A DNA stretch of 64,000 nt, taken from a virus (lineage: Duplodnaviria; Caudoviricetes). Location of the stretch: positions 1 to 64,000 of the IMG/VR virus record IMGVR_UViG_2654588115_000001; one strand, written 5' to 3'. The notes beneath the pieces were generated by a model. It did no database searches. It worked only from the letters and a program-made list of their open reading frames with translations, and was not told where the DNA came from. Position numbers and translations under genes: made by a program. Shown piece after piece: positions 1 to 64,000 of this stretch (positions are counted from its first letter, which is position 1; every line of letters begins with the position of its first letter).

Positions 1-3000
1 CCCCCCCAGAGCCGCCAGGCCAACCTGCAATCCTCTCATGGCAATACCTGCCGTTGCACTGGCCGATGCCAACACACGCATAGCAACCGATTGCCGTCCG
101 GCCGCACTTGCTGCCGCATTACTTCCTGCCGCCTCTTGCAGAGAAGCCCCTGCATTTGCTCTTTTGGCAACGGAGTTTACATCGGTGGCTCCAGTGTTTG
201 CCATTTCCGCAGCGGTTTCCCTTGCCTTGGCTCCTGTTTCTGCCGTGGTGCTTACCGTGTTACCAGCGGTAGCCGTGGTATTTCCCGTCCTAGCCCCTGT
301 ATTTGCCGTTTCTGCACTCGTGTTTCCTGCCGTTGCCACGGTATTTGCCGACACAACCGTAGTCTGCTCCTGCAATGCTCTGGTTTCAGCCTTGACCGCC
401 TCTGCATGGCGCAATCTATCCGCAGAATTTACCTTTGTGCCATCATCGTTTTTACTGCCGAGAACATCATGCCCCGTCCCCAGAACCGCCGCACGCTCCA
501 TGCCCTTTGCCTTGGCCTGTTCCGTGGTGTCCGCAAAGAGGGTAAAACTGCCCCCGGTGCCGTTTCTAAGGTAATCCCCGGAGTTTCTAACCGTTTCATA
601 AGCCGTTCTGCCATAGCTGTAGACCTTCTGCGCCGCTTTGAGAGCCGCAAGGCCGCCTAAGACTGTGGGCAGGTATTTTGCCAGGGTTATCAAGGAGGAA
701 TTGCCATTCTTAATATCCTCGGTCATTTTACGAAATCCGGTGGTAACATCACGGAGAACCGTGACAATCTGTTTCAGACCATCGAATCCCCCGGCCTGCC
801 CCATGTCAGCAATCAGATTCATATACTCGGCCTGTGCCTGTTGAATCTTGCGCTTGATGGTATCTAACTGTACCTGCACCTGTTCATCGGCAAAGCCCTT
901 GGTGTGGCCATCGTTAAGGACACCCTGCATACGCAGGATTTCCTTGTAGTTTTTGAGGATTGCCGAGATTTTGGAATACTGATATTTACCGCCAGCAAGG
1001 GTACTGAGGAATTTCGTGGTATCTTTTTCCGTAGAACTTACGGCGAGTGAAACATCGAGAATCTGCTTCTCCAGACTGCGTACATGCTCTTTGCCGTCCG
1101 TTCCCAGTTCCCTCGTTTTAATCCCCCATGCAGCCAATGCCTTGTCAGCCTTGCCGGAGCCCATGGTCACGAATAGGGATTTCAGAGCCTGGCCAATCTC
1201 ATTACCGGAACGTGCCGTGGTACGGACACCAGTCTCCACAAGGGATGTAAAGAAGGAGAAACTTACCCCTGCCTGTGCCGCCGAAGCACCAGCCACCTGT
1301 ATAGCCTGGGAAATATCCTGCCCAGATGCAGCCCCACTATGTGCGGCTCTCGTCCAAATATCAATGATTTCCGAGGAACGGGTCAGCAGGTCATTGGTGT
1401 TCTCCGTCTGCAAGTTCCACTGGCTCATAGCGGCTTCGAGGCCCTTCGTTGCCTCTTCCATCGAGAAAGCATCCGCAACCGCCATTTTCGCCGCCTGGTC
1501 CGTGAACAGTTTCGTGTTGATTACACCGTTTTCCCCCTGCCCATACATGCGCCCGATACTACGCGCAGACTCCAAGACCTCGCTTGTGCTTTGCCCATAC
1601 TTAGCCGCAATGTCAATAAAATCGGTCATAGCCGTATTCATCTTCTGCGTTTCCAAGGCGTACTCCGCAGGATTGGAGTTTTTCAGATTCGGATTGGCTT
1701 CGATGGAGGGGATAACCTGCCGTATACCTGCCATCTGATAGTCAATATCCTTCATGGAGCCAATCGAACCCATTACCGTACCACCTGCCAGTGACATAGC
1801 AAGTCCTGTGGAAATCCATTGGAAATGACTCATGGCCTTGCGCATAAACTCGGACTCGGTCCGGCTTGCCCCTTCTACCCTGCGCTGATACCGTTCATAC
1901 TCCTTACTGGTAGCCTGCAACGCCGCACGGGTTTTCGCAAATGCTTGCAGATTTTCCTGCGTAGGAGCCTTGCGGTAGGTAGCATAGAGAGCTTCGCATC
2001 GGGATTGCAGCCGTCGAATCTCCTGCTCATAGGAACGAACTTCTGCGGTCTGATTGCCCATATTCCGTGCAATAGCCGAAGCATCCCGTGCGGCCGTAGA
2101 TGCCGCATTGAAATCCTTAGCATTGGTATAGTCCAGAACTGGGCTTTTCGGCATATTAGCCATAACATGCCTGTCACCACCGGCCAACACTTCTACCTGC
2201 TTGCGATATTCAGCCGTTACACGCTGGGCCGCACGGAGTTCTTCATCCGTGAGCTGTTTGCCACGGGAAATAGCCACCGTCCATTTCTCCGCATCATCCC
2301 GTACCTTATTCCACGCACGGGAAAACTCATTATTGCCGTTGTAATTCCCGTTTTGGGCATTGTGTCGTGCCTCTATGGCAGCACGGTTTTCTTCGATATG
2401 CTTATAGAACTGCGAAACCTGCGCCTTTGCCGCCGCAATCCCCTGTACATACTGCGACCAATCGCCAAAGGGATTTTCCTGCGTATTGAAGCCCAGCTTT
2501 GCCAAAGTTTTGTTGGCTCCGTTGAACTCCACGCTGTACTTCTGATAGGTACTCTGCGCCAGTGCCTTATGACGAACCATCGACCGGTCAAGGGATTCCA
2601 GTGCCTTACGCTGGGTATCAATGGCAGCAGTGTACTCCTTGAACTGCGCCACCTGCTTATTGTCGATAATCTTATTGAGGTCGAGCGCCTTAATGCGCTT
2701 TAATTCGTCCTCTACAGCCTTAATCTGGGCCAGTACGGTGGACAGCGTTTTCTCCCCACCAATTTCCTCGCCAACCAGACCACCACGCATAAGCTGTTCT
2801 TTTTCCCTTTTCAGTTCCCGAAGCAGCTTGGATAGCTCGGTGGCCCCCTTATTGAGCTGGGCAAAATCATCGTTGACCTGTGTTCCCACAACGCCATTGT
2901 TGAGTTTTTCAGCCTCTTTCGTGATTTTTTCCAGGATATTGCCGGTTTCCTTGGCCGCAGAATTAAGCGCCCCGAATCCATTGCGCCGTCCGATTTCACT

Positions 3001-3129
3001 CGCAGCCTCCGAGGCTCGCTTGATTTTATCTTCCAGCCCAGAGGTCAGCGAACCAATCTCGCTCATTCGCTCCTTGAACTCATTGACCGTAAGTTTTACA
3101 TCATACCGTAATTCCCGTACATCTGACAC
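1..3129 (-). CDS. tail tape measure protein (5' part; continues beyond window start)
   Basis: Not in ORF track (no stop in window). GTG at 3129 after GGAG; translates VSDVRELRYDVKLTVNEFKERM..., later ...ETGVRTTARSGNEIGQALKSLF...TLAGGKYQYSKI..., typical of TP901/SPbeta-type TMP core; follows tail chaperone. Confidence 0.9.
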   Translation of the reverse strand, partial: MSDVRELRYDVKLTVNEFKERMSEIGSLTSGLEDKIKRASEAASEIGRRNGFGALNSAAKETGNILEKITKEAEKLNNGVVGTQVNDDFAQLNKGATELSKLLRELKREKEQLMRGGLVGEEIGGEKTLSTVLAQIKAVEDELKRIKALDLNKIIDNKQVAQFKEYTAAIDTQRKALESLDRSMVRHKALAQSTYQKYSVEFNGANKTLAKLGFNTQENPFGDWSQYVQGIAAAKAQVSQFYKHIEENRAAIEARHNAQNGNYNGNNEFSRAWNKVRDDAEKWTVAISRGKQLTDEELRAAQRVTAEYRKQVEVLAGGDRHVMANMPKSPVLDYTNAKDFNAASTAARDASAIARNMGNQTAEVRSYEQEIRRLQSRCEALYATYRKAPTQENLQAFAKTRAALQATSKEYERYQRRVEGASRTESEFMRKAMSHFQWISTGLAMSLAGGTVMGSIGSMKDIDYQMAGIRQVIPSIEANPNLKNSNPAEYALETQKMNTAMTDFIDIAAKYGQSTSEVLESARSIGRMYGQGENGVINTKLFTDQAAKMAVADAFSMEEATKGLEAAMSQWNLQTENTNDLLTRSSEIIDIWTRAAHSGAASGQDISQAIQVAGASAAQAGVSFSFFTSLVETGVRTTARSGNEIGQALKSLFVTMGSGKADKALAAWGIKTRELGTDGKEHVRSLEKQILDVSLAVSSTEKDTTKFLSTLAGGKYQYSKISAILKNYKEILRMQGVLNDGHTKGFADEQVQVQLDTIKRKIQQAQAEYMNLIADMGQAGGFDGLKQIVTVLRDVTTGFRKMTEDIKNGNSSLITLAKYLPTVLGGLAALKAAQKVYSYGRTAYETVRNSGDYLRNGTGGSFTLFADTTEQAKAKGMERAAVLGTGHDVLGSKNDDGTKVNSADRLRHAEAVKAETRALQEQTTVVSANTVATAGNTSAETANTGARTGNTTATAGNTVSTTAETGAKARETAAEMANTGATDVNSVAKRANAGASLQEAAGSNAAASAAGRQSVAMRVLASASATAGIAMRGLQVGLAALGG

Positions 3130-3402
3130 TGACTACCACGCTCCTATCCCAGCATAAAATTTATAAAAATTAATTTTTGGGGTTCTTTTTCCACATAAAT
3201 TTTTATTTTGTGGTATAATTACCGCCTTGTTTTTATGAAATAAGGCGAAACAATAGGTTTTCTTTGTTTATTTTGGTATTATTTGGCTTTATTGTTATTG
3301 ATTCAAAAAACGGCATGTTTTTCCAAAAAAATTTTTAACTTGTGCTACCATGAAATCATAGCAAGGCCGGCTTGCAGAAATAATTCATTGGAGGTCATAC
3401 CT

Positions 3403-3717
3403 ATGACAAACTTAAATTTACTCGACGAAATTATTAAAGACCTGGAATCCTGCAAGGATATGTTATCCAGATTGGGAGAATACAACGATTACATAACCGA
3501 TGCTACTCCATTCCTTATGTCCGAACCCTTGATGTATATAGCTGATGAATTGGACGAGGCCAATAATACCGAAACCGCTGCCTACACCATCAGAGGCGTT
3601 GCCGAGCATTTATCCCTTTATACCATTCCCAACTGTGACCGACTTCCCAAATCTGTTGCCAGATTCCTTTCCAAACGGCTCGAATCTGCCAGAAATGAAC
3701 TTATGAACGCCGCATAA
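3403..3717 (+). CDS. hypothetical moron protein, copy 1 (paralog of 4102..4413)
   Basis: GGAGG RBS before ATG 3403; own extended -10 (TGcTACCAT) and terminator hairpin; highly similar to copy 2. Confidence 0.8.
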   Translation: MTNLNLLDEIIKDLESCKDMLSRLGEYNDYITDATPFLMSEPLMYIADELDEANNTETAAYTIRGVAEHLSLYTIPNCDRLPKSVARFLSKRLESARNELMNAA

Positions 3718-4101
3718 CCCGAGAGCATGGTCTTAACTGGCCATGCTTTTATATTGCCATCTTTTCGTATACTTGGTATAATAACAAAGTCGTGAAATAG
3801 GGCGATTTCCCTAAACGGAAGCGACCTTATCCCCATGGCAAGCGTACTGTTTTTAGCTATCAACCCTTGACTGGTTGAAGCTTCCCCAATCTCCAAATCC
3901 TGCTATCCCCATGTAGCAGGATTTTTTTATGCACGACACTGGAATCAATATCATTTAATAACTCATTTTCTCTAAGTAATAATTTTTTCATATCGTTCCC
4001 CCGTTTTGGTGCAGGATTTCGGAAAAAAATTTTGTCATATGCTACCATGAAAACCATGGCAAGACCAACTTGCTAGAAAATTTTTTTAGGAGGTCATTTC
4101 A

Positions 4102-4413
4102 ATGACAAACTATGATTTACAAATTGACCCCATCAAGGACCTGGAATCCTGCAAGGATATGCTATCCAGATTAAGCGAGTACAACGATTACATCACCAAT
4201 GCTACTCCGTTCCTCATGTCCGAACCCTTGATGAGTATAGCTGATGAACTTGACGAGGCGGATAACACCGAATACGCCGCCTTCACCATCAGAGGGGTTG
4301 CCGAACATCTGGCTCTATACACCTCTCCCAAAAGTGGCCGACTACCAAAATCCGTTGCCAGATTCCTTGCCAAGCGATTGGAATCCGCATTGGATGAACT
4401 TAACGCTGCCTAA
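4102..4413 (+). CDS. hypothetical moron protein, copy 2
   Basis: AGGAGG RBS; IKDLESCKDMLSRL.EYNDYIT.ATPFLMSEPLM shared with copy 1; terminator hairpin GCATGG...CCATGC-TTTTT. Confidence 0.8.
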   Translation: MTNYDLQIDPIKDLESCKDMLSRLSEYNDYITNATPFLMSEPLMSIADELDEADNTEYAAFTIRGVAEHLALYTSPKSGRLPKSVARFLAKRLESALDELNAA

Positions 4414-4446
4414 CCCAAAAGCATGGCCTTGACCAGCCATGCTTTT

Positions 4447-5045
4447 TCATTTGCCCCCAAGCAGTGCCCGGATAGCATCGTCACCTTCAAGGAGTTCTGC
4501 CGTGCTCTCTCCATTAATCTCCGCCTGTTCTCGTTCCGCATTCTCACTAAGCCCCAACAACAAATCCTCCAGCTGATTTATCCGCAGTTCCTCAATGTCA
4601 CGCATCGTCAGACTCGTGTTCTTGACAATGGAGGCAAATAGGTTCCGCCAATGGGTTTCCTCGCCGTCCTTTATTTCCGTTTTTTTTTGAAGGTGGACAT
4701 ACCGAGCAGCAACTGCACAATCTCCTGCGCAATCTCAATATCCAGCCACTCGTTAATCTGCTCCTTCGTTTCCCGGTAATCCAAGGCCAGCTCCACAATT
4801 TCCAGCACATCATCAGCAAAGCCATTGTTGAAATTCACCCGGCCATCCGGCAGCATATCCACTTCCCCATCCTCGTCAATCACCGGAGCCATCGCATACA
4901 GGGCAAAACTTTCCGGGTCATACTTCGTGGTAAAATCCGTCACCGTCTGAATATCCTTGAACCGCGCCGAATAAACCTTATGCTTCTTACCGTAGCGGTC
5001 ACGGACAGTACGGTATACGGACAAAGTATTTTCTTCATTTTCCAT
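4447..5045 (-). CDS. tail assembly chaperone gpG (4671..5045) with -1 frameshift extension gpGT (to 4447)
   Basis: Lies between tail tube and TMP; ends TTC AAA AAA AAA CGG AAA TAA (A9 slippery run 4680-4688); -1 frame stays open 77 aa (TEIKDGEETHWRNLFASIVKNTSLTMRDIEELRINQL...). Confidence 0.85.
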
Positions 5046-5085
5046 AAAAATCACTCCATTTTTCAATTACCGTGGTATAATATAA

Positions 5086-5150
5086 AAAAGCAAGCGATTA
5101 GCCCCCTGCCCCTTATTGGCGGGGGATTGTTAGTCGCTTGCTTTTCTTTT
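5086..5150 (+). ncRNA. short hairpin transcript / bidirectional terminator
   Basis: TGgTATAAT at 5073-5081 followed by AAAGCAAGCGATTAG...TTAGTCGCTTGCTTTT long hairpin. Confidence 0.4.
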
Positions 5151-5152
5151 GC

Positions 5153-5200
5153 GCCATTATACCTGTATGCCATTATACCATTATAATGGCATATCATTAT
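5153..5200. repeat. octamer array 1 (RCCATTAY-type, 6 units)
   Basis: gccattat acctgtat gccattat accattat aatggcat atcattat in exact 8-bp register. Confidence 0.85.
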
Positions 5201-5321
5201 GAATCCAATTACAGTTTATCTCGGATGCTCTGTATTTTAATAATGTCATTATACAAATTTAATATGAATCTAAAATAATTATGCTATCATAATTTGGATG
5301 ACAAGTAAGGAGGTATAGCCT

Positions 5322-5594
5322 ATGCAAATTGGTGAAATGTGTTTTGAAAATAATTGGGCCGCACAACGCGATGGCGAGATACGCCGTGACTGGTCTAAGG
5401 CGCTGAGTTCTACAAGCGTTGAAGATTTGGCATCAGATATTGGCTGGGGCTTCACCGATGAGGATATCAAGGAACTTGCCTGGCTTCACAAAAATCTTAT
5501 GCACAGAAAGAAAATCGAACAACTGCTTATCGAGTGCAACTTCATTTCAATAGCCTTCGACCTTAGAGAAGGACGTTACATAGAATACTTCTAA
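5322..5594 (+). CDS. hypothetical moron protein
   Basis: AAGGAGG RBS, AT-rich upstream promoter region, terminator hairpin downstream. Confidence 0.75.
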   Translation: MQIGEMCFENNWAAQRDGEIRRDWSKALSSTSVEDLASDIGWGFTDEDIKELAWLHKNLMHRKKIEQLLIECNFISIAFDLREGRYIEYF

Positions 5595-5605
5595 AATTGC
5601 ATATC

Positions 5606-5824
5606 AAAAAGGACTATTCCCTTCTATCTGAGGCTGACGGAAAATCCGCGAGGCCCTCAGAGGAATAGTCCTTTTGTTTTCCCACCCTGCTACCACAGCA
5701 CGAGCGGCAAAGCCGACTGCTGTTACGGAGCGAGAGTGGGAAAGTTTTTGGCCGTGGAGATAACATCAGATTCCGAACGGCTGCGGGCCAGCAGGTTCCA
5801 GACGGAGGTCCTTTATCTCCTATT
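5606..5824 (-). ncRNA. ~220-nt three-hairpin non-coding RNA candidate
   Basis: TTGACA-17-TATACT promoter (5859-5831); stems GGAGATAA/TTATCTCC, TTTCCCAC/GTGGGAAA, AAAAGGACTATTCC/GGAATAGTCCTTTT plus U-tail; no RBS-led ORF. Confidence 0.6.
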
Positions 5825-5903
5825 AAATTCAGTATAAGAGCTCCCCTATATACTGTCAATGGTTTCTTCGCCTGCCCATTTTTTCCTTACCAGTAAATAG
5901 TAT

Positions 5904-5967
5904 AACTGTATAGCTGTGTACCATTACGCCATTACACAGTTATACAATTACACCATTGTAATGGTGT
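5904..5967. repeat. octamer array 2 (8 units)
   Basis: aactgtat agctgtgt accattac gccattac acagttat acaattac accattgt aatggtgt. Confidence 0.85.
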
Positions 5968-6012
5968 AATAATAGAATAATGGGCCTTGACTGTTAAGCC
6001 AAAGCCCCTCCC

Positions 6013-6768
6013 TTACTCCTTCACCTTGGAAATGGTGATAACCGCGAAATCGTCCTTGCCATCACCCGGGTCAAGAATATTGACCGTGAGGTTCGGCGTA
6101 GATGCCTTATCACGGGCCGTTTCGATGTCGAACTTACCATCGCAGCGAGTACGGCGAGCGTACAGGTCAATCTGGTACTTGTTGCCATCGGAATCCTCCG
6201 TGCGGAACATCCAGTTAAAGGTGGCCACCTCCGGCATAGCATTTTTCAGCATAGAAGCCTTGACCGCCGTATCATCGTCAGCCTTGTACCACACGGCATA
6301 CTCACCGTCTGCTGCATCCGCAGCAAAGGTTACTGCCCCTGCAGCCGTCACCGTAACCGCATCGGTCTTCTGGCCATCCGGGCCAACGACAGCAATCACC
6401 GCCACACCAGAGAGCTTGCCCCCCGGCACCAGCTCCGTGTCATTCTTACGCAGCAGCACACGACCGGTACGCTTATTGCCAGATGCCGTCACATCAACGC
6501 CCTGGGCAATAGCCAGCTGGGACAGCTTGAACTCTGCATTGGTCAGCTCCACCTTACCTTCTTTCTTGGAAATAAAGGTATACAGGGGGAACAGGGAGTC
6601 ACCACCGAACTGGTCCTCAGTCGTGGCATCAATGCTCATTTTCATGGTCTGCGCCGTGGTGATTTCCAGCAGCTTGCCAGACACCGTTTCCAAAAGGCCA
6701 CTGCCAATGCCATGCAGGAGCAGGCCCTTATTCAGAATGTTATTGATTCCAGCCATTATTCGCATCAT
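6013..6768 (-). CDS. major tail (tube) protein
   Basis: Synteny after tail terminator and before chaperone; beta-rich 251 aa with GGDSLFPLYTF and tube-like C-terminus. Confidence 0.8.
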   Translation of the reverse strand: MMRIMAGINNILNKGLLLHGIGSGLLETVSGKLLEITTAQTMKMSIDATTEDQFGGDSLFPLYTFISKKEGKVELTNAEFKLSQLAIAQGVDVTASGNKRTGRVLLRKNDTELVPGGKLSGVAVIAVVGPDGQKTDAVTVTAAGAVTFAADAADGEYAVWYKADDDTAVKASMLKNAMPEVATFNWMFRTEDSDGNKYQIDLYARRTRCDGKFDIETARDKASTPNLTVNILDPGDGKDDFAVITISKVKE

Positions 6769-6774
6769 CCTTTC

Positions 6775-7179
6775 CTAGTTGAATATCAGCGGCATAAATT
6801 CCAGCCGATACTTGTATATGTCCTTAATCCCCGAACTTCGTTGCCCTTCCGCACATACTCGCTCGTCAAAATGCTCGTGCATCAGGTGGACAATCCTCTC
6901 CCGAATCTTCCCCGTCTCACTACGGGTCTTCGTATATATTTCAATTCTTAGGATTCCCCTGTTCATATAAGCATTTTGCGTAACCGTGGCATCCACGAAA
7001 TAAAAGGCAATGAAGTTAAGGTCTTTAGGCTCAAATTCATCTACCTCTTGGTCGCGGCGGCGAAACTTCGATGCAAACTCACGCATATTTTTCGGCTTAC
7101 CGGCTTTAAGTAATTTCCGCAGGATTTCATCCTCGGTAAAAATTTTCGCTATTTCTTCCGTATACCTAAATGAGTCCAT
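6775..7179 (-). CDS. tail terminator / tail completion protein
   Basis: Synteny and size (134 aa); LRIEIYTK motif. Confidence 0.6.
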   Translation of the reverse strand: MDSFRYTEEIAKIFTEDEILRKLLKAGKPKNMREFASKFRRRDQEVDEFEPKDLNFIAFYFVDATVTQNAYMNRGILRIEIYTKTRSETGKIRERIVHLMHEHFDERVCAEGQRSSGIKDIYKYRLEFMPLIFN

Positions 7180-7757
7180 CAGTGGCCACCTCGCTTTACT
7201 TCTTTATCTATCATTTTGCCCAATGCAAAAAATATTTCATCTTCCATCGCTTTCATCCGCGCCGAAGTTCCCTCCTTGGGAGCCACATTGTCACGGACTA
7301 CATGATGCCCCTTCCTTGGCGTAACCTTGCCCCACGTCTTACCCTTCCCTGCGGTTTCCCACTCCAGGTTCAAGCCATGGGGCATGGCCATCGAAGAACC
7401 TGCATGGTAGTTACCGTCAAGGTCATAATAGGGACCACGGCTGCGGATTTCGTTACCGCTGGGGTCGTTGCCAGGTGGTTTGCCTCGTTCTGGGTTCCAT
7501 AGTCCACTCCGTTTATAATCCGAAAGCCCCGGATTTTCTGTTTCATCATCCATTTTTGAACCAGACCCATGTTCGACAATCCACATTTTCTGCCCCTTCG
7601 CCGTATAAGTGCCTATGACCTCATCCGGCTCGTCCTTGGTAATCTCGAAGGAAATCTCCGCATTGCCAGAGTCCATCGTGAACTTGCCCCAATCACTGCG
7701 AACATCCGCCATAACACCACTGGCAGTGCGCTTTAATATCTCGGCAATCTCACTCAC
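7179..7757 (-). CDS. neck / tail completion protein (HK97 gp10-like position)
   Basis: Synteny; IVEHGSG resembles the VEYGTG motif. Confidence 0.55.
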   Translation of the reverse strand: MSEIAEILKRTASGVMADVRSDWGKFTMDSGNAEISFEITKDEPDEVIGTYTAKGQKMWIVEHGSGSKMDDETENPGLSDYKRSGLWNPERGKPPGNDPSGNEIRSRGPYYDLDGNYHAGSSMAMPHGLNLEWETAGKGKTWGKVTPRKGHHVVRDNVAPKEGTSARMKAMEDEIFFALGKMIDKEVKRGGH

Positions 7758-8311
7758 CGATTATCCTCCGCTACCTGCACCTCCAGCAGATTCACATACT
7801 TTGCCGTATCGACATTGACCACCTCATAGTTACGCCCATTGAGGCGAATACGGTACAGAAGGTCAATCTCCACATCCGGCCGCATGATAATCTTCTTGAC
7901 GGTTTTCTGCAAGATACCGGCATCATACTGTTTCATCGAAGCCGATATATCCGAGAAGTTCACAGGCACTGCCTCGGCTACGCTTACCGCTTTCTGCTCA
8001 ATCAGTTCATAGTCCTCATAAACATCTTCAAAGCGGAAAACCTCGACATAGCCATTGATGCGCCGGCCCTGCATCTGCACCACATCCGCAGAACGCTGCC
8101 TAGCAATGATAAGAAATTTTTCTTTGCTCACCTCACGGGTAATCAGCTCCCCATCGGTGATTTCCGTAGACACATCCGCTACGATAACCTTGCCATCTGC
8201 AATGGTTTTCGGAGCCATCGACTTGCCACGCCGCAGAACCAGACATTTTTCTTCCTTATCCCGGAAGGTAATCGGCTCCATGCGGTCCGCGTAAAATTCC
8301 AAAACATTCAC
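7754..8311 (-). CDS. head closure protein
   Basis: Synteny; C-terminal RIRLNGRNYEVVNVD typical of gp16/FII-like proteins. Confidence 0.6.
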   Translation of the reverse strand: MNVLEFYADRMEPITFRDKEEKCLVLRRGKSMAPKTIADGKVIVADVSTEITDGELITREVSKEKFLIIARQRSADVVQMQGRRINGYVEVFRFEDVYEDYELIEQKAVSVAEAVPVNFSDISASMKQYDAGILQKTVKKIIMRPDVEIDLLYRIRLNGRNYEVVNVDTAKYVNLLEVQVAEDNR

Positions 8312-8874
8312 TGCACTCGCACCCCATCGAGAATACCCTTGATTTCCTCCGTCATAACCCCTTCATTGCCGAGAGTAACCTTGATGTCATAATCATCACG
8401 GGATTTCCACCGCAGGACACCGCCCATCTGCTTGATGTTACAGGCGAGAATCCCACAGGCTCTCTTGATTTCTTCGGGAACTTCCGCATAACCACTGGTG
8501 TACTTCACCGTAAGCGCCCTTGGCATTTCACGGAAAAGCGCCCATCTTGGCATGTAGAAGGAGAAATACGGCGATTCCTCGCTGTCAAACTCCAGACAAT
8601 CCGCCTCATAATTCGTAGTATCAACCCCGAAAGGAGTTCTGCTACGAGCCGTAATTTTCTCAATGGCAATCCGTGGGAAATGTTTCAGCCGGCCGCGGGT
8701 TTCCTCCGTGGTCCTGCGATAGGACAGGTCAACCCGTTCCTCATGCTCCGTGGGAGCAAAGGAGCAACCCTTGTAAGCATCAATCAAGGCACTTGCCGCC
8801 TCAATATGCTCCATGGTCACTCCCGTAACCAAACCACAGAACCGGGAGATTTCTTCCTCGGTCAGATAGGTCAT
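8308..8874 (-). CDS. head-tail adaptor (connector)
   Basis: YLTEEE...ASALIDAY...VKYTSGYAEVPEEIKRAC typical of gp6/gp15 adaptors. Confidence 0.75.
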   Translation of the reverse strand: MTYLTEEEISRFCGLVTGVTMEHIEAASALIDAYKGCSFAPTEHEERVDLSYRRTTEETRGRLKHFPRIAIEKITARSRTPFGVDTTNYEADCLEFDSEESPYFSFYMPRWALFREMPRALTVKYTSGYAEVPEEIKRACGILACNIKQMGGVLRWKSRDDYDIKVTLGNEGVMTEEIKGILDGVRVQ

Positions 8875-9047
8875 TTCACATATCCCTCCTCACGCAGGTA
8901 ATCTGCAAACTCCGCAGATACCACAACCTTGCCGTCCTTAATGGGAATTTCCATGTTTTTCGCCAAGAAGGATGCGCAATTTTTATAGCCGTCCGCCACT
9001 TCATATCCAGCAACCTCGACTTCATCCGTTTTCTTCTTTCCTGCCAT
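8871..9047 (-). CDS. small virion-associated hypothetical protein
   Basis: Between capsid and adaptor; GGGGGTGA RBS before MAGKKK. Confidence 0.6.
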   Translation of the reverse strand: MAGKKKTDEVEVAGYEVADGYKNCASFLAKNMEIPIKDGKVVVSAEFADYLREEGYVK

Positions 9048-9145
9048 GCTCTCACCCCCTATGCTCACGACCTAATTAAGCCCTTCAAGGGAAGGAATAT
9101 CAGTGGTCAGGGATTACCCCTGCCCCTTCCCTTGAAAGGCATGGA

Positions 9146-10213
9146 TTAGGCCGTGGGCTTTACGGTCTTGGTGAGGATGAAGTGTGCGCCGGTCTGCGTT
9201 CCGTGAACGATATAGTTCGCAAAATCCAGCACAAACTTATCCGTCAGCAAGCGGTCATTGGCCAGCGGCGTTTCCGGATTGGCAATCTCATACACCTGCG
9301 GACCATCATTGAACAGCCAAATGCGGTCAATCATAGAGGTATTGAGGGCAACAATCTTATGCGTTACGGCACCAGTCTTTTCATCGACTTCCGGCTTGAT
9401 GAACGGAGTCAGCACAATCGGCAGGACACCGGTCGGCGTGAAGAACCCCGTCACCTTCTGGCCCGGAAGAATATCCGTCTGGATTTCACGATGGTAAATC
9501 TGACGAGCCTGTTCCTCCTTGACCAGTACATCGTAGGTGGCCGGATTCATAGCGATTACGTCCGGCATACCCTTGTAATCAAGACGAGCCATCATATTGG
9601 CAATCTTGGTATTGAGGGCATCGGAAATCGTGGTCTTATCCGCAATCGGGGACACATCGGTAATCTGGGACAGAACACCGCAATACTCGAAAGAGTCCGT
9701 TGCATCCAAAGCAGTCTTGCCGTTCCAAAAGTCGTTGCAGGTCTTACGGGTGAAATCTACAAACATATCGTTGTAGTCCTTCGTGGTCAGGTCCTCGAAA
9801 GTACCATAATTCTTCTCCATGTTGCGCGTGAAGAAGTCATAACGAATACCGGTGGCATAGGCACGCGCAAAAGCCTGTTTCCAGTTGTCACGGTTGTAAT
9901 CGTTATTGAGCGTCTTGGGGCGATAGGAGGGGTTCTCCTTCGTACCGAAACCTGCACGGGGGTCAATGGCTACCGTGTTCTCGGGGATAGCCAGCTGTTC
10001 ATTCCATACATGGGGATAGCCTTTGGCGCGAACAGAGTTCACCTTGAAACCGATGGCAAAATCGCGTTTCAGATAATCATGGAGGACAGAATCATAATCC
10101 CCCACAACGAGCATATGGTCTTCGTTGTAGACAGTCACCGGATTTCCGGCAGACTTAATCAGCGTACCATCCATGCCAGTGGCCATAGCGGCAGCAAATT
10201 TTTCTCTAGCCAT
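9146..10213 (-). CDS. major capsid protein
   Basis: 355 aa after protease; FWNG...EYCGVLSQI HK97-fold-like motif; strong codon bias; hairpin downstream. Confidence 0.85.
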   Translation of the reverse strand: MAREKFAAAMATGMDGTLIKSAGNPVTVYNEDHMLVVGDYDSVLHDYLKRDFAIGFKVNSVRAKGYPHVWNEQLAIPENTVAIDPRAGFGTKENPSYRPKTLNNDYNRDNWKQAFARAYATGIRYDFFTRNMEKNYGTFEDLTTKDYNDMFVDFTRKTCNDFWNGKTALDATDSFEYCGVLSQITDVSPIADKTTISDALNTKIANMMARLDYKGMPDVIAMNPATYDVLVKEEQARQIYHREIQTDILPGQKVTGFFTPTGVLPIVLTPFIKPEVDEKTGAVTHKIVALNTSMIDRIWLFNDGPQVYEIANPETPLANDRLLTDKFVLDFANYIVHGTQTGAHFILTKTVKPTA

Positions 10214-10259
10214 GTTTCACATCATCCTTTCCACTAAAAAAGAGCCAATCGCTAAGCGA

Positions 10260-11279
10260 TTAGCCCTGCATACGCAGCTTGGTAATTTCCTTGATTTTTT
10301 CCATGGGGTTCATGGCAGAAGCCTTGATTTCCGCTAGTTTTTCCTCGCGCTCATTGCCATTGTCCAGATTCGGATTCGGCACCGCACTCTGCGCAGCCTT
10401 TGGAGCCGGAGGTACTTCCTCGGCTGCCTTCACAGGTTCTGCCGGTTCATTGGCTTCATTTTCCTTTGCCTCTGCTGCGGCCTTGATTTCATCTACTTCG
10501 CCCTGCGCCTTTTCTGCGGCTGCTTTAATTTCGGCAATGGAATCCTTGATTTCCTTAAATGCCTCGTCAGCGCCCTTTTCCGCAGCAGATTTCAGTTCTG
10601 CCTGTGTTTCCTCGATTTTCTTCAAGCGTTCCTCCATAGATTCAACCACGCCGGCCGCAATCTCTTTTACGAGGGTTTCTTTTTCCTCTTTGGTCATTTC
10701 CACATCACACTCTCTTTCTTTCGCTTTCGCAGCTGCCAGCTTCTCGATGAACGTATCCGAGAAAGCAGCGCAGTTCTGCCACAGGATTGCACAACCGCAA
10801 CCCTCGAACTCATCCATGAACACCACTTTATCTTCCTCATGGGTAGCCTTTGCATACCACTCCAAAGAAAATCCCAGTGCACTCATGCCGTTGATAATCA
10901 TATAGGACTCATCCGGGAACTTGTCTTTCCACACCACGATTTCAGCCATGAGGTTATCCCCCTGCGCATAGCATTTACGGATATAACCGATGTTGGTCGA
11001 ACCATGATTGGTAAAGAGCTCTGTTCCATCCGCAAACCATCCATCCGGATAAGTACAGTTAAGAGGCATCCCCTCAAAGGATTTTGCGCAAGCCACAATG
11101 GAATCCTGGGTAAAAGCCACCCTCTTGCCATCAGCTCCGCAGGGGGAACCGGTGGATGCCTTACCAATGGTAGCCACACAGCCCACGATAATCATTTTAT
11201 TGGGTTCTGCCGACAAGGTAATTTCCGACAAGGACGCATTGATTTTACTCTTTTCCACCATTATCACCTCCCTCTTCAC
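10260..11279 (-). CDS. prohead protease / scaffold fusion
   Basis: N-terminal protease-like domain (H...IG.I, LGFSLE), C-terminal Ala/Glu/Lys-rich coiled scaffold. Confidence 0.75.
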   Translation of the reverse strand: MKREVIMVEKSKINASLSEITLSAEPNKMIIVGCVATIGKASTGSPCGADGKRVAFTQDSIVACAKSFEGMPLNCTYPDGWFADGTELFTNHGSTNIGYIRKCYAQGDNLMAEIVVWKDKFPDESYMIINGMSALGFSLEWYAKATHEEDKVVFMDEFEGCGCAILWQNCAAFSDTFIEKLAAAKAKERECDVEMTKEEKETLVKEIAAGVVESMEERLKKIEETQAELKSAAEKGADEAFKEIKDSIAEIKAAAEKAQGEVDEIKAAAEAKENEANEPAEPVKAAEEVPPAPKAAQSAVPNPNLDNGNEREEKLAEIKASAMNPMEKIKEITKLRMQG

Positions 11280-12549
11280 TGGTGTCTTTTATGTTTCCTA
11301 CGCCATTAAATCCACCAGACACGCCGTAGTCTACATTGATTTTTGTGGTCTTTTCGGGATAGGTCATATCAGCGTATACAGAAGTGCTTTCCTCATACCC
11401 CATCAACCTGCGGACTTCGTTCTCTGTCAGCACTCCCTTGTAATATTCGTCCACCACACGCTTGGATTTTACGGATTTCTGATTCTCCGAATCCTCGAAG
11501 ATAAAGCGGAATTTCAGCACACCGCCCAGTCCCATACCGGCAATCACATAGTTGTTGTACAAATCCTCCAACATTGCCGCATAGGGCTTAACCAGCTCCT
11601 GTATCATAGAGCTCTCCTGGTCCTCCCCGGTATTTCTGTCGTTGGCAATAACTAGCCCCAACTTTTCTGGAGGAATCCCGAAAGCCACTCCCACAATCTG
11701 GGTCAGCTTTTCCAGCCATTGCAGATACAGGCCGTCACTGTTGATTGCCTTAATCTGTTTGGTTTCCACAGACTTGGCACCGGCCACCACAGGGATGCGT
11801 CCTGTGCCCTCAATGGAATTTGCCATATACTCGATGAATTCCTCACGCTGGGCAGCCGTAACCCCTTCGCCAAGGGAGATAAGAAACTCTGCCGTAGCAT
11901 TGGTGGCTTTCTCATTGGCCTGTTCTATGGCATCCAAATAGAATTTCACATAGTTATAGGCCATCATCACTGGCGATAAACCATAAGGCTGATAAGTGAA
12001 ATATGCTCGCTGCAGATAAGCAATATCCTGCGCCGTAAAATATTTCATGCCATCGGCCTGTTGCTGCATATACCGTGCAGCCTTATCATCCGTATAATCA
12101 TACGGCACAACCATCTGAATGGTACTACCATCTACCGGATAGAGATACACAGGATGGCTGGGATTACTTGCCTTTGCTACCTCTGCACACATAGCATCCA
12201 GAACCATCGCATCGTCAAGGACACGCTTGGTAAAGGAGGCGCGGCTATCCACGAGATTCGGATGCTCAATACAGTTCTGCACCGCCGCAATCTCGCGTAT
12301 ATGCTTGCCCCTGCCGCCGATAACATCAATGGTGTACGGCTGACGGGACAAAGCATCCTGCACAATGGTTATCGCCTTGCGCACAATGGGGTCACGGCTG
12401 AAATTCCGCAGCTGCCGTATGGTGGGATTTTTCGGCAGAACCTGTTTCTTCTTTTTGCCATGCGGAATCCAGCTCATATATGTTTGGTTTGGCAGGAGCC
12501 TTGCCAAAGGGCCTTTGCTTGCCAAATATTTTTTCATATGGTCGAACAA
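11245..12549 (-). CDS. portal protein
   Basis: LYPVDGSTI, YGLSPV, AFGIPPEKLG motifs of HK97-type portals; follows terL. Confidence 0.9.
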   Translation of the reverse strand: MFDHMKKYLASKGPLARLLPNQTYMSWIPHGKKKKQVLPKNPTIRQLRNFSRDPIVRKAITIVQDALSRQPYTIDVIGGRGKHIREIAAVQNCIEHPNLVDSRASFTKRVLDDAMVLDAMCAEVAKASNPSHPVYLYPVDGSTIQMVVPYDYTDDKAARYMQQQADGMKYFTAQDIAYLQRAYFTYQPYGLSPVMMAYNYVKFYLDAIEQANEKATNATAEFLISLGEGVTAAQREEFIEYMANSIEGTGRIPVVAGAKSVETKQIKAINSDGLYLQWLEKLTQIVGVAFGIPPEKLGLVIANDRNTGEDQESSMIQELVKPYAAMLEDLYNNYVIAGMGLGGVLKFRFIFEDSENQKSVKSKRVVDEYYKGVLTENEVRRLMGYEESTSVYADMTYPEKTTKINVDYGVSGGFNGVGNIKDTSEEGGDNGGKE

Positions 12550-12555
12550 ACTTTC

Positions 12556-14184
12556 TCACCTCCCACCAAAGAAACTAAAGGGATTCGCAAATCGCAGCTT
12601 ACGCCCCCGTTCATCAATTTTATCCGTAGAAATACCGCCAAAGGAGAAATTGGCCACCGCGGACTCCATCATGGGCTTCAATGCCATTTCCAGACAGTCC
12701 GGACCATCATCATGCCCCTTGGGGTAATTCCGTAACTGACTGAGTAATATCCGTTGCCCCTGCCGGAACTTGATGTGTCCCTGCCGCACATGGGGTACAA
12801 GGCTTTCAATGCGAATGGCCTTGCTATCTCCCCCTGCATGGTAAACATCCAGCCAGTCCAGGTAAATCCCTGCCTGTATCAGCTCACGTTGCAGGGTGGA
12901 GGAGAAGAATAACTGCATCTGATTGGTTTCACAGACAATCTTCGGATTGTAGGTATAATACTGGGCGATAATCCGCTTGGCATCCTCGATAATCTGCTCC
13001 GGCCGGCGTTTTTGCAGGTCAGCCTCCAATACATAGAAATAATTATCTACGCACCGCGCCACCGCAACGATAGCCGAGAAGTCATTCGTGCGCTTGCCGC
13101 CGATAGCAGGGTCAATCGCAATGCAGACCTCTTTGATTTCCGGCAGGTCGATGTAATAGTTATTTTCCAGCCACTCCGTTTTGAATGTACGGGTATTCTC
13201 CGTTTGTGGGTCATTCTGGAACTCGGATGCAAACCCTTCTTCCGATGCCAGACGCCGTTCCATCAGATGCTCGTACATATCCGGCCGTTGATTCTCCCAA
13301 AGCACTTCCGTACCTTCCAGCATTTCTTCCTTGTGCTCGCGATAGAACTTCATGGCATCCGCATAGGCATTATCCCCACGGCTCAAATCCGTCATTATGG
13401 TTTCCCACTCGTGCCAGAGAGGAGAATCCGAAAATTTAATCACCGCCTGGAAAGTCTTGCGCACCCACGATGAATACTCTCCGTCATTCAGCATATGATA
13501 GAGCAGGGCATCATAACTAAGCACCGTGCCGATGTAGAAAAAAGAACAGGTTACAGACCCCATCGGCATCACATCAGAGTTAAACCACTGCTTTAGCGAT
13601 GCGTTCTGCGAAGGACTGGCTACCTGTTCTGCCGTTTCCAAATCGTCCAATATGACCAAATCCGGGCGCGTGGAATTAAACTTCATTCCGCGCATCTGAG
13701 CGCCTGCGCCCTTTGAGGTAAGGAACGTCTTAGTTCTCGTATAGATTTCGTTGGAGTTCCACATATCATCATTCTTCATTTCCCCGAAATCAGCCTTGAT
13801 TTTCTCGTTGAACTCCAGCTCATTGCGAATATCAATGATAAACTGTTTGGCCACCGGCCCCGTTGCCGAGATAATGACGATGAAGTGCTTATAGGAATAG
13901 CAAATGCACCATATCACAAATGCAAAACTGATTAGGGTACTTTTGGCGTGGCCTCTTGGAGCCGCCACCACATTGCGCGTTTCCTCGTCATTGTGATGGA
14001 AGATGATGTCCTCCACCTTCTTGATTAGCCAGAGGTGAAAAGGGCTCCATGAGGACTTGAAGGAATCCGCCAGGTAATACTCACAGAACTTCTTGAAATC
14101 CCGCGCACACACATCCTTCATACTTCGGCTATTGCCCTCTCTCCGCAGAGAACCGCCAAAGATTTCCTTCATCGCATTTGCCAC
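12556..14184 (-). CDS. terL: terminase large subunit
   Basis: Walker A APRGHAKST, Walker B LVILDDLE, nuclease IDPA...HDDGPD. Confidence 0.95.
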   Translation of the reverse strand: MANAMKEIFGGSLRREGNSRSMKDVCARDFKKFCEYYLADSFKSSWSPFHLWLIKKVEDIIFHHNDEETRNVVAAPRGHAKSTLISFAFVIWCICYSYKHFIVIISATGPVAKQFIIDIRNELEFNEKIKADFGEMKNDDMWNSNEIYTRTKTFLTSKGAGAQMRGMKFNSTRPDLVILDDLETAEQVASPSQNASLKQWFNSDVMPMGSVTCSFFYIGTVLSYDALLYHMLNDGEYSSWVRKTFQAVIKFSDSPLWHEWETIMTDLSRGDNAYADAMKFYREHKEEMLEGTEVLWENQRPDMYEHLMERRLASEEGFASEFQNDPQTENTRTFKTEWLENNYYIDLPEIKEVCIAIDPAIGGKRTNDFSAIVAVARCVDNYFYVLEADLQKRRPEQIIEDAKRIIAQYYTYNPKIVCETNQMQLFFSSTLQRELIQAGIYLDWLDVYHAGGDSKAIRIESLVPHVRQGHIKFRQGQRILLSQLRNYPKGHDDGPDCLEMALKPMMESAVANFSFGGISTDKIDERGRKLRFANPFSFFGGR

Positions 14185-14201
14185 ACTCCCACCACCTTTA
14201 C

Positions 14202-14265
14202 GCCATTATACAATTACACAATTATACCATTATAACGCTATACACTTACACCATTATACAGGTGT
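14202..14265. repeat. octamer array 3 (8 units)
   Basis: gccattat acaattac acaattat accattat aacgctat acacttac accattat acaggtgt. Confidence 0.85.
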
Positions 14266-15221
14266 TATTCTAAGCAATATTTCCGGTAATGCTCTTGGAT
14301 TTTCCGCAGCCTTGCCTTGGAGAAAAATGGCTGTTCTGTATACCATTTCCCAAATGGCTGCGCTTTCTTGTTGGCGTTGCACTCGGCACACGCCGGTACA
14401 ATATTTTCCACCAAATCCACCTTCTTGGGATTCTCTTTGCTCATAATCGACTGCGGAACGATATGCTCCGGAATCAGCGGCACATTTTCCTTGCCGCAAT
14501 AGGCACATTTATGGCCGAACTCATTTTTCGTCCGTTCCCACTCCACTTGATTGCCGAAAGCACCATTAAGCGATACCCACCGGCCGGTCTGGCTCTTGAC
14601 GATGGTTTCCGTTTCCACGCCAATGACGAACTCCGACATAACCTCCATCGGAATCCGTTCCATCAGCCATTCCTTAACCGTCACATGGATAGCCGAAGAA
14701 TAGGGCACTTTCAGCCCATACCATTCCCCCAGGGCCTCATAGAAATCACGGGCATGACTCCGCGGCACCGCCTGCATGAACCGGCTCATAAGATTATCAA
14801 AGGTATATCTGGGATTCACAAACGGCTTGACGATACCGGACTGGGTTAAGAGCTCGGTAAGTTCATCGAGCTTTTTGCTCACGCCATCCACCGCCATGCC
14901 ATGCTTGCCCTCCTGGTTCAGTATCGGCAGCACATCATGTGTCACCCACCGCTGATATTCCTTGGCAAAGCCCTTATGGCTCGTGAAAATCAACCGATAG
15001 ACTCCGGACACACTGATGGCGTTCATTTTCTGCTCCCCACCGTTGGTTTTCATCGTCACCATCCGGCGTTCATCCGCATCCAGGCGACTAACCGCATCAC
15101 GGCTGTTCTTTATTCCCAATGCACGGCAAACATCGTTTGCAACATACCACCGCATTGGTCCCTCTGTTACCGAGCGCACATCTTTGAAAATGTCTTCGCC
15201 GAACAAAAGTATTTTGTCCAA
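14265..15221 (-). CDS. Bro-N domain + C-terminal HNH endonuclease fusion
   Basis: WYVANDVCRALGIKNSRDAV...SGVYRLIFTS (Bro-N); CAYCG...EHIVPQS...NIVPACAECNANK (HNH). Confidence 0.85.
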   Translation of the reverse strand: MDKILLFGEDIFKDVRSVTEGPMRWYVANDVCRALGIKNSRDAVSRLDADERRMVTMKTNGGEQKMNAISVSGVYRLIFTSHKGFAKEYQRWVTHDVLPILNQEGKHGMAVDGVSKKLDELTELLTQSGIVKPFVNPRYTFDNLMSRFMQAVPRSHARDFYEALGEWYGLKVPYSSAIHVTVKEWLMERIPMEVMSEFVIGVETETIVKSQTGRWVSLNGAFGNQVEWERTKNEFGHKCAYCGKENVPLIPEHIVPQSIMSKENPKKVDLVENIVPACAECNANKKAQPFGKWYTEQPFFSKARLRKIQEHYRKYCLE

Positions 15222-15414
15222 TAAATTCCTCCAATAAAAAAAGCACGGGAATCCCGTGCGAAAAATTCATGTACAAAAAAAGCCACTCTCGACCAAAAGA
15301 GTGGCTTTCTCTGCCCAATAATGGGCTCCGTTGATTACAAGCGGTCAACTTGCAATCCAATTTGCACCTCTAGCGGAAGGGCAAATATAGCATAGCACAT
15401 TTCAAGGAAAAGTT

Positions 15415-15543
15415 CTACCGGTCCTTATGCCGATGAATCTCTGCCTTAGCCCACCGCTTATCATCACGGCTCTTAACATGCTTGCGCAGGTCCTTCGCTT
15501 TCTTCACATGGCGAGGATGTCGCAATTTTTCTTCCATACTCAT
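15415..15543 (-). CDS. 42-aa basic peptide
   Basis: GGAG RBS; MSMEEKLRHPRHVKKAKDLRKHVKSRDDKRWAKAEIHRHKDR (below ORF-track cut-off). Confidence 0.5.
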   Translation of the reverse strand: MSMEEKLRHPRHVKKAKDLRKHVKSRDDKRWAKAEIHRHKDR

Positions 15544-15615
15544 ATCTCAAACTCCTTTTGCCCCAAATAAAAAAGCACCCTGCAACCAGAGTGCCTTATT
15601 CTATACCCCACTATA

Positions 15616-16119
15616 TTATTTTTCAGACACATTATTCCTGTGCCAGTGCTCCTGCTCTAACTCAAAGACTTTTTCTTCCCAATACATTTTTAATATCTCG
15701 TCCTTGCACAATACCCATTCCGCAAACACAACAGAATAATCATCATAACAAAATTGAGCAATTCTATCTTTCTCGATTTTATATATTTTTTGTTTTAGCT
15801 TTTCCCTTTTCTCTTCAATCCAGTCATCGTCAGCTAAAAAAATCATTAGTTCTTCCACAGTCAATGTACCTCTATATAAGTTTTGTAGTACACTAACTTT
15901 CTTTTTTAGATTTTTTTCATCATAGTAATCGTACCACTTAGCTGACCACTTCTGCCTATTTATGACATCAGCACAGGCAGCATCTATTTTTTTCTTTATT
16001 TCCTTTCGGGCTTTCGCATCATCACACAACGATAAATCATTCATCATACTCTTAATTTGAGAAACAATCGCCTGTGTATCACTAGAATTATCTGGCTCAA
16101 AGAGTTTCCTGCCCTCCAT
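15616..16119 (-). CDS. hypothetical AT-rich moron protein
   Basis: GGAGG RBS, TATAAT upstream, terminator downstream, low GC. Confidence 0.7.
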   Translation of the reverse strand: MEGRKLFEPDNSSDTQAIVSQIKSMMNDLSLCDDAKARKEIKKKIDAACADVINRQKWSAKWYDYYDEKNLKKKVSVLQNLYRGTLTVEELMIFLADDDWIEEKREKLKQKIYKIEKDRIAQFCYDDYSVVFAEWVLCKDEILKMYWEEKVFELEQEHWHRNNVSEK

Positions 16120-16212
16120 TTACACTCGACCTCCATGCCAACCGTATGATTATAACATCAGTGCATCTTTTACCAATTATTATCCCACTTTTTTCAGAAT
16201 AGTCAATTCTTA

Positions 16213-16857
16213 TCACAAATTGCTCGGCGCAATCTTCCGCAATGCCTCAATCAGCATCGGATTTTCCCGAAATGCCGCCATAACTTCCTCATAATGCTCA
16301 TGGGATAACTTGACCCGTAGAATATCGTTGATGAGATTCATGGCTTTCTCCACCGTTTCGTAGCGATATACCTTTTCCTGTATCGCGCCTATCTCCGAAG
16401 AAAGCGTTTGTTGCCGCAAGGTCATTTTGTCCAGCATATCAATGACCAGTTTTAACTCGCCAACCTCGACCTCACCCCTGCCAACCTTGCCATCCAGTTC
16501 GTCAAGCTCCACCGAGATAATATCTACAGCATTGTTCACCAGGTTCAAAGCCTTGACCTTGGTTCCATAAACATTGACAATCTGTTCATCAGTCGGCGCG
16601 GTAAAATCACCGCCCAGACCATTATCCCTGCACCAACGGGCAATCGAATTATGGGAAATCTTATACCCATTGGGAATGAAATTCCCCTCGTTGATTTCCT
16701 TCGTAATATCCCGATAGCTTTTGCCCTTCATGCGCTTATCCCGGATTAACTCACCGATACCGAACTTCTCTACAAGCGTTCCATCCCGGCCGCTAACCTG
16801 CAATCGCTCTGGGCAAACCTTGTTAGGCGGCGGTGGAACCGGATGTTTATTTGCCAC
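16213..16857 (-). CDS. probable terminase small subunit
   Basis: HTH-like GKSYRDITKEIN...ISHNSIARW plus helical C-terminus; upstream of terL; GAGGAGG RBS. Confidence 0.6.
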   Translation of the reverse strand: MANKHPVPPPPNKVCPERLQVSGRDGTLVEKFGIGELIRDKRMKGKSYRDITKEINEGNFIPNGYKISHNSIARWCRDNGLGGDFTAPTDEQIVNVYGTKVKALNLVNNAVDIISVELDELDGKVGRGEVEVGELKLVIDMLDKMTLRQQTLSSEIGAIQEKVYRYETVEKAMNLINDILRVKLSHEHYEEVMAAFRENPMLIEALRKIAPSNL

Positions 16858-17000
16858 CGCAATCCCTCCTCATAAAAAAAGAACAAGCACCGCAGCGCTC
16901 GCCCTCCGCCGTTCCCCACAGGTACTTGGCTATGTAAACACCTGCGCTGTTACGACAAGAAATAACCACATACAACATTATCTCTCTCGCAGTTTTTCAC

Positions 17001-17048
17001 ACCATTATACATTTATACAGTTATACCATTATACCGTTGTAATGGCGT
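17001..17048. repeat. octamer array 4 (6 units)
   Basis: accattat acatttat acagttat accattat accgttgt aatggcgt. Confidence 0.85.
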
Positions 17049-17057
17049 TTTTTTAGT

Positions 17058-17119
17058 AGGCAGGAGAAGGAATTGCACCCCCAGCATCACCGATGCACCG
17101 TTCTACATACGCTCCCACC
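17058..17119 (-). ncRNA. tRNA-like element lacking a normal anticodon loop
   Basis: Acceptor GGTGGGA/TCCTGCC, T-arm GGGGG-TGCAATT-CCTTC, central stem GCATC-GGT-GATGC with only a 3-nt loop. Confidence 0.45.
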
Positions 17120-17142
17120 ATAAGGGGGCCTTCGCCCCATAA

Positions 17143-17310
17143 CCTGTTTAGGCCACAGGCAAGACCTCCGCAGACAAACCTCTAAATCCTGCGGCTCCTA
17201 GTTTCGTATAGGTTTTTTCAACCACGACAAGCAAATCACCCTCGAACACACCCCAACGGTTACTTCAAACACGGCGGTAATCCCTTGTCCTCTTGTGGCA
17301 CTTAGGAACG
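17143..17310 (-). ncRNA. ~170-nt multi-stem structured RNA candidate
   Basis: Closing GCCACA/TGTGGC; internal GACAAG..GATTACC/GGTGATT..CTTGTC, CCTA/TAGG, CCGCAG/CTGCGG; no ORF. Confidence 0.5.
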
Positions 17311-17327
17311 GTAGCTACACATCTTAA

Positions 17328-17459
17328 TCAGTCACCGAAGTGAATCCATCTGCCGACAATGCGCTTACCAGCTTCTTGCAGACCGACCATCAGATAACTT
17401 CCAACGAATAATCCGGCAGCCAGGCATACGCCATAACCAAACATATATGCAAAGCTCAT
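17328..17459 (-). CDS. 43-aa membrane peptide
   Basis: GAGGTG RBS; MSFAYMFGYGVCLAAGLFVGSYLMVGLQEAGKRIVGRWIHFGD. Confidence 0.55.
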   Translation of the reverse strand: MSFAYMFGYGVCLAAGLFVGSYLMVGLQEAGKRIVGRWIHFGD

Positions 17460-17472
17460 TCTAAAAATCACC

Positions 17473-17631
17473 TCAGCTCTCCAACTCTTTAATTTTTATC
17501 TTCAAATCAATGATTTCATCAATGAAAGCAAAGCAATCATCCAGCAAATCATCGTATTTCTTCATCGCCCAATACCCTAGCCAAAGCATGGCTATATTCA
17601 AAAGCACACTCATTACCAAAATAAATTCCAT
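17473..17631 (-). CDS. 52-aa membrane-anchored peptide
   Basis: GGAGG RBS; MEFILVMSVLLNIAMLWLGYWAMKKYDDLLDD... Confidence 0.55.
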   Translation of the reverse strand: MEFILVMSVLLNIAMLWLGYWAMKKYDDLLDDCFAFIDEIIDLKIKIKELES

Positions 17632-17715
17632 CACGCCGCCTCCAATTTGCTTTAATCACAACACATTGTAATTTGTTAAATTTACGTTGTGAAGTTCTTA
17701 TTTTACGCCAACGGT

Positions 17716-18215
17716 AAAAAAATATCTTGACTGCACAAGCCCCAAGAGATAAACTTCTTGATTTCCAGGAAACGGCAAGGCAGACTAATCCCGCGAAGGA
17801 AAAAAGTTAGCCTGTAAAACGAGAAACTTCCGTCATTCCGAGGTTTCCGTATAAGTGATGCTACTCTGACCGAAGTCAGCATGATATATCAGCCAACGAC
17901 CTTCCCCGGCTGTCCGGCGTTTCCACCGCAATACCATGAACCCTGCTCACTGCCACTATCGCAGCCAACAAAAGGCTTACCCTCCGCACCCTACTTTTCA
18001 CCATGGGAAAATCCTTTAGGCATAACGAGGTCCTGAAGTGCGTTCCAACCCCTGTGGTAATTCCTCGGTAGCATCATACAGACCAAGGAAGCCCCGCATA
18101 TTCTCTGCATCGGCTATGCGACACCGGCATTTTTATACTGCTGGCAGCAGATAGCGAATCCACCAGAGAAATAGTGTGTTCCAGTGAACCGCCCTTTGAC
18201 TCTCGTCAACAGTTC
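17716..18215 (-). ncRNA. large (~490 nt) highly structured ncRNA, ROOL/GOLLD-like in size and context
   Basis: TTGACA-18-TATAAT promoter (18247-18218); GAGA, GAAA and cTTCGg tetraloop hairpins; long-range pair 18068-76/17856-64; ends in hairpin plus T-run; no ORF of 60 aa or more. Confidence 0.65.
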
Positions 18216-18344
18216 ACATTATACATAAGTAAAATCACAACTGTCAAGTGTCTTTTTTTATTTTACACTATAAATAAACTATGATTATCATTGCACTGCT
18301 ATGTTATAACTCTGTTCTTACCATTATTCAATCAATAACAATTC

Positions 18345-18412
18345 GGTAAGGAGTAACTACGAGCATAGCGAGTAGTTAAGGAGCGAAGCGACTTGATTCA
18401 GAGTTACTTACC
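18345..18412. other. branched ssDNA hairpin with GAGCnnnGCGA loops (ssi/primosome-site-like)
   Basis: TAACTAC-GAGCATAGCGA-GTAGTTA and TTAAG-GAGCGAAGCGA-CTTGA within GGTAAG..CTTACC. Confidence 0.4.
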
Positions 18413-18535
18413 ATTGTTATACCAATGTTATACTCTTTCCCCCTACCCCCATATATAATAGAAAAACAGGGGGTCTTGGCAACCCTATTTTTCAAAAAAA
18501 CTTCCAAAATCATAAAAATATTTTTAAGCCGCTAA

Positions 18536-18567
18536 AAGATGAATATTAACCTACTCATATTCATCTT
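18536..18567. other. candidate tyrosine-recombinase crossover site (13-6-13)
   Basis: AAGATGAATATTA-ACCTAC-TCATATTCATCTT, 12/13 inverted arms with asymmetric spacer. Confidence 0.45.
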
Positions 18568-18630
18568 GAAAATGACAGTTCCCCGGAAGTTCTTCCCTCA
18601 CCAGCGAATTACATGGCAACTACCATTCAC

Positions 18631-18718
18631 ACCTGTATAACTGTATAACGTCATAACATTGTAATGGTGTAATTGTATAACTGTGTAAATGTACAGTATT
18701 ATACCATCACAATGGCAT
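18631..18718. repeat. octamer array 5 (11 units, mostly reverse orientation)
   Basis: acctgtat aactgtat aacgtcat aacattgt aatggtgt aattgtat aactgtgt aaatgtac agtattat accatcac aatggcat. Confidence 0.85.
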
Positions 18719-18913
18719 TGAATCCTCCTTTTGCCACCTCACAGACGGAAAAATAACCCATTTCCACGCAGACCGCTCTCACGTCCTCTGTATGCCATTT
18801 TAGCATCCGGTGCAGGTAAACTATCGTAAATCCATCTACAGGCCCCTAGAATCGACCGTGAGAGAGCAAAAAAATCCCTCTCGCGAGCAATGTAAAATAA
18901 AAGCGTCACTCTG

Positions 18914-19075
18914 TCAATTCGTAGATGTGCTTTTATTCTTTTGGGGTGCATCTGAAGAAACACCTTTATTGGGGAGTTGAGGATGTATTTTCTCTAAGCG
19001 CGCCTCTAGCTCTTCTGGTGTTAGTTCTTCGATTTCCTTCAGAATTCTCTCAAGAAATTCCATCTGGTCGCTCAT
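18914..19075 (-). CDS. 53-aa hypothetical protein (paralog of 19082..19246)
   Basis: GAGGTG RBS; MSDQMEFLERILKEIEELTPEE... Confidence 0.6.
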   Translation of the reverse strand: MSDQMEFLERILKEIEELTPEELEARLEKIHPQLPNKGVSSDAPQKNKSTSTN

Positions 19076-19081
19076 TAGCAA

Positions 19082-19246
19082 TCACCTCTCTGGAAGCAAT
19101 GGAGTTTTCCAATTTTCCTTTATTGCATTGAGCAATGTTTCGGGGTTTGCCTCCGGATTTTGTTGCATCATATAATGCAAGCACTCCTCTGGTGTTTTGG
19201 CATCGATTGCTTTGAATGCCAGCTCTAACCATTCCATTTGTGTCAT
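19082..19246 (-). CDS. 54-aa hypothetical protein
   Basis: AAGGAG RBS, TTGACA-17-GATAAT promoter; MTQMEWLELAFKAIDAKTPEE... Confidence 0.6.
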   Translation of the reverse strand: MTQMEWLELAFKAIDAKTPEECLHYMMQQNPEANPETLLNAIKENWKTPLLPER

Positions 19247-19799
19247 TGCCCATCAGCTCCTTTTATCACATTATCCAGTAAGCTATCAGAATTGTCAATA
19301 TATAACCTGCCTACCAGCATTTATCTATGAATAACTATGTATGCCGACACAGAAGTCCCATTTTGTATGATACCTGTTTCATCCGGTCCGAATCCTGTTA
19401 TCCATTGGTATAACTATGTGTCACGCCATCTTCCAAGCCCCAAAATCTTCTGTATCACCTTGGTAAAGTCATTGCATCCCCTATGAATCAAGGCATGATG
19501 GCCGCTCATTGATGCAGAAATCCCTCAAAACCTGTATCACTGCGGTAAAAAGTGCCGTAATCCCTAGTAAATAAAGGCTTCCAGCTGGTTTTCATTGGTT
19601 ATTCTATGTATCACAATACGTATCACCCCCCATAATCCCAGTAAATACGCGGTCTGACGACTAAAAACTTTGAAAATGACGGCGAAACGCACGGACGGTC
19701 ACGCCCCGCCCCGGACCAGGAAAGGTTTCCCCCATTGGTGGGATTTTTCGCACCCCTCCCCCTATACTCACACAAAGAAGGGGGATTTTTCCCCATTGT

Positions 19800-20155
19800 T
19801 ACCACCAACAACGCCACCGCCACCGCTTCGACAAAGTACACCCACCGCACACACCACCGCCACCACACCGCCACCAACACCGCACCCCCCTATTTTACGG
19901 CGAAAAAAAGTATATGAAATATGTATTTAATATGTTTTTGTCAGATGAAGAGGAAAACACCGACAAAAACAACCACCGCACCACCGCCACCACATCGAAG
20001 GAGAGGGCAGAACAGGGGGATATATAAAGATGTTACCATGTAAGAAAATCCCTGCCGTTTTACCGTTGGTATAGTATCAAACCGCTGCAACCTTCCCCCA
20101 ATGGCTACACCAACGCAATAACACCACTATACAAAGTTATAACACCGCCACCGCT
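19800..20155 (+). repeat. strand-biased CACCGC/CCACC repeat cluster
   Basis: Around ten CACCGC copies, e.g. acgccaccgccaccgc, accaccgccaccacaccgccacc, accaccgcaccaccgccacc. Confidence 0.7.
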
Positions 20156-20304
20156 GAAAATATCCAATAAAATATTTTTTTCTTTTCCCCCTATTAATGA
20201 AGAGAAAAGACAATATTATACAATGCTGCAACCTTGTAAGCCTTGAAGTATAAGGGTATTTATGCTTTTTATATTTTATTTTACAAAAAGTTAAAGATAA
20301 CGCT

Positions 20305-20333
20305 TGACGTTCATGTTAAAGGACGATATACTT
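20305..20333 (+). promoter_or_regulatory. early-region sigma70 promoter
   Basis: TTGACG-17-TATACT with operator-like ATTTTATTTTACA at 20273-20285. Confidence 0.65.
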
Positions 20334-20485
20334 TTAATTGTCAAAGGGAAAACAACAAAACGTATTCCGCTTGTGTACTTATCGCCGTAACCATCGCAGG
20401 GGAGGGATTAAAGGCAAGTGATACAAAGTAGGGTTTTACCAATGACAACGCCAAATTAATAGTTTTATGAAAAGAGGTTTTAACC

Positions 20486-21046
20486 ATGAAGAAAACTTAT
20501 GTATCTGTAAACAATCGCCGTTTTTTTCGTATTGAAGTAAAAGACAAAGAAAAGGAATTAGCTACAAAGTTATATGCCGAATTACAGGATGTATTTCCTT
20601 GTGCCGTATACAAAGAGAATCCTGCCGATAACATGCCGAATATAATTGTAGAATTAAACGAATTTCATTTTACTACTGTAAAGGATTTTAAGGCAGAATT
20701 TAACAAAGTTTATAACATGGTTAAAAAGGACGGTTCCACCCTAAATAAAGACGAAAAAAACGTCCCCAAAATGGAAAATACACCTACATGCTACACCGCC
20801 AAAAATACGGCTAAAAAAGTAAGAAGACGTAACCACCAGATTGTAAAAGCAAGGAATTTATACAATCACATGGTTAATACCATGATGGAGGAGAACTTTG
20901 ATAAATATGATAATTCCCCCCTTAATTTTCATCTTGTAAACCATGCACCAGCATTTTATTACAAGTCGTTTGCACAGTACAGGGAAGCAAAAAAGATTTA
21001 TAACTTTTCTAAGTATCATACAAGGTTTTTTCCTGCCGTTGCATAA
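20486..21046 (+). CDS. early hypothetical protein
   Basis: AGAGG RBS; first gene of the AT-rich + strand cluster. Confidence 0.7.
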   Translation: MKKTYVSVNNRRFFRIEVKDKEKELATKLYAELQDVFPCAVYKENPADNMPNIIVELNEFHFTTVKDFKAEFNKVYNMVKKDGSTLNKDEKNVPKMENTPTCYTAKNTAKKVRRRNHQIVKARNLYNHMVNTMMEENFDKYDNSPLNFHLVNHAPAFYYKSFAQYREAKKIYNFSKYHTRFFPAVA

Positions 21047-21093
21047 ATGTAAAATAAGAACGTCATTTTTATAATATTATTGGAGGTATAGCA

Positions 21094-21309
21094 ATGTATA
21101 TAAAAAAAGAATACTCATTTACTGACCTGCTTAATAATTCCTGGTCTGGTGCTACGCAAGTATTAGAAAAAATCGAAGAAGACGGCAGAGAAAATGAAGC
21201 CATGGGAATCATAGAAGAAACATTTTACGGCGAAGTTCCCACCGATACACAGGTTAATGATTTTATATGGTTTGACCTTGCGGACATTATGGGATTATAC
21301 GAAGAATAA
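21094..21309 (+). CDS. small acidic early protein (WSGA...TQVNDFIWFD)
   Basis: GGAGG RBS; strongly acidic 71 aa. Confidence 0.75.
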   Translation: MYIKKEYSFTDLLNNSWSGATQVLEKIEEDGRENEAMGIIEETFYGEVPTDTQVNDFIWFDLADIMGLYEE

Positions 21310-21328
21310 CACTATGGAGGGATAGACA

Positions 21329-21568
21329 ATGGATAACAAAGTTATAGCGGTAAAGGCTGACAGTGCGTTTTCTGGATTCGCAATACACGAAATTATATAT
21401 GGAATTGACGATAAAGTATTATTTTCCTACCAATGGAAAGGCATAGACGGTATGAAAAGCACAAAGAAAATACAGTCAAAAATCAGATATACGGCGAAGG
21501 GTAAAGCCTATTTTATGGCAAGGAAACAACGTCAATATTTAGATGAATTTATGAAAGTAGGGGCATAA
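21329..21568 (+). CDS. early hypothetical protein
   Basis: GGAGG RBS; operon packing. Confidence 0.7.
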   Translation: MDNKVIAVKADSAFSGFAIHEIIYGIDDKVLFSYQWKGIDGMKSTKKIQSKIRYTAKGKAYFMARKQRQYLDEFMKVGA

Positions 21569-21755
21569 AAATGAAAAGAGTAAACACAAAGATTATTGAC
21601 CTTTTAATGTATGTTATCGGTTTATATAGCCGTAAAAAATCAGTGGTAACTTGTGACGGTGTGTTTTGTGGCTATGCTTACAGTGGCTATCCTGTCCGCC
21701 GTTACCTATGGACAGCCGTATTATTCGGCGCAATGGTAGCAGGTTTGATTATTGA

Positions 21756-22172
21756 TTGATGGAGGGATTAAAAATGCGTGTGCTTATGGCAAAAGGAAAA
21801 GAAATAAAAATGTATGGTGGCAAGTTCTGGGGCGTAGAAGTTTCACCGTATGGAATGAAGCATAAGTGTTTAGACTATAAAACTATGGTTATTGCCTTGA
21901 CCTATAACGAATGTTTTTCAAATTACAATGTAATGACAGCCGTTAATGATTGGGACCTTGAAAATGGTAGCGACTACAACGAAGAAAATGACGAATACAT
22001 AGAGGTGATGGACTACCTTATTATGAGCCCACGCGCAGCCGAAAACATAAAGAAATATACCGATGAAATTGTTTATTATTCCCCATCATTGGACCTGTAT
22101 GTATTAGGTGTTTGTCATTGTGGCACATCATGGGATTATGTAAGCACTGATTATGAAATTATTGGAGAATAA
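21756..22172 (+). CDS. acidic early protein (GVCHCGTSWDYV motif)
   Basis: GGAGG RBS before internal ATG 21774; acidic; motif recognised from other phage early proteins. Confidence 0.7.
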   Translation: MMEGLKMRVLMAKGKEIKMYGGKFWGVEVSPYGMKHKCLDYKTMVIALTYNECFSNYNVMTAVNDWDLENGSDYNEENDEYIEVMDYLIMSPRAAENIKKYTDEIVYYSPSLDLYVLGVCHCGTSWDYVSTDYEIIGE

Positions 22173-22174
22173 CA

Positions 22175-22432
22175 ATGGAAAAGTTTTTGCATTATGTGAC
22201 AGTAGAAATAAATCTTGAAAAAGAAAAGTTTTGCCGTGAAGTATGGAAGGATATAACCAAGGCTTATGGTGTTACCTTCCCTGCCGACCTTGATAGTGCT
22301 ACCTATTGGGGCATAAGCGACCTAACAGGGCTATGGTCAGATGTGGTGCCGGTCCAGACAGAAAATGGAAACTATTCCATAGATGTTTATGTTATACCTG
22401 CCATTGTAAACGGCGACTATATGGAGGTCTAA
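22175..22432 (+). CDS. early hypothetical protein
   Basis: GGAG RBS; tight packing. Confidence 0.65.
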   Translation: MEKFLHYVTVEINLEKEKFCREVWKDITKAYGVTFPADLDSATYWGISDLTGLWSDVVPVQTENGNYSIDVYVIPAIVNGDYMEV

Positions 22433-22435
22433 CAA

Positions 22436-22747
22436 ATGGGGTATACAGTGAAAATCCTGCCGTTATTTCGTGGCGTAAAAGGTGTAAGAATTATACACCG
22501 TGGCCCATGGTCCGACCCGTTGTTAGTTTATAGAGGGTACATGTTTAACTATTGGGATATAGAGGAGGCATTATGGGACCACTTTTTAGCGGACCAGGGC
22601 GAAAATGAAGCCGATTATAAAAACCTAGCAGCGGTGGATGAACAAGACAAACGGTTTAATCAGTGGCTGCAAGCTAACCGAGAAACACAAAACTATTTAG
22701 ACGATTGTATTTTAGGCAAGTGTTATACAGGTTATTTCTATAAATAA
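22436..22747 (+). CDS. early hypothetical protein
   Basis: GGAGG RBS; tight packing. Confidence 0.7.
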   Translation: MGYTVKILPLFRGVKGVRIIHRGPWSDPLLVYRGYMFNYWDIEEALWDHFLADQGENEADYKNLAAVDEQDKRFNQWLQANRETQNYLDDCILGKCYTGYFYK

Positions 22748-22766
22748 ATGAAAGGTGGATTAAATT

Positions 22767-23066
22767 ATGAAAATGCAAAGATATATTGATTTGCTACCAC
22801 ATGGTAGCGGCGTAAATTATGACTATAAGATTAAAGAGGGTAAAAACAAGATAACTGTTTACAACAAATATGATTACATGGACGAAAACGGTTATTATGA
22901 CGATATATTCCCGTTTTCCGTAACCTTTACCGCCGAAAATGTAACCTTGCATTTTCATAATTTAACAAGATGGCAATATAAAAAAATTGAACATAACGGA
23001 CTTCGCGACTATTTAGAAGAAATTTTCTACGATGTAAGAGAAAAAGTATTAAAGGTAGGTGCTTAA
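22767..23066 (+). CDS. early hypothetical protein (LPHGSGV motif)
   Basis: AAGGTGG RBS. Confidence 0.7.
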   Translation: MKMQRYIDLLPHGSGVNYDYKIKEGKNKITVYNKYDYMDENGYYDDIFPFSVTFTAENVTLHFHNLTRWQYKKIEHNGLRDYLEEIFYDVREKVLKVGA

Positions 23067-23724
23067 AATGAGAATCGAAAAGAAAATCATTGCAGCGGTA
23101 TATATTCCGGCCCATGTAGAAACTACAAAATACTACAAGTTCACCGAACTTAATAAGGAAATACAGGAACGACTCATTAAAGAGAAACAAGACGAAGTAA
23201 CCAACGATGAATATTTTTGGCAGGATATTTACTGTGATGAATTCAAGGAAAGTGCATTAAATACAATCCGTGAGAAAATCCCAGGTATTGAAGGTGAGGA
23301 ATTACAATTTTCTCTTAATTGTTGTCAAGGTGATGGCGTATCATTCACTGGTGAATTAGGGGAGGAAAATATAGCATCCTTACTATCATTGGTATATGGT
23401 GGTAACATTCCGCGTCAAGTAAATAGAATTATCCCCCATATGGAAAGCATATTTTTTGAACGTAATAGGCATTTAAGATATTGCCACGAATACACTGTAA
23501 GTACCGAAATAAAAATTAATGGTCACGAATACTATACAGAATTTTATCCACGAATCGAAAAACTATTGGAAGGTCTGGAAAAGCAAATTGACCAATACAG
23601 GGTAGAAATCTGTAAGGAATTGGAAAAAGAAGGTTATGACCTACAAGATTACTACACAAGCCGTGAATATGCTATCCAGGAACTATCCAGCAACGAATAC
23701 TACGAATCCGGGGAGGTAGCATAA
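23059..23724 (+). CDS. acidic hypothetical protein (QGDGVSF...YCHEY family)
   Basis: Motifs FSLNCCQGDGVSFTG, YCHEYT, LEKEGY as seen in mobile-element leading-region proteins. Confidence 0.65.
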   Translation: MLKMRIEKKIIAAVYIPAHVETTKYYKFTELNKEIQERLIKEKQDEVTNDEYFWQDIYCDEFKESALNTIREKIPGIEGEELQFSLNCCQGDGVSFTGELGEENIASLLSLVYGGNIPRQVNRIIPHMESIFFERNRHLRYCHEYTVSTEIKINGHEYYTEFYPRIEKLLEGLEKQIDQYRVEICKELEKEGYDLQDYYTSREYAIQELSSNEYYESGEVA

Positions 23725-23886
23725 AATGTGGCAGTGGGTAGGTGACTATATTATAGAACCAGTGGGCTTTTGCTATGGCGTAAAGGAAAATCAGTGTGGT
23801 TCGTTCATCACCATTTTTCGTGGAAAATGGTCCGCTTGTTATCGTTATGCTATGGATAAGACAAAACAACGGGAGGCACGGAGAAA

Positions 23887-24081
23887 ATGTTAATCCCACG
23901 AAAAAAGCATAGCAACGGCAGCTATACATGGGCCGTATGGAATACAAAAGAAAAACATTGGGATAATTCCCCAATATTTCTCGAATATGACACAAAACAA
24001 GAATGTAATAATGTGATTAGGTACTTTGTAAAAGAAGGTGGCCTACTCGACAATGTTAAGCATAATAAATACAGTTTATAA
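23887..24081 (+). CDS. early hypothetical protein
   Basis: GGAGG/GGAG RBS. Confidence 0.55.
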   Translation: MLIPRKKHSNGSYTWAVWNTKEKHWDNSPIFLEYDTKQECNNVIRYFVKEGGLLDNVKHNKYSL

Positions 24082-24824
24082 TGGAGAGCAAAATCATGGA
24101 AAATAATGTAATTTCAACTGGTTCATGGAAAGAATATCAGCGAATTGTGTTCTACAAAGATAAAACCACTGCAACTGCAAAGGACCTAAACTCAACAGAG
24201 TTCAATTTACCACCAGAGAATTGGAAGGACCAGGTTAAAACGCCGTTTGACCGAGTGTTTATCCAGAACTACCATGGAATCGTGATTGACAGTAACCTTA
24301 AAATTCGCAATGCTCGCAAGCTAAATCTGGAAAAGAACGATGTGTTTGCCTACAAAGAAGGTGAAAACAAAAGCCTTTATATTCCCACAGATGTGTCGTT
24401 GGTAGGTACAGAGAAAAAAGTAGAAACAAGATACGGCTATCATCTTTACAACAAATACGAAGTTCTTCACCCCGTGGAAGTAGAAATAATGGGAATCAAT
24501 GAAATCAGCAAGGAAGAATCCGACAGACTTTGTAACGAGTGGGGAAGGACCACACACTATGCTGACGGTATTCACTACGAAACAAAATACAGGGAAGCGA
24601 GTTTTATAGGCAATGAATCATGGTTATTAATTCAGCGTTTCACGATGGTATTACCTTACTTTTATCATTTAGAATTTAACGAGATTATTCGCAGTGATTT
24701 TTATAAAAAAACTGATGGTATAGCAGATAAAATCAATGGTATTTTACACAGGAAAATATTATCGCACTATGATATAGGCGAACTATTAAACCACTTTGAT
24801 ATTACAGAAAAACAGGAGCAATAA
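24081..24824 (+). CDS. early hypothetical protein
   Basis: 247-aa ORF in the operon. Confidence 0.7.
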   Translation: MESKIMENNVISTGSWKEYQRIVFYKDKTTATAKDLNSTEFNLPPENWKDQVKTPFDRVFIQNYHGIVIDSNLKIRNARKLNLEKNDVFAYKEGENKSLYIPTDVSLVGTEKKVETRYGYHLYNKYEVLHPVEVEIMGINEISKEESDRLCNEWGRTTHYADGIHYETKYREASFIGNESWLLIQRFTMVLPYFYHLEFNEIIRSDFYKKTDGIADKINGILHRKILSHYDIGELLNHFDITEKQEQ

Positions 24825-24827
24825 ACT

Positions 24828-25088
24828 ATGGAACCGAAAAGAGAATCTACCAGAGCCCGTTGTTATAACTTTTTAGCAATGAATTGTGATGGAGCATTGA
24901 AGGTAAAGGCCAATGGCATGTTCAACTGGAAAAGCGTATATAATGACTGTGAAACTAAAATAGGATTACTTTGCGAGATTCTACGCATTGACAAAAGCAG
25001 CCTTAACTACCATGAAACTGTCAAAAAATACCGTCCAGACTTATTTGAACAGAGTTTTTACGATGATGTAAGGAAGTGGGTAAAATGA
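24828..25088 (+). CDS. early hypothetical protein
   Basis: AGGAG RBS. Confidence 0.65.
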   Translation: MEPKRESTRARCYNFLAMNCDGALKVKANGMFNWKSVYNDCETKIGLLCEILRIDKSSLNYHETVKKYRPDLFEQSFYDDVRKWVK

Positions 25089-25312
25089 TGGAAAAATGGG
25101 AAAAAGAACACGCGCAGGATGTCATTGAGAAAATGGTAGAGCATTACCTTTACTATTACCCTAAGTACAAGGTGGAAGCAGCAGGTTATGAGGCGAAAAT
25201 CGAAGGGTACATTCAAGGTATTGCCTTTGCTGACCAGGAATTTTCAAAAAAGATGAAACTGCATTCCTTCACGCTGATGTATCGTGGATTAAAGAGGAGG
25301 TATGAAAAGTGA
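25076..25312 (+). CDS. early hypothetical protein
   Basis: Overlapping operon packing; EGYI motif shared with the next gene. Confidence 0.6.
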   Translation: MGKMMEKWEKEHAQDVIEKMVEHYLYYYPKYKVEAAGYEAKIEGYIQGIAFADQEFSKKMKLHSFTLMYRGLKRRYEK

Positions 25313-25533
25313 ATCTCATTGAATTAGAAAAACACATGGGTAAAATAAAATACTATGCCCTCCTAATGGCAAATGAAGTGGTAAACGGCGAAAAGACAAC
25401 AGTATGGACTGATTACAGAAACCGCGCCGAAGGTTACATAGAATGTATTTCTGTGGCATTTGACAACGAAATCGGCAAGCAGCTAGAAAAATACATGTGG
25501 GATTCTTACAAGCACATTATGGAGGACAAATAA
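25309..25533 (+). CDS. early hypothetical protein
   Basis: GAGGAGG RBS; GTGA overlap. Confidence 0.65.
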   Translation: MNLIELEKHMGKIKYYALLMANEVVNGEKTTVWTDYRNRAEGYIECISVAFDNEIGKQLEKYMWDSYKHIMEDK

Positions 25534-25534
25534 A

Positions 25535-25891
25535 ATGGAACTTTTGGAAACCTTACAGGAAATTTGCAATGGCACGAATTGGGAACCGGAACACGAAGAC
25601 GGCAACACCTATGGTTTCCGTTGGACCGGTGGGGATTACGATGGCTACATCATACTTTCCGGCGATACTATCAGCGACCTTGAAGACGATGCCTATGTAG
25701 CCTATGAGAACTTCGATGTTGACGAAGAAACTGCCCTCTGGATTGGCGAGGACGGACACGGCAAGAACGGCGCCCCGTACCGCATTAGGGATATTCTGGA
25801 GGAATTTGAGAACTACGAAAAGGACCTGGAAAACCTCTGGGATAACCTGCGAAGGGCACGCCAGAGAGAGGAGGGCATGGCACAATGGTAA
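25535..25891 (+). CDS. very acidic early protein (GHGKNGAPY motif)
   Basis: GGAGG RBS; D/E-rich 118 aa. Confidence 0.75.
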   Translation: MELLETLQEICNGTNWEPEHEDGNTYGFRWTGGDYDGYIILSGDTISDLEDDAYVAYENFDVDEETALWIGEDGHGKNGAPYRIRDILEEFENYEKDLENLWDNLRRARQREEGMAQW

Positions 25892-26060
25892 GATACGAAC
25901 CCAGGCAAAGAGAGGCTATTGACGGCGTTGTGTGGTGGGTTCCCTATGACATGCAGAAAAACCGTTATTCCACCCTGCTATGCCACGGCAAATACCGCAC
26001 GAAAAAGGCATGTGCTGCTGCTATCAAATTCTATGAACATTGCTATAGAGGTAACTGACC

Positions 26061-26312
26061 ATGAAAAGATACTTGAATATTACCCACAAGGGATTCACAG
26101 TTGGCACTCGCCCCACCAAACACTCGCTAGGGGCCGCCGATATTCCGAAACTGAACCTGAAATACAATCAGCGAATTGCTCTGATTGACCACTTTATAGG
26201 AATCGGGCTCCTATTCTGGGGTCATGACTATGATTTCTGCGGTAACGAAACGCCGGACCAGAAGTTGTACCTTACCGATGCAGGGTTCCGGACAGCGTTC
26301 GGAAGACATTAA
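26061..26312 (+). CDS. hypothetical protein
   Basis: GAGGT RBS. Confidence 0.55.
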   Translation: MKRYLNITHKGFTVGTRPTKHSLGAADIPKLNLKYNQRIALIDHFIGIGLLFWGHDYDFCGNETPDQKLYLTDAGFRTAFGRH

Positions 26313-26340
26313 ACATGATATAATATACGGAGGATTTACC

Positions 26341-26589
26341 ATGATTTATGATATTGTTGAATGTGTAGAAAACTGCCACGGCAGCTATGAATCAGAGAAT
26401 ACAGAAAAATATATTATCGTCAACAACACCAACGACCACAAGGACATTTTGGCAAGCGTGGCTGCCGAAACGGGCACTCCTGCCCACAGCCTGTATGTTA
26501 CCCATGAATTTGACGATGATTGGATTCCCCTTAACTACCGTAGCGATAACGCGCCGGCCTATGATTTGCGCCGGAGAAACATGGAATAA
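26341..26589 (+). CDS. hypothetical protein
   Basis: GGAGG RBS before ATG 26341; TATAAT upstream. Confidence 0.6.
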   Translation: MIYDIVECVENCHGSYESENTEKYIIVNNTNDHKDILASVAAETGTPAHSLYVTHEFDDDWIPLNYRSDNAPAYDLRRRNME

Positions 26590-27416
26590 TGAGAGGTGCG
26601 AACATGACTATTTACAATGACTTCCTTGAAGAAATCCGCAAGACCCGCCGCCAATCCACCTATAAAAACTACAAACGTGCCCTTACTCTGTTCCCCGATG
26701 GCTCCGAGGACGAAATCGTGGATTACATTGATAAATCCGAGCACTCCGGCGTTACCAAAAAAAACAACCTCCGTGTCCTCAGTATCGCCTTGAAATATAA
26801 CGGAGCACTGACCAAAGGCATCCACCGCATAATCAGCACCTTCAAACCCGATGAGCCCATCCAGGAATGCCCTACAGACGAGCAGGTAGAACTCGTATGG
26901 CAGAACCTCAACAAAGACCGTGACCGCGCCATATTCGCACTGATGGCCTACATGGGCTTGCGCGTTGGCGAGGTCCACAATCTCGACCTGGGCGACATTA
27001 CCGAAGATGGCAGAATCATCATCCGGAAATCCAAAGGCCACCGTGCCGACATTATGCCCATGGTACACGAGCGCGTAGAACGGTCATTACAGAACTATAT
27101 TGCCGGAGAGCGCCGAGAATCCCATGACAATGCCCTCTTTACAAGCTGCCATGGCAGATTATCCCTCATATACTTGCAGCAGATTATCAAAACCGAATTT
27201 ACCGATAACGGCCTTGGTAAATTCCACTGCCATTCCTTGCGCCGCTACTTTGCCAATTCCATGTATAACCATGGCGTTTCCCTGCTCGATATGCAGGACT
27301 GTATGCGCCACGCCTCGCCGGAAACCACACGCCGTTACCTCAATCTGAGTCAGCAGAACCGCATCGATGCAATGAAAAAGGCTTTCGATGGCAATGTAGG
27401 AAGGAGATTTGCCTAA
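26589..27416 (+). CDS. tyrosine recombinase (Xer/Cre-like, no arm-binding domain)
   Basis: Catalytic R (GLRVGE), K (RKSKG), HSLRR, RHASPETT, Y (RRYL); only 275 aa. Confidence 0.92.
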   Translation: MRGANMTIYNDFLEEIRKTRRQSTYKNYKRALTLFPDGSEDEIVDYIDKSEHSGVTKKNNLRVLSIALKYNGALTKGIHRIISTFKPDEPIQECPTDEQVELVWQNLNKDRDRAIFALMAYMGLRVGEVHNLDLGDITEDGRIIIRKSKGHRADIMPMVHERVERSLQNYIAGERRESHDNALFTSCHGRLSLIYLQQIIKTEFTDNGLGKFHCHSLRRYFANSMYNHGVSLLDMQDCMRHASPETTRRYLNLSQQNRIDAMKKAFDGNVGRRFA

Positions 27417-27527
27417 TGTTTCACTTCTTTGCCCTTATCATTGTCGTTTGGCTTTTGGCAATAAAGAACTTATAATATACTGGATGCCCCCGGTGCCACC
27501 GCCGAGGACTGAACGGAGGAAATAAAC

Positions 27528-28163
27528 GTGGACAAACAGAAAATCATGGAACGCATTGCCAAGCTAATGCAGAAAACCGAGGATAACGGCTGCACTCCCG
27601 AAGAAGCCGCAGCAGCCGCATCCATGGTACAAAAACTCATAGCCAAACACCATGTAGACATGGGTGAATTCCGAGAAGTCGAGGATATTGCCGCCGAAGA
27701 AACCTTTGCAGGTAAGCCGTGGATGGAATACCTTGCCAACATCATAGCCGAAAACACCTGCTGCCAAGTGGTGGGCGACCACATTCATCGCGGAAAAATC
27801 ATTCTTACCTTCATTGGCAAAGACACGGACAGAACGGCAGCCCTGCAAATATTCGATAAACTTGTCAACGTATGCAGGGTAGGTATTCAGCGAGAAAAAG
27901 CAAAATCAAAACTCCGCTATGGAACCTGCCGCAACGTAGAGCATAGCTATGCAATGGGCTTCATCATCGCCGTAAAAAAAGCCATGGACGAGCAATGTCG
28001 TGCTCTCACATTGGTAGTGCCAGAGGAAGTAAAGGCAAAAACCCATGAACTATTCCCCAATGTTTCCACCCAGAAAGCTCGCCCAGTTCGTCACGCAGAA
28101 GCATACACCGCAGGAAAACAAGACGGCGCGGATGCCGCAGGACAGAAAAGGATAGGTGCATAA
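27528..28163 (+). CDS. DUF2786-family protein
   Basis: KIMERIAKLM...TPEEAAAAASMVQKLIAKH N-terminus; AYTAGKQDG C-terminus. Confidence 0.75.
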   Translation: MDKQKIMERIAKLMQKTEDNGCTPEEAAAAASMVQKLIAKHHVDMGEFREVEDIAAEETFAGKPWMEYLANIIAENTCCQVVGDHIHRGKIILTFIGKDTDRTAALQIFDKLVNVCRVGIQREKAKSKLRYGTCRNVEHSYAMGFIIAVKKAMDEQCRALTLVVPEEVKAKTHELFPNVSTQKARPVRHAEAYTAGKQDGADAAGQKRIGA

Positions 28164-28746
28164 TATGAGCAATGAATTTACAGTATTCAAGGCCGGCGAA
28201 CAGTTCCCCATCGCCGATACTCGTGGCAAACAAGGTTTCTTCTTCGACTACGCCGAAGACAACATGGCCATACTTACCTGCTGCTTTCCCAATATGACCA
28301 AACGGGAAAGCGACCTAGTTCTCGCAAGCCACGGCACAGTAGGCCTCTTCATGTACCAGGGAGTTATCTTCTTCACCGCCAAATTCGGCAAGATTGACGG
28401 CGATGCTGCCTATAACATCAATCTGCACGAACATCCGGAGAAAATTATCGTTAAAGAGCCTGCACCAGGCACCGGCCTCCCCCTCTACATCTTCGCCGTA
28501 GACAGTGCCACCAACATTCTCATCGGCTCCCGTGTCTGCGGTCTTGGCACCCGATTCACCCATGACTTCCGCAAAATGACTGAGGAACAGCGCCACATGG
28601 ACTTTAACGAACCCACATTCATGCAGAGTGTCCTCGAATGCCAAAACCGTTGGACCACCAAAGACCTACACCGCATGGCTACCACCTACAAACTGGGCAC
28701 CAAGGAAGGGGAATCTCCCCTGGATATACTGGAAATTCCACGATGA
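28156..28746 (+). CDS. hypothetical protein
   Basis: 196-aa ORF coupled to the previous gene. Confidence 0.7.
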   Translation: MHNMSNEFTVFKAGEQFPIADTRGKQGFFFDYAEDNMAILTCCFPNMTKRESDLVLASHGTVGLFMYQGVIFFTAKFGKIDGDAAYNINLHEHPEKIIVKEPAPGTGLPLYIFAVDSATNILIGSRVCGLGTRFTHDFRKMTEEQRHMDFNEPTFMQSVLECQNRWTTKDLHRMATTYKLGTKEGESPLDILEIPR

Positions 28747-28787
28747 TAGATGGTATAATTAACAGATAGCAAAAGGGGGGCATAACC

Positions 28788-29006
28788 ATGGGAGCATTTG
28801 ACTTACCACATGACGAAGTATTTATCTATGATGATAAAAAGAGATGCGTTGCTATTATTGACGGTCATCCCTATGAAAGCGAGGTAAAAGAGTGGATAGA
28901 TGACTACGGAAATCCGAGGAAAATCACGGTAATGCCTCTTTCCGGCGAGGAATACACGGTCTATGAAGACGGCAAAATTATGAACTGCCAGCCCGATTTT
29001 ATGTGA
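28788..29006 (+). CDS. hypothetical protein
   Basis: TGgTATAAT promoter and AAGGGGGG RBS. Confidence 0.6.
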   Translation: MGAFDLPHDEVFIYDDKKRCVAIIDGHPYESEVKEWIDDYGNPRKITVMPLSGEEYTVYEDGKIMNCQPDFM

Positions 29007-29025
29007 GGAAAACAAGGAGCCAACG

Positions 29026-29226
29026 ATGTTATCAAAGAAAAAAGTTTCCTCAATGGATAACAAGGAATTGCTACAAACCACGATAAGATTAGAAGATAGT
29101 CTGATGGTTGAAGCGAACAGTCGACGAGGAGTGACCAAGAAAACCTCTCACGACATGGATATTTGCCTTGAGGAATTATGCCAACGTCTGGACATAGAGT
29201 ATAATCCGTCAGACTGGGACATATAA
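29026..29226 (+). CDS. possible ribbon-helix-helix protein
   Basis: AAGGAG RBS; QTTIRLEDSLM alternating beta pattern followed by helices. Confidence 0.45.
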   Translation: MLSKKKVSSMDNKELLQTTIRLEDSLMVEANSRRGVTKKTSHDMDICLEELCQRLDIEYNPSDWDI

Positions 29227-29252
29227 GAGTTTTCAAATCCGATATAGAGGTT

Positions 29253-29504
29253 ATGCAGATGTCAAAGAAAATGGATGCCGCGACCGAAACGCGAGAATTC
29301 ATCAGTGAAATAATACAAGAGCTACACAAGGAAATCACCACTGGCACAGTCGGTGTGACTAACCAGGACTATTTCTCCGAAGGGTTGAACCGCATACAGA
29401 AAAAGTACAACCTAACGGATGAACAAATTGGAGATATAGTGAAAGATATATCCAATAAAGACCTGGTACATAAGGTCTTAGCAGCGAAAGGACAGGATGA
29501 ATGA
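29253..29504 (+). CDS. hypothetical protein
   Basis: GAGGT RBS; operon packing. Confidence 0.6.
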   Translation: MQMSKKMDAATETREFISEIIQELHKEITTGTVGVTNQDYFSEGLNRIQKKYNLTDEQIGDIVKDISNKDLVHKVLAAKGQDE

Positions 29505-29707
29505 ACCCCATTGAACAGAATAGCTGCCAACTTTTCAACACCGGCAGATTCAACGATATTGTACTGGCCTATGTAATTCTCTCCATGAGAAACGCTAGAA
29601 CGCCCCAGGACGAGGCTTTGAAGCTCATTGATGCCCTCGGTCATAACCTTGACAGCATGACCGCAGAACAAGCCTTACAGCATTACAGGGCAGGTATCAA
29701 CGGATGA
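29501..29707 (+). CDS. hypothetical protein
   Basis: ATGA overlap coupling. Confidence 0.6.
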   Translation: MNPIEQNSCQLFNTGRFNDIVLAYVILSMRNARTPQDEALKLIDALGHNLDSMTAEQALQHYRAGING

Positions 29708-30075
29708 TACTCACCACCAATACCCGGTTCAGCAGCCAGGCACACCAAAATTTCATCTTTGACCATGGCGTATGGCACAAGATGATTCCGGAACGGGCAT
29801 CCCTCATCTACCTGCTTGGTATACTACGGGTCACACGAGAACATATCCGAGAGATTATCGACTTTGAAAATGATGAAATCCAACCAGAATGCCTCTCCCA
29901 GCCCTGGGTAACACCTTTGGCTCGGCGAACCATAATGTTGGCCTTCAATCTCTATACCAACTGGATACCCGATGAGTACCCGGAGGATTGTTCCCCATCC
30001 GCATTGTTTGACAATGACAAAATCCGGGAGTTTATGCAAGAGGGATTAAATATAAGATATAGGAAACCATCATAA
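29704..30075 (+). CDS. DUF6075-like protein
   Basis: LIYLLGI...ECLSQPW.T...LAFNLY motif. Confidence 0.6.
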   Translation: MILTTNTRFSSQAHQNFIFDHGVWHKMIPERASLIYLLGILRVTREHIREIIDFENDEIQPECLSQPWVTPLARRTIMLAFNLYTNWIPDEYPEDCSPSALFDNDKIREFMQEGLNIRYRKPS

Positions 30076-30104
30076 AAAGAGAGCCTGCAACAGGCTCTCT
30101 TTTT
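30076..30104. terminator. bidirectional intrinsic terminator
   Basis: AAAAGAGAGCCTG-caa-CAGGCTCTCTTTT between convergent genes. Confidence 0.85.
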
Positions 30105-30759
30105 ATGCTCTAACCATTTCTAAAGTTACTTTATCATATAGAGATTTTAGTTCATTAATTGCTTTTCTTACAACTTCGATATTATCTACTTTATCACATT
30201 CAATAGTCTTATATATTTGTGTTCTGTAAATTTTATTTTCACTAATAATATTTTTTAATTCATCTTTATCTCTAAGTGGGACAACCTTAGTGCTTCTTCT
30301 TTTTGAGATACCATATTGGAAACCGCTTGGTAAATCCATCGTAAGAGTTATATCGTTGTACTTATTAATCATTTTATAAGTAGTTTGTTTTTCATTTATT
30401 TCCAAAGCAACTCTATACTCTGCTTTTTCATTATTAGGTTCTGCAAACAAAGAAATACTAACTGCCCCACCAACATAATTGATATTCTGCAATTCTGCCC
30501 ATAAATATGTTCTAATTCTTCTTCGTGTTCCATCGAGCACATTATTATGTTGGACAAAAACAAAATCTGTATTTGCACATATGTTTTCAACTTCTTTATT
30601 AAAAACTTCAATCATATGCAGAGAATTTTTATATAAATCTTCCATATATTTTTTTTCATTTGCATCGATTATCTTTTTAGGAGATTTATACGCTTTGCCA
30701 CAGCAGGACATAATATAGTTAGCCAATTCACTATTATTCATGCTCGCAACCTTCTTCAT
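30103..30759 (-). CDS. R-M-associated hypothetical protein
   Basis: Last gene of the low-GC cassette; YLWAEL...SISLF resembles DNA-recognition N-domains of type IV nucleases (tentative). Confidence 0.55.
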   Translation of the reverse strand: MKKVASMNNSELANYIMSCCGKAYKSPKKIIDANEKKYMEDLYKNSLHMIEVFNKEVENICANTDFVFVQHNNVLDGTRRRIRTYLWAELQNINYVGGAVSISLFAEPNNEKAEYRVALEINEKQTTYKMINKYNDITLTMDLPSGFQYGISKRRSTKVVPLRDKDELKNIISENKIYRTQIYKTIECDKVDNIEVVRKAINELKSLYDKVTLEMVRA

Positions 30760-31720
30760 TTAGATATTTTGTCACTTGATTAGCTATATGCCAAAACATA
30801 ACAGGAGGAATTGCATTCCCTAATGCCCTATACTGACTTGAATCACTACCACAGAGCTTGAAGTCCTCCGGGAAAGACTGTATTCTTGCTACCTCTCTAG
30901 GAGTAAATCTTCTATACTTGTCATTTTCAAACAATACAGGGTCAGTACTGTTCAAGGATACTTTTGCTAAATGAGCACCAACTGTATTGCATGGGCCATT
31001 AATATCCTGGGCTCTTCCTTTATTCATTGAATCACGATTTTTCATCATTCCATCAACTGCTCTTTGCGAAAAGTAATATTTGTCCGGCACATCTTCTTCG
31101 AGAACTTTTCTTAATGGAACATAATCACTGCTATCATTAATTAAAGACTCTGGAAACTCAAAGTCAACATTCAAGTCTTTTCTAAAGCCTACAATTATAA
31201 CCCTTTCTCTTTTCTGTGGAACCCCATACTCAACAGCCTTAACAATATCATACTTAACTGTATAACCAGAATCCTCGAATTCTTTTATAATCAAAGGAAA
31301 CGCCTCATGTTTATTGGCAGTTAATATCCCTTTAACATTTTCCGCAATAAAGCATTTAGGTTTTTTTTCACGTAATATTCTACACATCTCGAAGAAAAGC
31401 ATTCCCTTATCGTCTTTAATACCCAGTCTTTTTGGATTCTGGGCTACTATTGAAAAACTTTGACACGGGAAACCACCAGTTAAAATATCAATTTCTGGTA
31501 TTTCGGATGATTTAACTGTTCTAATATCTCTATTATCCGGTTTTAATCCAAAATTTTCTTCAAAAATATTGCAAGCCGATTCTTCAATATCATTAGCATA
31601 TACAATTTCCATACCATTGTCATTATAGTGATTTCCTAAAAAGTTAAAATCACCTAACAACCCAACATCAGTTCCTCCACACCCACAAAACAAAGATGCA
31701 ACTTTTAATTTCCGTTCCAC
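30734..31720 (-). CDS. DNA cytosine-5 methyltransferase M2
   Basis: LFCGCGG, GGFPCQ, ENVKG, QKRER, REVARIQSFP, LGNAIPP. Confidence 0.95.
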   Translation of the reverse strand: MERKLKVASLFCGCGGTDVGLLGDFNFLGNHYNDNGMEIVYANDIEESACNIFEENFGLKPDNRDIRTVKSSEIPEIDILTGGFPCQSFSIVAQNPKRLGIKDDKGMLFFEMCRILREKKPKCFIAENVKGILTANKHEAFPLIIKEFEDSGYTVKYDIVKAVEYGVPQKRERVIIVGFRKDLNVDFEFPESLINDSSDYVPLRKVLEEDVPDKYYFSQRAVDGMMKNRDSMNKGRAQDINGPCNTVGAHLAKVSLNSTDPVLFENDKYRRFTPREVARIQSFPEDFKLCGSDSSQYRALGNAIPPVMFWHIANQVTKYLNEEGCEHE

Positions 31721-33135
31721 GCTAATAACTCCTCATATTGTCCAGCTTTTTCCTTAAATGTTATTTCCATTCCATCTCTAGGCGCTATTGAAATTAAATC
31801 ATCCTTAAATAATTTGACAGGGTCATTTAATATAAATAATTTTATATTCGACTTGCTTATCATCAATCTGTAAACAAAATACCTATTTGTATAGCTTGTT
31901 GCAGCTTGCCATTCATTAGGCGTAAGATGAATTTTATTAAAAACAATAGGCCTATTACTAATAGTAGTCTTTACTTCTATATTCCTTATAGTTTCGTCAA
32001 GTTCTCTTGAGCTAATATCATATCCAACAGCTAATTCTGTCGGCATCTTTTTCACCAAATGTATAAGGTCTTCTCTACCACCAATTCGTAGTCTCTCACA
32101 CTCGTGCCCTTCAACTAACGTTTCGCCAATATCGCCAATATCTTTGGTGTTTAAGTTGTCAAATTTATTAATTTTTTCAAGATAAACCGCAAATTGTTTC
32201 ATTCTTTCATTACGATTATCTTTTTCACTATCCAACGCATCGCAAATATAATTTGTTATATCTGTGCTAAAGTCTGTGTCGGTTAGTTCTCTGTTAACAT
32301 ATCTAAACCAGTTCGATTTACAATTATTAATCTCATCTAGTGAAGCCGTTCCTCTTTCAATGTACTCATCATACTCATCGAACCATTCATTTGAATTAAC
32401 GAACCTAAGTATTGTTTCATTTTCTCTATGGTTCAAGTAGAAATGTTTTCCATTATACGACGTTAATAAATTTGCTAATTCCATATAATCAAGTATATCT
32501 CCTGCATACCTAATTATATCTCCTTCTTGAACATACTCCCTTTCCAATTCTCTATTTTTTTGAATACGATGCCACGCATTTATAGGAGGTTCATTATCCC
32601 TAGTACATCTCAAATCGTTAAATATGCAATAACAAGCCTCTGCTTTTGTAATATAGCATTTTTTTCCTGTTTCTTTTTCTGCATCACTTAATACTCTTAG
32701 AAAATATGCTACAGGCTTAAATCTTATTTTATTTTCGATAAGTTCTTTTATATATTTAGCTTTTACATGCGCCCCAGGATATTGAAATGTAAAACAAAAT
32801 CTCTTAAAGAATCTTACCAAATCATTTGATTCAGCCAACTCATTTGCACTTAGACAAGCATGATTTTTTCTATATTCATCTTCATAGAACAATCCAAACA
32901 GTGATGAGATTTCCGTTCTCCAATTATTCATTGTCTTCACTGTCACTGTCGCATTTCCAGGAAAGCATCTTATTGATTTTAACAGCTCTTCATTAAATTC
33001 ATCTTTGTCTCTACTACCAATTCTATTAATCTCAGAAGCCATATAAATCAATACTGCTTCTACATTAGACTTAAAGCGTGGTCTGCAATGATGTATTCTA
33101 AAGTTGTATTCTTCCGGAGTATGATATATAGACAC
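31705..33135 (-). CDS. type II restriction endonuclease (C-terminal PD-(D/E)xK, DUF3883-like)
   Basis: Between two MTases; GDIGE...GYDISS...IEVKTT...LTPNEW catalytic signature. Confidence 0.8.
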   Translation of the reverse strand: MSIYHTPEEYNFRIHHCRPRFKSNVEAVLIYMASEINRIGSRDKDEFNEELLKSIRCFPGNATVTVKTMNNWRTEISSLFGLFYEDEYRKNHACLSANELAESNDLVRFFKRFCFTFQYPGAHVKAKYIKELIENKIRFKPVAYFLRVLSDAEKETGKKCYITKAEACYCIFNDLRCTRDNEPPINAWHRIQKNRELEREYVQEGDIIRYAGDILDYMELANLLTSYNGKHFYLNHRENETILRFVNSNEWFDEYDEYIERGTASLDEINNCKSNWFRYVNRELTDTDFSTDITNYICDALDSEKDNRNERMKQFAVYLEKINKFDNLNTKDIGDIGETLVEGHECERLRIGGREDLIHLVKKMPTELAVGYDISSRELDETIRNIEVKTTISNRPIVFNKIHLTPNEWQAATSYTNRYFVYRLMISKSNIKLFILNDPVKLFKDDLISIAPRDGMEITFKEKAGQYEELLAWNGN

Positions 33136-33137
33136 AA

Positions 33138-34229
33138 TTATCTCTCCTCTTTAGCTTCAAGGACTTTTCTTACTTGCTTTGCTATTTCCTGTGCCATAAG
33201 TGGTGGCACAGCATTTCCCACTTGTCTAAATTGCTGTGTTTTATTACCTAAAAACCGAAAATCATCTGGGAATGATTGTAATCTTGCACATTCTCTTACA
33301 GTCGGAACTCTATTATATTTGTAATGGAAATGATGTCTATGTCCTGTATCTATTGTTGGAGCAGGCTTATTATCTGGAAATCTCGTCCATGCAACATGGA
33401 AATTTCTTGTATTTCTATATTCTTCTGGTAAATCCTTGTAATTTCCTCCGGCAGGAACTAAAGATATAATCTTTCTAACTCTTTCCGTATGGTTAGCAGC
33501 TATATGGTTTTTTACACTGTCCGAATTTTTTCTCATTAATTTTTGATAATCATTTTGCGGTTGAACTGCATAATCCTGGATTTCTTCTCCTAATGTATCT
33601 TCTAATGGAGGCAAATCTGACAAAGCCATTTCGCAGGTGACTATTTCAGATTTAGGCGTAGGATAATGAAATTCTATATTTGCATCCTTCGTCCCCACAA
33701 AAATAACTCTTCTTCTATTTTGTGGAACTCCATAATCAGCAGAACATAATATTTCGCATTTAACATCATAACCCATTTTCCCAAATTCTGTTAAAATGCT
33801 TTCTTTAATTTTTCCCTTAAACAAACCGACAAGACCAGGTACATTCTCAATGACAAATGCTTTTGGTTGGATTTCCTTAACCAGTCTAATATATGACAAA
33901 TATAGTTTATTTCGTGGGTCATCAAACTTTCTAGGGCCAGATAGCGACATGCCCTGACATGGCGGCCCACCAACTATTATATCAATAGTTTTATCTCCGA
34001 TAAGAGGTTTTATATCCTTCTCATAAGTAATTGTTGTTATATCACCACAAATAGACTTTGCCCCTTTATGGTTTAATTCAAATGTTTCTAATGCTTTCTG
34101 GTCACTGTCTATTCCTACTAAAATATCAAAATTATCCTGTTGAAAGCCATAAGAAAGGCCGCCAGCACCACAAAATAAGTCTATTGCATTATATTTTTTC
34201 ACCTTATTTATCACCTTTTCAAAATACAT
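33138..34229 (-). CDS. DNA cytosine-5 methyltransferase M1
   Basis: DLFCGAGG, GGPPCQ, ENVPG, QNRRR, RECARLQSFP, QVGNAVPP. Confidence 0.95.
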   Translation of the reverse strand: MYFEKVINKVKKYNAIDLFCGAGGLSYGFQQDNFDILVGIDSDQKALETFELNHKGAKSICGDITTITYEKDIKPLIGDKTIDIIVGGPPCQGMSLSGPRKFDDPRNKLYLSYIRLVKEIQPKAFVIENVPGLVGLFKGKIKESILTEFGKMGYDVKCEILCSADYGVPQNRRRVIFVGTKDANIEFHYPTPKSEIVTCEMALSDLPPLEDTLGEEIQDYAVQPQNDYQKLMRKNSDSVKNHIAANHTERVRKIISLVPAGGNYKDLPEEYRNTRNFHVAWTRFPDNKPAPTIDTGHRHHFHYKYNRVPTVRECARLQSFPDDFRFLGNKTQQFRQVGNAVPPLMAQEIAKQVRKVLEAKEER

Positions 34230-34238
34230 TTAACTATC

Positions 34239-34442
34239 TCATTTATCTATAGACCCAAACACTCTTGTCATTCCTGTCACGCTAATAAGCCACGTTCCTC
34301 CCGATTTTCTTGCTTCCATCGAGGTAAATCTTGCAGCTACATTAGCATAGCCTGTACATGCTTGTCTAACAGTTATAGGTGCGAGATGCCAGCGCGCTGC
34401 CGCCTCTGATGCCGTCATGACATTTTCAAGCTCACTACGCAT
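34239..34442 (-). CDS. small winged-helix/HTH DNA-binding protein heading the R-M operon
   Basis: VMTASEAAARW.L...TVRQAC...ARKSGGTWLIS; GAGGAGAG RBS. Confidence 0.75.
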   Translation of the reverse strand: MRSELENVMTASEAAARWHLAPITVRQACTGYANVAARFTSMEARKSGGTWLISVTGMTRVFGSIDK

Positions 34443-34892
34443 TACTACTCCTCCTCATACTAATCCTAGTATAATATTATACAAGATATCCAATAATATT
34501 TCAATCTTTTTCGATTGGAGTTTTATATTTACCTTATTATCATTACTTTAAGTTAATTATCCTTTCAATTCCTTCAATGTATATCATTTGTATCATAATT
34601 ATTTAAGCTATATCATTTATCAAATAATAATCATCCAATCAACATTTATATCAATATGTAGATTTTTAAGATTATTTGAATTATACATTTTTTAGCGAGC
34701 ACATATTAGAATAATTAATCAAATTTTTAGCCCATAAAAAAAGTCTGCTGCAATCACTATGCAACAGACCTTTTGCGTATTTCCTTTACCTGCTGAGCTT
34801 CCCCGCTCTTGAAGGATTTCATCACTTCCCCAAGTGACAACAGCTATTATACGCCTCTCATATACATAAAGCAACCCCGAAACCTTATTATT

Positions 34893-34940
34893 TTCATTAC
34901 GCCATTATACCATTACACATGTATAACATTATACATGTGT
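34893..34940. repeat. octamer array 6
   Basis: ttcattac gccattat accattac acatgtat aacattat acatgtgt. Confidence 0.8.
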
Positions 34941-34963
34941 AATGTCCAAATTCACTTACCCTC

Positions 34964-35614
34964 TTACTGCCTCAGTTCCCATGTAAACGCCACGGTATCG
35001 CTGATTCTAATATCATCCGGCTGCATATCAAAATTAGCGCTCCCTGCTTCACACGCTGTGAATTTATCATCTGATTCAAAGCAAACCTCACTCCAGCTGT
35101 AGTCAATAGATAGAAGTTTTCCCAGTTTGACATTTGATGCTTTGCATAATATATTTGCTTTTTCAAAAGCATCCTTTGTTGCCTTTTCCAAAATCTCCTT
35201 TTTGACACCATCTTCATCCGATATTTTGAAGCCAATGTTGACTTCCGGATTTACAATGCTCATAGCCAAAACAGAAATCACCCCATCTAATTTCTTCATA
35301 TCGAATGGAAATGACAGGCTAAGACTTTGTGTAACCTTATACCCTAAAAAATGCCTTATGTAGTCTCCATCTTTGGTCCGCGTGTCCTCATAATCTTGGT
35401 CAATATCAAAATTCCTGGTTTTCAAGTCTTCTTTCTTGAATCCCAGAGAAGTAATGTTACTTTGAATCAGCTGCACTTGTTTTGCAGCATTCTCTACCGC
35501 TTCACTATAACTGGGGTCTTTTGCTTTTATATACAATGAAACCTCGATTGTATCTGGAGTTCTTTTTACACGCCCCACGCCCTTAACTTGAATATACGGT
35601 TCTTGGTTAATCAT
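34964..35614 (-). CDS. SIMPL (DUF541) domain protein
   Basis: IQVKGVGRV...PD...A..DAFEKA..L.....KLGKLLSI signature. Confidence 0.85.
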   Translation of the reverse strand: MINQEPYIQVKGVGRVKRTPDTIEVSLYIKAKDPSYSEAVENAAKQVQLIQSNITSLGFKKEDLKTRNFDIDQDYEDTRTKDGDYIRHFLGYKVTQSLSLSFPFDMKKLDGVISVLAMSIVNPEVNIGFKISDEDGVKKEILEKATKDAFEKANILCKASNVKLGKLLSIDYSWSEVCFESDDKFTACEAGSANFDMQPDDIRISDTVAFTWELRQ

Positions 35615-35626
35615 AAATATTCCCCC

Positions 35627-36442
35627 TTATTCATATGCGGTTCCAATAGGTGTTTTCAAATAATTATTCAAATCATTCGTAGCAATTTTCATGCGTTCGC
35701 CTTTCTTATCCAGTAAATAGATGCCCCCCCAATCATAATCGTTATAAAATACCATTTTGCGGCCACTCTGCAAATGCAAAGCAAACTTACTTATGTATGA
35801 TTGCAGATTTTCTTCTAAATATATTCCCCATGAGCCTGTAAAATCATTGTCAGCTGCCGAATATGAACATTCTTCTACTGAAACATCTTCTATAATATCT
35901 CCTTTTAAGCAGGCTAACAATTTTCTCGAATCGTATGAATACTTTATTGAGTCATCACTCTGATAATATTTTTCTGGAATACAATCCTTAGACATTCTTA
36001 CCGAACTTGACTCACTAAAATCTATCTCAAATTTTCCTTTATCCGTTAATAAAATAACGGGCGTATCTATCCAGCTAATATCATAATCAATATAGCCTTT
36101 ATTATTTAACCACGCAATAACTTCATCATAATCCCACGGTTCATACTCATACTCTCCAGATGGTTTAATTCTTTTAACACACATATTTGGATATAAGGAC
36201 GATACATGTATGTTTCCCAAGTGGCCTATGCTATCTTCAACTATCGCTATTTCTTTAATTTCAGCATCAATAAGTCCTATTATTTTAATAAATTCTTTTA
36301 GGACAGATGGTTGTTGAATAAATGGAGCACTCCATTCTCTGCCATTGAATTCTTTACTATCAAATGTGTCTGTACCGCCTAATGTTTGTAGGTTATTCAA
36401 ACTTATAAAATCTTTCACTCTTTGTTCATACACTTTCATCAC
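35627..36442 (-). CDS. hypothetical low-GC protein
   Basis: 271-aa ORF co-oriented with SIMPL gene. Confidence 0.7.
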   Translation of the reverse strand: MMKVYEQRVKDFISLNNLQTLGGTDTFDSKEFNGREWSAPFIQQPSVLKEFIKIIGLIDAEIKEIAIVEDSIGHLGNIHVSSLYPNMCVKRIKPSGEYEYEPWDYDEVIAWLNNKGYIDYDISWIDTPVILLTDKGKFEIDFSESSSVRMSKDCIPEKYYQSDDSIKYSYDSRKLLACLKGDIIEDVSVEECSYSAADNDFTGSWGIYLEENLQSYISKFALHLQSGRKMVFYNDYDWGGIYLLDKKGERMKIATNDLNNYLKTPIGTAYE

Positions 36443-36546
36443 TTCCTACATCAGTACAATTATGTACGAATCCAACTCTCTGCTAGTATTTCGATATTCC
36501 ATCCTTCTTTTCCTGCCCCCGAAATGCTGTTACCCCTCCCCACCCC

Positions 36547-36610
36547 ACCATTACACCATTACACCATTATACATGTATACCATTATGACATTATACAATT
36601 ATACATGTAT
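36547..36610. repeat. octamer array 7 (8 units)
   Basis: accattac accattac accattat acatgtat accattat gacattat acaattat acatgtat. Confidence 0.85.
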
Positions 36611-36656
36611 ATGCACACAAAAGCCCGTGAGCACTATGCCCACGGGCCTTTCCATA

Positions 36657-36998
36657 TCATTTCGCTCTGGCCTTTTCCAGCTTTTTCATGCGTTTCTCAT
36701 ACGCCTTTTCCAGTTTCTCTACTGTTCCAGGTTCCAGGTGCTGACGAAAATCTTCCCAATCCTCGTTCTCCATGCGCCCTCCCATCCATGCCAGGAAGGT
36801 ACTATGTTTTATCCAAAATTCTCCTCCATCCGTACCATTTAGATTCAGAGGGTCATTCATCATACACCGCCGATATGCCAGATAGTTTTTTAGGTGAATT
36901 AACTCCGGAGAAGAACAATAAATTCCCTGTGTTTTACTGGTGTAAGCCACCTCTTTTTTTCGTCCGGCACCTTCTCTTTTTCCGCCCCAATTATTCAT
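36657..36998 (-). CDS. putative DNA-binding protein (WGGKREGAGRK motif)
   Basis: N-terminal GGxRxGAGRK motif common in small regulators. Confidence 0.65.
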   Translation of the reverse strand: MNNWGGKREGAGRKKEVAYTSKTQGIYCSSPELIHLKNYLAYRRCMMNDPLNLNGTDGGEFWIKHSTFLAWMGGRMENEDWEDFRQHLEPGTVEKLEKAYEKRMKKLEKARAK

Positions 36999-37506
36999 TG
37001 CTATTCTCCCCTATTACGATAGTTTCAATCGGCTTGGCGTATGTGGTAAAATCATATCCATTTTCTCTGCTGATTACCTTTAATGCATAACCGAATATAT
37101 CACAGATAATCTGAAATTGAGAAACACTAAAAGTCTGGTCGCGAATTTTTTGAGCAAACCCCGTTTGACTGGATTTTTTCCCTGTGCGATTTTCATATTC
37201 TTTACGCAGCACCTCGCGAGAAATTCCATTTTTCTCCAATTCATTTTCGATAAATTCACGGCTAGTAAAAAACTCACTGTATTTATTATCCGTGTTATCC
37301 TTATTTACGATACAGGAATAACATCCGAGAATGTCACATAATACTTGAAACTCATGCACTCTCAAAGTTCCATTATTAATCTTAACCTTTAATGTTGACG
37401 AGGAATAATTCGCCCCGGTTCTTTCATTATATTCATTTATATATTCCTTTTGTTTTATCCCACAGGCACTAGCCATGGCCTTCAAGATAATTTTCGTATC
37501 AAACAT
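36991..37506 (-). CDS. tandem XRE-like HTH protein
   Basis: Two internal repeats (Y..RTG..S......KI...T..V.EFQ..CDI.G). Confidence 0.7.
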   Translation of the reverse strand: MFDTKIILKAMASACGIKQKEYINEYNERTGANYSSSTLKVKINNGTLRVHEFQVLCDILGCYSCIVNKDNTDNKYSEFFTSREFIENELEKNGISREVLRKEYENRTGKKSSQTGFAQKIRDQTFSVSQFQIICDIFGYALKVISRENGYDFTTYAKPIETIVIGENSNE

Positions 37507-37786
37507 TTATAATAAATCCTCCGTATAATCTTCCATCACACCATAATTATAACAAAACCAATCTTGATTTTCAATAAGAAAATCATCTTGATATGCATAT
37601 AGTTTTTCAAAGTACGAAAATACAACAAAAAAGCCCCCAGACGAACCACAACGCCGTCTAAGGGCTTTTACCATATTACGCAACTGTTTATACCTAAATC
37701 CATAAACAAAGCCGTCTACGGCAATCCTACGAGGTCATTTTTCAACAGACTCTTGATTCTTGATTTCCATTCATCTACAATGTAAT

Positions 37787-37875
37787 CAGAAGGTATCCTC
37801 ATACCTTCCCTCTAGTTACTTGCGCTTCTTGGGTTTTCGCTTGGTAGGCTGACCCTTGGAGCGCTTTTATTTTTT
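37787..37875 (+). ncRNA. small RNA candidate
   Basis: TTGATT-17-TACAAT promoter; GAAGGTAT/ATACCTTC hairpin, CCTTCCCT tract, terminal GCGCT..AGCGC plus T-run. Confidence 0.5.
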
Positions 37876-37926
37876 CCAGGTCATTTCTTTTCATCTTCAC
37901 CATCCATTTGAAAAACTATAAGAAAA

Positions 37927-38403
37927 TCAAAATATTGCCTCTATACCATCATTCTTCGTTCCTCGCTGATATACCTTCAAATCACACCCCAGAATATCTG
38001 CCATGACCTGCAATTCCATGACCGTCACATTCTCCCCGGTAATCTTTGCGCTGATGCTGGACCGGCTGATGTTCTTCCCGGTCCTCTCCGTAACAATCTG
38101 CCGCAATTCCTCCTGTGTCATTTTCTTGGCTGCCATAATGAACTTCAACTGCTTTTCTATGGGCAGAGCCATTAACAGAGCATCAGTAGCCCTGTCACGA
38201 TACCACATTTCAAACCCACATATATCACAAATGATGGCAAAATCAACCGCTTTCAGTTTCCGGTTCTTTATTTTGTAGTCAATGGCTTGCGCCGAGTAAT
38301 TAGAATCCGCTACCATATTGAAACGCTCTGTGAGTTCCCTTGTTCTAAGATTCGCAGAGCCCATCATGCCTTTTGTCGTATGCTTTACATCGAACAACTC
38401 CAT
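37927..38403 (-). CDS. tandem XRE-like HTH protein (paralog of 36991..37506)
   Basis: Two repeats ending ICDICG / MADILG; probable start MELFDVK. Confidence 0.7.
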   Translation of the reverse strand: MELFDVKHTTKGMMGSANLRTRELTERFNMVADSNYSAQAIDYKIKNRKLKAVDFAIICDICGFEMWYRDRATDALLMALPIEKQLKFIMAAKKMTQEELRQIVTERTGKNISRSSISAKITGENVTVMELQVMADILGCDLKVYQRGTKNDGIEAIF

Positions 38404-38484
38404 CACCCCATCAATAGTATAGCACGAATTAAGTTTGAAAAACATTAAGAAAATCAAAAAGCCACCCCGAAAGGTGACTTCATG

Positions 38485-39042
38485 TTATCGGTTATCTTTA
38501 TTCCTGCGGCATTTCTCGCAATAGCAGCACCGCGTATTCGTATCGTCAAAGCACTCTGCCATATACTCCGGCATCCGGCACTTCCGCAGGTTCTTCATGG
38601 CTGCATCCATTGGATAACACACCTTCACCATCGGAGTTCCTGCCTCGTATATCGGAGAATCCCTACGCAGAAACTCCTGCAGTCCCTCGGCGTATTTGCG
38701 GATGGTCAGCAGACGCTTGCTCACCGCTTGATGGGAAATCCCCAGGGCATCCCCTATTTCCGCATAGGTCTTGCCACGAACCACCATCACCAGTACCTTC
38801 CAATTTTCCTTCGAGAGCTTATTCCGCAGGTTTACCAGATGTTCTCGCAGGGCAATCGCCCTTTCTTCCTCTATGAGGATTTCCGCAGGGTCACGGGGAA
38901 TCTTCATATAATCCTCGGGCAAAGGCTTTTTATCCTCTGCCCATGCAAGGAAATTCAGTCGGTTCAACGTATCACCGAGCGTAACGCGGCCGGCATTGTA
39001 ATCATCCACAAGCTGGCGCAGATAATCAATCGCCATTGGCAA
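38485..39042 (-). CDS. sigma70 region-4-like transcription regulator with C-terminal Cys cluster
   Basis: LSKENWKVL...GKTYAEIGDALGISHQAVSKRL; CCYCEKC. Confidence 0.75.
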   Translation of the reverse strand: MPMAIDYLRQLVDDYNAGRVTLGDTLNRLNFLAWAEDKKPLPEDYMKIPRDPAEILIEEERAIALREHLVNLRNKLSKENWKVLVMVVRGKTYAEIGDALGISHQAVSKRLLTIRKYAEGLQEFLRRDSPIYEAGTPMVKVCYPMDAAMKNLRKCRMPEYMAECFDDTNTRCCYCEKCRRNKDNR

Positions 39043-39340
39043 TGACCTCCTTTGCGCTCCGCGCTTTCTTCACGGTGTTCAGTTTATATTCCGATGTAGC
39101 AAACCGCATATTATAACCGGTCTTGCTGCCGAAGAACTGACAACGGCGAACCACCGAACCATCCGGCAGCACACGGACACCTTTATCTTTTCTTCCCAAC
39201 TCCCCCTTAGAGTCCACATACCGCACATCCGGAGAATACTCCAGAAGCTGTGCAAGAGTACGGCACAAATCATCCGACTCGACCATCAGACGATACAAAT
39301 TACCATCATTGTTCAAGTCCATGAGTATCTGATGAATCAA
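39026..39340 (-). CDS. hypothetical protein
   Basis: TTGA-coupled to the dUTPase gene. Confidence 0.65.
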   Translation of the reverse strand: MIHQILMDLNNDGNLYRLMVESDDLCRTLAQLLEYSPDVRYVDSKGELGRKDKGVRVLPDGSVVRRCQFFGSKTGYNMRFATSEYKLNTVKKARSAKEVIANGD

Positions 39341-39756
39341 CGGCCGGTACTCCCAAAGCCACCACGGTTCGGTCCATCCAGGTCAGACACCAGAGAAAAC
39401 TTCACCGACTTCATCACCGGCACGGCGCGGAACTGTGCAATGCGCTCTCCCTTACGGATAACGCCATCCCTCGTGGCAAATACAGGAAAATGCCATTCGT
39501 CACCATTCCCGGCATAGGCATTGTCGATAATGCCCGTTCCATTCACCAACAGTACCCCATACTTCTTGAAGGTCGAGCTTCTGGGGAGCAGATGCCCCTC
39601 ATAGCCCTGCGGCAACCTCATGGCCACCCCCAGGGGAATCATCACGAAATCCCCTTTGTTATACTTCACCGTCAATCCGGCTTTCAGGTCCACCCAATCC
39701 CCATGCCGTTCCGGCAGGGAGCCAGGGCGAATCTCCTTGACTTTAATCTTCATCAA
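39337..39756 (-). CDS. dut: trimeric dUTPase
   Basis: Motifs VDL, PRSS, GIIDNAY.G, GERIAQ, RGGFGSTG. Confidence 0.93.
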   Translation of the reverse strand: MMKIKVKEIRPGSLPERHGDWVDLKAGLTVKYNKGDFVMIPLGVAMRLPQGYEGHLLPRSSTFKKYGVLLVNGTGIIDNAYAGNGDEWHFPVFATRDGVIRKGERIAQFRAVPVMKSVKFSLVSDLDGPNRGGFGSTGR

Positions 39757-40361
39757 AATGCAGCAACTCCTAGTTCCTTCGCATATGGCAAGCCCTTGAT
39801 AAATTCATCGCAGAACCATCGCCACTGCGGTAATCTGTGATTCTTTCTCTGATAAAAAATGGTTCGTAGCTGTGCGTAGTTCGTGCTAATCCCTGCGCCA
39901 AGACATACCCCTTCCGGCATATTCGCCTTTACCCGCAGCAGATTTTCCTCGGTGGGATTCTCCGTGTAATCCTCCACGATAGCAAGAAACCGGTCAAGGA
40001 TTTTATCATCGACCAGACCATCCGACATACGGCGGTAATCCAATGCCTTGCCCCGGTGCATCGTGCTCTGGGAATTTTTCGTGGTGAAAACACCGTAGGT
40101 ATCGAACTGCGCCCAGAAATAACGCGGTGCCAATAGGTCGAAGGAAACCATAATCTGCCGCAGGAACTTATCATCACCATGACCAATGGGCGCGTGCCCC
40201 AGTGTTTTCCCAATGCGTAGCATATCTTCCACAGTACGCTTATCCAGTGTCATATCCTCATTGACTACCGTAGCCATCGGATAACCAGCCCGGATTAGAG
40301 CCTCACGAATCCCATACACCCGCACATTGAACACCTTGAACAACCTGTCATTCATCTGCAT
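39753..40361 (-). CDS. ThyX-like (flavin-dependent thymidylate synthase fold) protein
   Basis: GH.KFLR.I.V.FD, SQSTMH, TNYAQLRTI..QR..HRLPQW; next to dUTPase; lacks the canonical RHR motif. Confidence 0.6.
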   Translation of the reverse strand: MQMNDRLFKVFNVRVYGIREALIRAGYPMATVVNEDMTLDKRTVEDMLRIGKTLGHAPIGHGDDKFLRQIMVSFDLLAPRYFWAQFDTYGVFTTKNSQSTMHRGKALDYRRMSDGLVDDKILDRFLAIVEDYTENPTEENLLRVKANMPEGVCLGAGISTNYAQLRTIFYQRKNHRLPQWRWFCDEFIKGLPYAKELGVAAF

Positions 40362-40527
40362 ATTTCAGTTTCCCCCTTTCCACGTCCACTACCGCACCAC
40401 TGCACAGCTTTACCTTCGCCACACCATTGACATGGCCCTTGTATATTCCTGTGAGCCTCCAAGGAGCACCGCAGGAAAGCCGTTCCTGCCACTCCACCCG
40501 GTCGCCCACCCTAAATTTCGTCTGCAT
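40348..40527 (-). CDS. small SH3-like hypothetical protein
   Basis: KFRVGDRVEW motif. Confidence 0.5.
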   Translation of the reverse strand: MQTKFRVGDRVEWQERLSCGAPWRLTGIYKGHVNGVAKVKLCSGAVVDVERGKLKYADE

Positions 40528-40674
40528 CCCAGTTCTGTTTCTCAATACCATCAATCTCCAGCTCAATATCTTCTTGATTTTCATTAATAAATTCAAATGC
40601 TTTTTCATAGGCCTCATTTTCATCATGGCCAGCCACAAAGAAATTCCCCTTGACGGTCACATAATATTCCTTCA

Positions 40675-40860
40675 TCAATCCTTTGTCCTCATATAAAGGT
40701 CAATGACACAGGCCGCCATAGATAGCACCTGCAAACAAAGAACACCACAGAAAAACATCACCGAAAATTCATCTGCTCCCGTCGGTATCGAGGATAGGGA
40801 GAGGATAGCCCCCAGCCCTATCAAGATACCGGACACAAAGCCCGAATCAAAGGAAGTCAA
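40675..40860 (-). CDS. small two-TM membrane protein
   Basis: GGAGG RBS, TTGA overlap, two hydrophobic segments. Confidence 0.55.
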   Translation of the reverse strand: MTSFDSGFVSGILIGLGAILSLSSIPTGADEFSVMFFCGVLCLQVLSMAACVIDLYMRTKD

Positions 40861-41375
40861 CCTACTGCCTCCACCATCAGTCTATTGAGCTCGTCGCGCA
40901 AAGCATCAATTTCAGTGGAAAGTTGCCTAATTTTGGCAACAATTTCGTCTTCCTCGTCACTGCCAAGCGGCATCGGACCACCATCGAATAGGCAGCCCAG
41001 TTCATACATGGACAGCGCATCGCCCACACAGTCTACAACATCACCGTCAATGAGTTCATACGGTCCATCTTCCAATTCTCCACCATCGCAATCCTCGATA
41101 TTGAAGGGAACCCCCTCACGAACACCGAGGGCATAAAAAGCGTTTTCTCGCGGTGACAGCGGCTCAACTTCGTCGTAAGTCACGTTACAACAATGCCCAG
41201 GATGCCGTAGCAGGCTTCTGTCAATCTCACCGCTATGCCCCTCAAATTCAGCATCGAACTCCACAGTCAATATTTCTTCGCGACCGCCGACAATAACGCC
41301 GATTTTGCCAATGAGCGCATCGTCTTCCTCACCGATATATCTTACGCGCTGACCAATATAAAACTTATTTTCCAT
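40857..41375 (-). CDS. acidic hypothetical protein
   Basis: Probable start MENKFYIGQRVRY (ATG 41375) overlapping the rusA end. Confidence 0.6.
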   Translation of the reverse strand: MENKFYIGQRVRYIGEEDDALIGKIGVIVGGREEILTVEFDAEFEGHSGEIDRSLLRHPGHCCNVTYDEVEPLSPRENAFYALGVREGVPFNIEDCDGGELEDGPYELIDGDVVDCVGDALSMYELGCLFDGGPMPLGSDEEDEIVAKIRQLSTEIDALRDELNRLMVEAVG

Positions 41376-41781
41376 TTGCATCGTCCTTCCAATAACCACT
41401 CCACTTATCAACCTCTGGGTCATAACGCCGGAACACCATTTCCAGCCGGGGATTTTCCCTGTCCAGACCAAAGTCAATATACCGTGGCAGCACCATCTTA
41501 TCGTCTTTGTAAATAATGCCCTCCAGGGCATCCAGTAGCACCTTCGCCCCATTGTGAACATCATGGCGGCGGCGGTCCTTCCAGTAGGTCATTATGTCAA
41601 CAACTAGCTTTTCATCGGTGGTCATTGCCCACCCTTGTTTCTCGCAGGCCTCCATTGCCAGTGTCCTCGTGCGTTCCACCCACGCTTTTGCATCTTTTTT
41701 CAAAATGCGCATACCATTCCGCGCGGTAAAGAACGCATGATTCACACTAGGAGCCAGCTCCGTAACCAGTCTAAGTTCCAA
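41365..41781 (-). CDS. rusA: RusA-family Holliday junction resolvase
   Basis: PSVN, D.RRHDVHN..K.LLDAL.G....DD motif. Confidence 0.88.
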   Translation of the reverse strand: MELRLVTELAPSVNHAFFTARNGMRILKKDAKAWVERTRTLAMEACEKQGWAMTTDEKLVVDIMTYWKDRRRHDVHNGAKVLLDALEGIIYKDDKMVLPRYIDFGLDRENPRLEMVFRRYDPEVDKWSGYWKDDANGK

Positions 41782-41871
41782 TCAGAGTCCTGCAACCTTG
41801 AAATCATCCCATTTAGGAATCTTTACATAATCGCCAAGTTTATTTTTCATTACACATAATACCTTTCTTAT

Positions 41872-42234
41872 TTAACATTCATAGCCAACAAAAAGTCCCT
41901 GCTCCTTCATCGCCCCGAATATTGCCACCAGTACCGGCACACAAATGGAGTTGCCGGCCTGTTTATAGAGCTGGGTATCTGAAAGCCCATTGGCCGACAA
42001 CATATCGGCATCCTCCTTGGCAAAACCTTGGAGCGCAAAACATTCTCTAGGGGTAAGTTTTCTAATTCTACCGTCTACCATTATTCCCTCCGCACAACTG
42101 CAACTTAATGTGTGAGCACATCCCTCTATGATTCTCCCACGGCGTTTCCCATGCGGAAAATCGAGGGCTAGTCCGTCATACTCTTTGCCCACTGCATAAC
42201 CTCGCTTCGTATTGTTCCTTGCGTAGTAAATCAA
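41872..42234 (-). CDS. split C5-MTase part 4: TRD plus motifs IX-X
   Basis: RRGR...AHTL; RKLTPRECFALQGF (IX); LYKQAGNSICVPV (X); TTG start overlapping upstream TGA. Confidence 0.85.
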   Translation of the reverse strand: MIYYARNNTKRGYAVGKEYDGLALDFPHGKRRGRIIEGCAHTLSCSCAEGIMVDGRIRKLTPRECFALQGFAKEDADMLSANGLSDTQLYKQAGNSICVPVLVAIFGAMKEQGLFVGYEC

Positions 42235-42560
42235 CTATCCACCAACACTTTCGGTATGTTGTTCCCTCCGGACCCCGTAGGGAGCGTAGGCGCAACACCA
42301 TTCGTGCCATAGACACGTCTTAGATAATCATGGCCACTAATAGTGGTCACTGTACCCTCACGAACAATACCATCATTAATCCCCTGCGGACTGGCGAAGG
42401 AAACAAAGCCCTTCAACTTTTCATCCGAGAGGAAATACCGTTCCGCAACATCGCGGTCACAAACATCCTGCAAATGAATTTCCAGCGGAACCGGCTGCGG
42501 AAACTTAAATCCCAGTAGCGGTATATCCACCCTATTCATTGCCCTCTGGACTTTATTCAC
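42231..42560 (-). CDS. split C5-MTase part 3: linker plus TRD module B
   Basis: FKFPQ...LQDVCD.DV..RYFLS linker; RVY...GVAPTL.T.SGG.N.PKV TRD motif. Confidence 0.75.
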   Translation of the reverse strand: MNKVQRAMNRVDIPLLGFKFPQPVPLEIHLQDVCDRDVAERYFLSDEKLKGFVSFASPQGINDGIVREGTVTTISGHDYLRRVYGTNGVAPTLPTGSGGNNIPKVLVDS

Positions 42561-42864
42561 CCAGGAACACCATCCTTGGGGCCTTGTATTCGGTAGCTGC
42601 AAGACAGGGTACAATAGATTTCAAATGACATACTTCGTAGTGCTGATGAACCTTACCATCATTCAGCGCAAGGCCAAAGACAAAATTCTTATTTGTCATT
42701 GGAGTAATGCGGCCATACCACATATCTGCCATGTAATATTTTCCAGGGACATCATCATCTAAAATATCCCCCAATGTCTTTACTCCGGGCTTTCCTTGCG
42801 GAAATTCAAAGGAAAGCGAGGGAATCATCCGCACATTTTCCTGTGCGCGTTCAAGACTGGTCAA
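42553..42864 (-). CDS. split C5-MTase part 2: linker plus TRD module A
   Basis: FEFPQ...LGDILDDDVPGKYY linker; PCLAATEYKAP TRD motif; TTGA coupling. Confidence 0.75.
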   Translation of the reverse strand: MTSLERAQENVRMIPSLSFEFPQGKPGVKTLGDILDDDVPGKYYMADMWYGRITPMTNKNFVFGLALNDGKVHQHYEVCHLKSIVPCLAATEYKAPRMVFLGE

Positions 42865-43385
42865 TCGGCAAGCCTCGACACACAGAAGATGCGCTCTCTG
42901 CTCTGCGGCACACCGTAGTCCTTGGCATTAAGGGTATCAAAGGAAGATTCATAGCCCATCTTGGCCAGCTCTTCCAGATATTCCTTGAACACAGGCAGAT
43001 GCTTTTCCGAGAGCACATTCGGAACATTTTCCCACAAAACGAATTTAGGCTTCTTCGCCCTCACAATTTCCACCGTGTTCCAGAGTAAGGAAGAACGAGT
43101 CCCCGAACCTTTTACACCACCTTCTCCACGGCCGGCCACAGAAAATGACTGACAGGGAGAACCATGGAATACCATATCAAAATCTGGAAGCTCCTCCGGC
43201 ACAATCTTTGTAATATCCCCGAGATTCATACTCTCCGGCACATTATGCAACAGGGAATAACTGCGGCTGGCAAACTTATCAATCTCACAGTAAGCCACCA
43301 GTTCAAAGGGAATCCCTGCTTTCTTCAAGGCCATTTCCGGGGCTCCAATACCAGAAAACAAACTCAATAATCGTAATTTCTTCAA
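42861..43385 (-). CDS. split C5-MTase part 1: catalytic motifs I-VIII
   Basis: SLFSGIG (I), GSPCQ (IV), ENV (VI), QSRERIF (VIII), then stop. Confidence 0.9.
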   Translation of the reverse strand: MKKLRLLSLFSGIGAPEMALKKAGIPFELVAYCEIDKFASRSYSLLHNVPESMNLGDITKIVPEELPDFDMVFHGSPCQSFSVAGRGEGGVKGSGTRSSLLWNTVEIVRAKKPKFVLWENVPNVLSEKHLPVFKEYLEELAKMGYESSFDTLNAKDYGVPQSRERIFCVSRLAD

Positions 43386-44257
43386 GACTTACCTCCGTAA
43401 TTCTCCTGCCAATAAGGGCAGAACTCATGTACATCACACCAGTCACGGCATTTTCTGTCCGGATAGGACTTGGAATTATCCCAGCGGTCACGCTTGTTGC
43501 AGACCGGAGGAATCTCGCCGCTTTCCAATGCTTTCATCAACGCATCATATTTGGCCTTCATATAGGTACGAACCCATTTCAGCGAAATAAAGTGAATCGG
43601 AACGATGTACCCTGCCTGGGTAATCCCGTACTTCTTCGCCGTGGCATCCACACCACCTCGGACAAACATATTGACATTGATTGCTTTGACATGAATCCCA
43701 TGCTTCTCCATGAGATAGCGGTAGTAATTAAGCTGAATGGCAATCTCGCGCACATCACGGATGCCACCAGGCTCAAATACCTGCTCCCACTTTTCCTTGC
43801 CCTTGTCCTTGCCACGGGTAACGATTCTGCTGCGCCACTTCGGCTTAAAGCCTAGAGCCTTTGAAATACGAAAAGCCCCAAAGAACTTCCAATCCCACAG
43901 AATCTGATTTTTGCAGTCATAGGCATCAAACTGTCCGGAGGTTATATCGTCCTCCAGGCGAACTTCCGCCAACCAACCATTCGGCTGATTATCCTCGAAA
44001 GCCTTGTGGCTGTTCGTGCCAATCATCGCCGCAATCCCCCCCATAGGGTCGATAGCATAATCATGGACGATTTCAAGGTAAGTCTGTCTGGTCGGCTTGA
44101 TGAGCTGCGTAACGCTCGGCTTACCAAACCAATGCCTTGTACTGTCCACCGCCGCCGTCAACGCCGGCAAACTCATACAACGCTGGTCGCAATGCTTTAA
44201 GCACTGCTCAAAAGGAATCTTCTCCCCGGCATTACACCGGAAGAACTTTGCTGGCAC
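43382..44257 (-). CDS. PD-(D/E)xK (Cas4/AddB-like) exonuclease
   Basis: IGT..H, E......G.FD, DWK, QLN.Y, C-terminal C...C..C.....CP. Confidence 0.8.
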   Translation of the reverse strand: MPAKFFRCNAGEKIPFEQCLKHCDQRCMSLPALTAAVDSTRHWFGKPSVTQLIKPTRQTYLEIVHDYAIDPMGGIAAMIGTNSHKAFEDNQPNGWLAEVRLEDDITSGQFDAYDCKNQILWDWKFFGAFRISKALGFKPKWRSRIVTRGKDKGKEKWEQVFEPGGIRDVREIAIQLNYYRYLMEKHGIHVKAINVNMFVRGGVDATAKKYGITQAGYIVPIHFISLKWVRTYMKAKYDALMKALESGEIPPVCNKRDRWDNSKSYPDRKCRDWCDVHEFCPYWQENYGGKS

Positions 44258-44301
44258 TAAGCCTCTAACCCCTTATAAATCAACGCGTTTCCTCCTTTAG
44301 T

Positions 44302-44365
44302 ACATGTATACCATTACGCCATTACACAGTTATACCATTATAACGGCGTAACGCTATACCATTGT
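44302..44365. repeat. octamer array 8 (8 units)
   Basis: acatgtat accattac gccattac acagttat accattat aacggcgt aacgctat accattgt. Confidence 0.85.
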
Positions 44366-44435
44366 TATGTACTTCCTTAATACATTTATTATTATAAATA
44401 TGTAAAATGATAAAGTCAAGAGTGTATTTCTTATT

Positions 44436-46430
44436 TTACATTCCTTCCGTAACTTTTTCGCTTAACCGTGAAGTTGCCGGATTATAGACCAGGGTAAATA
44501 ACTCGTCCTCACTGCGCCGCTCTCTGGCCTTTACCAACTTAATCATTGAGTCGTACTTATACTTTTCCTTGTCGAGGGGCGAAAGAGTAGAATCCAAAGC
44601 CCTGCGCCACAGCAGGAACACATAGTCACCAGAGTCACCAATGGCACCGGAACCACGCAAATCCTTCTGCTCTGGCTCATGCCATTTACCGCCCTGCTCC
44701 TTGCCCTGACCTGCCTTGGATAACTGCGACAGAACCACGAACAGAACATTGAGCTTCTTGGCAAAGTCCTTGGTCCGCTCTGCCATCAATTCTTCGGCAG
44801 CAATGGTATCACGCCCACGCATCTTTTGGAAATAATCTACCGCCACAATATCAACGCCCTGCACACGGGTATTCATCAGATTGACATATTCCTCCATGCC
44901 ATCCAATGTCAGACCAGGCTTATCTACAATATACAGGCACTGCTCCAGCTTATCCTTGATAAGCCCATAGGTGTCCGGATGCTGCCGAATATACTCCGGC
45001 ACTTCATACCGTCGCGTCTGCACAATTTTCGCCACAAGGATTTTCATTATATCCTCCTTCGGCATTTCCAACGAGAAGAACAGAACCGTTTTTCGTAGCT
45101 TCACCGTCCAATACAGAATCCACTCCAGAAGATTTTCCGTCTTACCAGAGTTGGATGCAGCACCGAGGATAACCACATTCTTGCGCTTGAATTTTGCCGC
45201 CTTGTCGATATTCGGAAAGCCCACGCCGAAATATTCTTCGTCGCGCAATGACTCCAACGCCCGGAATGAATCCGTAGCACTGGCAATATCTTTCAGCTTT
45301 TCTTCCGTGGTATCATCTTTAAGATTCAGCAGGGCCTTGACCACATCAATTCCCTTCCCCCAGGTCCTCGCCAAAAGCTCAGCTATATCCTGCAATACCA
45401 CTGGATTCCCCACTGTTCTCACATAGTCCAGAATGTTCCGCTCCTGCACCTCCCTGTCCTCTTCCTCGGCTATCATTTCCATAACCACATAGAGGTCTAT
45501 CGGCAGATAAATACAATCCGCAGCAATATCTTTCCCACCAATAAGCATATCATTAAAGTCTTTGTACCCATCCGGGATTACTGCCACTTTAACCACGGTT
45601 TTCGGCGCATGGTTTTTGAACAAATCCCTTGCCCGGCGCACGAACTTCGATGCCTTGCCATCATTATCCGGGCAGAGCACCACCTTGCTGTTCTCCACCG
45701 TTTTCAACATCCCCTTGATGCGTTCCACATGGCTTTTGGTTATGCTGATGCCACAGTAAGCCACGCAGCAATTCCCCTGCTGCACCGCAGACATACAATC
45801 AAAAGCTCCTTCGGCAAGCATAAGTGTCCGCGTTTCCTTCAAATTCTTTTGCGCCTGGGGCAAACCAAAGAGAAATTCTCCCTTGGTAAACAGCCCTTTC
45901 ACGTTCTTACTATTTTTGTACTTCGGCTTTCCCTCAAAGAATCGATACAGAAACGCCACCGGTCGATGCCATTCATCAAACATAGGGATTGTCAGTGCCT
46001 TTAACTTATCGGAATACCCCAGCTGATAGGCTTCGATGGTTTCATCAGTAAGCCCACGCTTATGCAGATAATCCACCACAGTCGGCAATTCTTTACGCAT
46101 CCGTCCAATCCACTCGTCATTTCGTTGGACAATCGAGCTGTGCTCCCGGTACTCGTCCGTATCGCTGATGGTCAGGCCAAAATCATCACACAGGGTATGA
46201 ATGGCGGTTTCAAAACTGCAACCGTCACGCCCCATAACATAGCGGATTATATCGCCACTGCTATGGCAGCCAAAGCAATAATACCGATTATCCGGGTAAA
46301 CCACGAAAGCCGTATCATTATGCCCACCGTGGATTGGGCAGGCGCAGCGATAAGTTCCGTCGCTCTGCAATTTCAGTTCGGGGATATACTCTACCAGTGA
46401 TTTCCCCCGGATAACATCCACAATATTCAA
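44436..46430 (-). CDS. DNA primase-helicase (CHC2 zinc finger + TOPRIM + DnaB-like helicase)
   Basis: CPIH...CFGC, KYKNS, EGAFD, DND..G, KDFND; GAASNSGKT, FSLEM, VDYFQ, LSQL, DLRGSG. Confidence 0.92.
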   Translation of the reverse strand: MNIVDVIRGKSLVEYIPELKLQSDGTYRCACPIHGGHNDTAFVVYPDNRYYCFGCHSSGDIIRYVMGRDGCSFETAIHTLCDDFGLTISDTDEYREHSSIVQRNDEWIGRMRKELPTVVDYLHKRGLTDETIEAYQLGYSDKLKALTIPMFDEWHRPVAFLYRFFEGKPKYKNSKNVKGLFTKGEFLFGLPQAQKNLKETRTLMLAEGAFDCMSAVQQGNCCVAYCGISITKSHVERIKGMLKTVENSKVVLCPDNDGKASKFVRRARDLFKNHAPKTVVKVAVIPDGYKDFNDMLIGGKDIAADCIYLPIDLYVVMEMIAEEEDREVQERNILDYVRTVGNPVVLQDIAELLARTWGKGIDVVKALLNLKDDTTEEKLKDIASATDSFRALESLRDEEYFGVGFPNIDKAAKFKRKNVVILGAASNSGKTENLLEWILYWTVKLRKTVLFFSLEMPKEDIMKILVAKIVQTRRYEVPEYIRQHPDTYGLIKDKLEQCLYIVDKPGLTLDGMEEYVNLMNTRVQGVDIVAVDYFQKMRGRDTIAAEELMAERTKDFAKKLNVLFVVLSQLSKAGQGKEQGGKWHEPEQKDLRGSGAIGDSGDYVFLLWRRALDSTLSPLDKEKYKYDSMIKLVKARERRSEDELFTLVYNPATSRLSEKVTEGM

Positions 46431-46479
46431 AAGGCATCCCTCCTACGAAAAAAAACCCCGCATCTAACGGGGCTTCACC

Positions 46480-46662
46480 TTATTTGTCACTCTTGGCCCT
46501 GCGGCTATTACGGTGTGCGACCATTTCAGCCTTGGCCTTTGCTGCTACACACTTCATCTGTTCCCTGTGATGATGCGGAGCCACTTCCTCGTTTCTCCGC
46601 TTGTAGCGGTGGCTCATATTGAATTTCTTAGCCAGCTTAACAAGGTCCATTTTTTTTACCAT
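46480..46662 (-). CDS. small basic hypothetical protein
   Basis: GGAGG RBS. Confidence 0.55.
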   Translation of the reverse strand: MVKKMDLVKLAKKFNMSHRYKRRNEEVAPHHHREQMKCVAAKAKAEMVAHRNSRRAKSDK

Positions 46663-46665
46663 TCA

Positions 46666-46947
46666 TTATTCCTCCATCTTTTCTATGATTCGTTCATTTG
46701 CTTCTTCAACTATTTTTACGGCTAGATATGTACCCAATTCCATAAGGCCCAATTCGGGAACATCATGTTCTTTAACGGCGGTATCTAGGAACGTGGCTCC
46801 CAGATGAATCGCAGCAAGCCCCAACGGCATCTGACCATCACCAGAATATATGATTTCACCTTCTGATTCGGGGAAGCCAAGGACGATAATGCCCTTCATT
46901 CCTGTTTCCATGCGGATTTTTTCTGCAATCTTTTTCATCGTCACCAT
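46666..46947 (-). CDS. hypothetical protein
   Basis: Operon packing; start uncertain. Confidence 0.5.
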   Translation of the reverse strand: MVTMKKIAEKIRMETGMKGIIVLGFPESEGEIIYSGDGQMPLGLAAIHLGATFLDTAVKEHDVPELGLMELGTYLAVKIVEEANERIIEKMEE

Positions 46948-47252
46948 TCCTTCAACAATTCCAGATAATCTTCGATATGTGTTTCGGCGATTTTCGCCGT
47001 CCGTTGCTTCTGATTCCACGCAGGAGCCTCATAGAACAGTCCCTTCATGGTAAGCCTTGGGTTACTCCCCGTTGCCACCAGATACTCGTGAAACAGATTC
47101 AATGCCGCCACATCCAACTTTTTGAAGAAGTTATAGACCTTAAAGAAATCACGGCTCGGCTTGCCTCCGACAAAAGCCCTCTTACCGATAGTCCCCAAGA
47201 ACTCCATCGCTAAGTGATGCGGTTTATTGCACTCACTCCATGACTTTGCCAT
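46941..47252 (-). CDS. hypothetical protein
   Basis: Probable start MAKSWSEC; operon packing. Confidence 0.55.
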   Translation of the reverse strand: MAKSWSECNKPHHLAMEFLGTIGKRAFVGGKPSRDFFKVYNFFKKLDVAALNLFHEYLVATGSNPRLTMKGLFYEAPAWNQKQRTAKIAETHIEDYLELLKEW

Positions 47253-47415
47253 TACCGAAATCAACCATCCCTTCCAACTGTTTCGCCAGGTTATCCAGCC
47301 TTCCACCAAGGATTCTCATAGCTTTACAGGTATGACTGCCCTCATGTAATGCCGCCATCCCACAAGCCAGTTCAGAAAGCCCTTCGATTTCGTACAAAAT
47401 GTCTTCTAATGCCAT
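47233..47415 (-). CDS. hypothetical protein
   Basis: GGAGGAG RBS before MALEDIL. Confidence 0.55.
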   Translation of the reverse strand: MALEDILYEIEGLSELACGMAALHEGSHTCKAMRILGGRLDNLAKQLEGMVDFGNGKVME

Positions 47416-47496
47416 AGATTGATATTCTCCTCCGTTATATGCAGGGAAAACCCGTGCGAGGAGCCATCCCCGCACGAGCCAAACCAGTGATATTGC

Positions 47497-48099
47497 TTAA
47501 ATAGGAACCTCCTCATCAGCAATACCGAAATCATCTGCCGGTTTATTCTCAGCCAGTTCAATACCGAACTCCGAGAAATCAGCGGCTCCACCCCGGTACT
47601 CAATCAACTTATCCACCGCCAGCTTTACGATATACAGATTGATACCGTTAGCACGGGCAGAAGCGTAGTAAGCACTGGGCTGGTAAAGCACACGCACCAT
47701 CGAGCCATCACCAATGGCAACATCTTTGTCGAGCTGGATGCGGCGCACCGTGTCAACTACAGGAACGAACCGTTGTTTTTCCTCACCGGTCTGCTTATCG
47801 CGATAGAAAGCACCAGTCTGGAAGAAGAAGTACAGCTCTCCGTTCTCCTGCTCTTTGTAACCGCAGGTAGCATCGGCAGACCATTTTTTCCCCTGGAACT
47901 TCTCGTTTTCCTTCGCAGCCGCAAGATAATCGTCACAGATTTTCTTCATCTTGGTTTCGGTTTCCTTATCAAAGGAAAGAGCCAGCTTGTACTTGCGTTT
48001 ACCCTCAAACTCGTCAAACCGGGTATTCACCTTTACCCAGTGGGCCTTGCCGGAGAAGGAAACAACGGGTTTCTCTGTTAAGTTGACATTAAGATTCAT
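47497..48099 (-). CDS. ssb: single-stranded DNA-binding protein (T7 gp2.5-like)
   Basis: OB-like G.A.W.KV, IGDGS.VRV, acidic tail DDFGIADEEVPI; AGGAG RBS; upstream of primase-helicase. Confidence 0.75.
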   Translation of the reverse strand: MNLNVNLTEKPVVSFSGKAHWVKVNTRFDEFEGKRKYKLALSFDKETETKMKKICDDYLAAAKENEKFQGKKWSADATCGYKEQENGELYFFFQTGAFYRDKQTGEEKQRFVPVVDTVRRIQLDKDVAIGDGSMVRVLYQPSAYYASARANGINLYIVKLAVDKLIEYRGGAADFSEFGIELAENKPADDFGIADEEVPI

Positions 48100-48135
48100 T
48101 AATTAGCAACACTCCTTTGAATTTACAAAGTATGT

Positions 48136-48351
48136 TTCTTATTTTACATAAAAAGCATACTAATTGACACTTGGTGTAAAATAAAAGAGGTGTTCCGTGT
48201 AAATATATGTACATTTACTTGACATGATTTAACAAGAACGCTATAATTACACGAGAAGCAGTTCTTATTTAACACCCGATGATGATTATTATAACAGTCC
48301 CCGGGTGAGAAGTCAACACTATTTCTATAAAAATGATGTTTTTATTTTACA
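48136..48351. promoter_or_regulatory. divergent immunity switch with three TGTAAAATAARAA-type operators
   Basis: Operators at 48136-48148, 48175-48187, 48339-48351; minus-strand TTGACT-17-TATAAT (48316-48288). Confidence 0.65.
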
Positions 48352-48386
48352 CTGTGTTGCTTTGACTAGACGAAAGGAAGATAACA

Positions 48387-48794
48387 ATGGAGAACAAACC
48401 GTATAAGAACAAGTGCCGCAACCGCATCAGAGAGTTGCGCATTGCACGCGGTCATAATTCTTTGCGGGGGTTCGCGGAGTTCATCAATACCCATCTAGGC
48501 TACGAAGTATCAGCCAGTGCTCTTTCCCAACTGGAACTCCATAGACGTGAGAACCCCTACTGGGAGCTTGTCGATGTATTATCCACTTACTTCGGCGTAA
48601 CCGCAGATTACCTCATGGGCAAAACAGACTATAATGTGAGGAAAGAAGAAGTTATCAAAGACCGGGAAGACAAAGTAACCAAATCCCCGGAAGAAGAACT
48701 TCTGATGCAGCAGTTCTACGATAAGATGCGTGAAATGTATGCAGAAAAGGAAAAGGCAAAAGAAGAACGCCGCGCCTTAAAAGAAGATAATTGA
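48387..48794 (+). CDS. XRE-family repressor
   Basis: NRIRELR...SLRGFA...SALSQLE...P......LS.YFGVTADYLMG; divergent from the replication operon. Confidence 0.85.
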   Translation: MENKPYKNKCRNRIRELRIARGHNSLRGFAEFINTHLGYEVSASALSQLELHRRENPYWELVDVLSTYFGVTADYLMGKTDYNVRKEEVIKDREDKVTKSPEEELLMQQFYDKMREMYAEKEKAKEERRALKEDN

Positions 48795-48918
48795 TTTTTT
48801 ACATCATAAAACCCGAAGGAAGACACACCGTATTCCTTCGGGTATTTTTTCGCTTATTTCTATATTGGTATAATTTCGTTATTATTGGCTTTATGTCAGT
48901 GTTTCTTAGAAACACCAA

Positions 48919-49086
48919 TCACACATCTTTGTGTTCCGTAATCATGCACACGCAAGCTGAAACCTTGTTCGCAATCACCCTAATTCCAGGGTGGACTGCC
49001 ATCAAATCTTCATCCTTGCAAAACGACCGTAGCAAATCTTCAACTTCGTAAAGTTCATCCAATAAGGCATGATTATTATCGTCCAT
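48919..49086 (-). CDS. 55-aa acidic protein
   Basis: AAGGAGG RBS and TTGACA promoter upstream; MDDNNHALLDELYEVEDLLRSFCKDED... Confidence 0.6.
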   Translation of the reverse strand: MDDNNHALLDELYEVEDLLRSFCKDEDLMAVHPGIRVIANKVSACVCMITEHKDV

Positions 49087-49429
49087 ATGTACCTCCTTAT
49101 GGTAGAGAAAAAATTCGGCGTTGGCATTTATCCGGATTCAACCAACCCGTCAAAGGACAATGTCTTTAACGTGAGTACTATAATAAGCCAAAACACGATA
49201 ATTGTCAACCGCAAAATTTGTAAATGTCAAAAAATCAATCAAAAATTAGCAGCCATCCGTATTGTGAAATTGGCAGAAGAATATAACCTCAATTTTTATC
49301 CGCGAAAAGCAAACTCTTAACAGGCTCATCTACTATAAAATCATTCATAAAAATATAAGTTTAAGAACTAAATAGGATGCAATCAAAATTCCCTTAACCC
49401 CTGTTTTTACTATGAAGATTGAAACCAGT

Positions 49430-49700
49430 CAAGGGAATTTAATTAAATGTAAAAGAAAATTTTCCATACGACATATTTCCGAAAAATCCTGCCTTAAAAA
49501 TCCAAAAAAAACAAGAAGTAATATTCCGACAAAACGTGAAACATGTGAAACAAAAACATAGCGAAAGAAGCAAGTAAACCAAGAAAAATCACAATAAAAA
49601 ACAATAGATAAGTCGCGACAAATTTGCGATAAAACCGATAATCTGAAACATATGTACACATACAATATACTAAGTAATGAAAATGAAAATGCCCCTTGGA
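49430..49700. other. A-rich strand-biased tract with repeated CGAHA words (putative unwinding/priming zone)
   Basis: acgaca, ccgaaa, ccgaca, gcgaaa, gcgaca, gcgata, ccgata embedded in A-tracts. Confidence 0.45.
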
Positions 49701-49939
49701 ACACACTAGCATCCCAAGAGGCGTTCTTACTCATAAAATTAAAAGTCAAAAAGAAATTCTATACACCAGGCAATACCTTCAAAAACACTACTTACTACGC
49801 CCAATACTTCCCCGTCCCTTGCAAACATCCTTAACTCATCAAGTGAAGAATGTTCTAACCAACTAAGAAGAAATTTAATTTTTATCTAGTAGAGATATAA
49901 ATATCTTGAAAAATTCTTATTGACTTGTAGGTGTTTTTA

Positions 49940-50783
49940 TGATGGAGACCACAGGAAACGGAGGAGCGGAACAGAGTGCAACCTTAGTTTCTGCAAATAC
50001 AGTATACTACTGTCGCACCATGTCGAAAATTGATGGATTCCACGAGGTATCCGGTATCGCTTTTCACAGTTCAATTAGTCACCGTCGCTACAACGATGCA
50101 GAGTTTTAATAGTGGTCTTATACCCCACACTACCACGCCCCTCGGCGCGTTCCTCTGGCTCGGCATATTTCATCCGTATACATGACAGGGCAGGTATCGC
50201 GCTCTCACGCGAATTTAGGGAACCTGGCACCTGTGATTAAGCCCCCGCAGGCTTCTTAACGCTCCGCAGACAACAAAAAAAGACGCATACTTGCGCCTTA
50301 CCCTTTGTATATATACCGGTATCTTAGCCTTCCACGGCCCCAGCATACCGTCTGCCTACGCTTATTATGGGAGTTAGCCTGTTCTTCACCCACTTAGGTC
50401 ACAGAAGGACATTGAACAAATTCCTTCTGACCCCGCCGATATTCTGTGCATCCGCTGGCGAAACGGTGGTCTCTCTACGAGTAGCCAGGATTATACTGCT
50501 TGCGTGCAGTGACATAGTAACCTTACCTACATTTTCCCGCAATAAGGACACGGGCAACCTACGGCAGCTTCTTCCTGCCGTTGAGGAACGCAGAAACACC
50601 GCGAAAACACTTGACAAAAACCCAGTAAATCCTTATACTAGGCTTATAACTTGAACTCAATGTTGTGTGTTTACGCAACTCGGGACTTGGATGTTGGCGC
50701 ATTCAAGTCCTTTTTTCTTATGTTCATTTTCGATTGTCTTACCTATCTATCGGCTATCCCCAGTCCACTGTGGATAACTCATG
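49940..50783 (-). ncRNA. long structured non-coding transcript, putative replication pre-primer/control RNA
   Basis: TTGACT-17-TATTAT promoter (50817-50789); long-range pairs 50583-91/50147-55, 50590-97/49987-94, 50466-73/49945-52, 50350-55/50266-71; no credible ORF. Confidence 0.55.
50646..50716 (+). ncRNA. ~70-nt antisense (counter-transcribed) RNA
   Basis: TTGACA-17-TATACT (50611-50639) and terminator GGACTTGGATG/CATTCAAGTCC-T6. Confidence 0.7.
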
Positions 50784-50809
50784 CTCAAATAATATCATAC
50801 TTATCCACA
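50769..50809. promoter_or_regulatory. two perfect DnaA boxes, inverted
   Basis: TGTGGATAA 50769-50777 and TTATCCACA 50801-50809. Confidence 0.8.
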
Positions 50810-50889
50810 GAAGTCAACATGATTTATTTCTTTATATATATACCACCCTCTTGAAATCCGCATAAACTGGTGCTATAATCTAATCAAAC

Positions 50890-50988
50890 ACCATTACACC
50901 ATTACGCCATTATACTGGTGTTACAGCATTATAACGCTGTAATGTCATAATGGTATACCGTTATAATGGTGTAACGCTATAACGTTAT
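50890..50988. repeat. octamer array 9 (12 units) in parA leader; putative parS/operator
   Basis: Largest array, between TTGAAA-17-TATAAT (50851-50879) and the parA RBS. Confidence 0.88.
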
Positions 50989-51007
50989 TCAAAAGGGAGG
51001 AACACCT

Positions 51008-51769
51008 ATGATTACAGTGGTTATCAGCAACAAGAAAGGCGGCGTAGGCAAAACTACTACGGCTTATAATTTGGCAGCAGGACTTCGGAAGCGCGGTAAA
51101 TCAGTTCTGGCCATCGACCTTGACCCGCAATGTTCCCTTACGAAATTCTGCGGCGTAAATAAGAACGGTCCAACCTCCTTCGGTGTAATCACCAAGGAAG
51201 TCAACATCAACTCCGCTATTCTGAAACTGGAGTTCTTCGACCTCATTCCTGGCAGCGCATCACTGGCCACTGCTGACCAGACCCTGCCCGAATCTGTAAA
51301 CCGCCTTATGCGCATCCGTGAAGCCCTCTCCGAGCTGAAAACGGATTATGACTACTGCATCATGGATAATGCTCCGGCTATCGGCGTAGTTACCGTTAAT
51401 GCCTACATGGCCACCGACTATGTAATCATCCCCGCCGAAGCCAACGAACTCTCCACGGATGGCATCGCTAATGTTTATGAATCCATCCTCGATGTGAAGA
51501 AGTACGTGAACCCCCATATCCAAATCGCCGGTATTCTGCTGACTCGCTACAAGCCCAACACAGTTCTCAACCGCGAATACAGCGATATATTCAACGAACT
51601 GGCCAAGGGTATGGGTACTAAGGTTTTCAAAACGCCAATCCGTGAGAACGTCAACCTCTCCGAATTGCCGTCCATCCATGTTCCCATCTTCGATTACAAA
51701 CCCGGCTCCACTGGTGCCGAAGACTACAATGCCTTTATTGATGAATTTATTAAGGGAGTTGAAAAATAA
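51008..51769 (+). CDS. parA: ParA/Soj partition ATPase (type Ib, no N-terminal HTH)
   Basis: KGGVGKTT, IDLDPQ, DYCIMDNAP, IRENV. Confidence 0.95.
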   Translation: MITVVISNKKGGVGKTTTAYNLAAGLRKRGKSVLAIDLDPQCSLTKFCGVNKNGPTSFGVITKEVNINSAILKLEFFDLIPGSASLATADQTLPESVNRLMRIREALSELKTDYDYCIMDNAPAIGVVTVNAYMATDYVIIPAEANELSTDGIANVYESILDVKKYVNPHIQIAGILLTRYKPNTVLNREYSDIFNELAKGMGTKVFKTPIRENVNLSELPSIHVPIFDYKPGSTGAEDYNAFIDEFIKGVEK

Positions 51770-52173
51770 TGGCAATCAAAAGAAGCGAAATGTTCCATAA
51801 GCGCAAATCCGATGTGCTCATGCAGATAAAAGGTGCTACCGAAAAATTTGAGGAGGCCCCCGAACCGGAACTCGTAGAGGCCTTCAAAGAAGCTGCTGAA
51901 AACAAAGAAGAAACAGAAACCGCTGCAGCACCTATCGTAAAAGCCCCTCCTGCCAAACCAAAGGCAAAAAAGGCTCAGCCCAAGGAAGAAGAAAAGGAAC
52001 GCCGCGACAAACGCGTGACTCTTTATCTTACCCAGGAAGAATACGATATGTTCCGTGAACAGGCTTACCGCCGTCACAAAAAACTCAATGAAGTTATCGT
52101 AAGCGCAGCCAAGAAAAACATTGGCAGACCGCCTGCGCCCCCAAAAGAATATCGCGAAGAAAACGACGATTAA
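51769..52173 (+). CDS. centromere-binding partner with C-terminal ribbon-helix-helix (ParG/omega-like)
   Basis: Coupled to parA; flexible N-terminus then KRVTLYLTQEEYDMFREQAY...LNEVI. Confidence 0.75.
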   Translation: MAIKRSEMFHKRKSDVLMQIKGATEKFEEAPEPELVEAFKEAAENKEETETAAAPIVKAPPAKPKAKKAQPKEEEKERRDKRVTLYLTQEEYDMFREQAYRRHKKLNEVIVSAAKKNIGRPPAPPKEYREENDD

Positions 52174-52197
52174 TTATTCTTGACCAAGGGTATAATT

Positions 52198-52407
52198 ATG
52201 GATTTTGATTTGAAGCCAAATAAACATGAAGAATGTTTAAGTTTACAGGCAGAGGTAAACCGTCTTAGCTGTGAAAATCGCATAAGAGCAATTTCCTTAA
52301 AATATAACATTTCAAGCGATGATATTTCTATCTTGGTCGAAGGAATAGAAAATTACCTAAATCAAGCCGTAGATGATGTTTATGAATCATCAATTAAATC
52401 TCGTTAG
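52198..52407 (+). CDS. hypothetical protein
   Basis: Follows the par operon, ends at a terminator; weak RBS. Confidence 0.4.
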   Translation: MDFDLKPNKHEECLSLQAEVNRLSCENRIRAISLKYNISSDDISILVEGIENYLNQAVDDVYESSIKSR

Positions 52408-52410
52408 TAT

Positions 52411-52451
52411 AAAAACTCGTAGACGAATAGTAAATGGTCTACGAGTTTTTT
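52411..52451. terminator. bidirectional intrinsic terminator
   Basis: AAAAACTCGTAGAC...GTCTACGAGTTTTT. Confidence 0.85.
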
Positions 52452-52475
52452 GCATCTTAACGGAAATTATTGTTT

Positions 52476-52778
52476 TCAGTAACCTTTAGGTTCTGGTTCC
52501 ATAAAATCATCTGGCTCTGGTTCCTCGAAATCATCCATCGCACTTTTGGGGAAATAATACATAGCTATACTTTTATCTATAAGACCTTCTAGCTCATGCA
52601 GGCCTTCCACGCCCTCATACCCATCAAAAAGGTCAACAATGTAAGAGCGGACAGCCTTGCTTCTCTCAACATACTTCATATTCTCCGTTTCGCATCGTAC
52701 CCCCATGCGATTCCAGCCAGCATCAATCCTCTTTTGTAACAGCTCCGTTAATCCTTTTACCAGCTCATCATTATTCAT
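52476..52778 (-). CDS. hypothetical protein
   Basis: GGAGGGG RBS before MNNDELV; acidic EPEPDDF repeat tail. Confidence 0.6.
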   Translation of the reverse strand: MNNDELVKGLTELLQKRIDAGWNRMGVRCETENMKYVERSKAVRSYIVDLFDGYEGVEGLHELEGLIDKSIAMYYFPKSAMDDFEEPEPDDFMEPEPKGY

Positions 52779-52822
52779 TATTGTCCCCCTCCATTCATCA
52801 TCTTCGGCATGTAAATTCAAAA

Positions 52823-53422
52823 TTAGCCGGCCATTATTCGCCCCAACCGCCGGAAGAACATCCGGATTTTTTTCGTATCTTTCTTGCCGTTAGTTTCTAG
52901 CCCCTCTGACACTTCCACAGCATACGGAAGGGTGCTCTTATTTACTTCCTTCACATTTTCTCGGCGTATATTCGCAGCCAAAATCACAGATTTATGTGTA
53001 TCGGTTATCTCCAGTGCTATTTCTTTCCTGGTATAATCCTGCTCACCAAGGTCTAGTAGAATCATTTCTGCCACAGTCCTTCTGGCCTTTTCCACCGAGA
53101 AACCTTCATCATACCGATACCGTTTTATCACCGGGCAAGCGACCTGCCAGATATACTCCTCGTCCTCATGTCCATTCAGTTGCACATAATCCAGTCCTAC
53201 CTTGCTTACCACATCATTAACCGTGTCCAAATCTTCGTCCTTGAACACACCTACCAGACGTGAGCCAGGCACCTGCTGCGCAATAACAGCGGCTCTATCC
53301 GGCGATACATAATCCTTGTTTTCTCTGTCGAATACAAAAGCGATAAAGTCAGCCCCACATTCTTCTGCCGTCTTAGCCGTAAACATATCCGTAATTCCCG
53401 AAACCATAGCTCTTATGTACAT
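52823..53422 (-). CDS. TrpF (phosphoribosylanthranilate isomerase)-like TIM barrel, catalytically degenerate
   Basis: GAD.I.FVF, VGVF.DE, LDYVQL.G.E, LLD, V..G.ETNGKKD..KI..F match TrpF; catalytic Cys replaced by Ser. Confidence 0.85.
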   Translation of the reverse strand: MYIRAMVSGITDMFTAKTAEECGADFIAFVFDRENKDYVSPDRAAVIAQQVPGSRLVGVFKDEDLDTVNDVVSKVGLDYVQLNGHEDEEYIWQVACPVIKRYRYDEGFSVEKARRTVAEMILLDLGEQDYTRKEIALEITDTHKSVILAANIRRENVKEVNKSTLPYAVEVSEGLETNGKKDTKKIRMFFRRLGRIMAG

Positions 53423-53555
53423 CGCCAGACCTCCCGTTTATTATTCACCTCAAATTATACCACAAAGTCCTCTCCATACATACTAAATATGTTGTATATA
53501 GTAAAAATCAAGACCAAATCATTGACATAATTAAAACCGAGGTCTACAATGTAAT

Positions 53556-53646
53556 CGTGCTTCAAATCACACACCTTTCCGTTTTGGAGCAACGTGTATA
53601 GCATCATTAATCCCCGACCCCAGCCACCCGAAGCTGGGGTTTCGGC
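53556..53646 (+). ncRNA. structured leader or small RNA
   Basis: TTGACA-17-TACAAT; GCTTCAAA/TTTGGAGC hairpin with ACCTTTCC loop; CCCCAGC/GCTGGGG hairpin. Confidence 0.45.
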
Positions 53647-53656
53647 ATTATATCAC

Positions 53657-53696
53657 ACAATTACACAATTATACCATTATACAATTACAATGGCGT
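53657..53696. repeat. octamer array 10
   Basis: acaattac acaattat accattat acaattac aatggcgt. Confidence 0.8.
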
Positions 53697-53710
53697 AGAA
53701 AGGACAATCC

Positions 53711-54250
53711 ATGAAAAAACTTTTACTCTTACTCACTATGCTGCTTGCCTTGTCCTCCACAACCTTTGCCACCGATTGGCAGCCAACTATGAATCTCCAT
53801 GGCGATGGCATTGAATACGATGAAGATAGCGTTGGCATCGACCAAAACTTTAACAGCGGCCGGCCAGAAGACAGAAATATCTATGTATGGACAAAAATTA
53901 CTTACAGCTCTAATTACATCGAAAGCCTGTACCAAAAAGGACTCTGGAAAGGCTATAGCCCCCTCGGCGAGTTCTCCCTGCTAAAGATTAACTTGTCGAA
54001 ACGCACCTGCACCGTAGGAACCATTTGCATGTTCGATATAGCCCATGGAGAAATAGGTGAGAAAAGAAACTGGGGTCGAACCATGCAGATAACCTCAAAC
54101 AACAACCTCGGCAAATTCCTGCTTGTCCTTATGAAACGCACCAAGGACAAACAGGAGGCCATTGTCAAGCGCACCTATTCCTCCGACAATCCCCCCAGCA
54201 GCCCTTACACCTACAATCCTCTGACTCGCGAATGGGAAAATAAGCAATAA
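53711..54250 (+). CDS. secreted/periplasmic moron protein
   Basis: Sec signal peptide MKKLLLLLTMLLALSSTTFA; AAGGA RBS; own promoter. Confidence 0.75.
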   Translation: MKKLLLLLTMLLALSSTTFATDWQPTMNLHGDGIEYDEDSVGIDQNFNSGRPEDRNIYVWTKITYSSNYIESLYQKGLWKGYSPLGEFSLLKINLSKRTCTVGTICMFDIAHGEIGEKRNWGRTMQITSNNNLGKFLLVLMKRTKDKQEAIVKRTYSSDNPPSSPYTYNPLTREWENKQ

Positions 54251-54324
54251 GAGTAGATTTCGCTTCCAGAAAGTATCTTTCTGAAAATTATTGCGCTTTA
54301 TTTGCTTTTGCGATATAATATCTC

Positions 54325-54399
54325 CAATCTCAAATTTATTATCCTACCCCTCGCCACCTCTGTTTTTCATCCCTTCGCAGAGGTGGCTTCCCTGTTTTT
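54325..54399 (+). ncRNA. small RNA candidate
   Basis: TTGCGC-17-TATAAT; GCCACCTCTG/CAGAGGTGGC hairpin with pyrimidine-rich loop, T-run. Confidence 0.45.
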
Positions 54400-54413
54400 A
54401 AGGCAAATTATGC

Positions 54414-54461
54414 ACCATTATAGTGGTATACCATTACACCATTATACAATTACACATGTAC
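54414..54461. repeat. octamer array 11
   Basis: accattat agtggtat accattac accattat acaattac acatgtac. Confidence 0.85.
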
Positions 54462-54496
54462 AAAAATAGCAGGAGCAATCACGCCCCTGCTTATTT

Positions 54497-57400
54497 TTAT
54501 GCCGTCACCTGTCGCGCATCCACGATAATCCCCTTGGGGCTCCGGATGAACTCATAGCTCAGCCCCTGTATTACATTGATGCCCTTCTGCCAGCCACGGT
54601 ATCTATCATAGTATTTGGCCTTCTTCCACGCCGATGCGAACACTATGCCGTCAAAATCACCGTAAGCCGTGCGGAACACCAACTTGGCCATGGTATTGCC
54701 CTTCTTATCGTTGAACTCATACACCGACTTGGCAACGCCTGTCAGCACCTTCGGTAGTGAAGTAAAGGAGAAAGACAGCACCGAGATTTCCCCTGCAATT
54801 CTGTCGTATTTCTCTGCAGCAGATTCCTTGAACGTTACATCAGCCAGCTTGGCCTTCCACTGCTCCACCATACGATTGGCCTTATTCCGCTCCTTATCCG
54901 TTTCTGCAGCAAGGCATTTCGCCGCGTAGAATTCCATGCGTTCCTCACAATGCGCCTTACGGTCCGCAGCCTCCTTGGCCGAAACCAGGTTAGCCAACAT
55001 CCACCCACGGTCTTTGCCAAGGTAATCCAGTGCTCCTGCCTTAATCAGCCCCTCGTTAATCAGCTTGTTATTGGCAGCGAATACCTCCTGCCAATCCGAG
55101 GAACGAACCAGGTTCAAGTTTGTTCCCACACCTTTGATATAACAGAGCCCCACACGGATAGCATCGCCCTCCACGGTAAACTTTCGATTACCCTTGGACA
55201 AATCTGGTGGCAACAGTTCAATCCACATCCGCTTACATTCCTCGATATACGGCAGAATCTTCTTCTGGTCGCTACGAGAGTTAAGTAACGCACACATATA
55301 CTGCGCCGGATAATGAGCTTTGAGAAACGCCGTCTTATAGGAGAGCTTGGCGTAGGACACCGCATGGCTTTTATTGAACACATACCGGCCGGCCGCCTCA
55401 ATCTGCCCTGCTACTTCCTCGGCCACCTCACGGCTATACCCATTTTTCATGCAGCACTCCACAAAATCAGCTACCGCAGCCTTAATCTTCGGCAGTTCCT
55501 TTCGACCAATAACCTTGCGGAGCCCATCGGCTTGTCCCAAGTCATACCCTGCCATCTTCATGGAGATAAGCATAATCTGCTCCTGGAACACTAGCACCCC
55601 ATAGGTACTGCCAGCGATTTCCTCCATGGCCTCACAGGGATATTCCACGGTAATCTTGCCGTTCTTGGCATCCACATACTGTTGGAGCATACCAGAGTCA
55701 ATCGGACCCGGACGGTACAATGCCACAAGCACCGCCAAATCATCGAATCGGTTCGGATGCAGTTCCCTTGCCACCTTCTGCATACCAGGGCTTTCCATCT
55801 GGAATACCCCTGTAGTGTGTCCACCTGCATACAGTTCAAAGGTTTTCTGGTCATTCATCGGAATATCTTCCAGAGAAAGTTCCTGCGGTATACCGGCCAG
55901 ACATTCTGCGATAATATCCAACGTGCGCAAGCCCAGAATGTCCAGTTTCAAGAGACCCATATCTTCCAACGTGTGGTACTCAAAGGCAGCCACACGCACA
56001 TACTCACGCTTGCCAGTGGATGTGTCCGTAGATGTGCAGCCCTCGACCGGACAATATTTCTCCACCGCATCCGGAGTAACGAGGATTGCCGAGGCATGAA
56101 CCCCCATTTTATCAATGCGGCCGGCAAAATGTTGGGAAACATCCAGCAACCGTTCCCGTTCTTCCGCGGAGAAATCACTATTTACCGTAAGAATTTCATC
56201 CATAGAGTCCGTAAGTTCCTTTGTCACCGTCAGGACCCGCTCCCTGGTCCAGCGCATCCCTGTGTCCTGCTTATTTTTCTTCCGCAGGTCAATATCTGTC
56301 CTCTGTTCATCGGTCAGTCCCAGATATTCTTCTTTTTCCAACGCTTGCTGCGCACGGAGTACCGCTTGTTTCCCGACATCTGGCTTGTCCGGATTCTTGG
56401 TGTAACCATAGGTGGTGACTTTATAGACCGTACCGTAATGCTCCCGGATATAGTCGATGATGCGCCCACGGTTATCCGTAGACACATCCGTATCAATATC
56501 CGCCGGTGACTGTCTATATGGATTACAGAAGCGGAAGAACGCTGTATCATAGGCGATGCTATCAACCTTATGGAATCCCATCAAATACCCCACGAGGCAC
56601 CCTGCCGCCGAGCCACGGCCTTCCCCCACGGGGATATTGTTTTTTACGCACCAGTTGACCAAATCCCAGATAATCAGCAGGTAATTAAGGTAATTCGCCT
56701 TTTTGAGGTCACGCATTTCAGCCTCGAAGCGTTTCCCGTATTCCTTGTACTTGCCTCGTGGCACTTTGCTTCGCCAATTCTCACGGCAAATTTCCCGGAT
56801 TACTTCCTCTGGGTCACGGTCGGTATAGGTGGGATAGTGCATACCGCCAAACTCGATTTCCACATTGCACATATCGGCAATCTTCACCGTATTAGCAATG
56901 GCTTCTTCCTTCACATCATCGGGAATCCATGCTGTGGCTATGATTTCATCCTCGCTATGCAGATAGTTCTCGTTGTCATGGTAGCCATTGCCATGAATCT
57001 GCAACCACAAGTAATGATACGGTTCATCCTCGGCCTTTGCATAGTGCGCATCTGTAGTAACCACCAACGGCACATCGTATTTCCTCGCCAGGGAAATAAC
57101 CTTGTCATTGTATGCCCACTGCCGGTCAATGTTCAGTGGCTGAATTTCTGCGAAAAAACGTGCGCCGAAAATCTCCTTGAACCGCTGAAACCACTCCTCG
57201 CCATTATCTGTATTGACAATCGAGGCCATACATGCTGACAGGCAAATCAGCCCCTCTGCGTGGTTTCTAAGGTCATTCTCGTCAATTCTCGGCTTATAGA
57301 ACATATGGCTTTCGTTATAAGCAATGGAATCCAGCTCTTTGAGGTTACGGTAGCCGGTATCATTCATCGCCAGAAGAACCAAATGGTGCGTAAAGGCACG

Positions 57401-57628
57401 GTCACGGATGGTAACATCGGGGCAGAAGTAAAACTCGCAGCCGATAATCGGTTTGATTTCCTGCGCCTTGCATTCACGGTAAAATTCAACGATGCCACGC
57501 ATGGTTCCGTGGTCCGTAATGGCCACAGCAGACTGCCCCAGCTCCTTTACGCGGTTGACCATTTCCTTCGCCGTCTGGTAGCCGTCCAAAATTGAAAAAT
57601 CCGTATGATTATGAAGTGAAATATACAT
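54497..57628 (-). CDS. dnaE: DNA polymerase III alpha subunit (phage-encoded)
   Basis: PHP domain LHNHTDFSILDG, AITDHG; GRGSAAG, DIDTD, KLDILGL, FNKSHA. Confidence 0.96.
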   Translation of the reverse strand: MYISLHNHTDFSILDGYQTAKEMVNRVKELGQSAVAITDHGTMRGIVEFYRECKAQEIKPIIGCEFYFCPDVTIRDRAFTHHLVLLAMNDTGYRNLKELDSIAYNESHMFYKPRIDENDLRNHAEGLICLSACMASIVNTDNGEEWFQRFKEIFGARFFAEIQPLNIDRQWAYNDKVISLARKYDVPLVVTTDAHYAKAEDEPYHYLWLQIHGNGYHDNENYLHSEDEIIATAWIPDDVKEEAIANTVKIADMCNVEIEFGGMHYPTYTDRDPEEVIREICRENWRSKVPRGKYKEYGKRFEAEMRDLKKANYLNYLLIIWDLVNWCVKNNIPVGEGRGSAAGCLVGYLMGFHKVDSIAYDTAFFRFCNPYRQSPADIDTDVSTDNRGRIIDYIREHYGTVYKVTTYGYTKNPDKPDVGKQAVLRAQQALEKEEYLGLTDEQRTDIDLRKKNKQDTGMRWTRERVLTVTKELTDSMDEILTVNSDFSAEERERLLDVSQHFAGRIDKMGVHASAILVTPDAVEKYCPVEGCTSTDTSTGKREYVRVAAFEYHTLEDMGLLKLDILGLRTLDIIAECLAGIPQELSLEDIPMNDQKTFELYAGGHTTGVFQMESPGMQKVARELHPNRFDDLAVLVALYRPGPIDSGMLQQYVDAKNGKITVEYPCEAMEEIAGSTYGVLVFQEQIMLISMKMAGYDLGQADGLRKVIGRKELPKIKAAVADFVECCMKNGYSREVAEEVAGQIEAAGRYVFNKSHAVSYAKLSYKTAFLKAHYPAQYMCALLNSRSDQKKILPYIEECKRMWIELLPPDLSKGNRKFTVEGDAIRVGLCYIKGVGTNLNLVRSSDWQEVFAANNKLINEGLIKAGALDYLGKDRGWMLANLVSAKEAADRKAHCEERMEFYAAKCLAAETDKERNKANRMVEQWKAKLADVTFKESAAEKYDRIAGEISVLSFSFTSLPKVLTGVAKSVYEFNDKKGNTMAKLVFRTAYGDFDGIVFASAWKKAKYYDRYRGWQKGINVIQGLSYEFIRSPKGIIVDARQVTA

Positions 57629-57637
57629 GATAGCTCC

Positions 57638-58201
57638 TTATGCCGCAAACTTGACTTTATTCGTAAGAACATCTTTGATTTTAGCGAAGGTCAGCGTTCC
57701 ATTGGCAAGCTGCACCGAAATATCGCCGGCCGCCTTGTGCGCCCTGGCAAGGCGAACCTTCTTGTACCCCCATCCATCGAGCAAACTAATCATAAACGCC
57801 GCCGAAACCTCATCCACGGCTTTCATGCGGATTTCCGTGGTACGGCTGCGGTCTTTGTTTTTCTCTCGCAGGATGCCATAATTTGCCTCGTCGCGTAGGA
57901 TATTTTCAATGTCAGCCACCGTAACCAAACCACAGCGCATACATTCAAGGTGAGAGAGCATCTTTTCTTTCAGTGCCGCCAGACGGTCCTTACCGAAGCC
58001 CAGAGCATCGTGAGCCGCCGCCATGAAAATGACAAACAAATCCTCCATCGCAGATTTCTTGACTGACATTTCAGTGACATTCTGCCGGATGAAGCTATGG
58101 CGAACCTGCGCCTTTGCCCTGTTTTCTGACAAGCGTTTTCTCGTCAACATCCTCCCCATTTTGGCACTCTGCTTCTTCTTGATTTTCTTAGATAATTTCA
58201 A
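57638..58201 (-). CDS. hypothetical protein with two internal (H)D..G(F/Y)(G)K.RL repeats
   Basis: AHDALGFGKDRL and LLDGWGYKKVRL. Confidence 0.65.
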   Translation of the reverse strand: MKLSKKIKKKQSAKMGRMLTRKRLSENRAKAQVRHSFIRQNVTEMSVKKSAMEDLFVIFMAAAHDALGFGKDRLAALKEKMLSHLECMRCGLVTVADIENILRDEANYGILREKNKDRSRTTEIRMKAVDEVSAAFMISLLDGWGYKKVRLARAHKAAGDISVQLANGTLTFAKIKDVLTNKVKFAA

Positions 58202-58213
58202 GTTGCTTTCTCC

Positions 58214-58414
58214 TTACAAATAATACCAACGCCAACTATGCAGCCGCCGATAGAAGCCTGGTGAAACCTGTTCCAAAGCTGACAAGGGCTTAACCCTTGC
58301 CACCTCATTGGTTCTTTCCTTCGCCCAGGTCTTAGCCAACTTCACCGCATTTTTCCACCGCCGTTTTTTCCGTGGTCTACAGAACTTACGGCGGTAATAA
58401 TCGGGGCGGTTCAA
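58214..58414 (-). CDS. small basic hypothetical protein
   Basis: TTGA coupling in the operon. Confidence 0.5.
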   Translation of the reverse strand: MNRPDYYRRKFCRPRKKRRWKNAVKLAKTWAKERTNEVARVKPLSALEQVSPGFYRRLHSWRWYYL

Positions 58415-58635
58415 AGTCGGCTCTCTGCCTCACGGATGGCAAAATCAACGTATTGCTTTGCCTTTTGCAAATCCTCGATTTCCTTGCTTACATCGCCCTC
58501 CGGCTTATGGCCGGCCCGGACAATGTACTTCACACAGTTTCCCTTGGCAAAATCCAGTCTCTTATCCTGGATAAAATCAATACATTCAATCCTGCCCTGC
58601 GTATAATGACTGGGATGTTTCACCGCATCATCCAT
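58411..58635 (-). CDS. DUF3310 (SaV-like) protein
   Basis: VKHPSHYTQGRIECIDFI...GN.VKY..RAGHK...EDLQKA. Confidence 0.85.
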   Translation of the reverse strand: MDDAVKHPSHYTQGRIECIDFIQDKRLDFAKGNCVKYIVRAGHKPEGDVSKEIEDLQKAKQYVDFAIREAESRL

Positions 58636-58813
58636 TCGGCAGCACCGTCCTTTCAATATCCTCCAATGTTTCCACCAGAATCCATTCCACGCCCTCCGCA
58701 GTGAGCACTTTTGCGGTACTATTGCGGAGCCCCATGCTGATAACCAAGCCAGCAATCTTTTCCCCCGTGGTACGAGAGTAAACCTTAACAACATCGCCAA
58801 TCTTCATGGTCAC
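58628..58813 (-). CDS. small SH3-like hypothetical protein
   Basis: GGAGG RBS; MKIGDVVKV. Confidence 0.55.
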   Translation of the reverse strand: MTMKIGDVVKVYSRTTGEKIAGLVISMGLRNSTAKVLTAEGVEWILVETLEDIERTVLPNG

Positions 58814-59004
58814 ACCTCCAATGCCGGACTGGGGACACTCCCCATACTATTCCATGCTGACAGGAATCGGAACAACTTATTGGCGTTCTCTGCCACCGTC
58901 GCAGGTACATAACTCATAATCTCCGGCACCGACCGATGTTCCCGCAGCTGAATCTTCTCAATTTCCCCTGCAATATCATAGATAAGCACGATTTTCCCCC
59001 TCAT
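58810..59004 (-). CDS. hypothetical protein
   Basis: Operon packing. Confidence 0.5.
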   Translation of the reverse strand: MRGKIVLIYDIAGEIEKIQLREHRSVPEIMSYVPATVAENANKLFRFLSAWNSMGSVPSPALEV

Positions 59005-59017
59005 TTCTCTCTACAAC

Positions 59018-59073
59018 GCCTGTACGCCATTATAATTGTATAACGGTACACAGTTATACAATTACACCATTAT
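59018..59073. repeat. octamer array 12
   Basis: gcctgtac gccattat aattgtat aacggtac acagttat acaattac accattat. Confidence 0.85.
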
Positions 59074-59261
59074 GCCTGTTCGGACACCCATATACGGCGT
59101 TCTGACGGTACGTTTTTTACTTCTTCGCTCTTTATCCGGCGTATCTCCACTTTCAGCCTATGATTCTCCATTTGATAGTCATAAGCAAGGTTATGACATA
59201 TCCAAAGAATACACAGGAGAACGAGAATAATATAGCCGAGTGTGATTTCCAAGATATTCAT
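59070..59261 (-). CDS. small membrane-anchored protein
   Basis: GGAGG RBS before MNILEITLGYIILVLLCILW. Confidence 0.55.
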   Translation of the reverse strand: MNILEITLGYIILVLLCILWICHNLAYDYQMENHRLKVEIRRIKSEEVKNVPSERRIWVSEQA

Positions 59262-59433
59262 GCACCATCCTCCAAAAAACTCATAAATAATACCTTTGTA
59301 AAAGCATTTGTCCAGATTTTGCATCTGCCCACCACAAGGCCATTTCTCTGCTATACCCTATGAGAAGATACGCACGATAGAACTGCCGCAACCTCAATCC
59401 TGTACCTTAAAACCTTCCTTGTCCCCATTTTCA

Positions 59434-59691
59434 TCAGTCACCACATACTTTGCCATTATGCTTTGCCTCCAATATGTCAATCAGTGGCTCATAGAACGCA
59501 TGGTCACTGCGCCGCCACAACTTTGCCTTTTCCTTGAAATCGCAGAACTCCGATGTTACTGCAACAATATCTACCGACATTTTCCCCCACCGAAACGGAC
59601 AAGGCGGTATTCTCTGGGCATTCCGATATGACCGAGCCAGTTCAACCTTGCGATTATTCTTTAGGTGAATCGTATACTTTACATAACGCAT
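59434..59691 (-). CDS. hypothetical protein, first gene of the dnaE operon
   Basis: Downstream of TTGATT-17-TATAAT promoter with an operator in the spacer (59744-59756). Confidence 0.55.
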   Translation of the reverse strand: MRYVKYTIHLKNNRKVELARSYRNAQRIPPCPFRWGKMSVDIVAVTSEFCDFKEKAKLWRRSDHAFYEPLIDILEAKHNGKVCGD

Positions 59692-59821
59692 TTATCATTA
59701 TCACCACCGTTCATATTATTTTACGTTACCATTATTATACAAGTGTAAAATAAGAAAATCAACCCATAAAACAAAAAAGGTGGGCTATTGAGGTTTTTTC
59801 TCCCCCAATAGCCCAACGCAT

Positions 59822-60274
59822 CTAAAAAGAAACCCCCACGAGCACCGCCGCTACCGTAGCTATTTGCCACGCTTGCCGCTGGTGTCGCAGGTTATTTTCC
59901 GTCTTTATATGTTGCCTTTCCAGTTCATCAATATCACTTTTCGTACTTCGCAAGGATTCCTTCGCATTGGTCAATGAGCCGGATGCAGCGGTCAACTGTG
60001 TTTTCAGCATTACTATTTCCCTGCTCTGCTCTTGTAACTGACTCTGCGCTCTTTCTAACTGCATCCTCGATTCTGCCAACTGACTCTTGGCTTCCTTCAA
60101 TGCTCCCTTGGCCTCGGTCAAGGTCAGCTTCAGTTCGTTGAAATCCTCCCTCGACATTACCACGGTATTCTCCTGTCCGGCAGCTTGTGCCTGGTTCATA
60201 GATGAACATAAACCAGCAGAGGGCAATAACCAGAAGGAGACCAACGCCATAAAACATATAACGAAATTTCTCAT
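59822..60274 (-). CDS. spanin-like protein (signal/lipoprotein-like N-terminus, coiled coil, C-terminal TM)
   Basis: After endolysin; ...LLPSAGLC, long heptad coil, AWQIATVAAVLVGVSF. Confidence 0.65.
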   Translation of the reverse strand: MRNFVICFMALVSFWLLPSAGLCSSMNQAQAAGQENTVVMSREDFNELKLTLTEAKGALKEAKSQLAESRMQLERAQSQLQEQSREIVMLKTQLTAASGSLTNAKESLRSTKSDIDELERQHIKTENNLRHQRQAWQIATVAAVLVGVSF

Positions 60275-60284
60275 TCATCATCAC
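59934..60284 (-). CDS. i-spanin-like protein overlapping in another frame
   Basis: ATGA coupling to amidase; N-terminal TM then coiled coil. Confidence 0.6.
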   Translation of the reverse strand: MMMNEKFRYMFYGVGLLLVIALCWFMFIYEPGTSCRTGEYRGNVEGGFQRTEADLDRGQGSIEGSQESVGRIEDAVRKSAESVTRAEQGNSNAENTVDRCIRLIDQCEGILAKYEK

Positions 60285-60871
60285 ATCCCCTCATTTCTGT
60301 ACCAGTTTGCCTTGCCTCGCAAAACATTCCCTCCAGTGGCAGGGCTATCGTAGTTCACCGTATACTGCGGACTCTCATCTGTGCCGAGATACTGCAAATC
60401 CCAACGCTCTACCGTTGTTTGCGGTCCATATGGCTCATGCGGATAAAGCCCATCCAGATTATCCGCCGCTTCTCCGTGGGTCATAACATGGTCACGGTCA
60501 ATGGTCAGCCACAAGCCATCAGCGACCGCCACAATCGCTTGTGCCATCGCCTCAATCTGCGCAGCTGTGGGAGGTTCCGGACCAAGGTCTTCGGATGTTG
60601 CCTTGTATGCGCAGCACAGGCTGATACCGACCGCACCGGTATTGCGCCGCCATGTATGTGCTTTAATCTCGTTCAAATCCCCAGTACATACCATCTTGCC
60701 ATCTTCAAGGATATTGATGTGGTAATCCTGGAACACGCTATCATAATGCCCTGCGCTCCAATGCAGATAAATCTTCGGCTCCCTGCCATAAGCCTGCGCC
60801 TGTGCCCAAATGCTCTCTCTGGCCTCCGCAGCCATTTCCCTTAAATCCTCAATGGTCACTACTTTTAGCAT
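60281..60871 (-). CDS. endolysin, N-acetylmuramoyl-L-alanine amidase (Amidase_2)
   Basis: IYLHWSAG, YH, AHTWRRNTGAVGISLC, THGE. Confidence 0.88.
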   Translation of the reverse strand: MLKVVTIEDLREMAAEARESIWAQAQAYGREPKIYLHWSAGHYDSVFQDYHINILEDGKMVCTGDLNEIKAHTWRRNTGAVGISLCCAYKATSEDLGPEPPTAAQIEAMAQAIVAVADGLWLTIDRDHVMTHGEAADNLDGLYPHEPYGPQTTVERWDLQYLGTDESPQYTVNYDSPATGGNVLRGKANWYRNEGM

Positions 60872-61052
60872 ACGCATCATCCCTTCCATGCTCCAATGCC
60901 CCACGGGACATCCATCCAATCAGCCCCGATGCTATCGAGGTCTGCAATTCCTTACTGCCACCAGTAAACAGGGACAAAATAAGGGCAAGCACCAAGCCTG
61001 CCCCTACGATTTTATCTACTGTCAGCCAACGAATAAACGCTGTTCCTGTCAT
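60849..61052 (-). CDS. putative holin
   Basis: Small, two hydrophobic helices, directly before the endolysin. Confidence 0.6.
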   Translation of the reverse strand: MTGTAFIRWLTVDKIVGAGLVLALILSLFTGGSKELQTSIASGLIGWMSRGALEHGRDDAYAKSSDH

Positions 61053-61291
61053 TTCATCACCCCCATTATGCCAAGGCCAACCGCTATCGCCCATGCGATA
61101 AACTCACGCACACCGAAGAATTGCGCACTGCGCTCCTCCAATGCTGAAATCCGTTCCTCGTGGTTTTCCAGGAGCTTTCCCAGTCGGGCACTCTCGGCAA
61201 TTTGCGTATTCAGCATAGTTTCAATCCTTGTGGTTCTCTCGGAAATCACTGTTACTTTGTCGTAGATTTTAATGAGCTGGTCGTCCGTCAT
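61049..61291 (-). CDS. XhlA-like / holin-associated protein
   Basis: AAGGAGG RBS; coiled coil HEERISALE plus C-terminal TM. Confidence 0.65.
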   Translation of the reverse strand: MTDDQLIKIYDKVTVISERTTRIETMLNTQIAESARLGKLLENHEERISALEERSAQFFGVREFIAWAIAVGLGIMGVMK

Positions 61292-61304
61292 TCGCATCAC
61301 CTCC

Positions 61305-61682
61305 TTATGTTGCACGTGGTTTAGCCTTGGGGTCATATGTAACCACACAGTCAGCCGGAGCGCCCCACGGTTGATTTTTCTGCAATGCCTTGTTTGCTTT
61401 GCGCCCCAAGACGATTTTCTTCAGCTTCGGACAGTTCAAAAAGGCGTTCTTTTGGATATTCGCCACATTTTTCGGCACAAACACCTCTTCCAGTTCCAAG
61501 AAATCAGCAAAGGTATAGGATTCAATGAGGTCAAAATCACTGCTCTTCGGTATTTCCAAATAAGTCAACGTTCCCTCGAAGAATCCCACATCTGCTGAAC
61601 TGGTATCTATCGTAATATCCTCGTCCTTGCTATGGTCACGGCAATCCACAATCATGTTTATTACAGGCAAATTACCCCCTCC
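61305..61682 (-). CDS. BspA-type LRR-like tail-associated protein
   Basis: IESYTF....LEEVFVPKNVANIQKNAFLNCPKL...PWGA; start uncertain. Confidence 0.65.
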   Translation of the reverse strand, partial: GGGNLPVINMIVDCRDHSKDEDITIDTSSADVGFFEGTLTYLEIPKSSDFDLIESYTFADFLELEEVFVPKNVANIQKNAFLNCPKLKKIVLGRKANKALQKNQPWGAPADCVVTYDPKAKPRAT

Positions 61683-62091
61683 ATTCCACTTCCGGCTCAT
61701 TATCCGCACCCCACGGGTAGCCAGTTATACTATCCTTGGGAGCATGAAAGATTATTTTCCCCGGCGATGTGTCACGAAAGCAATCCACAGGTAAGGCCGT
61801 AACCGTACTCGGAAACTCCACCGAACCGAGCTGACAATTACAGAACGCCTTGCTATGCACCTCCGTTACCCCCTCTGGTACAGTCACCACCAAGTCACTA
61901 CTGGGCCAACAATCGTTGAAAATATAGCTGCGAAGTTTCTTCGTTCCCTTCGGAATATTCACCGCAGGAATTTCCCCAGAATGATACAGAAGAGCCACCG
62001 CTACCGCAGATAACCCTTTATCACCGCTCGGCTGTACCGTAGTTGCACCGGCAGGAAGAATCTCCATCGGAATCCGGTTTATCAGCATCAA
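61672..62091 (-). CDS. BspA-type LRR-like tail-associated protein
   Basis: VPEGVTEVHSKAFCNC...FPSTVTAL...PWGA. Confidence 0.65.
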   Translation of the reverse strand: MMLINRIPMEILPAGATTVQPSGDKGLSAVAVALLYHSGEIPAVNIPKGTKKLRSYIFNDCWPSSDLVVTVPEGVTEVHSKAFCNCQLGSVEFPSTVTALPVDCFRDTSPGKIIFHAPKDSITGYPWGADNEPEVEWRG

Positions 62092-63974
62092 ATCACCACC
62101 ATTTCAAAAGTTACATCTACCGTAGGAGCCTGCTGCATAGCCCGGAGGGTAACGTAGCCATCCTCCTGCCATACACAGCTTATACAAGCCTGTGCCACCT
62201 GTTTGTAGACTTCGAGGGTGGTATCATTCGGCAGACCAAGAAACATCACGGAATCCTTCTTTATCGCCTCATTGCTTAGTTCTGCCTCCTTGTCTTTCCA
62301 ACTACTGGCAGAAATCGTGAAGGCGAACGTGGTTTTCTGCATCGCAGCACCACCGCTGGACGAGCCACTAGCCCCTTTTGGCAGCACAAAGTCCAACACC
62401 GCATCCGTGTCCGTACCGCTATTGATAACACTGGGCGTATCGCCCTCGGTAACTGTGCCAATTTTCACCGTTGCGGCCTTGCCATCAGCACCTTTAGCTC
62501 CCGTCGCTCCATCCGCGCCTTTTTCGCCAGGAACGCCTTGGATACCCTGCTCACCTTGCGGTCCCTGTGCGCCATCAGCTCCTTTCAAGGATTCTAGCCA
62601 TGCTTTCTCCGAACCCACGAAGCCATTATCAAGGGCAATCTCATAGGCACTTCTCCCATCCTTGCCTGGAGTTCCAGTGCCCCCTCCGGAGCCCGTATCA
62701 GTAACAGGCAGGGTAAAATCAAAGATTGCTTCGCTTTCTGTGCCCACATTTACAACACGGGGAGCCGAACCGGTAGTTACCTTGCCAACTTTGATTGTCG
62801 CAGCCTTGCCATCTGCACCATTGGCCCCGTCTTTCCCTGGTACTCCATTCGCACCCGGTTTTCCATCCGTACCACGCTCTCCATCTTTTCCTTTAAGGGA
62901 TTCGAGCCATTCTTGTACCGTTCCCTCAAAGCCAGTATCCTTTGCCACCTCATAGGCAGACCGACCATCTTTCCCCTGTCCCCCTGTGCCAGTGCTGCTC
63001 CCCATGGACGCGGGGAAAGTAAAATTCAGAACCGCATCCAAGTCCGTTCCTACATTTTCCACGGCAAGTTTATCGCCAACACTCACCGTACCAACCTTGA
63101 TACGGGCAGAGGTTCCATCGAACCCACGCAAAGACTGTAACCAGGCTGACTCCGAACCTTCATAGCCATTTTCCACTGCAACTTCATAGGCGGATAATCC
63201 ACTTTCCCCCTTCAATGCAGTCAGCCATTCCTTTTCTGTGCCGGTATACCCCAGTTCCTTCGCCGCTTCATAAGCACTTTTACCGGTTGCGCCCTGTTTG
63301 ATGCTGGAATAACTTGGCATAACAATATCCAGGACAACCTCAGATTCCGTGCCGGAATTCGTCACCTTAAACTCATTTTTATCTGAAAAAGCAACTTTAC
63401 CAACCGAAAAGGTACAAGGCTTTCCATCTATGCCATTTGCTCCGTTTACCCCGTCCTTGCCATCCTTACCATTGATGCCGTCCTTGCCCTTCAATGAAGC
63501 CAGCCAATTAACTTCCGAGGAGTTATAGCCATTCTTGACGGCAATTTCATAGGCAGACAGGCCATTTACGCCATCCTTGCCGTTTGCACCGTCTTTACCA
63601 TCCTGACCAGGCTTGCCATTCGTACCGTTCTTCCCGTTAGCACCGTCTTGTCCTTTGAGAGATTCGAGGAATGCCTTTTCCGTGCCCACAAAGCCGTTTT
63701 CCAGCGCGAGGTCATATACGGACTTGCCCACTGCATCCTTGCCGTCTTTACCATTCTGGCCAGCAGGTCCGGTATCGCCCTTCTCCCCCTTATCACCTTT
63801 CAGCGAGGCCAGCCACGCAGATTCAGAGCCGGTGAATCCTTGCCGCACCGCGATAGCATAGGCAGATTCGCCATCTTTGCCATTGACACCAGCCCCACCG
63901 CTGCCGGAAGAACCACTGCCACTCCCACGGTTATCGTAGAGCCACCGCAGATTTTCAGCTATAACATCGTACAA
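62088..63974 (-). CDS. collagen-like tail fibre protein
   Basis: Gly-X-Y runs interleaved with seven G.SAY..A...G(F/Y).G.E..WL.SL.G-type modules and VG.V...NSGT...A.LDF.LP modules; start may lie slightly upstream. Confidence 0.85.
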   Translation of the reverse strand: MYDVIAENLRWLYDNRGSGSGSSGSGGAGVNGKDGESAYAIAVRQGFTGSESAWLASLKGDKGEKGDTGPAGQNGKDGKDAVGKSVYDLALENGFVGTEKAFLESLKGQDGANGKNGTNGKPGQDGKDGANGKDGVNGLSAYEIAVKNGYNSSEVNWLASLKGKDGINGKDGKDGVNGANGIDGKPCTFSVGKVAFSDKNEFKVTNSGTESEVVLDIVMPSYSSIKQGATGKSAYEAAKELGYTGTEKEWLTALKGESGLSAYEVAVENGYEGSESAWLQSLRGFDGTSARIKVGTVSVGDKLAVENVGTDLDAVLNFTFPASMGSSTGTGGQGKDGRSAYEVAKDTGFEGTVQEWLESLKGKDGERGTDGKPGANGVPGKDGANGADGKAATIKVGKVTTGSAPRVVNVGTESEAIFDFTLPVTDTGSGGGTGTPGKDGRSAYEIALDNGFVGSEKAWLESLKGADGAQGPQGEQGIQGVPGEKGADGATGAKGADGKAATVKIGTVTEGDTPSVINSGTDTDAVLDFVLPKGASGSSSGGAAMQKTTFAFTISASSWKDKEAELSNEAIKKDSVMFLGLPNDTTLEVYKQVAQACISCVWQEDGYVTLRAMQQAPTVDVTFEMVVI

Positions 63975-64000
63975 ACCATTATTATCACCAGTGGCAAAGG

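Follow-up and report, generated by a model that had tools for sequence, protein, structure and literature searches.

A phage C5 DNA methyltransferase locus in four overlapping reading frames, probably a split multispecific-type enzyme with detachable TRD subunits

A C5 DNA methyltransferase locus was found to consist of four abutting ORFs on the minus strand, at positions 43385-41872 of a 64,000-nucleotide stretch of viral DNA (Caudoviricetes; positions 1 to 64,000 of IMG/VR record IMGVR_UViG_2654588115_000001), referred to here as the window. Read together, the four ORFs line up collinearly with C5 DNA methyltransferases of the multispecific type, of which the enzyme of Bacillus phage phi3T is an example. 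The neighbouring genes encode a 291-aa exonuclease-like protein (phrog_2139), a primase-helicase and RusA. No restriction endonuclease gene adjoins the locus, so that the adjacency criterion of a type II R-M methyltransferase is not met, and the four-ORF methyltransferase is likely a phage-borne orphan. The same phage has a BpuJI-like R-M system 8 kb off, with two intact methyltransferases of its own. A promoter-like site upstream of the exonuclease-like gene (Table 1) could possibly drive this gene and ORF1 to ORF4 as a single operon; this rests on a consensus scan only, which returned 3 sites in the region versus 4.9 expected. Terminator-like matches within the locus were at chance level (3 versus 3.0 expected).

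Table 1. Features of the four-ORF methyltransferase locus and its upstream region, with positions in the window.
Feature	Position	Strand	Description
Promoter-like site, TTGACT-17-TATAAT (11/12)	44391..44419	-	5' of the 291-aa exonuclease-like gene; consensus scan only
ORF1, catalytic N-half, 174 aa, TTG start	43385-42861	-	PF00145 match, motifs I-VIII
Junction 1	42861..42864	-	ORF1 stop TGA and ORF2 start TTG overlap as TTGA; GAGG 8 nt upstream
ORF2, module A, 103 aa, TTG start	42864-42553	-	Linker and TRD-A
Junction 2, GTGAATAA overlap	42553..42560	-	Probable ORF3 start GTG 42560-42558; ORF2 stop TAA 42555-42553
ORF3, module B, probable GTG start at 42560	42231..42560	-	Second linker and TRD-B
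Junction 3, TAGTTGA	42231..42237	-	ORF4 frame closed upstream by TAG; ORF4 starts at TTG, ORF3 stops at TGA
ORF4, C-part, 120 aa, TTG start	42234-41872	-	TRD-C and motifs IX-X

ORF1 matches Pfam family PF00145 (E 8.2e-50), its residues 5-171 covering profile positions 2-161 of 324. Its translation contains LFSGIG, GSPCQSFS, WENVPN and PQSRER, which we take to be motifs I, IV, VI and VIII, respectively, and it aligns with residues 1-204 of the phi3T methyltransferase at 37% identity. The TGA stop lies 9 codons past PQSRER. The TTG start has GGAGG 6 nt upstream and overlaps the stop of the 291-aa gene, again as TTGA. The C-part is found in ORF4, which matches PF00145 at profile positions 270-323 (motifs IX-X, E 2e-10) and is composed of TRD-C (TKRGYAV..KRRGRIIEGCAHTLSC), motif IX (RKLTPRECFALQGF) and motif X (QAGNSICVPV). 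It aligns with residues 263-313 of M.HhaI, and its motifs IX-X share 59% identity with phi3T (residues 380-430). The third TRD-like segment, located 5' of motifs IX-X, aligns with one-chain relatives.

ORF2 and ORF3 are both devoid of motif IX. ORF2 comprises an N-terminal MTSLERAQ, a linker (IPSLSFEFPQ..LGDILDDDV..KYY) and TRD-A (..DGKVHQHYEV..VPCLAATEYKAPRMV), and ORF3 a VNKVQRAM segment, a linker (IPLLGFKFPQ..LQDVCDRDV..RYF) and TRD-B (GHDYLRRVYGTNGVAPTLPTGSGGNNIPKV). Their N-terminal ~47 aa are homologous (BLASTP, 40% identity, E 2e-8) and are followed by differing TRD-like segments. Each module corresponds exactly to the region between motifs VIII and IX and has an F-x-F-P linker and a TRD of its own, the two TRDs being different. 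ORF2 aligns with the TATDYKQPK TRD of the one-chain proteins P0082 and P0119, and ORF3 with residues 221-328 of the phi3T methyltransferase (30% identity, E 8e-16). Both modules are conserved over their full length, including the TRD core motifs common to active-type enzymes such as phi3T. Neither ORF has a family in Pfam or PHROGs, and a sequence search of the PDB with the module profile gave 0 matches at E ≤ 0.01. Module B alone was predicted by AlphaFold2 to fold poorly (mean pLDDT 52.2, pTM 0.29); this model-based result may fit a need for partners and proves nothing.

The structural claims of the sequence-only reading, namely that motifs I-VIII end at a stop right after motif VIII, that two ORFs with a homologous linker and different TRD-like segments follow, that a fourth ORF carries a third TRD with motifs IX-X, and that two of the three junctions (1 and 3) are TTGA overlaps, all held. 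Its claim that neighbouring genes use the same TTGA coupling held for the upstream 291-aa gene and ORF1. One correction applies: a duplicated linker also occurs outside split forms, namely in the one-chain relatives P0251 and P0166.

Two diverged relatives have the same kind of split. L002 (on contig L025) consists of five ORFs in the order N, A, A', B and C and has an extra module, and L105 has A, B and C, with the layout of the window; the module content is A and B in the window and L105, and A, A' and B in L002. The module boundaries and the overlapping start/stop arrangement are constant among the three, though overlap lengths differ. The four- or five-piece clade is readable as DNA only at these three loci. 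More distant two-piece forms, composed of an N-A-B piece and a C-IX-X piece, occur at L027, L107, L146 and L169. The one-chain proteins P0082, P0109 and P0119 carry a linker, TRD-A-like, TRD-B-like and TRD-C-like segments, and then motifs IX-X; P0251 and P0166 have two linker and TRD modules in cis. A related locus, L110, appears decayed, with extra breaks, and L005 is an unrelated C5 methyltransferase in three ORFs.

About 24 stand-alone modules of ~100 aa are present in public data. A word-indexed search returned 18 such modules, and all five representative matches with E ≤ 1e-30 were stand-alone modules. This evidence rests only on ~100-aa modules bounded at both ends; in the classification of 163 database proteins, the class without an N-domain is inflated by fragments (P0140, P0141 and P0155 begin inside motifs VI-VIII). 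Profile scans with the B module gave 80 loci each in viral and metagenome contigs, with only L025 and L105 close, and 9 loci in genome contigs (Flavobacterium and MAGs, 36-55% identity), none of them close. Frame classification of these 160 loci detected a frame change between parts, or an in-frame stop, at 9 of them (L025, L105, L027, L107, L110, L146, L169, L166 and L183); at the remaining loci the detected parts lie in a single frame or are truncated by contig ends. The detectors for motifs IX-X and for the modules are insensitive for distant families, and rows classified as 'N' or 'NM' are not evidence of truncation. A distant-mode blastn search of the phage collection with the locus found no match, and a peptide-pattern scan of viral contigs found no relative with ORF3 alone and only L002 with ORF2 alone. 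No further module copies were found elsewhere in the 80-kb phage genome. Direct repeats in the locus are all short (≤ 25 nt), with one 12-nt inverted pair and no long inverted repeats; because only short repeats are present, a DNA-switch mechanism is unsupported.

The reading frame of the window changes by -1, +1 and -1 at junctions 1, 2 and 3, respectively, and the four ORFs use three TTG starts and one GTG start. At junction 1, L002 has an ATG start with an 8-nt overlap and a frame shift of +1 versus -1 in the window. The start of ORF3 is ambiguous: its frame is open from 42620 and ends at 42231, with GTG 42560 as the probable start and TTG 42614 and ATG 42539 as alternatives. The geometry of junction 2 matches that of L002 (ATGAATAG), the GTG is homologous to the L002 ATG, and the module alignment shares this start column. 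The X2 and X3 contigs (described below) differ from the window at 42568 and 42604, which are third codon positions in the frame of ORF2 and not in that of ORF3. At junction 3, the stop/start overlap TTGA (42231-42234) has ATGA as its counterpart in L002 and TGATG in L105, and the one-chain P0109 aligns unbroken across it (q433 to q432) despite the frame change in the window. The window, L002 and L105 agree in a +1 change at junction 2 and a -1 change at junction 3; among the two-piece relatives, L107 and L169 have +1 at junction 3 and L027 and L146 have -1. Overlaps measure 1, 4, 8 or 14 nt and vary among relatives. The starts of the downstream ORFs (ATG, TTG or GTG) fall in a single column of the alignment, with the conserved segment M-[NT]-x-[LVI]-[EQ]-[RK]-A following, and purine-rich SD-like motifs lie 3-12 nt 5' of the starts.

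The sequence of the locus is supported by other assemblies. An 80,298-nt Logan re-assembly contig (depth 204), possibly from the source sample itself, is identical to the locus. Independent metagenome contigs span the junctions without any gap: the X2 contig (1510 nt) differs from 41847-43328 by 52 substitutions, and the X3 contig (2005 nt) differs from 41800-42885 by 63. Neither insertions nor deletions were listed for the region in four runs, and third codon positions in the frame of the local ORF account for 34 of the 40 listed differences. Purifying selection acts on all pieces (dN/dS 0.04-0.25, or synonymous sites saturated). Against L002, ORF1 shows 88% identity (dN/dS 0.04), module A 60% (0.20), module B 72% (0.17) and ORF4 76% (pN 0.20, pS 0.81); the comparison with L105 yields similar selection values, including for module A (60%, dN/dS 0.25). 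Fourteen of the 16 best near-length matches of ORF1 are 170-186 aa long and end just past motif VIII (65-93% identity), whereas identity to its best one-chain relatives is only 62-67%. The analysis shows four genuine coding frames that are selected and maintained as distinct ORFs, each with a start codon of its own. Since the contigs are free of indels and the breaks recur in relatives, neither assembly error nor chance explains them. The absence of internal decay noted in the sequence-only reading was upheld, and the two observations that would have spoken against the proposal were not made: the closest relatives, namely the 14 best-scoring clusters ending past motif VIII (67-93% identity to ORF1), are all N-half-only proteins, with L002 and L105 keeping the four- or five-ORF split, rather than continuous ORFs, and no indels occur in contigs across the junctions that would point to assembly errors.

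We consider it likely (probability of roughly 0.75) that the locus encodes a translationally coupled, four-polypeptide, multispecific-type C5 methyltransferase with detachable TRD subunits. Assembly, activity and specificities are inferred here; no protein, RNA or methylation data are available. ORF1 would supply the large domain for AdoMet binding and catalysis (motifs I-VIII, with the catalytic Cys in GSPCQ), and ORF4 would complete the fold with motif IX and the motif X helix and add its own TRD-C. With motifs I-VIII on ORF1 and motifs IX-X and TRD-C on ORF4, the two could form an M.AquI-like core. Based on the known domain layout of M.HhaI, the F-x-F-P linker is inferred to belong to the large domain; a module may then dock on ORF1 via its linker and present its TRD to the DNA major groove, each module putatively adding one target sequence. 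The extra linker alone is no evidence for docking in trans, because P0251 and P0166 carry two modules in cis. The predicted role is self-protection of the phage DNA from several host restriction systems. Further points against this reading are that ORF2 and ORF3, being without motif IX, could act only together with ORF4, whose TRD-C adjoins motif IX, with no explanation of how a TRD in trans would displace or coexist with TRD-C; that the starts in the window are TTG and GTG only, with that of ORF3 ambiguous; and that just three loci of the clade are readable as DNA. The earlier proposal of a multi-subunit, plug-in-specificity, anti-restriction methylase is supported in so far as module number and type vary among relatives while the boundaries are constant and all pieces are selected; physical assembly, alternate versus joint binding of the modules, activity, targets and role remain inference from sequence alone. 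A bolder reading regards the ~100-aa modules as trans-acting specificity subunits, the C5 counterpart of HsdS, with any module docking by its linker on the ORF1/ORF4 core; we see as much reason to doubt this version as to accept it.

Three other explanations were weighed. In programmed recoding, ribosomes would shift at the three junctions and produce a fused multispecific methyltransferase of ~500 aa, perhaps along with shorter products. The collinearity of the pieces with one-chain relatives, the continuous alignment of P0109 over junction 3 and the constant directions of junctions 2 (+1) and 3 (-1) in the window, L002 and L105 would agree with this. However, no slippery heptamer or homopolymer run is present at any junction, three efficient successive shifts would be required, the TAG immediately 5' of junction 3 closes the downstream frame, and each downstream ORF has a start codon in the conserved column together with an SD-like motif. 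Programmed frameshifting is further disfavoured because both overlap length (1, 4, 8 or 14 nt) and frame direction vary among relatives, the latter at junction 1 (-1 in the window, +1 in L002) and at junction 3 (L107 and L169 versus L027 and L146); we regard recoding as very improbable. Decay or artefact, in which a once-continuous multispecific methyltransferase was broken by frameshifts or by sequencing and assembly errors, is suggested by three frame changes within 1.5 kb, by the existence of one-chain relatives and by the decayed appearance of L110. When tested, it found no support and can practically be ruled out: the depth-204 re-assembly (possibly the source sample) is identical and the independent contigs are indel-free, the same breaks occur in lineages with saturated synonymous sites, of the 16 closest relatives of ORF1, 14 have their C-terminus at the same residue, the stops coincide exactly with module boundaries and are overlapped by start codons, and the neighbouring genes and the two other C5 methyltransferases of this phage are intact.

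The working enzyme could also be ORF1 and ORF4 only, an M.AquI-like heterodimer using TRD-C, with ORF2 and ORF3 translated for another job; the modules would then compete for or modulate the core, or form a reservoir of TRD cassettes for recombination. In favour are the complete TRD adjoining motif IX in ORF4, the two-piece N-A-B and C-IX-X forms of more distant relatives (L027, L107, L146 and L169), and the lack of motif IX and poor solo fold of the modules. Against it, the modules are conserved over their full length including the TRD core motifs (dN/dS 0.17-0.25), and in one-chain relatives TRDs of the A and B types precede that of C, in the order seen in the window. Repeats of no more than 25 nt and the absence of long inverted repeats give no support to cassette switching, and extra module copies are lacking elsewhere in the 80-kb genome. 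We consider this explanation unlikely and retain the four-polypeptide enzyme as the preferred reading.

If the four-polypeptide reading is true, natural enzymes exist in which the variable region folds and docks as a detachable unit, and multispecific phage methylases may evolve by gain and loss of whole linker and TRD modules. Under the bolder reading, a phage would gain, lose or swap a protected target via one small coupled gene while leaving the catalytic genes untouched (compare A' in L002), which would represent a natural plug-and-play C5 methyltransferase and a scaffold for programmable methylation. In practice, such loci may offer natural parts for split or programmable cytosine methylases. 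For annotators, adjoining ~100-aa 'hypothetical proteins' and ~175-aa 'truncated' methyltransferases may be working subunits and not pseudogenes. The phenomenon may be wider, as related split layouts were found in other phage and metagenome contigs (the two-piece L027, L107, L146 and L169), along with the unrelated three-ORF L005.

C5 methyltransferases are nearly always monomers, with only two natural two-chain exceptions cited, M.AquI and M.EcoHK31I (PMC3404938). No natural C5 methyltransferase composed of three or more chains or using TRD-only subunits was reported in the literature searched, most subscription journals being outside its scope. By the definition of PF00145, motifs I-VIII (ORF1) and IX-X (ORF4) are present, but not all in one polypeptide. 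In type I R-M systems, a separate specificity polypeptide is encoded by a gene translationally coupled to that of the catalytic subunit (PMC3510504). HsdM and HsdS form an N6-adenine, gamma-class enzyme of unrelated fold and chemistry, with two TRDs per HsdS chain, so that their likeness to the window is one of logic only. When M.BspRI, M.BsuRI, M.HhaI and M.SssI are divided, their fragments restore an active enzyme in E. coli, best if the cut lies in the proximal variable region (PMC3404938); these engineered enzymes are artificial, consist of two fragments and have no exchangeable TRD-only fragment, and they represent the physical basis assumed for the window. M.EcoHK31I needs two polypeptides in a layout that differs from the window and has no stand-alone TRD chains: its small chain carries motif IX only and is nested in the large gene in another frame, whereas in the window motifs IX and X both lie on ORF4 and the ORFs are serial.

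M.AquI is split within the variable region, the larger chain carrying motifs I-VIII and the smaller one the distal variable region and motifs IX-X (PMC3404938). ORF1 and ORF4 resemble this split, as do L027, L107, L146 and L169, and the criterion of adjacent genes for an N-part and a C-part is met. M.AquI has two chains and one specificity, whereas the window has four chains, two of them without catalytic or IX-X motifs; ORF1 breaks off immediately past motif VIII and not inside the variable region, and the criterion of exactly two subunits fails on the two selected TRD-only ORFs in between. The enzymes of phi3T, SPbeta (mtbP), SPR, rho11s and H2 are, like that of the window, phage-borne orphan C5 methyltransferases in which several TRDs separate motif VIII from motif IX. 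The TRDs of the Bacillus phage enzymes reportedly act independently, according to work of the Trautner laboratory. The criterion of at least two tandem TRDs is met, as the TRD-like segments A, B and C align with the three in P0082, P0109 and P0119; that of a single polypeptide is not, as they lie on three separate ORFs. The phi3T methyltransferase is a single chain of 443 aa, its gene annotated with a TTG start like ORF1, and the window has the same parts on four ORFs (five in L002). With four to five chains, the locus likely represents a new variant of known enzymes, both of M.AquI with its two chains and of the multispecific phage enzymes with their single chain.

The virus record that holds the window comprises 80,267 bases (CheckV completeness 100). 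Four ORFs abut in alternating frames on its minus strand, from 43385 to 41872, and ORF1 stops nine codons past 'PQSRER'. Neither ORF2 nor ORF3 has a family match in Pfam or PHROG. Their first ~47 residues are homologous (40% identity, E 2e-8), with divergence beyond, while ORF4 also aligns with M.HhaI residues 263-313. TTGA overlaps form junction 1 (ORF1/ORF2) and junction 3 (ORF3/ORF4), and at the latter a TAG ends ORF4's frame immediately before its TTG. Junction 2 (ORF2/ORF3) is GTGAATAA, given an ORF3 start at the GTG that shares an alignment column with the ATG of its counterpart in L002, a related locus. The sequence-only reading had described motifs I-VIII, two linker-homologous ORFs with target-recognition segments (TRDs), an IX-X ORF and two TTGA junctions. 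This layout held in ORF, profile and junction analysis, and the description is accurate since ORF positions, domain matches, ORF2/ORF3 homology and junction letters all agree.

Coordinates and domain content of the split methylase and of other features in the window
Feature	Position	Strand	Length	Content
ORF1	43385-42861	-	174 aa	PF00145 (E 8.2e-50), profile positions 2-161/324, motifs I-VIII
ORF2	42864-42553	-	103 aa	linker + TRD-A (module A)
ORF3	ends 42231; frame open from 42620; probable GTG start 42560	-		linker + TRD-B (module B)
ORF4	42234-41872	-	120 aa	TRD-C; PF00145 positions 270-323 (E 2e-10), motifs IX-X
N-terminal segment of ORF2	42864-42840	-		conserved segment preceding linker
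N-terminal segment of ORF3	42560-42530	-		conserved segment preceding linker
Site between the 291-aa gene and ORF1	43361-43398			small gene present or absent among relatives
BpuJI-like Type IIS R-M system	30734-34229	-		nuclease and two one-chain C5-MTases

A set of 120 longer ORF1 homologues was placed on the region by tblastn. The one-chain relatives P0082 (395 aa), P0119 (410 aa) and P0109 (541 aa) hold all parts in a single polypeptide, in the order motifs I-VIII, one F-x-F-P linker, three TRD types and motifs IX-X. The first TRD is of the 'TATDYKQPK' type and ORF2-like, the second of the 'RRVY..G.SPTL..GG..PK' type and ORF3-like, and the third of the 'TKKGY..RRGRV..TL' type, like the first half of ORF4. 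Collinearity extends to the classical multispecific enzyme from Bacillus phage phi3T (M13488.1, 443 aa): residues 1-204 correspond to ORF1 (37% identity, E 3e-43), 221-328 to ORF3 (30%, E 8e-16), 233-266 to the ORF2 linker and 380-430 to the IX-X part of ORF4 (59%). These alignments make the locus a multispecific-type C5-MTase severed at three places, with one additional linker copy. In alignments A1 and A3, ORF2 and ORF3 each match the 'variable region' precisely, beginning where motif VIII ends and ending where motif IX begins. Among the ORF1 homologues, P0002 (519 aa) has Hint/intein domains (PF13403, PF14890) embedded in its methylase and P0001 (623 aa) has two N-half-like regions.

The split is conserved in relatives. 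On a 79-kb IMG/VR contig (L002, L003 and L025 are handles of this one contig), where the neighboring 291-aa exonuclease-like protein is 90% identical to that of the window, the methylase is encoded by five ORFs: a 176-aa N-half, two A-type modules in succession (A and A'), module B and the C-part. The metagenome contig L105 (1278 nt) shows A, B and C as separate pieces, the four-piece layout of the window. Comparison of these three lineages shows synonymous sites saturated or nearly so (pS 0.57-0.89) and little non-synonymous change: dN/dS is 0.04 (ORF1), 0.20-0.25 (A) and 0.17 (B), and pN is 0.18-0.21 (C-part). A near-length ORF1 search retained 1187 proteins at E <= 1e-30 from 1951 candidates. 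Fourteen of the 16 best matches (65-93% identity) are 170-186 aa long and end in '..FC(I/V)SRL' plus 1-5 residues, the exceptions being P0296 (228 aa) and P0298 (255 aa); one-chain relatives reach at best 62-67% identity at full coverage. The sequence-only reading would have been refuted if close relatives had one continuous ORF; this is not the case, as the closest ORF1 relatives are mostly N-half-only. Stand-alone modules are likewise found elsewhere: a module profile run against the word-indexed database picked out 18 such proteins (91-153 aa) from 488 candidates, and one of them is named by one source as a hypothetical protein of Selenomonas ruminantium. In an exhaustive representative search (1522 matches, E <= 1e-3) they made up all five matches with E <= 1e-30, with further ~100-aa modules scoring lower (P0142, P0160, P0207, P0210, P0167, P0267).

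Intermediate layouts also exist. In the more distant loci L027, L107, L146 and L169, motifs I-VIII, linker and TRD-A/B form one ORF, and a second, overlapping ORF (starting 'MIAIKTANK..' or 'MIPIKTANK..') bears TRD-C and IX-X, so that their break point equals junction 3. In P0271 (168 aa) module B is joined to IX-X. L110, grouped with these two-piece loci, has additional breaks and a decayed appearance. A related phage fragment (L005, IMGVR_UViG_3300037400_003456, 5966-7320) carries a different C5-MTase downstream of the same 291-aa gene. It too consists of three coupled ORFs, one with I-VIII, one of 60 aa that is TRD-like and one with TRDs plus IX-X; the overlap at 6826 is ATGTATAA, preceded by GAGGA. 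Multi-TRD methylases may be split repeatedly within this phage group. In a distant C5-MTase of another subfamily (L183, 682-2268), one in-frame TGA separates the N-part from TRD/IX-X in the same frame.

Pseudogene decay or assembly error could also produce such breaks. The locus is reproduced without differences in a Logan contig of run X1 (80,298 nt, depth 204), which possibly derives from the source sample and therefore tests the assembly, not independence. In X2, an independent gut-metagenome run, a 1510-nt contig over 41847-43328 spans all three junctions with 52 substitutions and no gaps. A 2005-nt contig of run X3 over 41800-42885 spans junctions 2 and 3 (63 substitutions, no gaps) and extends merely 21 nt beyond junction 1. 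No insertions or deletions are listed in any of four runs, and 34 of the 40 listed differences (53 more are not listed) fall at third codon positions in the local ORF's own frame. The proposed check of the junctions, made on assembled contigs of these runs and on homologs, upheld the breaks. Given these contigs, the breaks and selection kept in relatives and the stand-alone relatives, both explanations were rejected and are all but excluded.

Programmed frameshifting across the junctions would instead yield a fused chain and is very unlikely, being poorly matched by the observed pattern. The start codons of all downstream ORFs lie in one alignment column (three ATG and one TTG in L002; TTG, GTG and TTG in the window), with SD-like purine-rich motifs 3-12 nt upstream and a conserved M-[NT]-x-[LVI]-[EQ]-[RK]-A segment after the start in >15 diverged modules. 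TTG starts are nothing unusual in this phage (also ORF1, primase-helicase and RusA). Overlap lengths vary among relatives. The window has 4, 8 and 4 nt, L002 has 8, 14, 8 and 4 nt, and junction 3 of L105 overlaps by 1 nt (TGATG). The frame change varies too: -1 in the window versus +1 in L002 at junction 1, and +1 in L107 and L169 versus -1 in L027 and L146 at the junction-3-type break. No slippery heptamer or homopolymer was seen at the junctions. Separate polypeptides coupled by termination-reinitiation fit this pattern and are the likely reading, as inferred from sequence alone. By consensus scan only, the 291-aa gene is preceded by a promoter-like site, and the locus contains no more terminator-like matches than chance would give, which is compatible with a single operon as a possibility.

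Several further observations concern these modules and contigs. The conserved segment, extended by two residues (-A-x-x), precedes the linker in ORF2, ORF3 and all modules in A3, and aligns with phi3T residues 221-232 (LSKGKKRLQEIN). The AF2 model of a module alone, whose fold is of low confidence, predicts this segment best (helix 3-10, block pLDDT 75); the segment may be a docking element or a leftover of the post-VIII region. In the X2 and X3 contigs, 325 other letters take the place of 36 nt lying between ORF1 and the 291-aa gene, and L002 has a 130-aa ORF (2089-2481) at the matching site; relatives therefore differ in whether they have a small gene here. X1 contains the entire phage-sized contig at word depth 204 within a 3.4-Mb data set, and near-identical proteins of the L002 lineage are named Selenomonas ruminantium in one source, on a 78,742-nt contig; together these hint that cultured hosts resembling Selenomonas carry the phage element at high copy number or in a replicating state.

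As separate chains, ORF1 would be the large domain for AdoMet binding and catalysis, and ORF4 would add motif IX, the motif X helix and TRD-C, a pair resembling the two-chain M.AquI. Naturally occurring C5-MTases of two polypeptides are exceptional, the cited cases being M.AquI and M.EcoHK31I; for M.BspRI, M.BsuRI, M.HhaI and M.SssI, separated fragments show complementation in vivo, most easily when the cut lies in the proximal variable region (PMC3404938). ORF2 and ORF3 have one F-x-F-P linker, which we take to be part of the large domain (M.HhaI domain boundaries), and one TRD apiece. Each module is predicted to dock via its linker onto ORF1 and present its TRD to DNA, with one added target per module. 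Simultaneous binding of A and B is not excluded, because the one-chain enzymes P0251 and P0166 have two linker+TRD modules in cis. Module sets vary (A+B; A+A'+B) while boundaries and coupling stay, as the proposal of plug-in specificity predicted; coding, conservation and coupling signals are shown, and subunit assembly, activity, targets and role remain inference.

The genes around the locus are those for an exonuclease-like protein (phrog_2139), a primase-helicase and RusA, and none beside it is a restriction gene; the locus therefore encodes an orphan methylase within the replication module, as in Bacillus phages. Its inferred role, self-protection against several host restriction systems, is likely. 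The same phage has, 8 kb away, a complete-looking BpuJI-like R-M system, in which two intact one-chain C5-MTases (363 and 328 aa) stand on either side of a 476-aa protein with BpuJI_N (PF11564, E 2e-97) and a NOV_C nuclease domain; C5-MTase genes are therefore not generally broken in this genome. The literature searched (coverage incomplete, REBASE not included) contained no report of a natural C5-MTase that has over two chains or subunits consisting of a TRD alone. Judged from sequence alone, the locus would combine two known features: the split of M.AquI and the multispecific TRD arrangement of phi3T and SPR.

Follow-up and report, generated by a model that had tools for sequence, protein, structure and literature searches.

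The closest described counterpart of the locus analysed here is oripLS20 of the Bacillus plasmid pLS20, a segment of ~1.1 kb that has no typical replication gene and is sufficient for autonomous replication; it contains a consensus DnaA box together with degenerate ones and adjoins the alp7AR partition genes, and its mechanism is given as unknown and its range as thought to be limited to Bacillus (PMC8557374). Minireplicons of pLS20 replicate in polA5 and recA4 strains (PMC4490491), and how class E theta replication starts without a Rep protein or Pol I, a question since 1995, was still described as little understood in 2021 (PMC8557374). Structured motifs of plasmids have also been catalogued, among them ARRPOF (from the Fusobacterium plasmid pKH9), GEBRO and PAGEV, which average 223-349 nt (PMC5737381). 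The window, i.e. the whole stretch of DNA that we analysed, comprises the first 64 kb of an IMG/VR virus record of 80,267 bp, and at 49.68-50.82 kb it holds a three-part RNA module: a long RNA, a promoter with DnaA boxes, and a convergent antisense RNA.

Of the relatives with a name, the nearest is pSRC3 (73 kb, circular, complete) from Selenomonas ruminantium TAM6421, a plasmid that carries tail, portal and terminase genes and parA; since phage structural genes occur on it together with parA, pSRC3 is a phage-plasmid. The equivalent of window positions 49.68-50.88 kb lies at ~72.0-73.3 kb of pSRC3. The initial annotation of the window pointed to about 1.8 kb without a credible ORF beside parA, and the ORF list and Pfam confirm this for 49087-51007 (~1.9 kb), from a 55-aa ORF that ends at 49086 to the start of parA at 51008. 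The longest frames in this stretch, of 106 aa (49429-49749, minus strand) and 95 aa (50367-50654, plus strand), reach no Pfam family, the sole listing for the two being, for the 95-aa frame, a sub-threshold Ribosomal_S15 match of 13.9 bits vs a cut-off of 31. The G+C content is 49-52% at 50000-50600 vs 29-36% on both sides. There are no tRNA genes in the 64-kb window, and the cumulative GC skew of G000 and of pSRC3 runs monotonically, without an origin signal.

A long, highly structured RNA encoded on the minus strand is evident from the comparison of this stretch with its relatives. Blastn, exact-word scans and one metagenome scan provided nine homologues (pSRC3, one further viral contig and seven metagenome contigs) with 66-98% identity; two of nine metagenome stretches, L127 and L131, were left out as chance matches that nhmmer did not confirm. 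The conserved stretch has a sharp edge at 49915 and stops near 50605; the core of ~0.7 kb (49915-50605, minus strand) folds into ~28 helices, helices 4, 10, 21 and 24 of alignment A3 being examples of covarying ones. The initial annotation had proposed a structured minus-strand RNA and suggested that homologues be collected and tested for covariation; with 10 sequences, RNAalifold predicts 155 pairs in 28 helices with 97.8% of cells paired, and 46 of the 155 pairs show compensatory double changes, compared with 23 ± 2.7 after column shuffling (none of 500 shuffles as high) and 6-10 compensatory pairs in controls whose pairing partners were slid by 1-3 columns, so that the proposal is strongly borne out. 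The computed strand is the minus strand: the alignment folds at -321 kcal/mol there vs -259 kcal/mol on the plus strand, and the ratio of G-U to A-C is 260:25 vs 128:62. Folding z-scores for the single sequence are weak, at -1.93 for the minus and -1.28 for the plus strand.

The core is made up of a 5' domain at 50300-50605 (columns ~150-467 of alignment A3) and a 3' domain at 49915-50271, both on the minus strand, and it contains invariant runs of 20-46 nt. Between the two domains lies an intrinsic-terminator-like hairpin followed by U7 (50272-50299, minus strand; hairpin 50299-80), whose stem, helix 18, covaries and is present in nine of the 10 sequences, being deleted in pSRC3. The 3' domain ends in a conserved element at 49920-49943 that reads TTGAC-12-TATGAT on the plus strand; as a plus-strand promoter this was rejected because the spacer is 12 nt. 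Upstream of the core, a poorly conserved 5' leader (50606-50782, minus strand), its extent predicted from the position of the promoter, includes a conserved block at 50720-50745 as well as the sequence complementary to the small RNA described below. Downstream, a variable 3' extension (49682-49914, minus strand) holds a block of the GGGCGUAGUAG type, common to five of seven homologues, and a second candidate terminator at 49722-49691 on the minus strand.

Four long-range helices had been named from the window sequence, and one survives comparison: all 10 sequences keep 50350-55/50266-71, in which pSRC3 shows a compensatory change. The other three do not stand. Covariation favours a local helix in place of 50583-91/50147-55; 50590-97/49987-94 pairs fully in only two of nine sequences; and the pseudoknot 50466-73/49945-52 forms all eight of its pairs in the window alone, with 5-7 of eight in the seven other sequences in which both arms are complete.

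Two RNA libraries contain contigs that map to 50350-50661, which attests presence only and is not proof of transcription; one of these, a 391-nt contig of a relative, runs on through the equivalent of the leader. None lies on 48800-50314 or 50719-51021, contigs of this kind being unable to show absence, strand, ends or level. The RNA is rare, being carried by one of 262 Selenomonadaceae species genomes, that of the pSRC3 host; nine further genomes of the family gave matches of 20-32 nt only, which we treated as chance, and the one inspected (L114) looked coding-like. Blastn of the window region against plasmids returned pSRC3 alone, blastn against the phage collection found no match to the RNA, and an exact 20-mer scan of genome contigs gave zero matches. 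A covariance model of 178 positions (R1) found no relative in 18 other loci, and L149, brought in by a 16-mer, was set aside as a chance match.

A scan against Rfam, also suggested at the outset, revealed no matching family in release 15: neither the 64-kb window nor five related loci gave a match that reached the gathering score, and the 16 matches in the window at E up to 10 all lay far below gathering, the best of them (28.5 bits vs 84) on the parS repeats. ROOL, GOLLD, OLE and ColE1 RNA I were likewise without a match in the window. By this measure the RNA family is uncatalogued, and the description of the origin as undescribed holds for the family; it does not hold for the type of replicon, which has a known analogue in oripLS20.

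Promoters and terminators were assigned by consensus and conservation. The predicted promoter of the long RNA (50789-50817, minus strand) has a -35 TTGACT at 50817-50812, a 17-nt spacer and a -10 TATTAT at 50794-50789, matches 10 of 12 consensus positions with a TG extension in addition, and would start transcription near 50782. This TTGACT-17-TATTAT promoter had been called from the window, and a -35/-10 pair, read by eye, lies at the site in all nine homologues that hold the flank. The predicted DnaA boxes were likewise confirmed. The cluster (50754-50809) consists of a perfect inverted box at 50769-50777, a perfect box at 50801-50809 and a degenerate one with two mismatches at 50754-50762; one perfect box is inside the promoter spacer, the other follows just after the -10, and the degenerate third lies 7 bp beyond. 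The two perfect boxes are the only ones in the 64-kb window and in the whole 80,267-bp genome, and the only perfect boxes of pSRC3 (73 kb) occupy the homologous place; among the homologue flanks, the inverted box is found in nine of nine and the second box in five of nine.

A second candidate promoter faces the first. TTGACA-17-TATACT (50611-50639, plus strand) matches 11 of 12 consensus positions, and its hexamers are conserved, with a spacer free to vary, in all nine sequences that cover it. Together with a terminator hairpin at 50682-50711 it predicts a plus-strand RNA of ~72 nt (50646-50718) that is convergent with the long RNA and wholly within its leader, in agreement with the antisense RNA claimed earlier. 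The layout would be a single-stranded 5' end, stem-loop 1 and the terminator hairpin with its U-tail, and a two-hairpin fold of 71-75 nt is found in six of 10 sequences, those in which the search pattern found the promoter. The sequence of this RNA varies between relatives while the fold stays. Drift of sequence with a kept fold is the pattern of plasmid incompatibility determinants. A minus-strand promoter candidate that overlaps the small-RNA promoter, TTGAGT-17-TATAAG (50660-50632), was dropped because, by eye, it is not conserved.

The module lies directly beside a partition locus. The partition module (50851-52173, plus strand) comprises a promoter at 50851-50879, centromere-like repeats at 50880-50990, parA at 51008-51769 and a partner gene of 134 aa at 51769-52173, so placed that parS and parA start ~60-190 bp from the long-RNA promoter. 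In eight of nine homologue flanks parA or its start follows the RNA unit. In two of the homologues, L129 and L124, the centromere repeats are of another kind and the gene that follows is ParA-like, of 269 aa, with a Walker A motif seen by eye in L129. The location proposed for the module, with RNA, antisense partner and DnaA boxes in the slot next to parS-parAB where a replicon would be expected, is supported. A ParA-based scan of genome contigs returned only relatives at ≤44% identity. Three loci whose ParA is 56-72% identical (L007-L009) showed no detectable homologue of the RNA, even by the R1 model with filters off, and in the same slot they have an ORF-poor, GC-richer block with a small-RNA-like unit and DnaA boxes; for L008 and L009, the only two that could be aligned, the strand comparison gives -90.4 vs -80.1 kcal/mol and G-U counts of 20 vs 11.

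No initiator gene could be recognised in the three complete genomes; the initial annotation had suggested a search for a rep gene in the rest of the genome. PGAP names no Rep among 94 features of pSRC3; the Rep3_N and DnaB_2 profiles match none of the three genomes; RepA_N also matches none, with its control silent; and Phage_rep_O hits one of three, a sub-threshold generic winged-helix protein. With ~60% of the genes of pSRC3 annotated as hypothetical, an initiator may have escaped recognition. The term Rep-less needs the qualifier that the element encodes replication proteins of its own, a primase-helicase (44436-46430), a T7-type SSB (47497-48099) and a DnaE-type polymerase (54497-57628), as do the three complete genomes, and it could initiate elsewhere in some other way.

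We also compared pLS20 (NC_015148) and six family members (n = 7), which present the mirror image of the arrangement described here: par, an outward promoter, a convergent small unit, a structured core and a terminator, in that order. The outward promoter of pLS20, read by eye, lies next to the centromere, near 2835-2865 of L140, and faces away from alp7A. The small unit has a predicted promoter at 3138-3110 and a terminator at 3068-3039 of L140 (minus strand), which would yield an RNA of ~70 nt. For the core of ~610 nt (550-700) we predict 167 pairs, 27 of them compensatory, vs 11.4 ± 2.2 after shuffling (none of 500 as high) and 4-7 with slid partners; G-U to A-C stands at 120:4 for the strand that points away from par and at 46:21 for the opposite one. 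Neither Rfam nor the R1 model has a match in the pLS20 region. An nhmmer comparison of the RNA in the window with oripLS20 gives reciprocal E values of 0.046-0.84, confined to the small-RNA unit, a weak signal that may reflect promoter and terminator consensus; because there is no detectable homology, the link to oripLS20 is architectural only. We found no literature describing an RNA in oripLS20 or the Selenomonas RNA reported here.

The reading that we favour, with belief and doubt about evenly balanced, is that the module is an RNA-based replicon of the oripLS20 working type, free of an initiator protein, which would maintain a Selenomonas-type phage-plasmid in the plasmid state. We favour it because the unit always adjoins the partition locus, even next to the different centromere repeats of L129 and L124, because the three complete genomes yielded no initiator gene, and by analogy with class E theta replicons. 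Bound at the promoter, host DnaA would tie the synthesis of the long RNA, or the loading of the helicase, to the cell cycle of the host. In place of Rep, the folded RNA would act at its own gene or close to it, where it would open the origin or recruit the replisome. Pairing of the antisense RNA with the leader would limit the amount of productive RNA and thereby set copy number and incompatibility. The phage primase-helicase, SSB and DnaE may then serve elongation or lytic replication.

A possible though clearly less probable explanation is that the long RNA is cargo, a stand-alone, trans-acting large noncoding RNA in the manner of ROOL or GOLLD whose role (for example lysogeny control, anti-defence or RNA-only assembly) would be unrelated to replication; the DnaA boxes would do no more than control its promoter, and the antisense RNA no more than tune its level. 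The gene of the RNA is indeed a separate unit that has a promoter and terminators to itself, and a discrete trans-acting RNA fits the invariant runs (20-46 nt) and the terminators at both ends equally well; against cargo of this kind, the RNA always lies directly beside a partition locus, even where the centromere repeats, and the par genes as far as read, differ. The very long invariant stretches and rich fold recall ROOL and GOLLD, which are described as large, phage-associated and of unknown function (PMC5737381, PMC12286853), yet neither of them matches. Replisome proteins are already encoded by the element, which speaks for this explanation; against it, a Rep gene was not found among the genomes searched, and an antisense RNA opposite the leader, like a cluster of DnaA boxes, is a hallmark of replicons. 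The same layout, moreover, belongs to oripLS20, which is described as a Rep-less replicon defined by experiment (PMC8557374).

That the long RNA primes replication in the manner of ColE1, as the initial annotation had it, now seems to us highly improbable. In such a class B replicon the RNA would be a run-on primer: having formed a persistent hybrid in the downstream A/T-skewed tract, it would be cleaved by RNase H and elongated by Pol I, with the antisense RNA acting like RNA I. A long folded RNA, an antisense RNA against its 5' region and the lack of a Rep gene all agree with this scheme, but a conserved downstream origin is missing. The A/T-rich, A-skewed tract is present in the window by composition (49300-49900; GC 0.29-0.36, AT skew up to +0.50), where it lies outside the conserved module, and absent from the six homologues that have 860 bases of left flank; there, other genes or bidirectional terminators are found within 20-300 nt after the RNA, and in L132 a bidirectional terminator abuts the conserved end directly. 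Since the relatives lack the tract and the RNA is followed by intrinsic terminators, a run-on primer is unlikely. Terminators inside and after the RNA (50299-80 and 49722-49691), where conserved, are not expected of a primer that must run into its origin and therefore argue against one. U-rich RNA forms the weakest RNA-DNA hybrids, and both the 3' part of the RNA and any RNA copied from the tract would be pyrimidine- and U-rich, and hence poor at forming them. An RNase H1 gene is carried by L129, a plasmid-like contig that also has the RNA, and by it only, whereas RNase H genes are found in none of the three complete phage-plasmid genomes. There is also no Rfam match to RNA I or to any other family, and pLS20, the closest analogue, is reported to replicate in a polA5 host (PMC4490491).

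Least probable of all, to the point that we give it very little weight, is that the conserved pairings act in single-stranded DNA, as hairpins extruded at an origin or in a displaced non-template strand of RNA-like sequence: covariation alone does not assign pairing to RNA over strand-specific single-stranded DNA, and Weinberg et al. raise the possibility for plasmid-associated motifs (PMC5737381), but the 260:25 excess of G-U over A-C fits RNA better given the general stability of wobble pairs, the element is flanked on the same strand by a conserved promoter and by terminators, and RNA-library contigs, as evidence of presence only, cover part of it.

If the module is a replicon, a broader view may be taken, which we offer as a tentative conjecture: that class E replication is RNA-driven and that two or more lineages of Bacillota, the conjugative plasmids of Bacillus and the phage-plasmids and plasmids of rumen Selenomonas, either acquired it separately or have drifted too far apart for their kinship to be seen. 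In each, a large, ornate RNA of 0.6-0.7 kb, made from a promoter on the par side and checked by an antisense RNA, would be a ribo-initiator that opens the origin or loads the helicase together with host DnaA, and would not merely be a primer. Few bacterial RNAs of such size and complexity are known, and each found so far has pointed to unusual biochemistry. The setting of this one makes it testable, in the slot of a low-copy plasmid replicon, with regulatory trappings and no initiator gene in sight, and the occurrence of a long covarying RNA with an antisense RNA both in the pLS20 core and in an unrelated rumen element suggests concrete experiments in two systems. If true, the replicon reading would explain how one group of phage-plasmids persists as plasmids in an important rumen genus, and it might provide a compact replicon for Selenomonas genetics.

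Compared with known systems, the module shares with ColE1 the lack of a Rep, a long folded RNA and an antisense RNA that drifts in sequence and is directed against the 5' part; it differs in having no conserved hybrid or origin tract downstream, in terminators that end the RNA, in DnaA boxes at the promoter, in the lack of any Rfam match and in a nearest analogue that is independent of Pol I. Like ROOL, GOLLD and OLE it exceeds 500 nt, is rich in helices and junctions and is found on a mobile element, and its biochemistry, like theirs, is unknown; none of their models matches it, and it differs from them in its fixed synteny with par and DnaA boxes, in its dedicated antisense RNA and in not lying near tRNAs. 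ARRPOF resembles it as a structured element in a gene-free region that is described as able to support plasmid replication without rep (PMC5737381), whereas ARRPOF, GEBRO and PAGEV, at the 223-349 nt average given above, are far shorter than the ~700-nt core, and no Rfam family rises above noise at E up to 10.

The comparison with oripLS20 is the closest. The two differ in that no homology of sequence or structure is detected between them, in host (Bacillus vs rumen Negativicutes), in the type of element (a conjugative plasmid vs a phage-plasmid with replisome genes of its own) and in partition by the actin-like Alp7A vs ParA. The DnaA boxes flank the promoter here, whereas pLS20 has its perfect box within a hairpin that covaries, and only one of seven family members has it in perfect form; the big terminator hairpin comes right after the antisense unit in pLS20, and its internal counterpart here ~330 nt further on. 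Replication from oripLS20 is reported from experiment, whereas the present module is known from its sequence (PMC8557374 for oripLS20). As for class E membership, the absence of a recognised initiator gene, the DnaA boxes and the partition neighbour all agree, and homology to oripLS20 does not. What the two have in common is a module of ~1 kb that lacks a replication gene, carries DnaA boxes and stands beside a partition operon, and within it, in the same order, a leader overlapped by a convergent small RNA, a covarying core and a terminator.

The conserved minus-strand RNA of the window ends in a strongly conserved terminal element (49920-49943), which on the plus strand reads TTGAC, 12 nt, TATGAT; as a standard promoter this plus-strand element was rejected, since a 12-nt spacer is too short. 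The interval from the repressor gene to the A/T tract contains a 55-aa ORF (48919-49086, minus strand) for which no family match was found. This ORF has a strong ribosome-binding site, and a near-consensus promoter of its own is located at 49208-49180. Just past the par genes, the phage-plasmid carries a gene for a TrpF-like phosphoribosylanthranilate isomerase (PRAI; 52823-53422, minus strand). Elsewhere in the window there are two copies of a 271-nt direct repeat (3433-3703 and 4132-4402), 82% alike and 699 bp apart.

Two contigs with homologues of the RNA unit carry further genes of note. The plasmid-like metagenome contig L129 encodes an RNase H1 with an N-terminal hybrid-binding domain (164-1096, minus strand); an RNase H gene was found in none of the three complete phage-plasmid genomes. 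RloB/AAA_21 genes are present on the second contig, L124, as is a type I restriction-modification system (952-2747 and 7576-14153); no phage genes occur in the part of this contig that was seen, and it looks like a defence-laden plasmid. In L008 and L009, related loci whose ParA is 56% identical to that of the window, DnaA-box clusters are located at the far end of the ORF-poor block (about 2640-2900 and about 1690-1715, respectively), and both loci have one further DnaA box at the promoter end of that block.

In the seven-member alignment of the pLS20 family, a short hairpin contains the pLS20 consensus DnaA box (alignment columns 226-240; about 3361-3372 in L140, our pLS20 stretch). The box is perfect in only one of the seven members; the others retain the hairpin stem with the DnaA-box letters altered. 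A convergent small RNA of ~70 nt is predicted just upstream of the core of oripLS20, the Rep-less replication module beside alp7A, and we found no publication describing this core as a structured RNA with a convergent small RNA. With 27 of its 167 pairs compensatory and a G-U:A-C ratio of 120:4 on the strand pointing away from alp7A, the oripLS20 core (L140 3157-3768; NC_015148 64956-65567) behaves like a large structured RNA on that strand.
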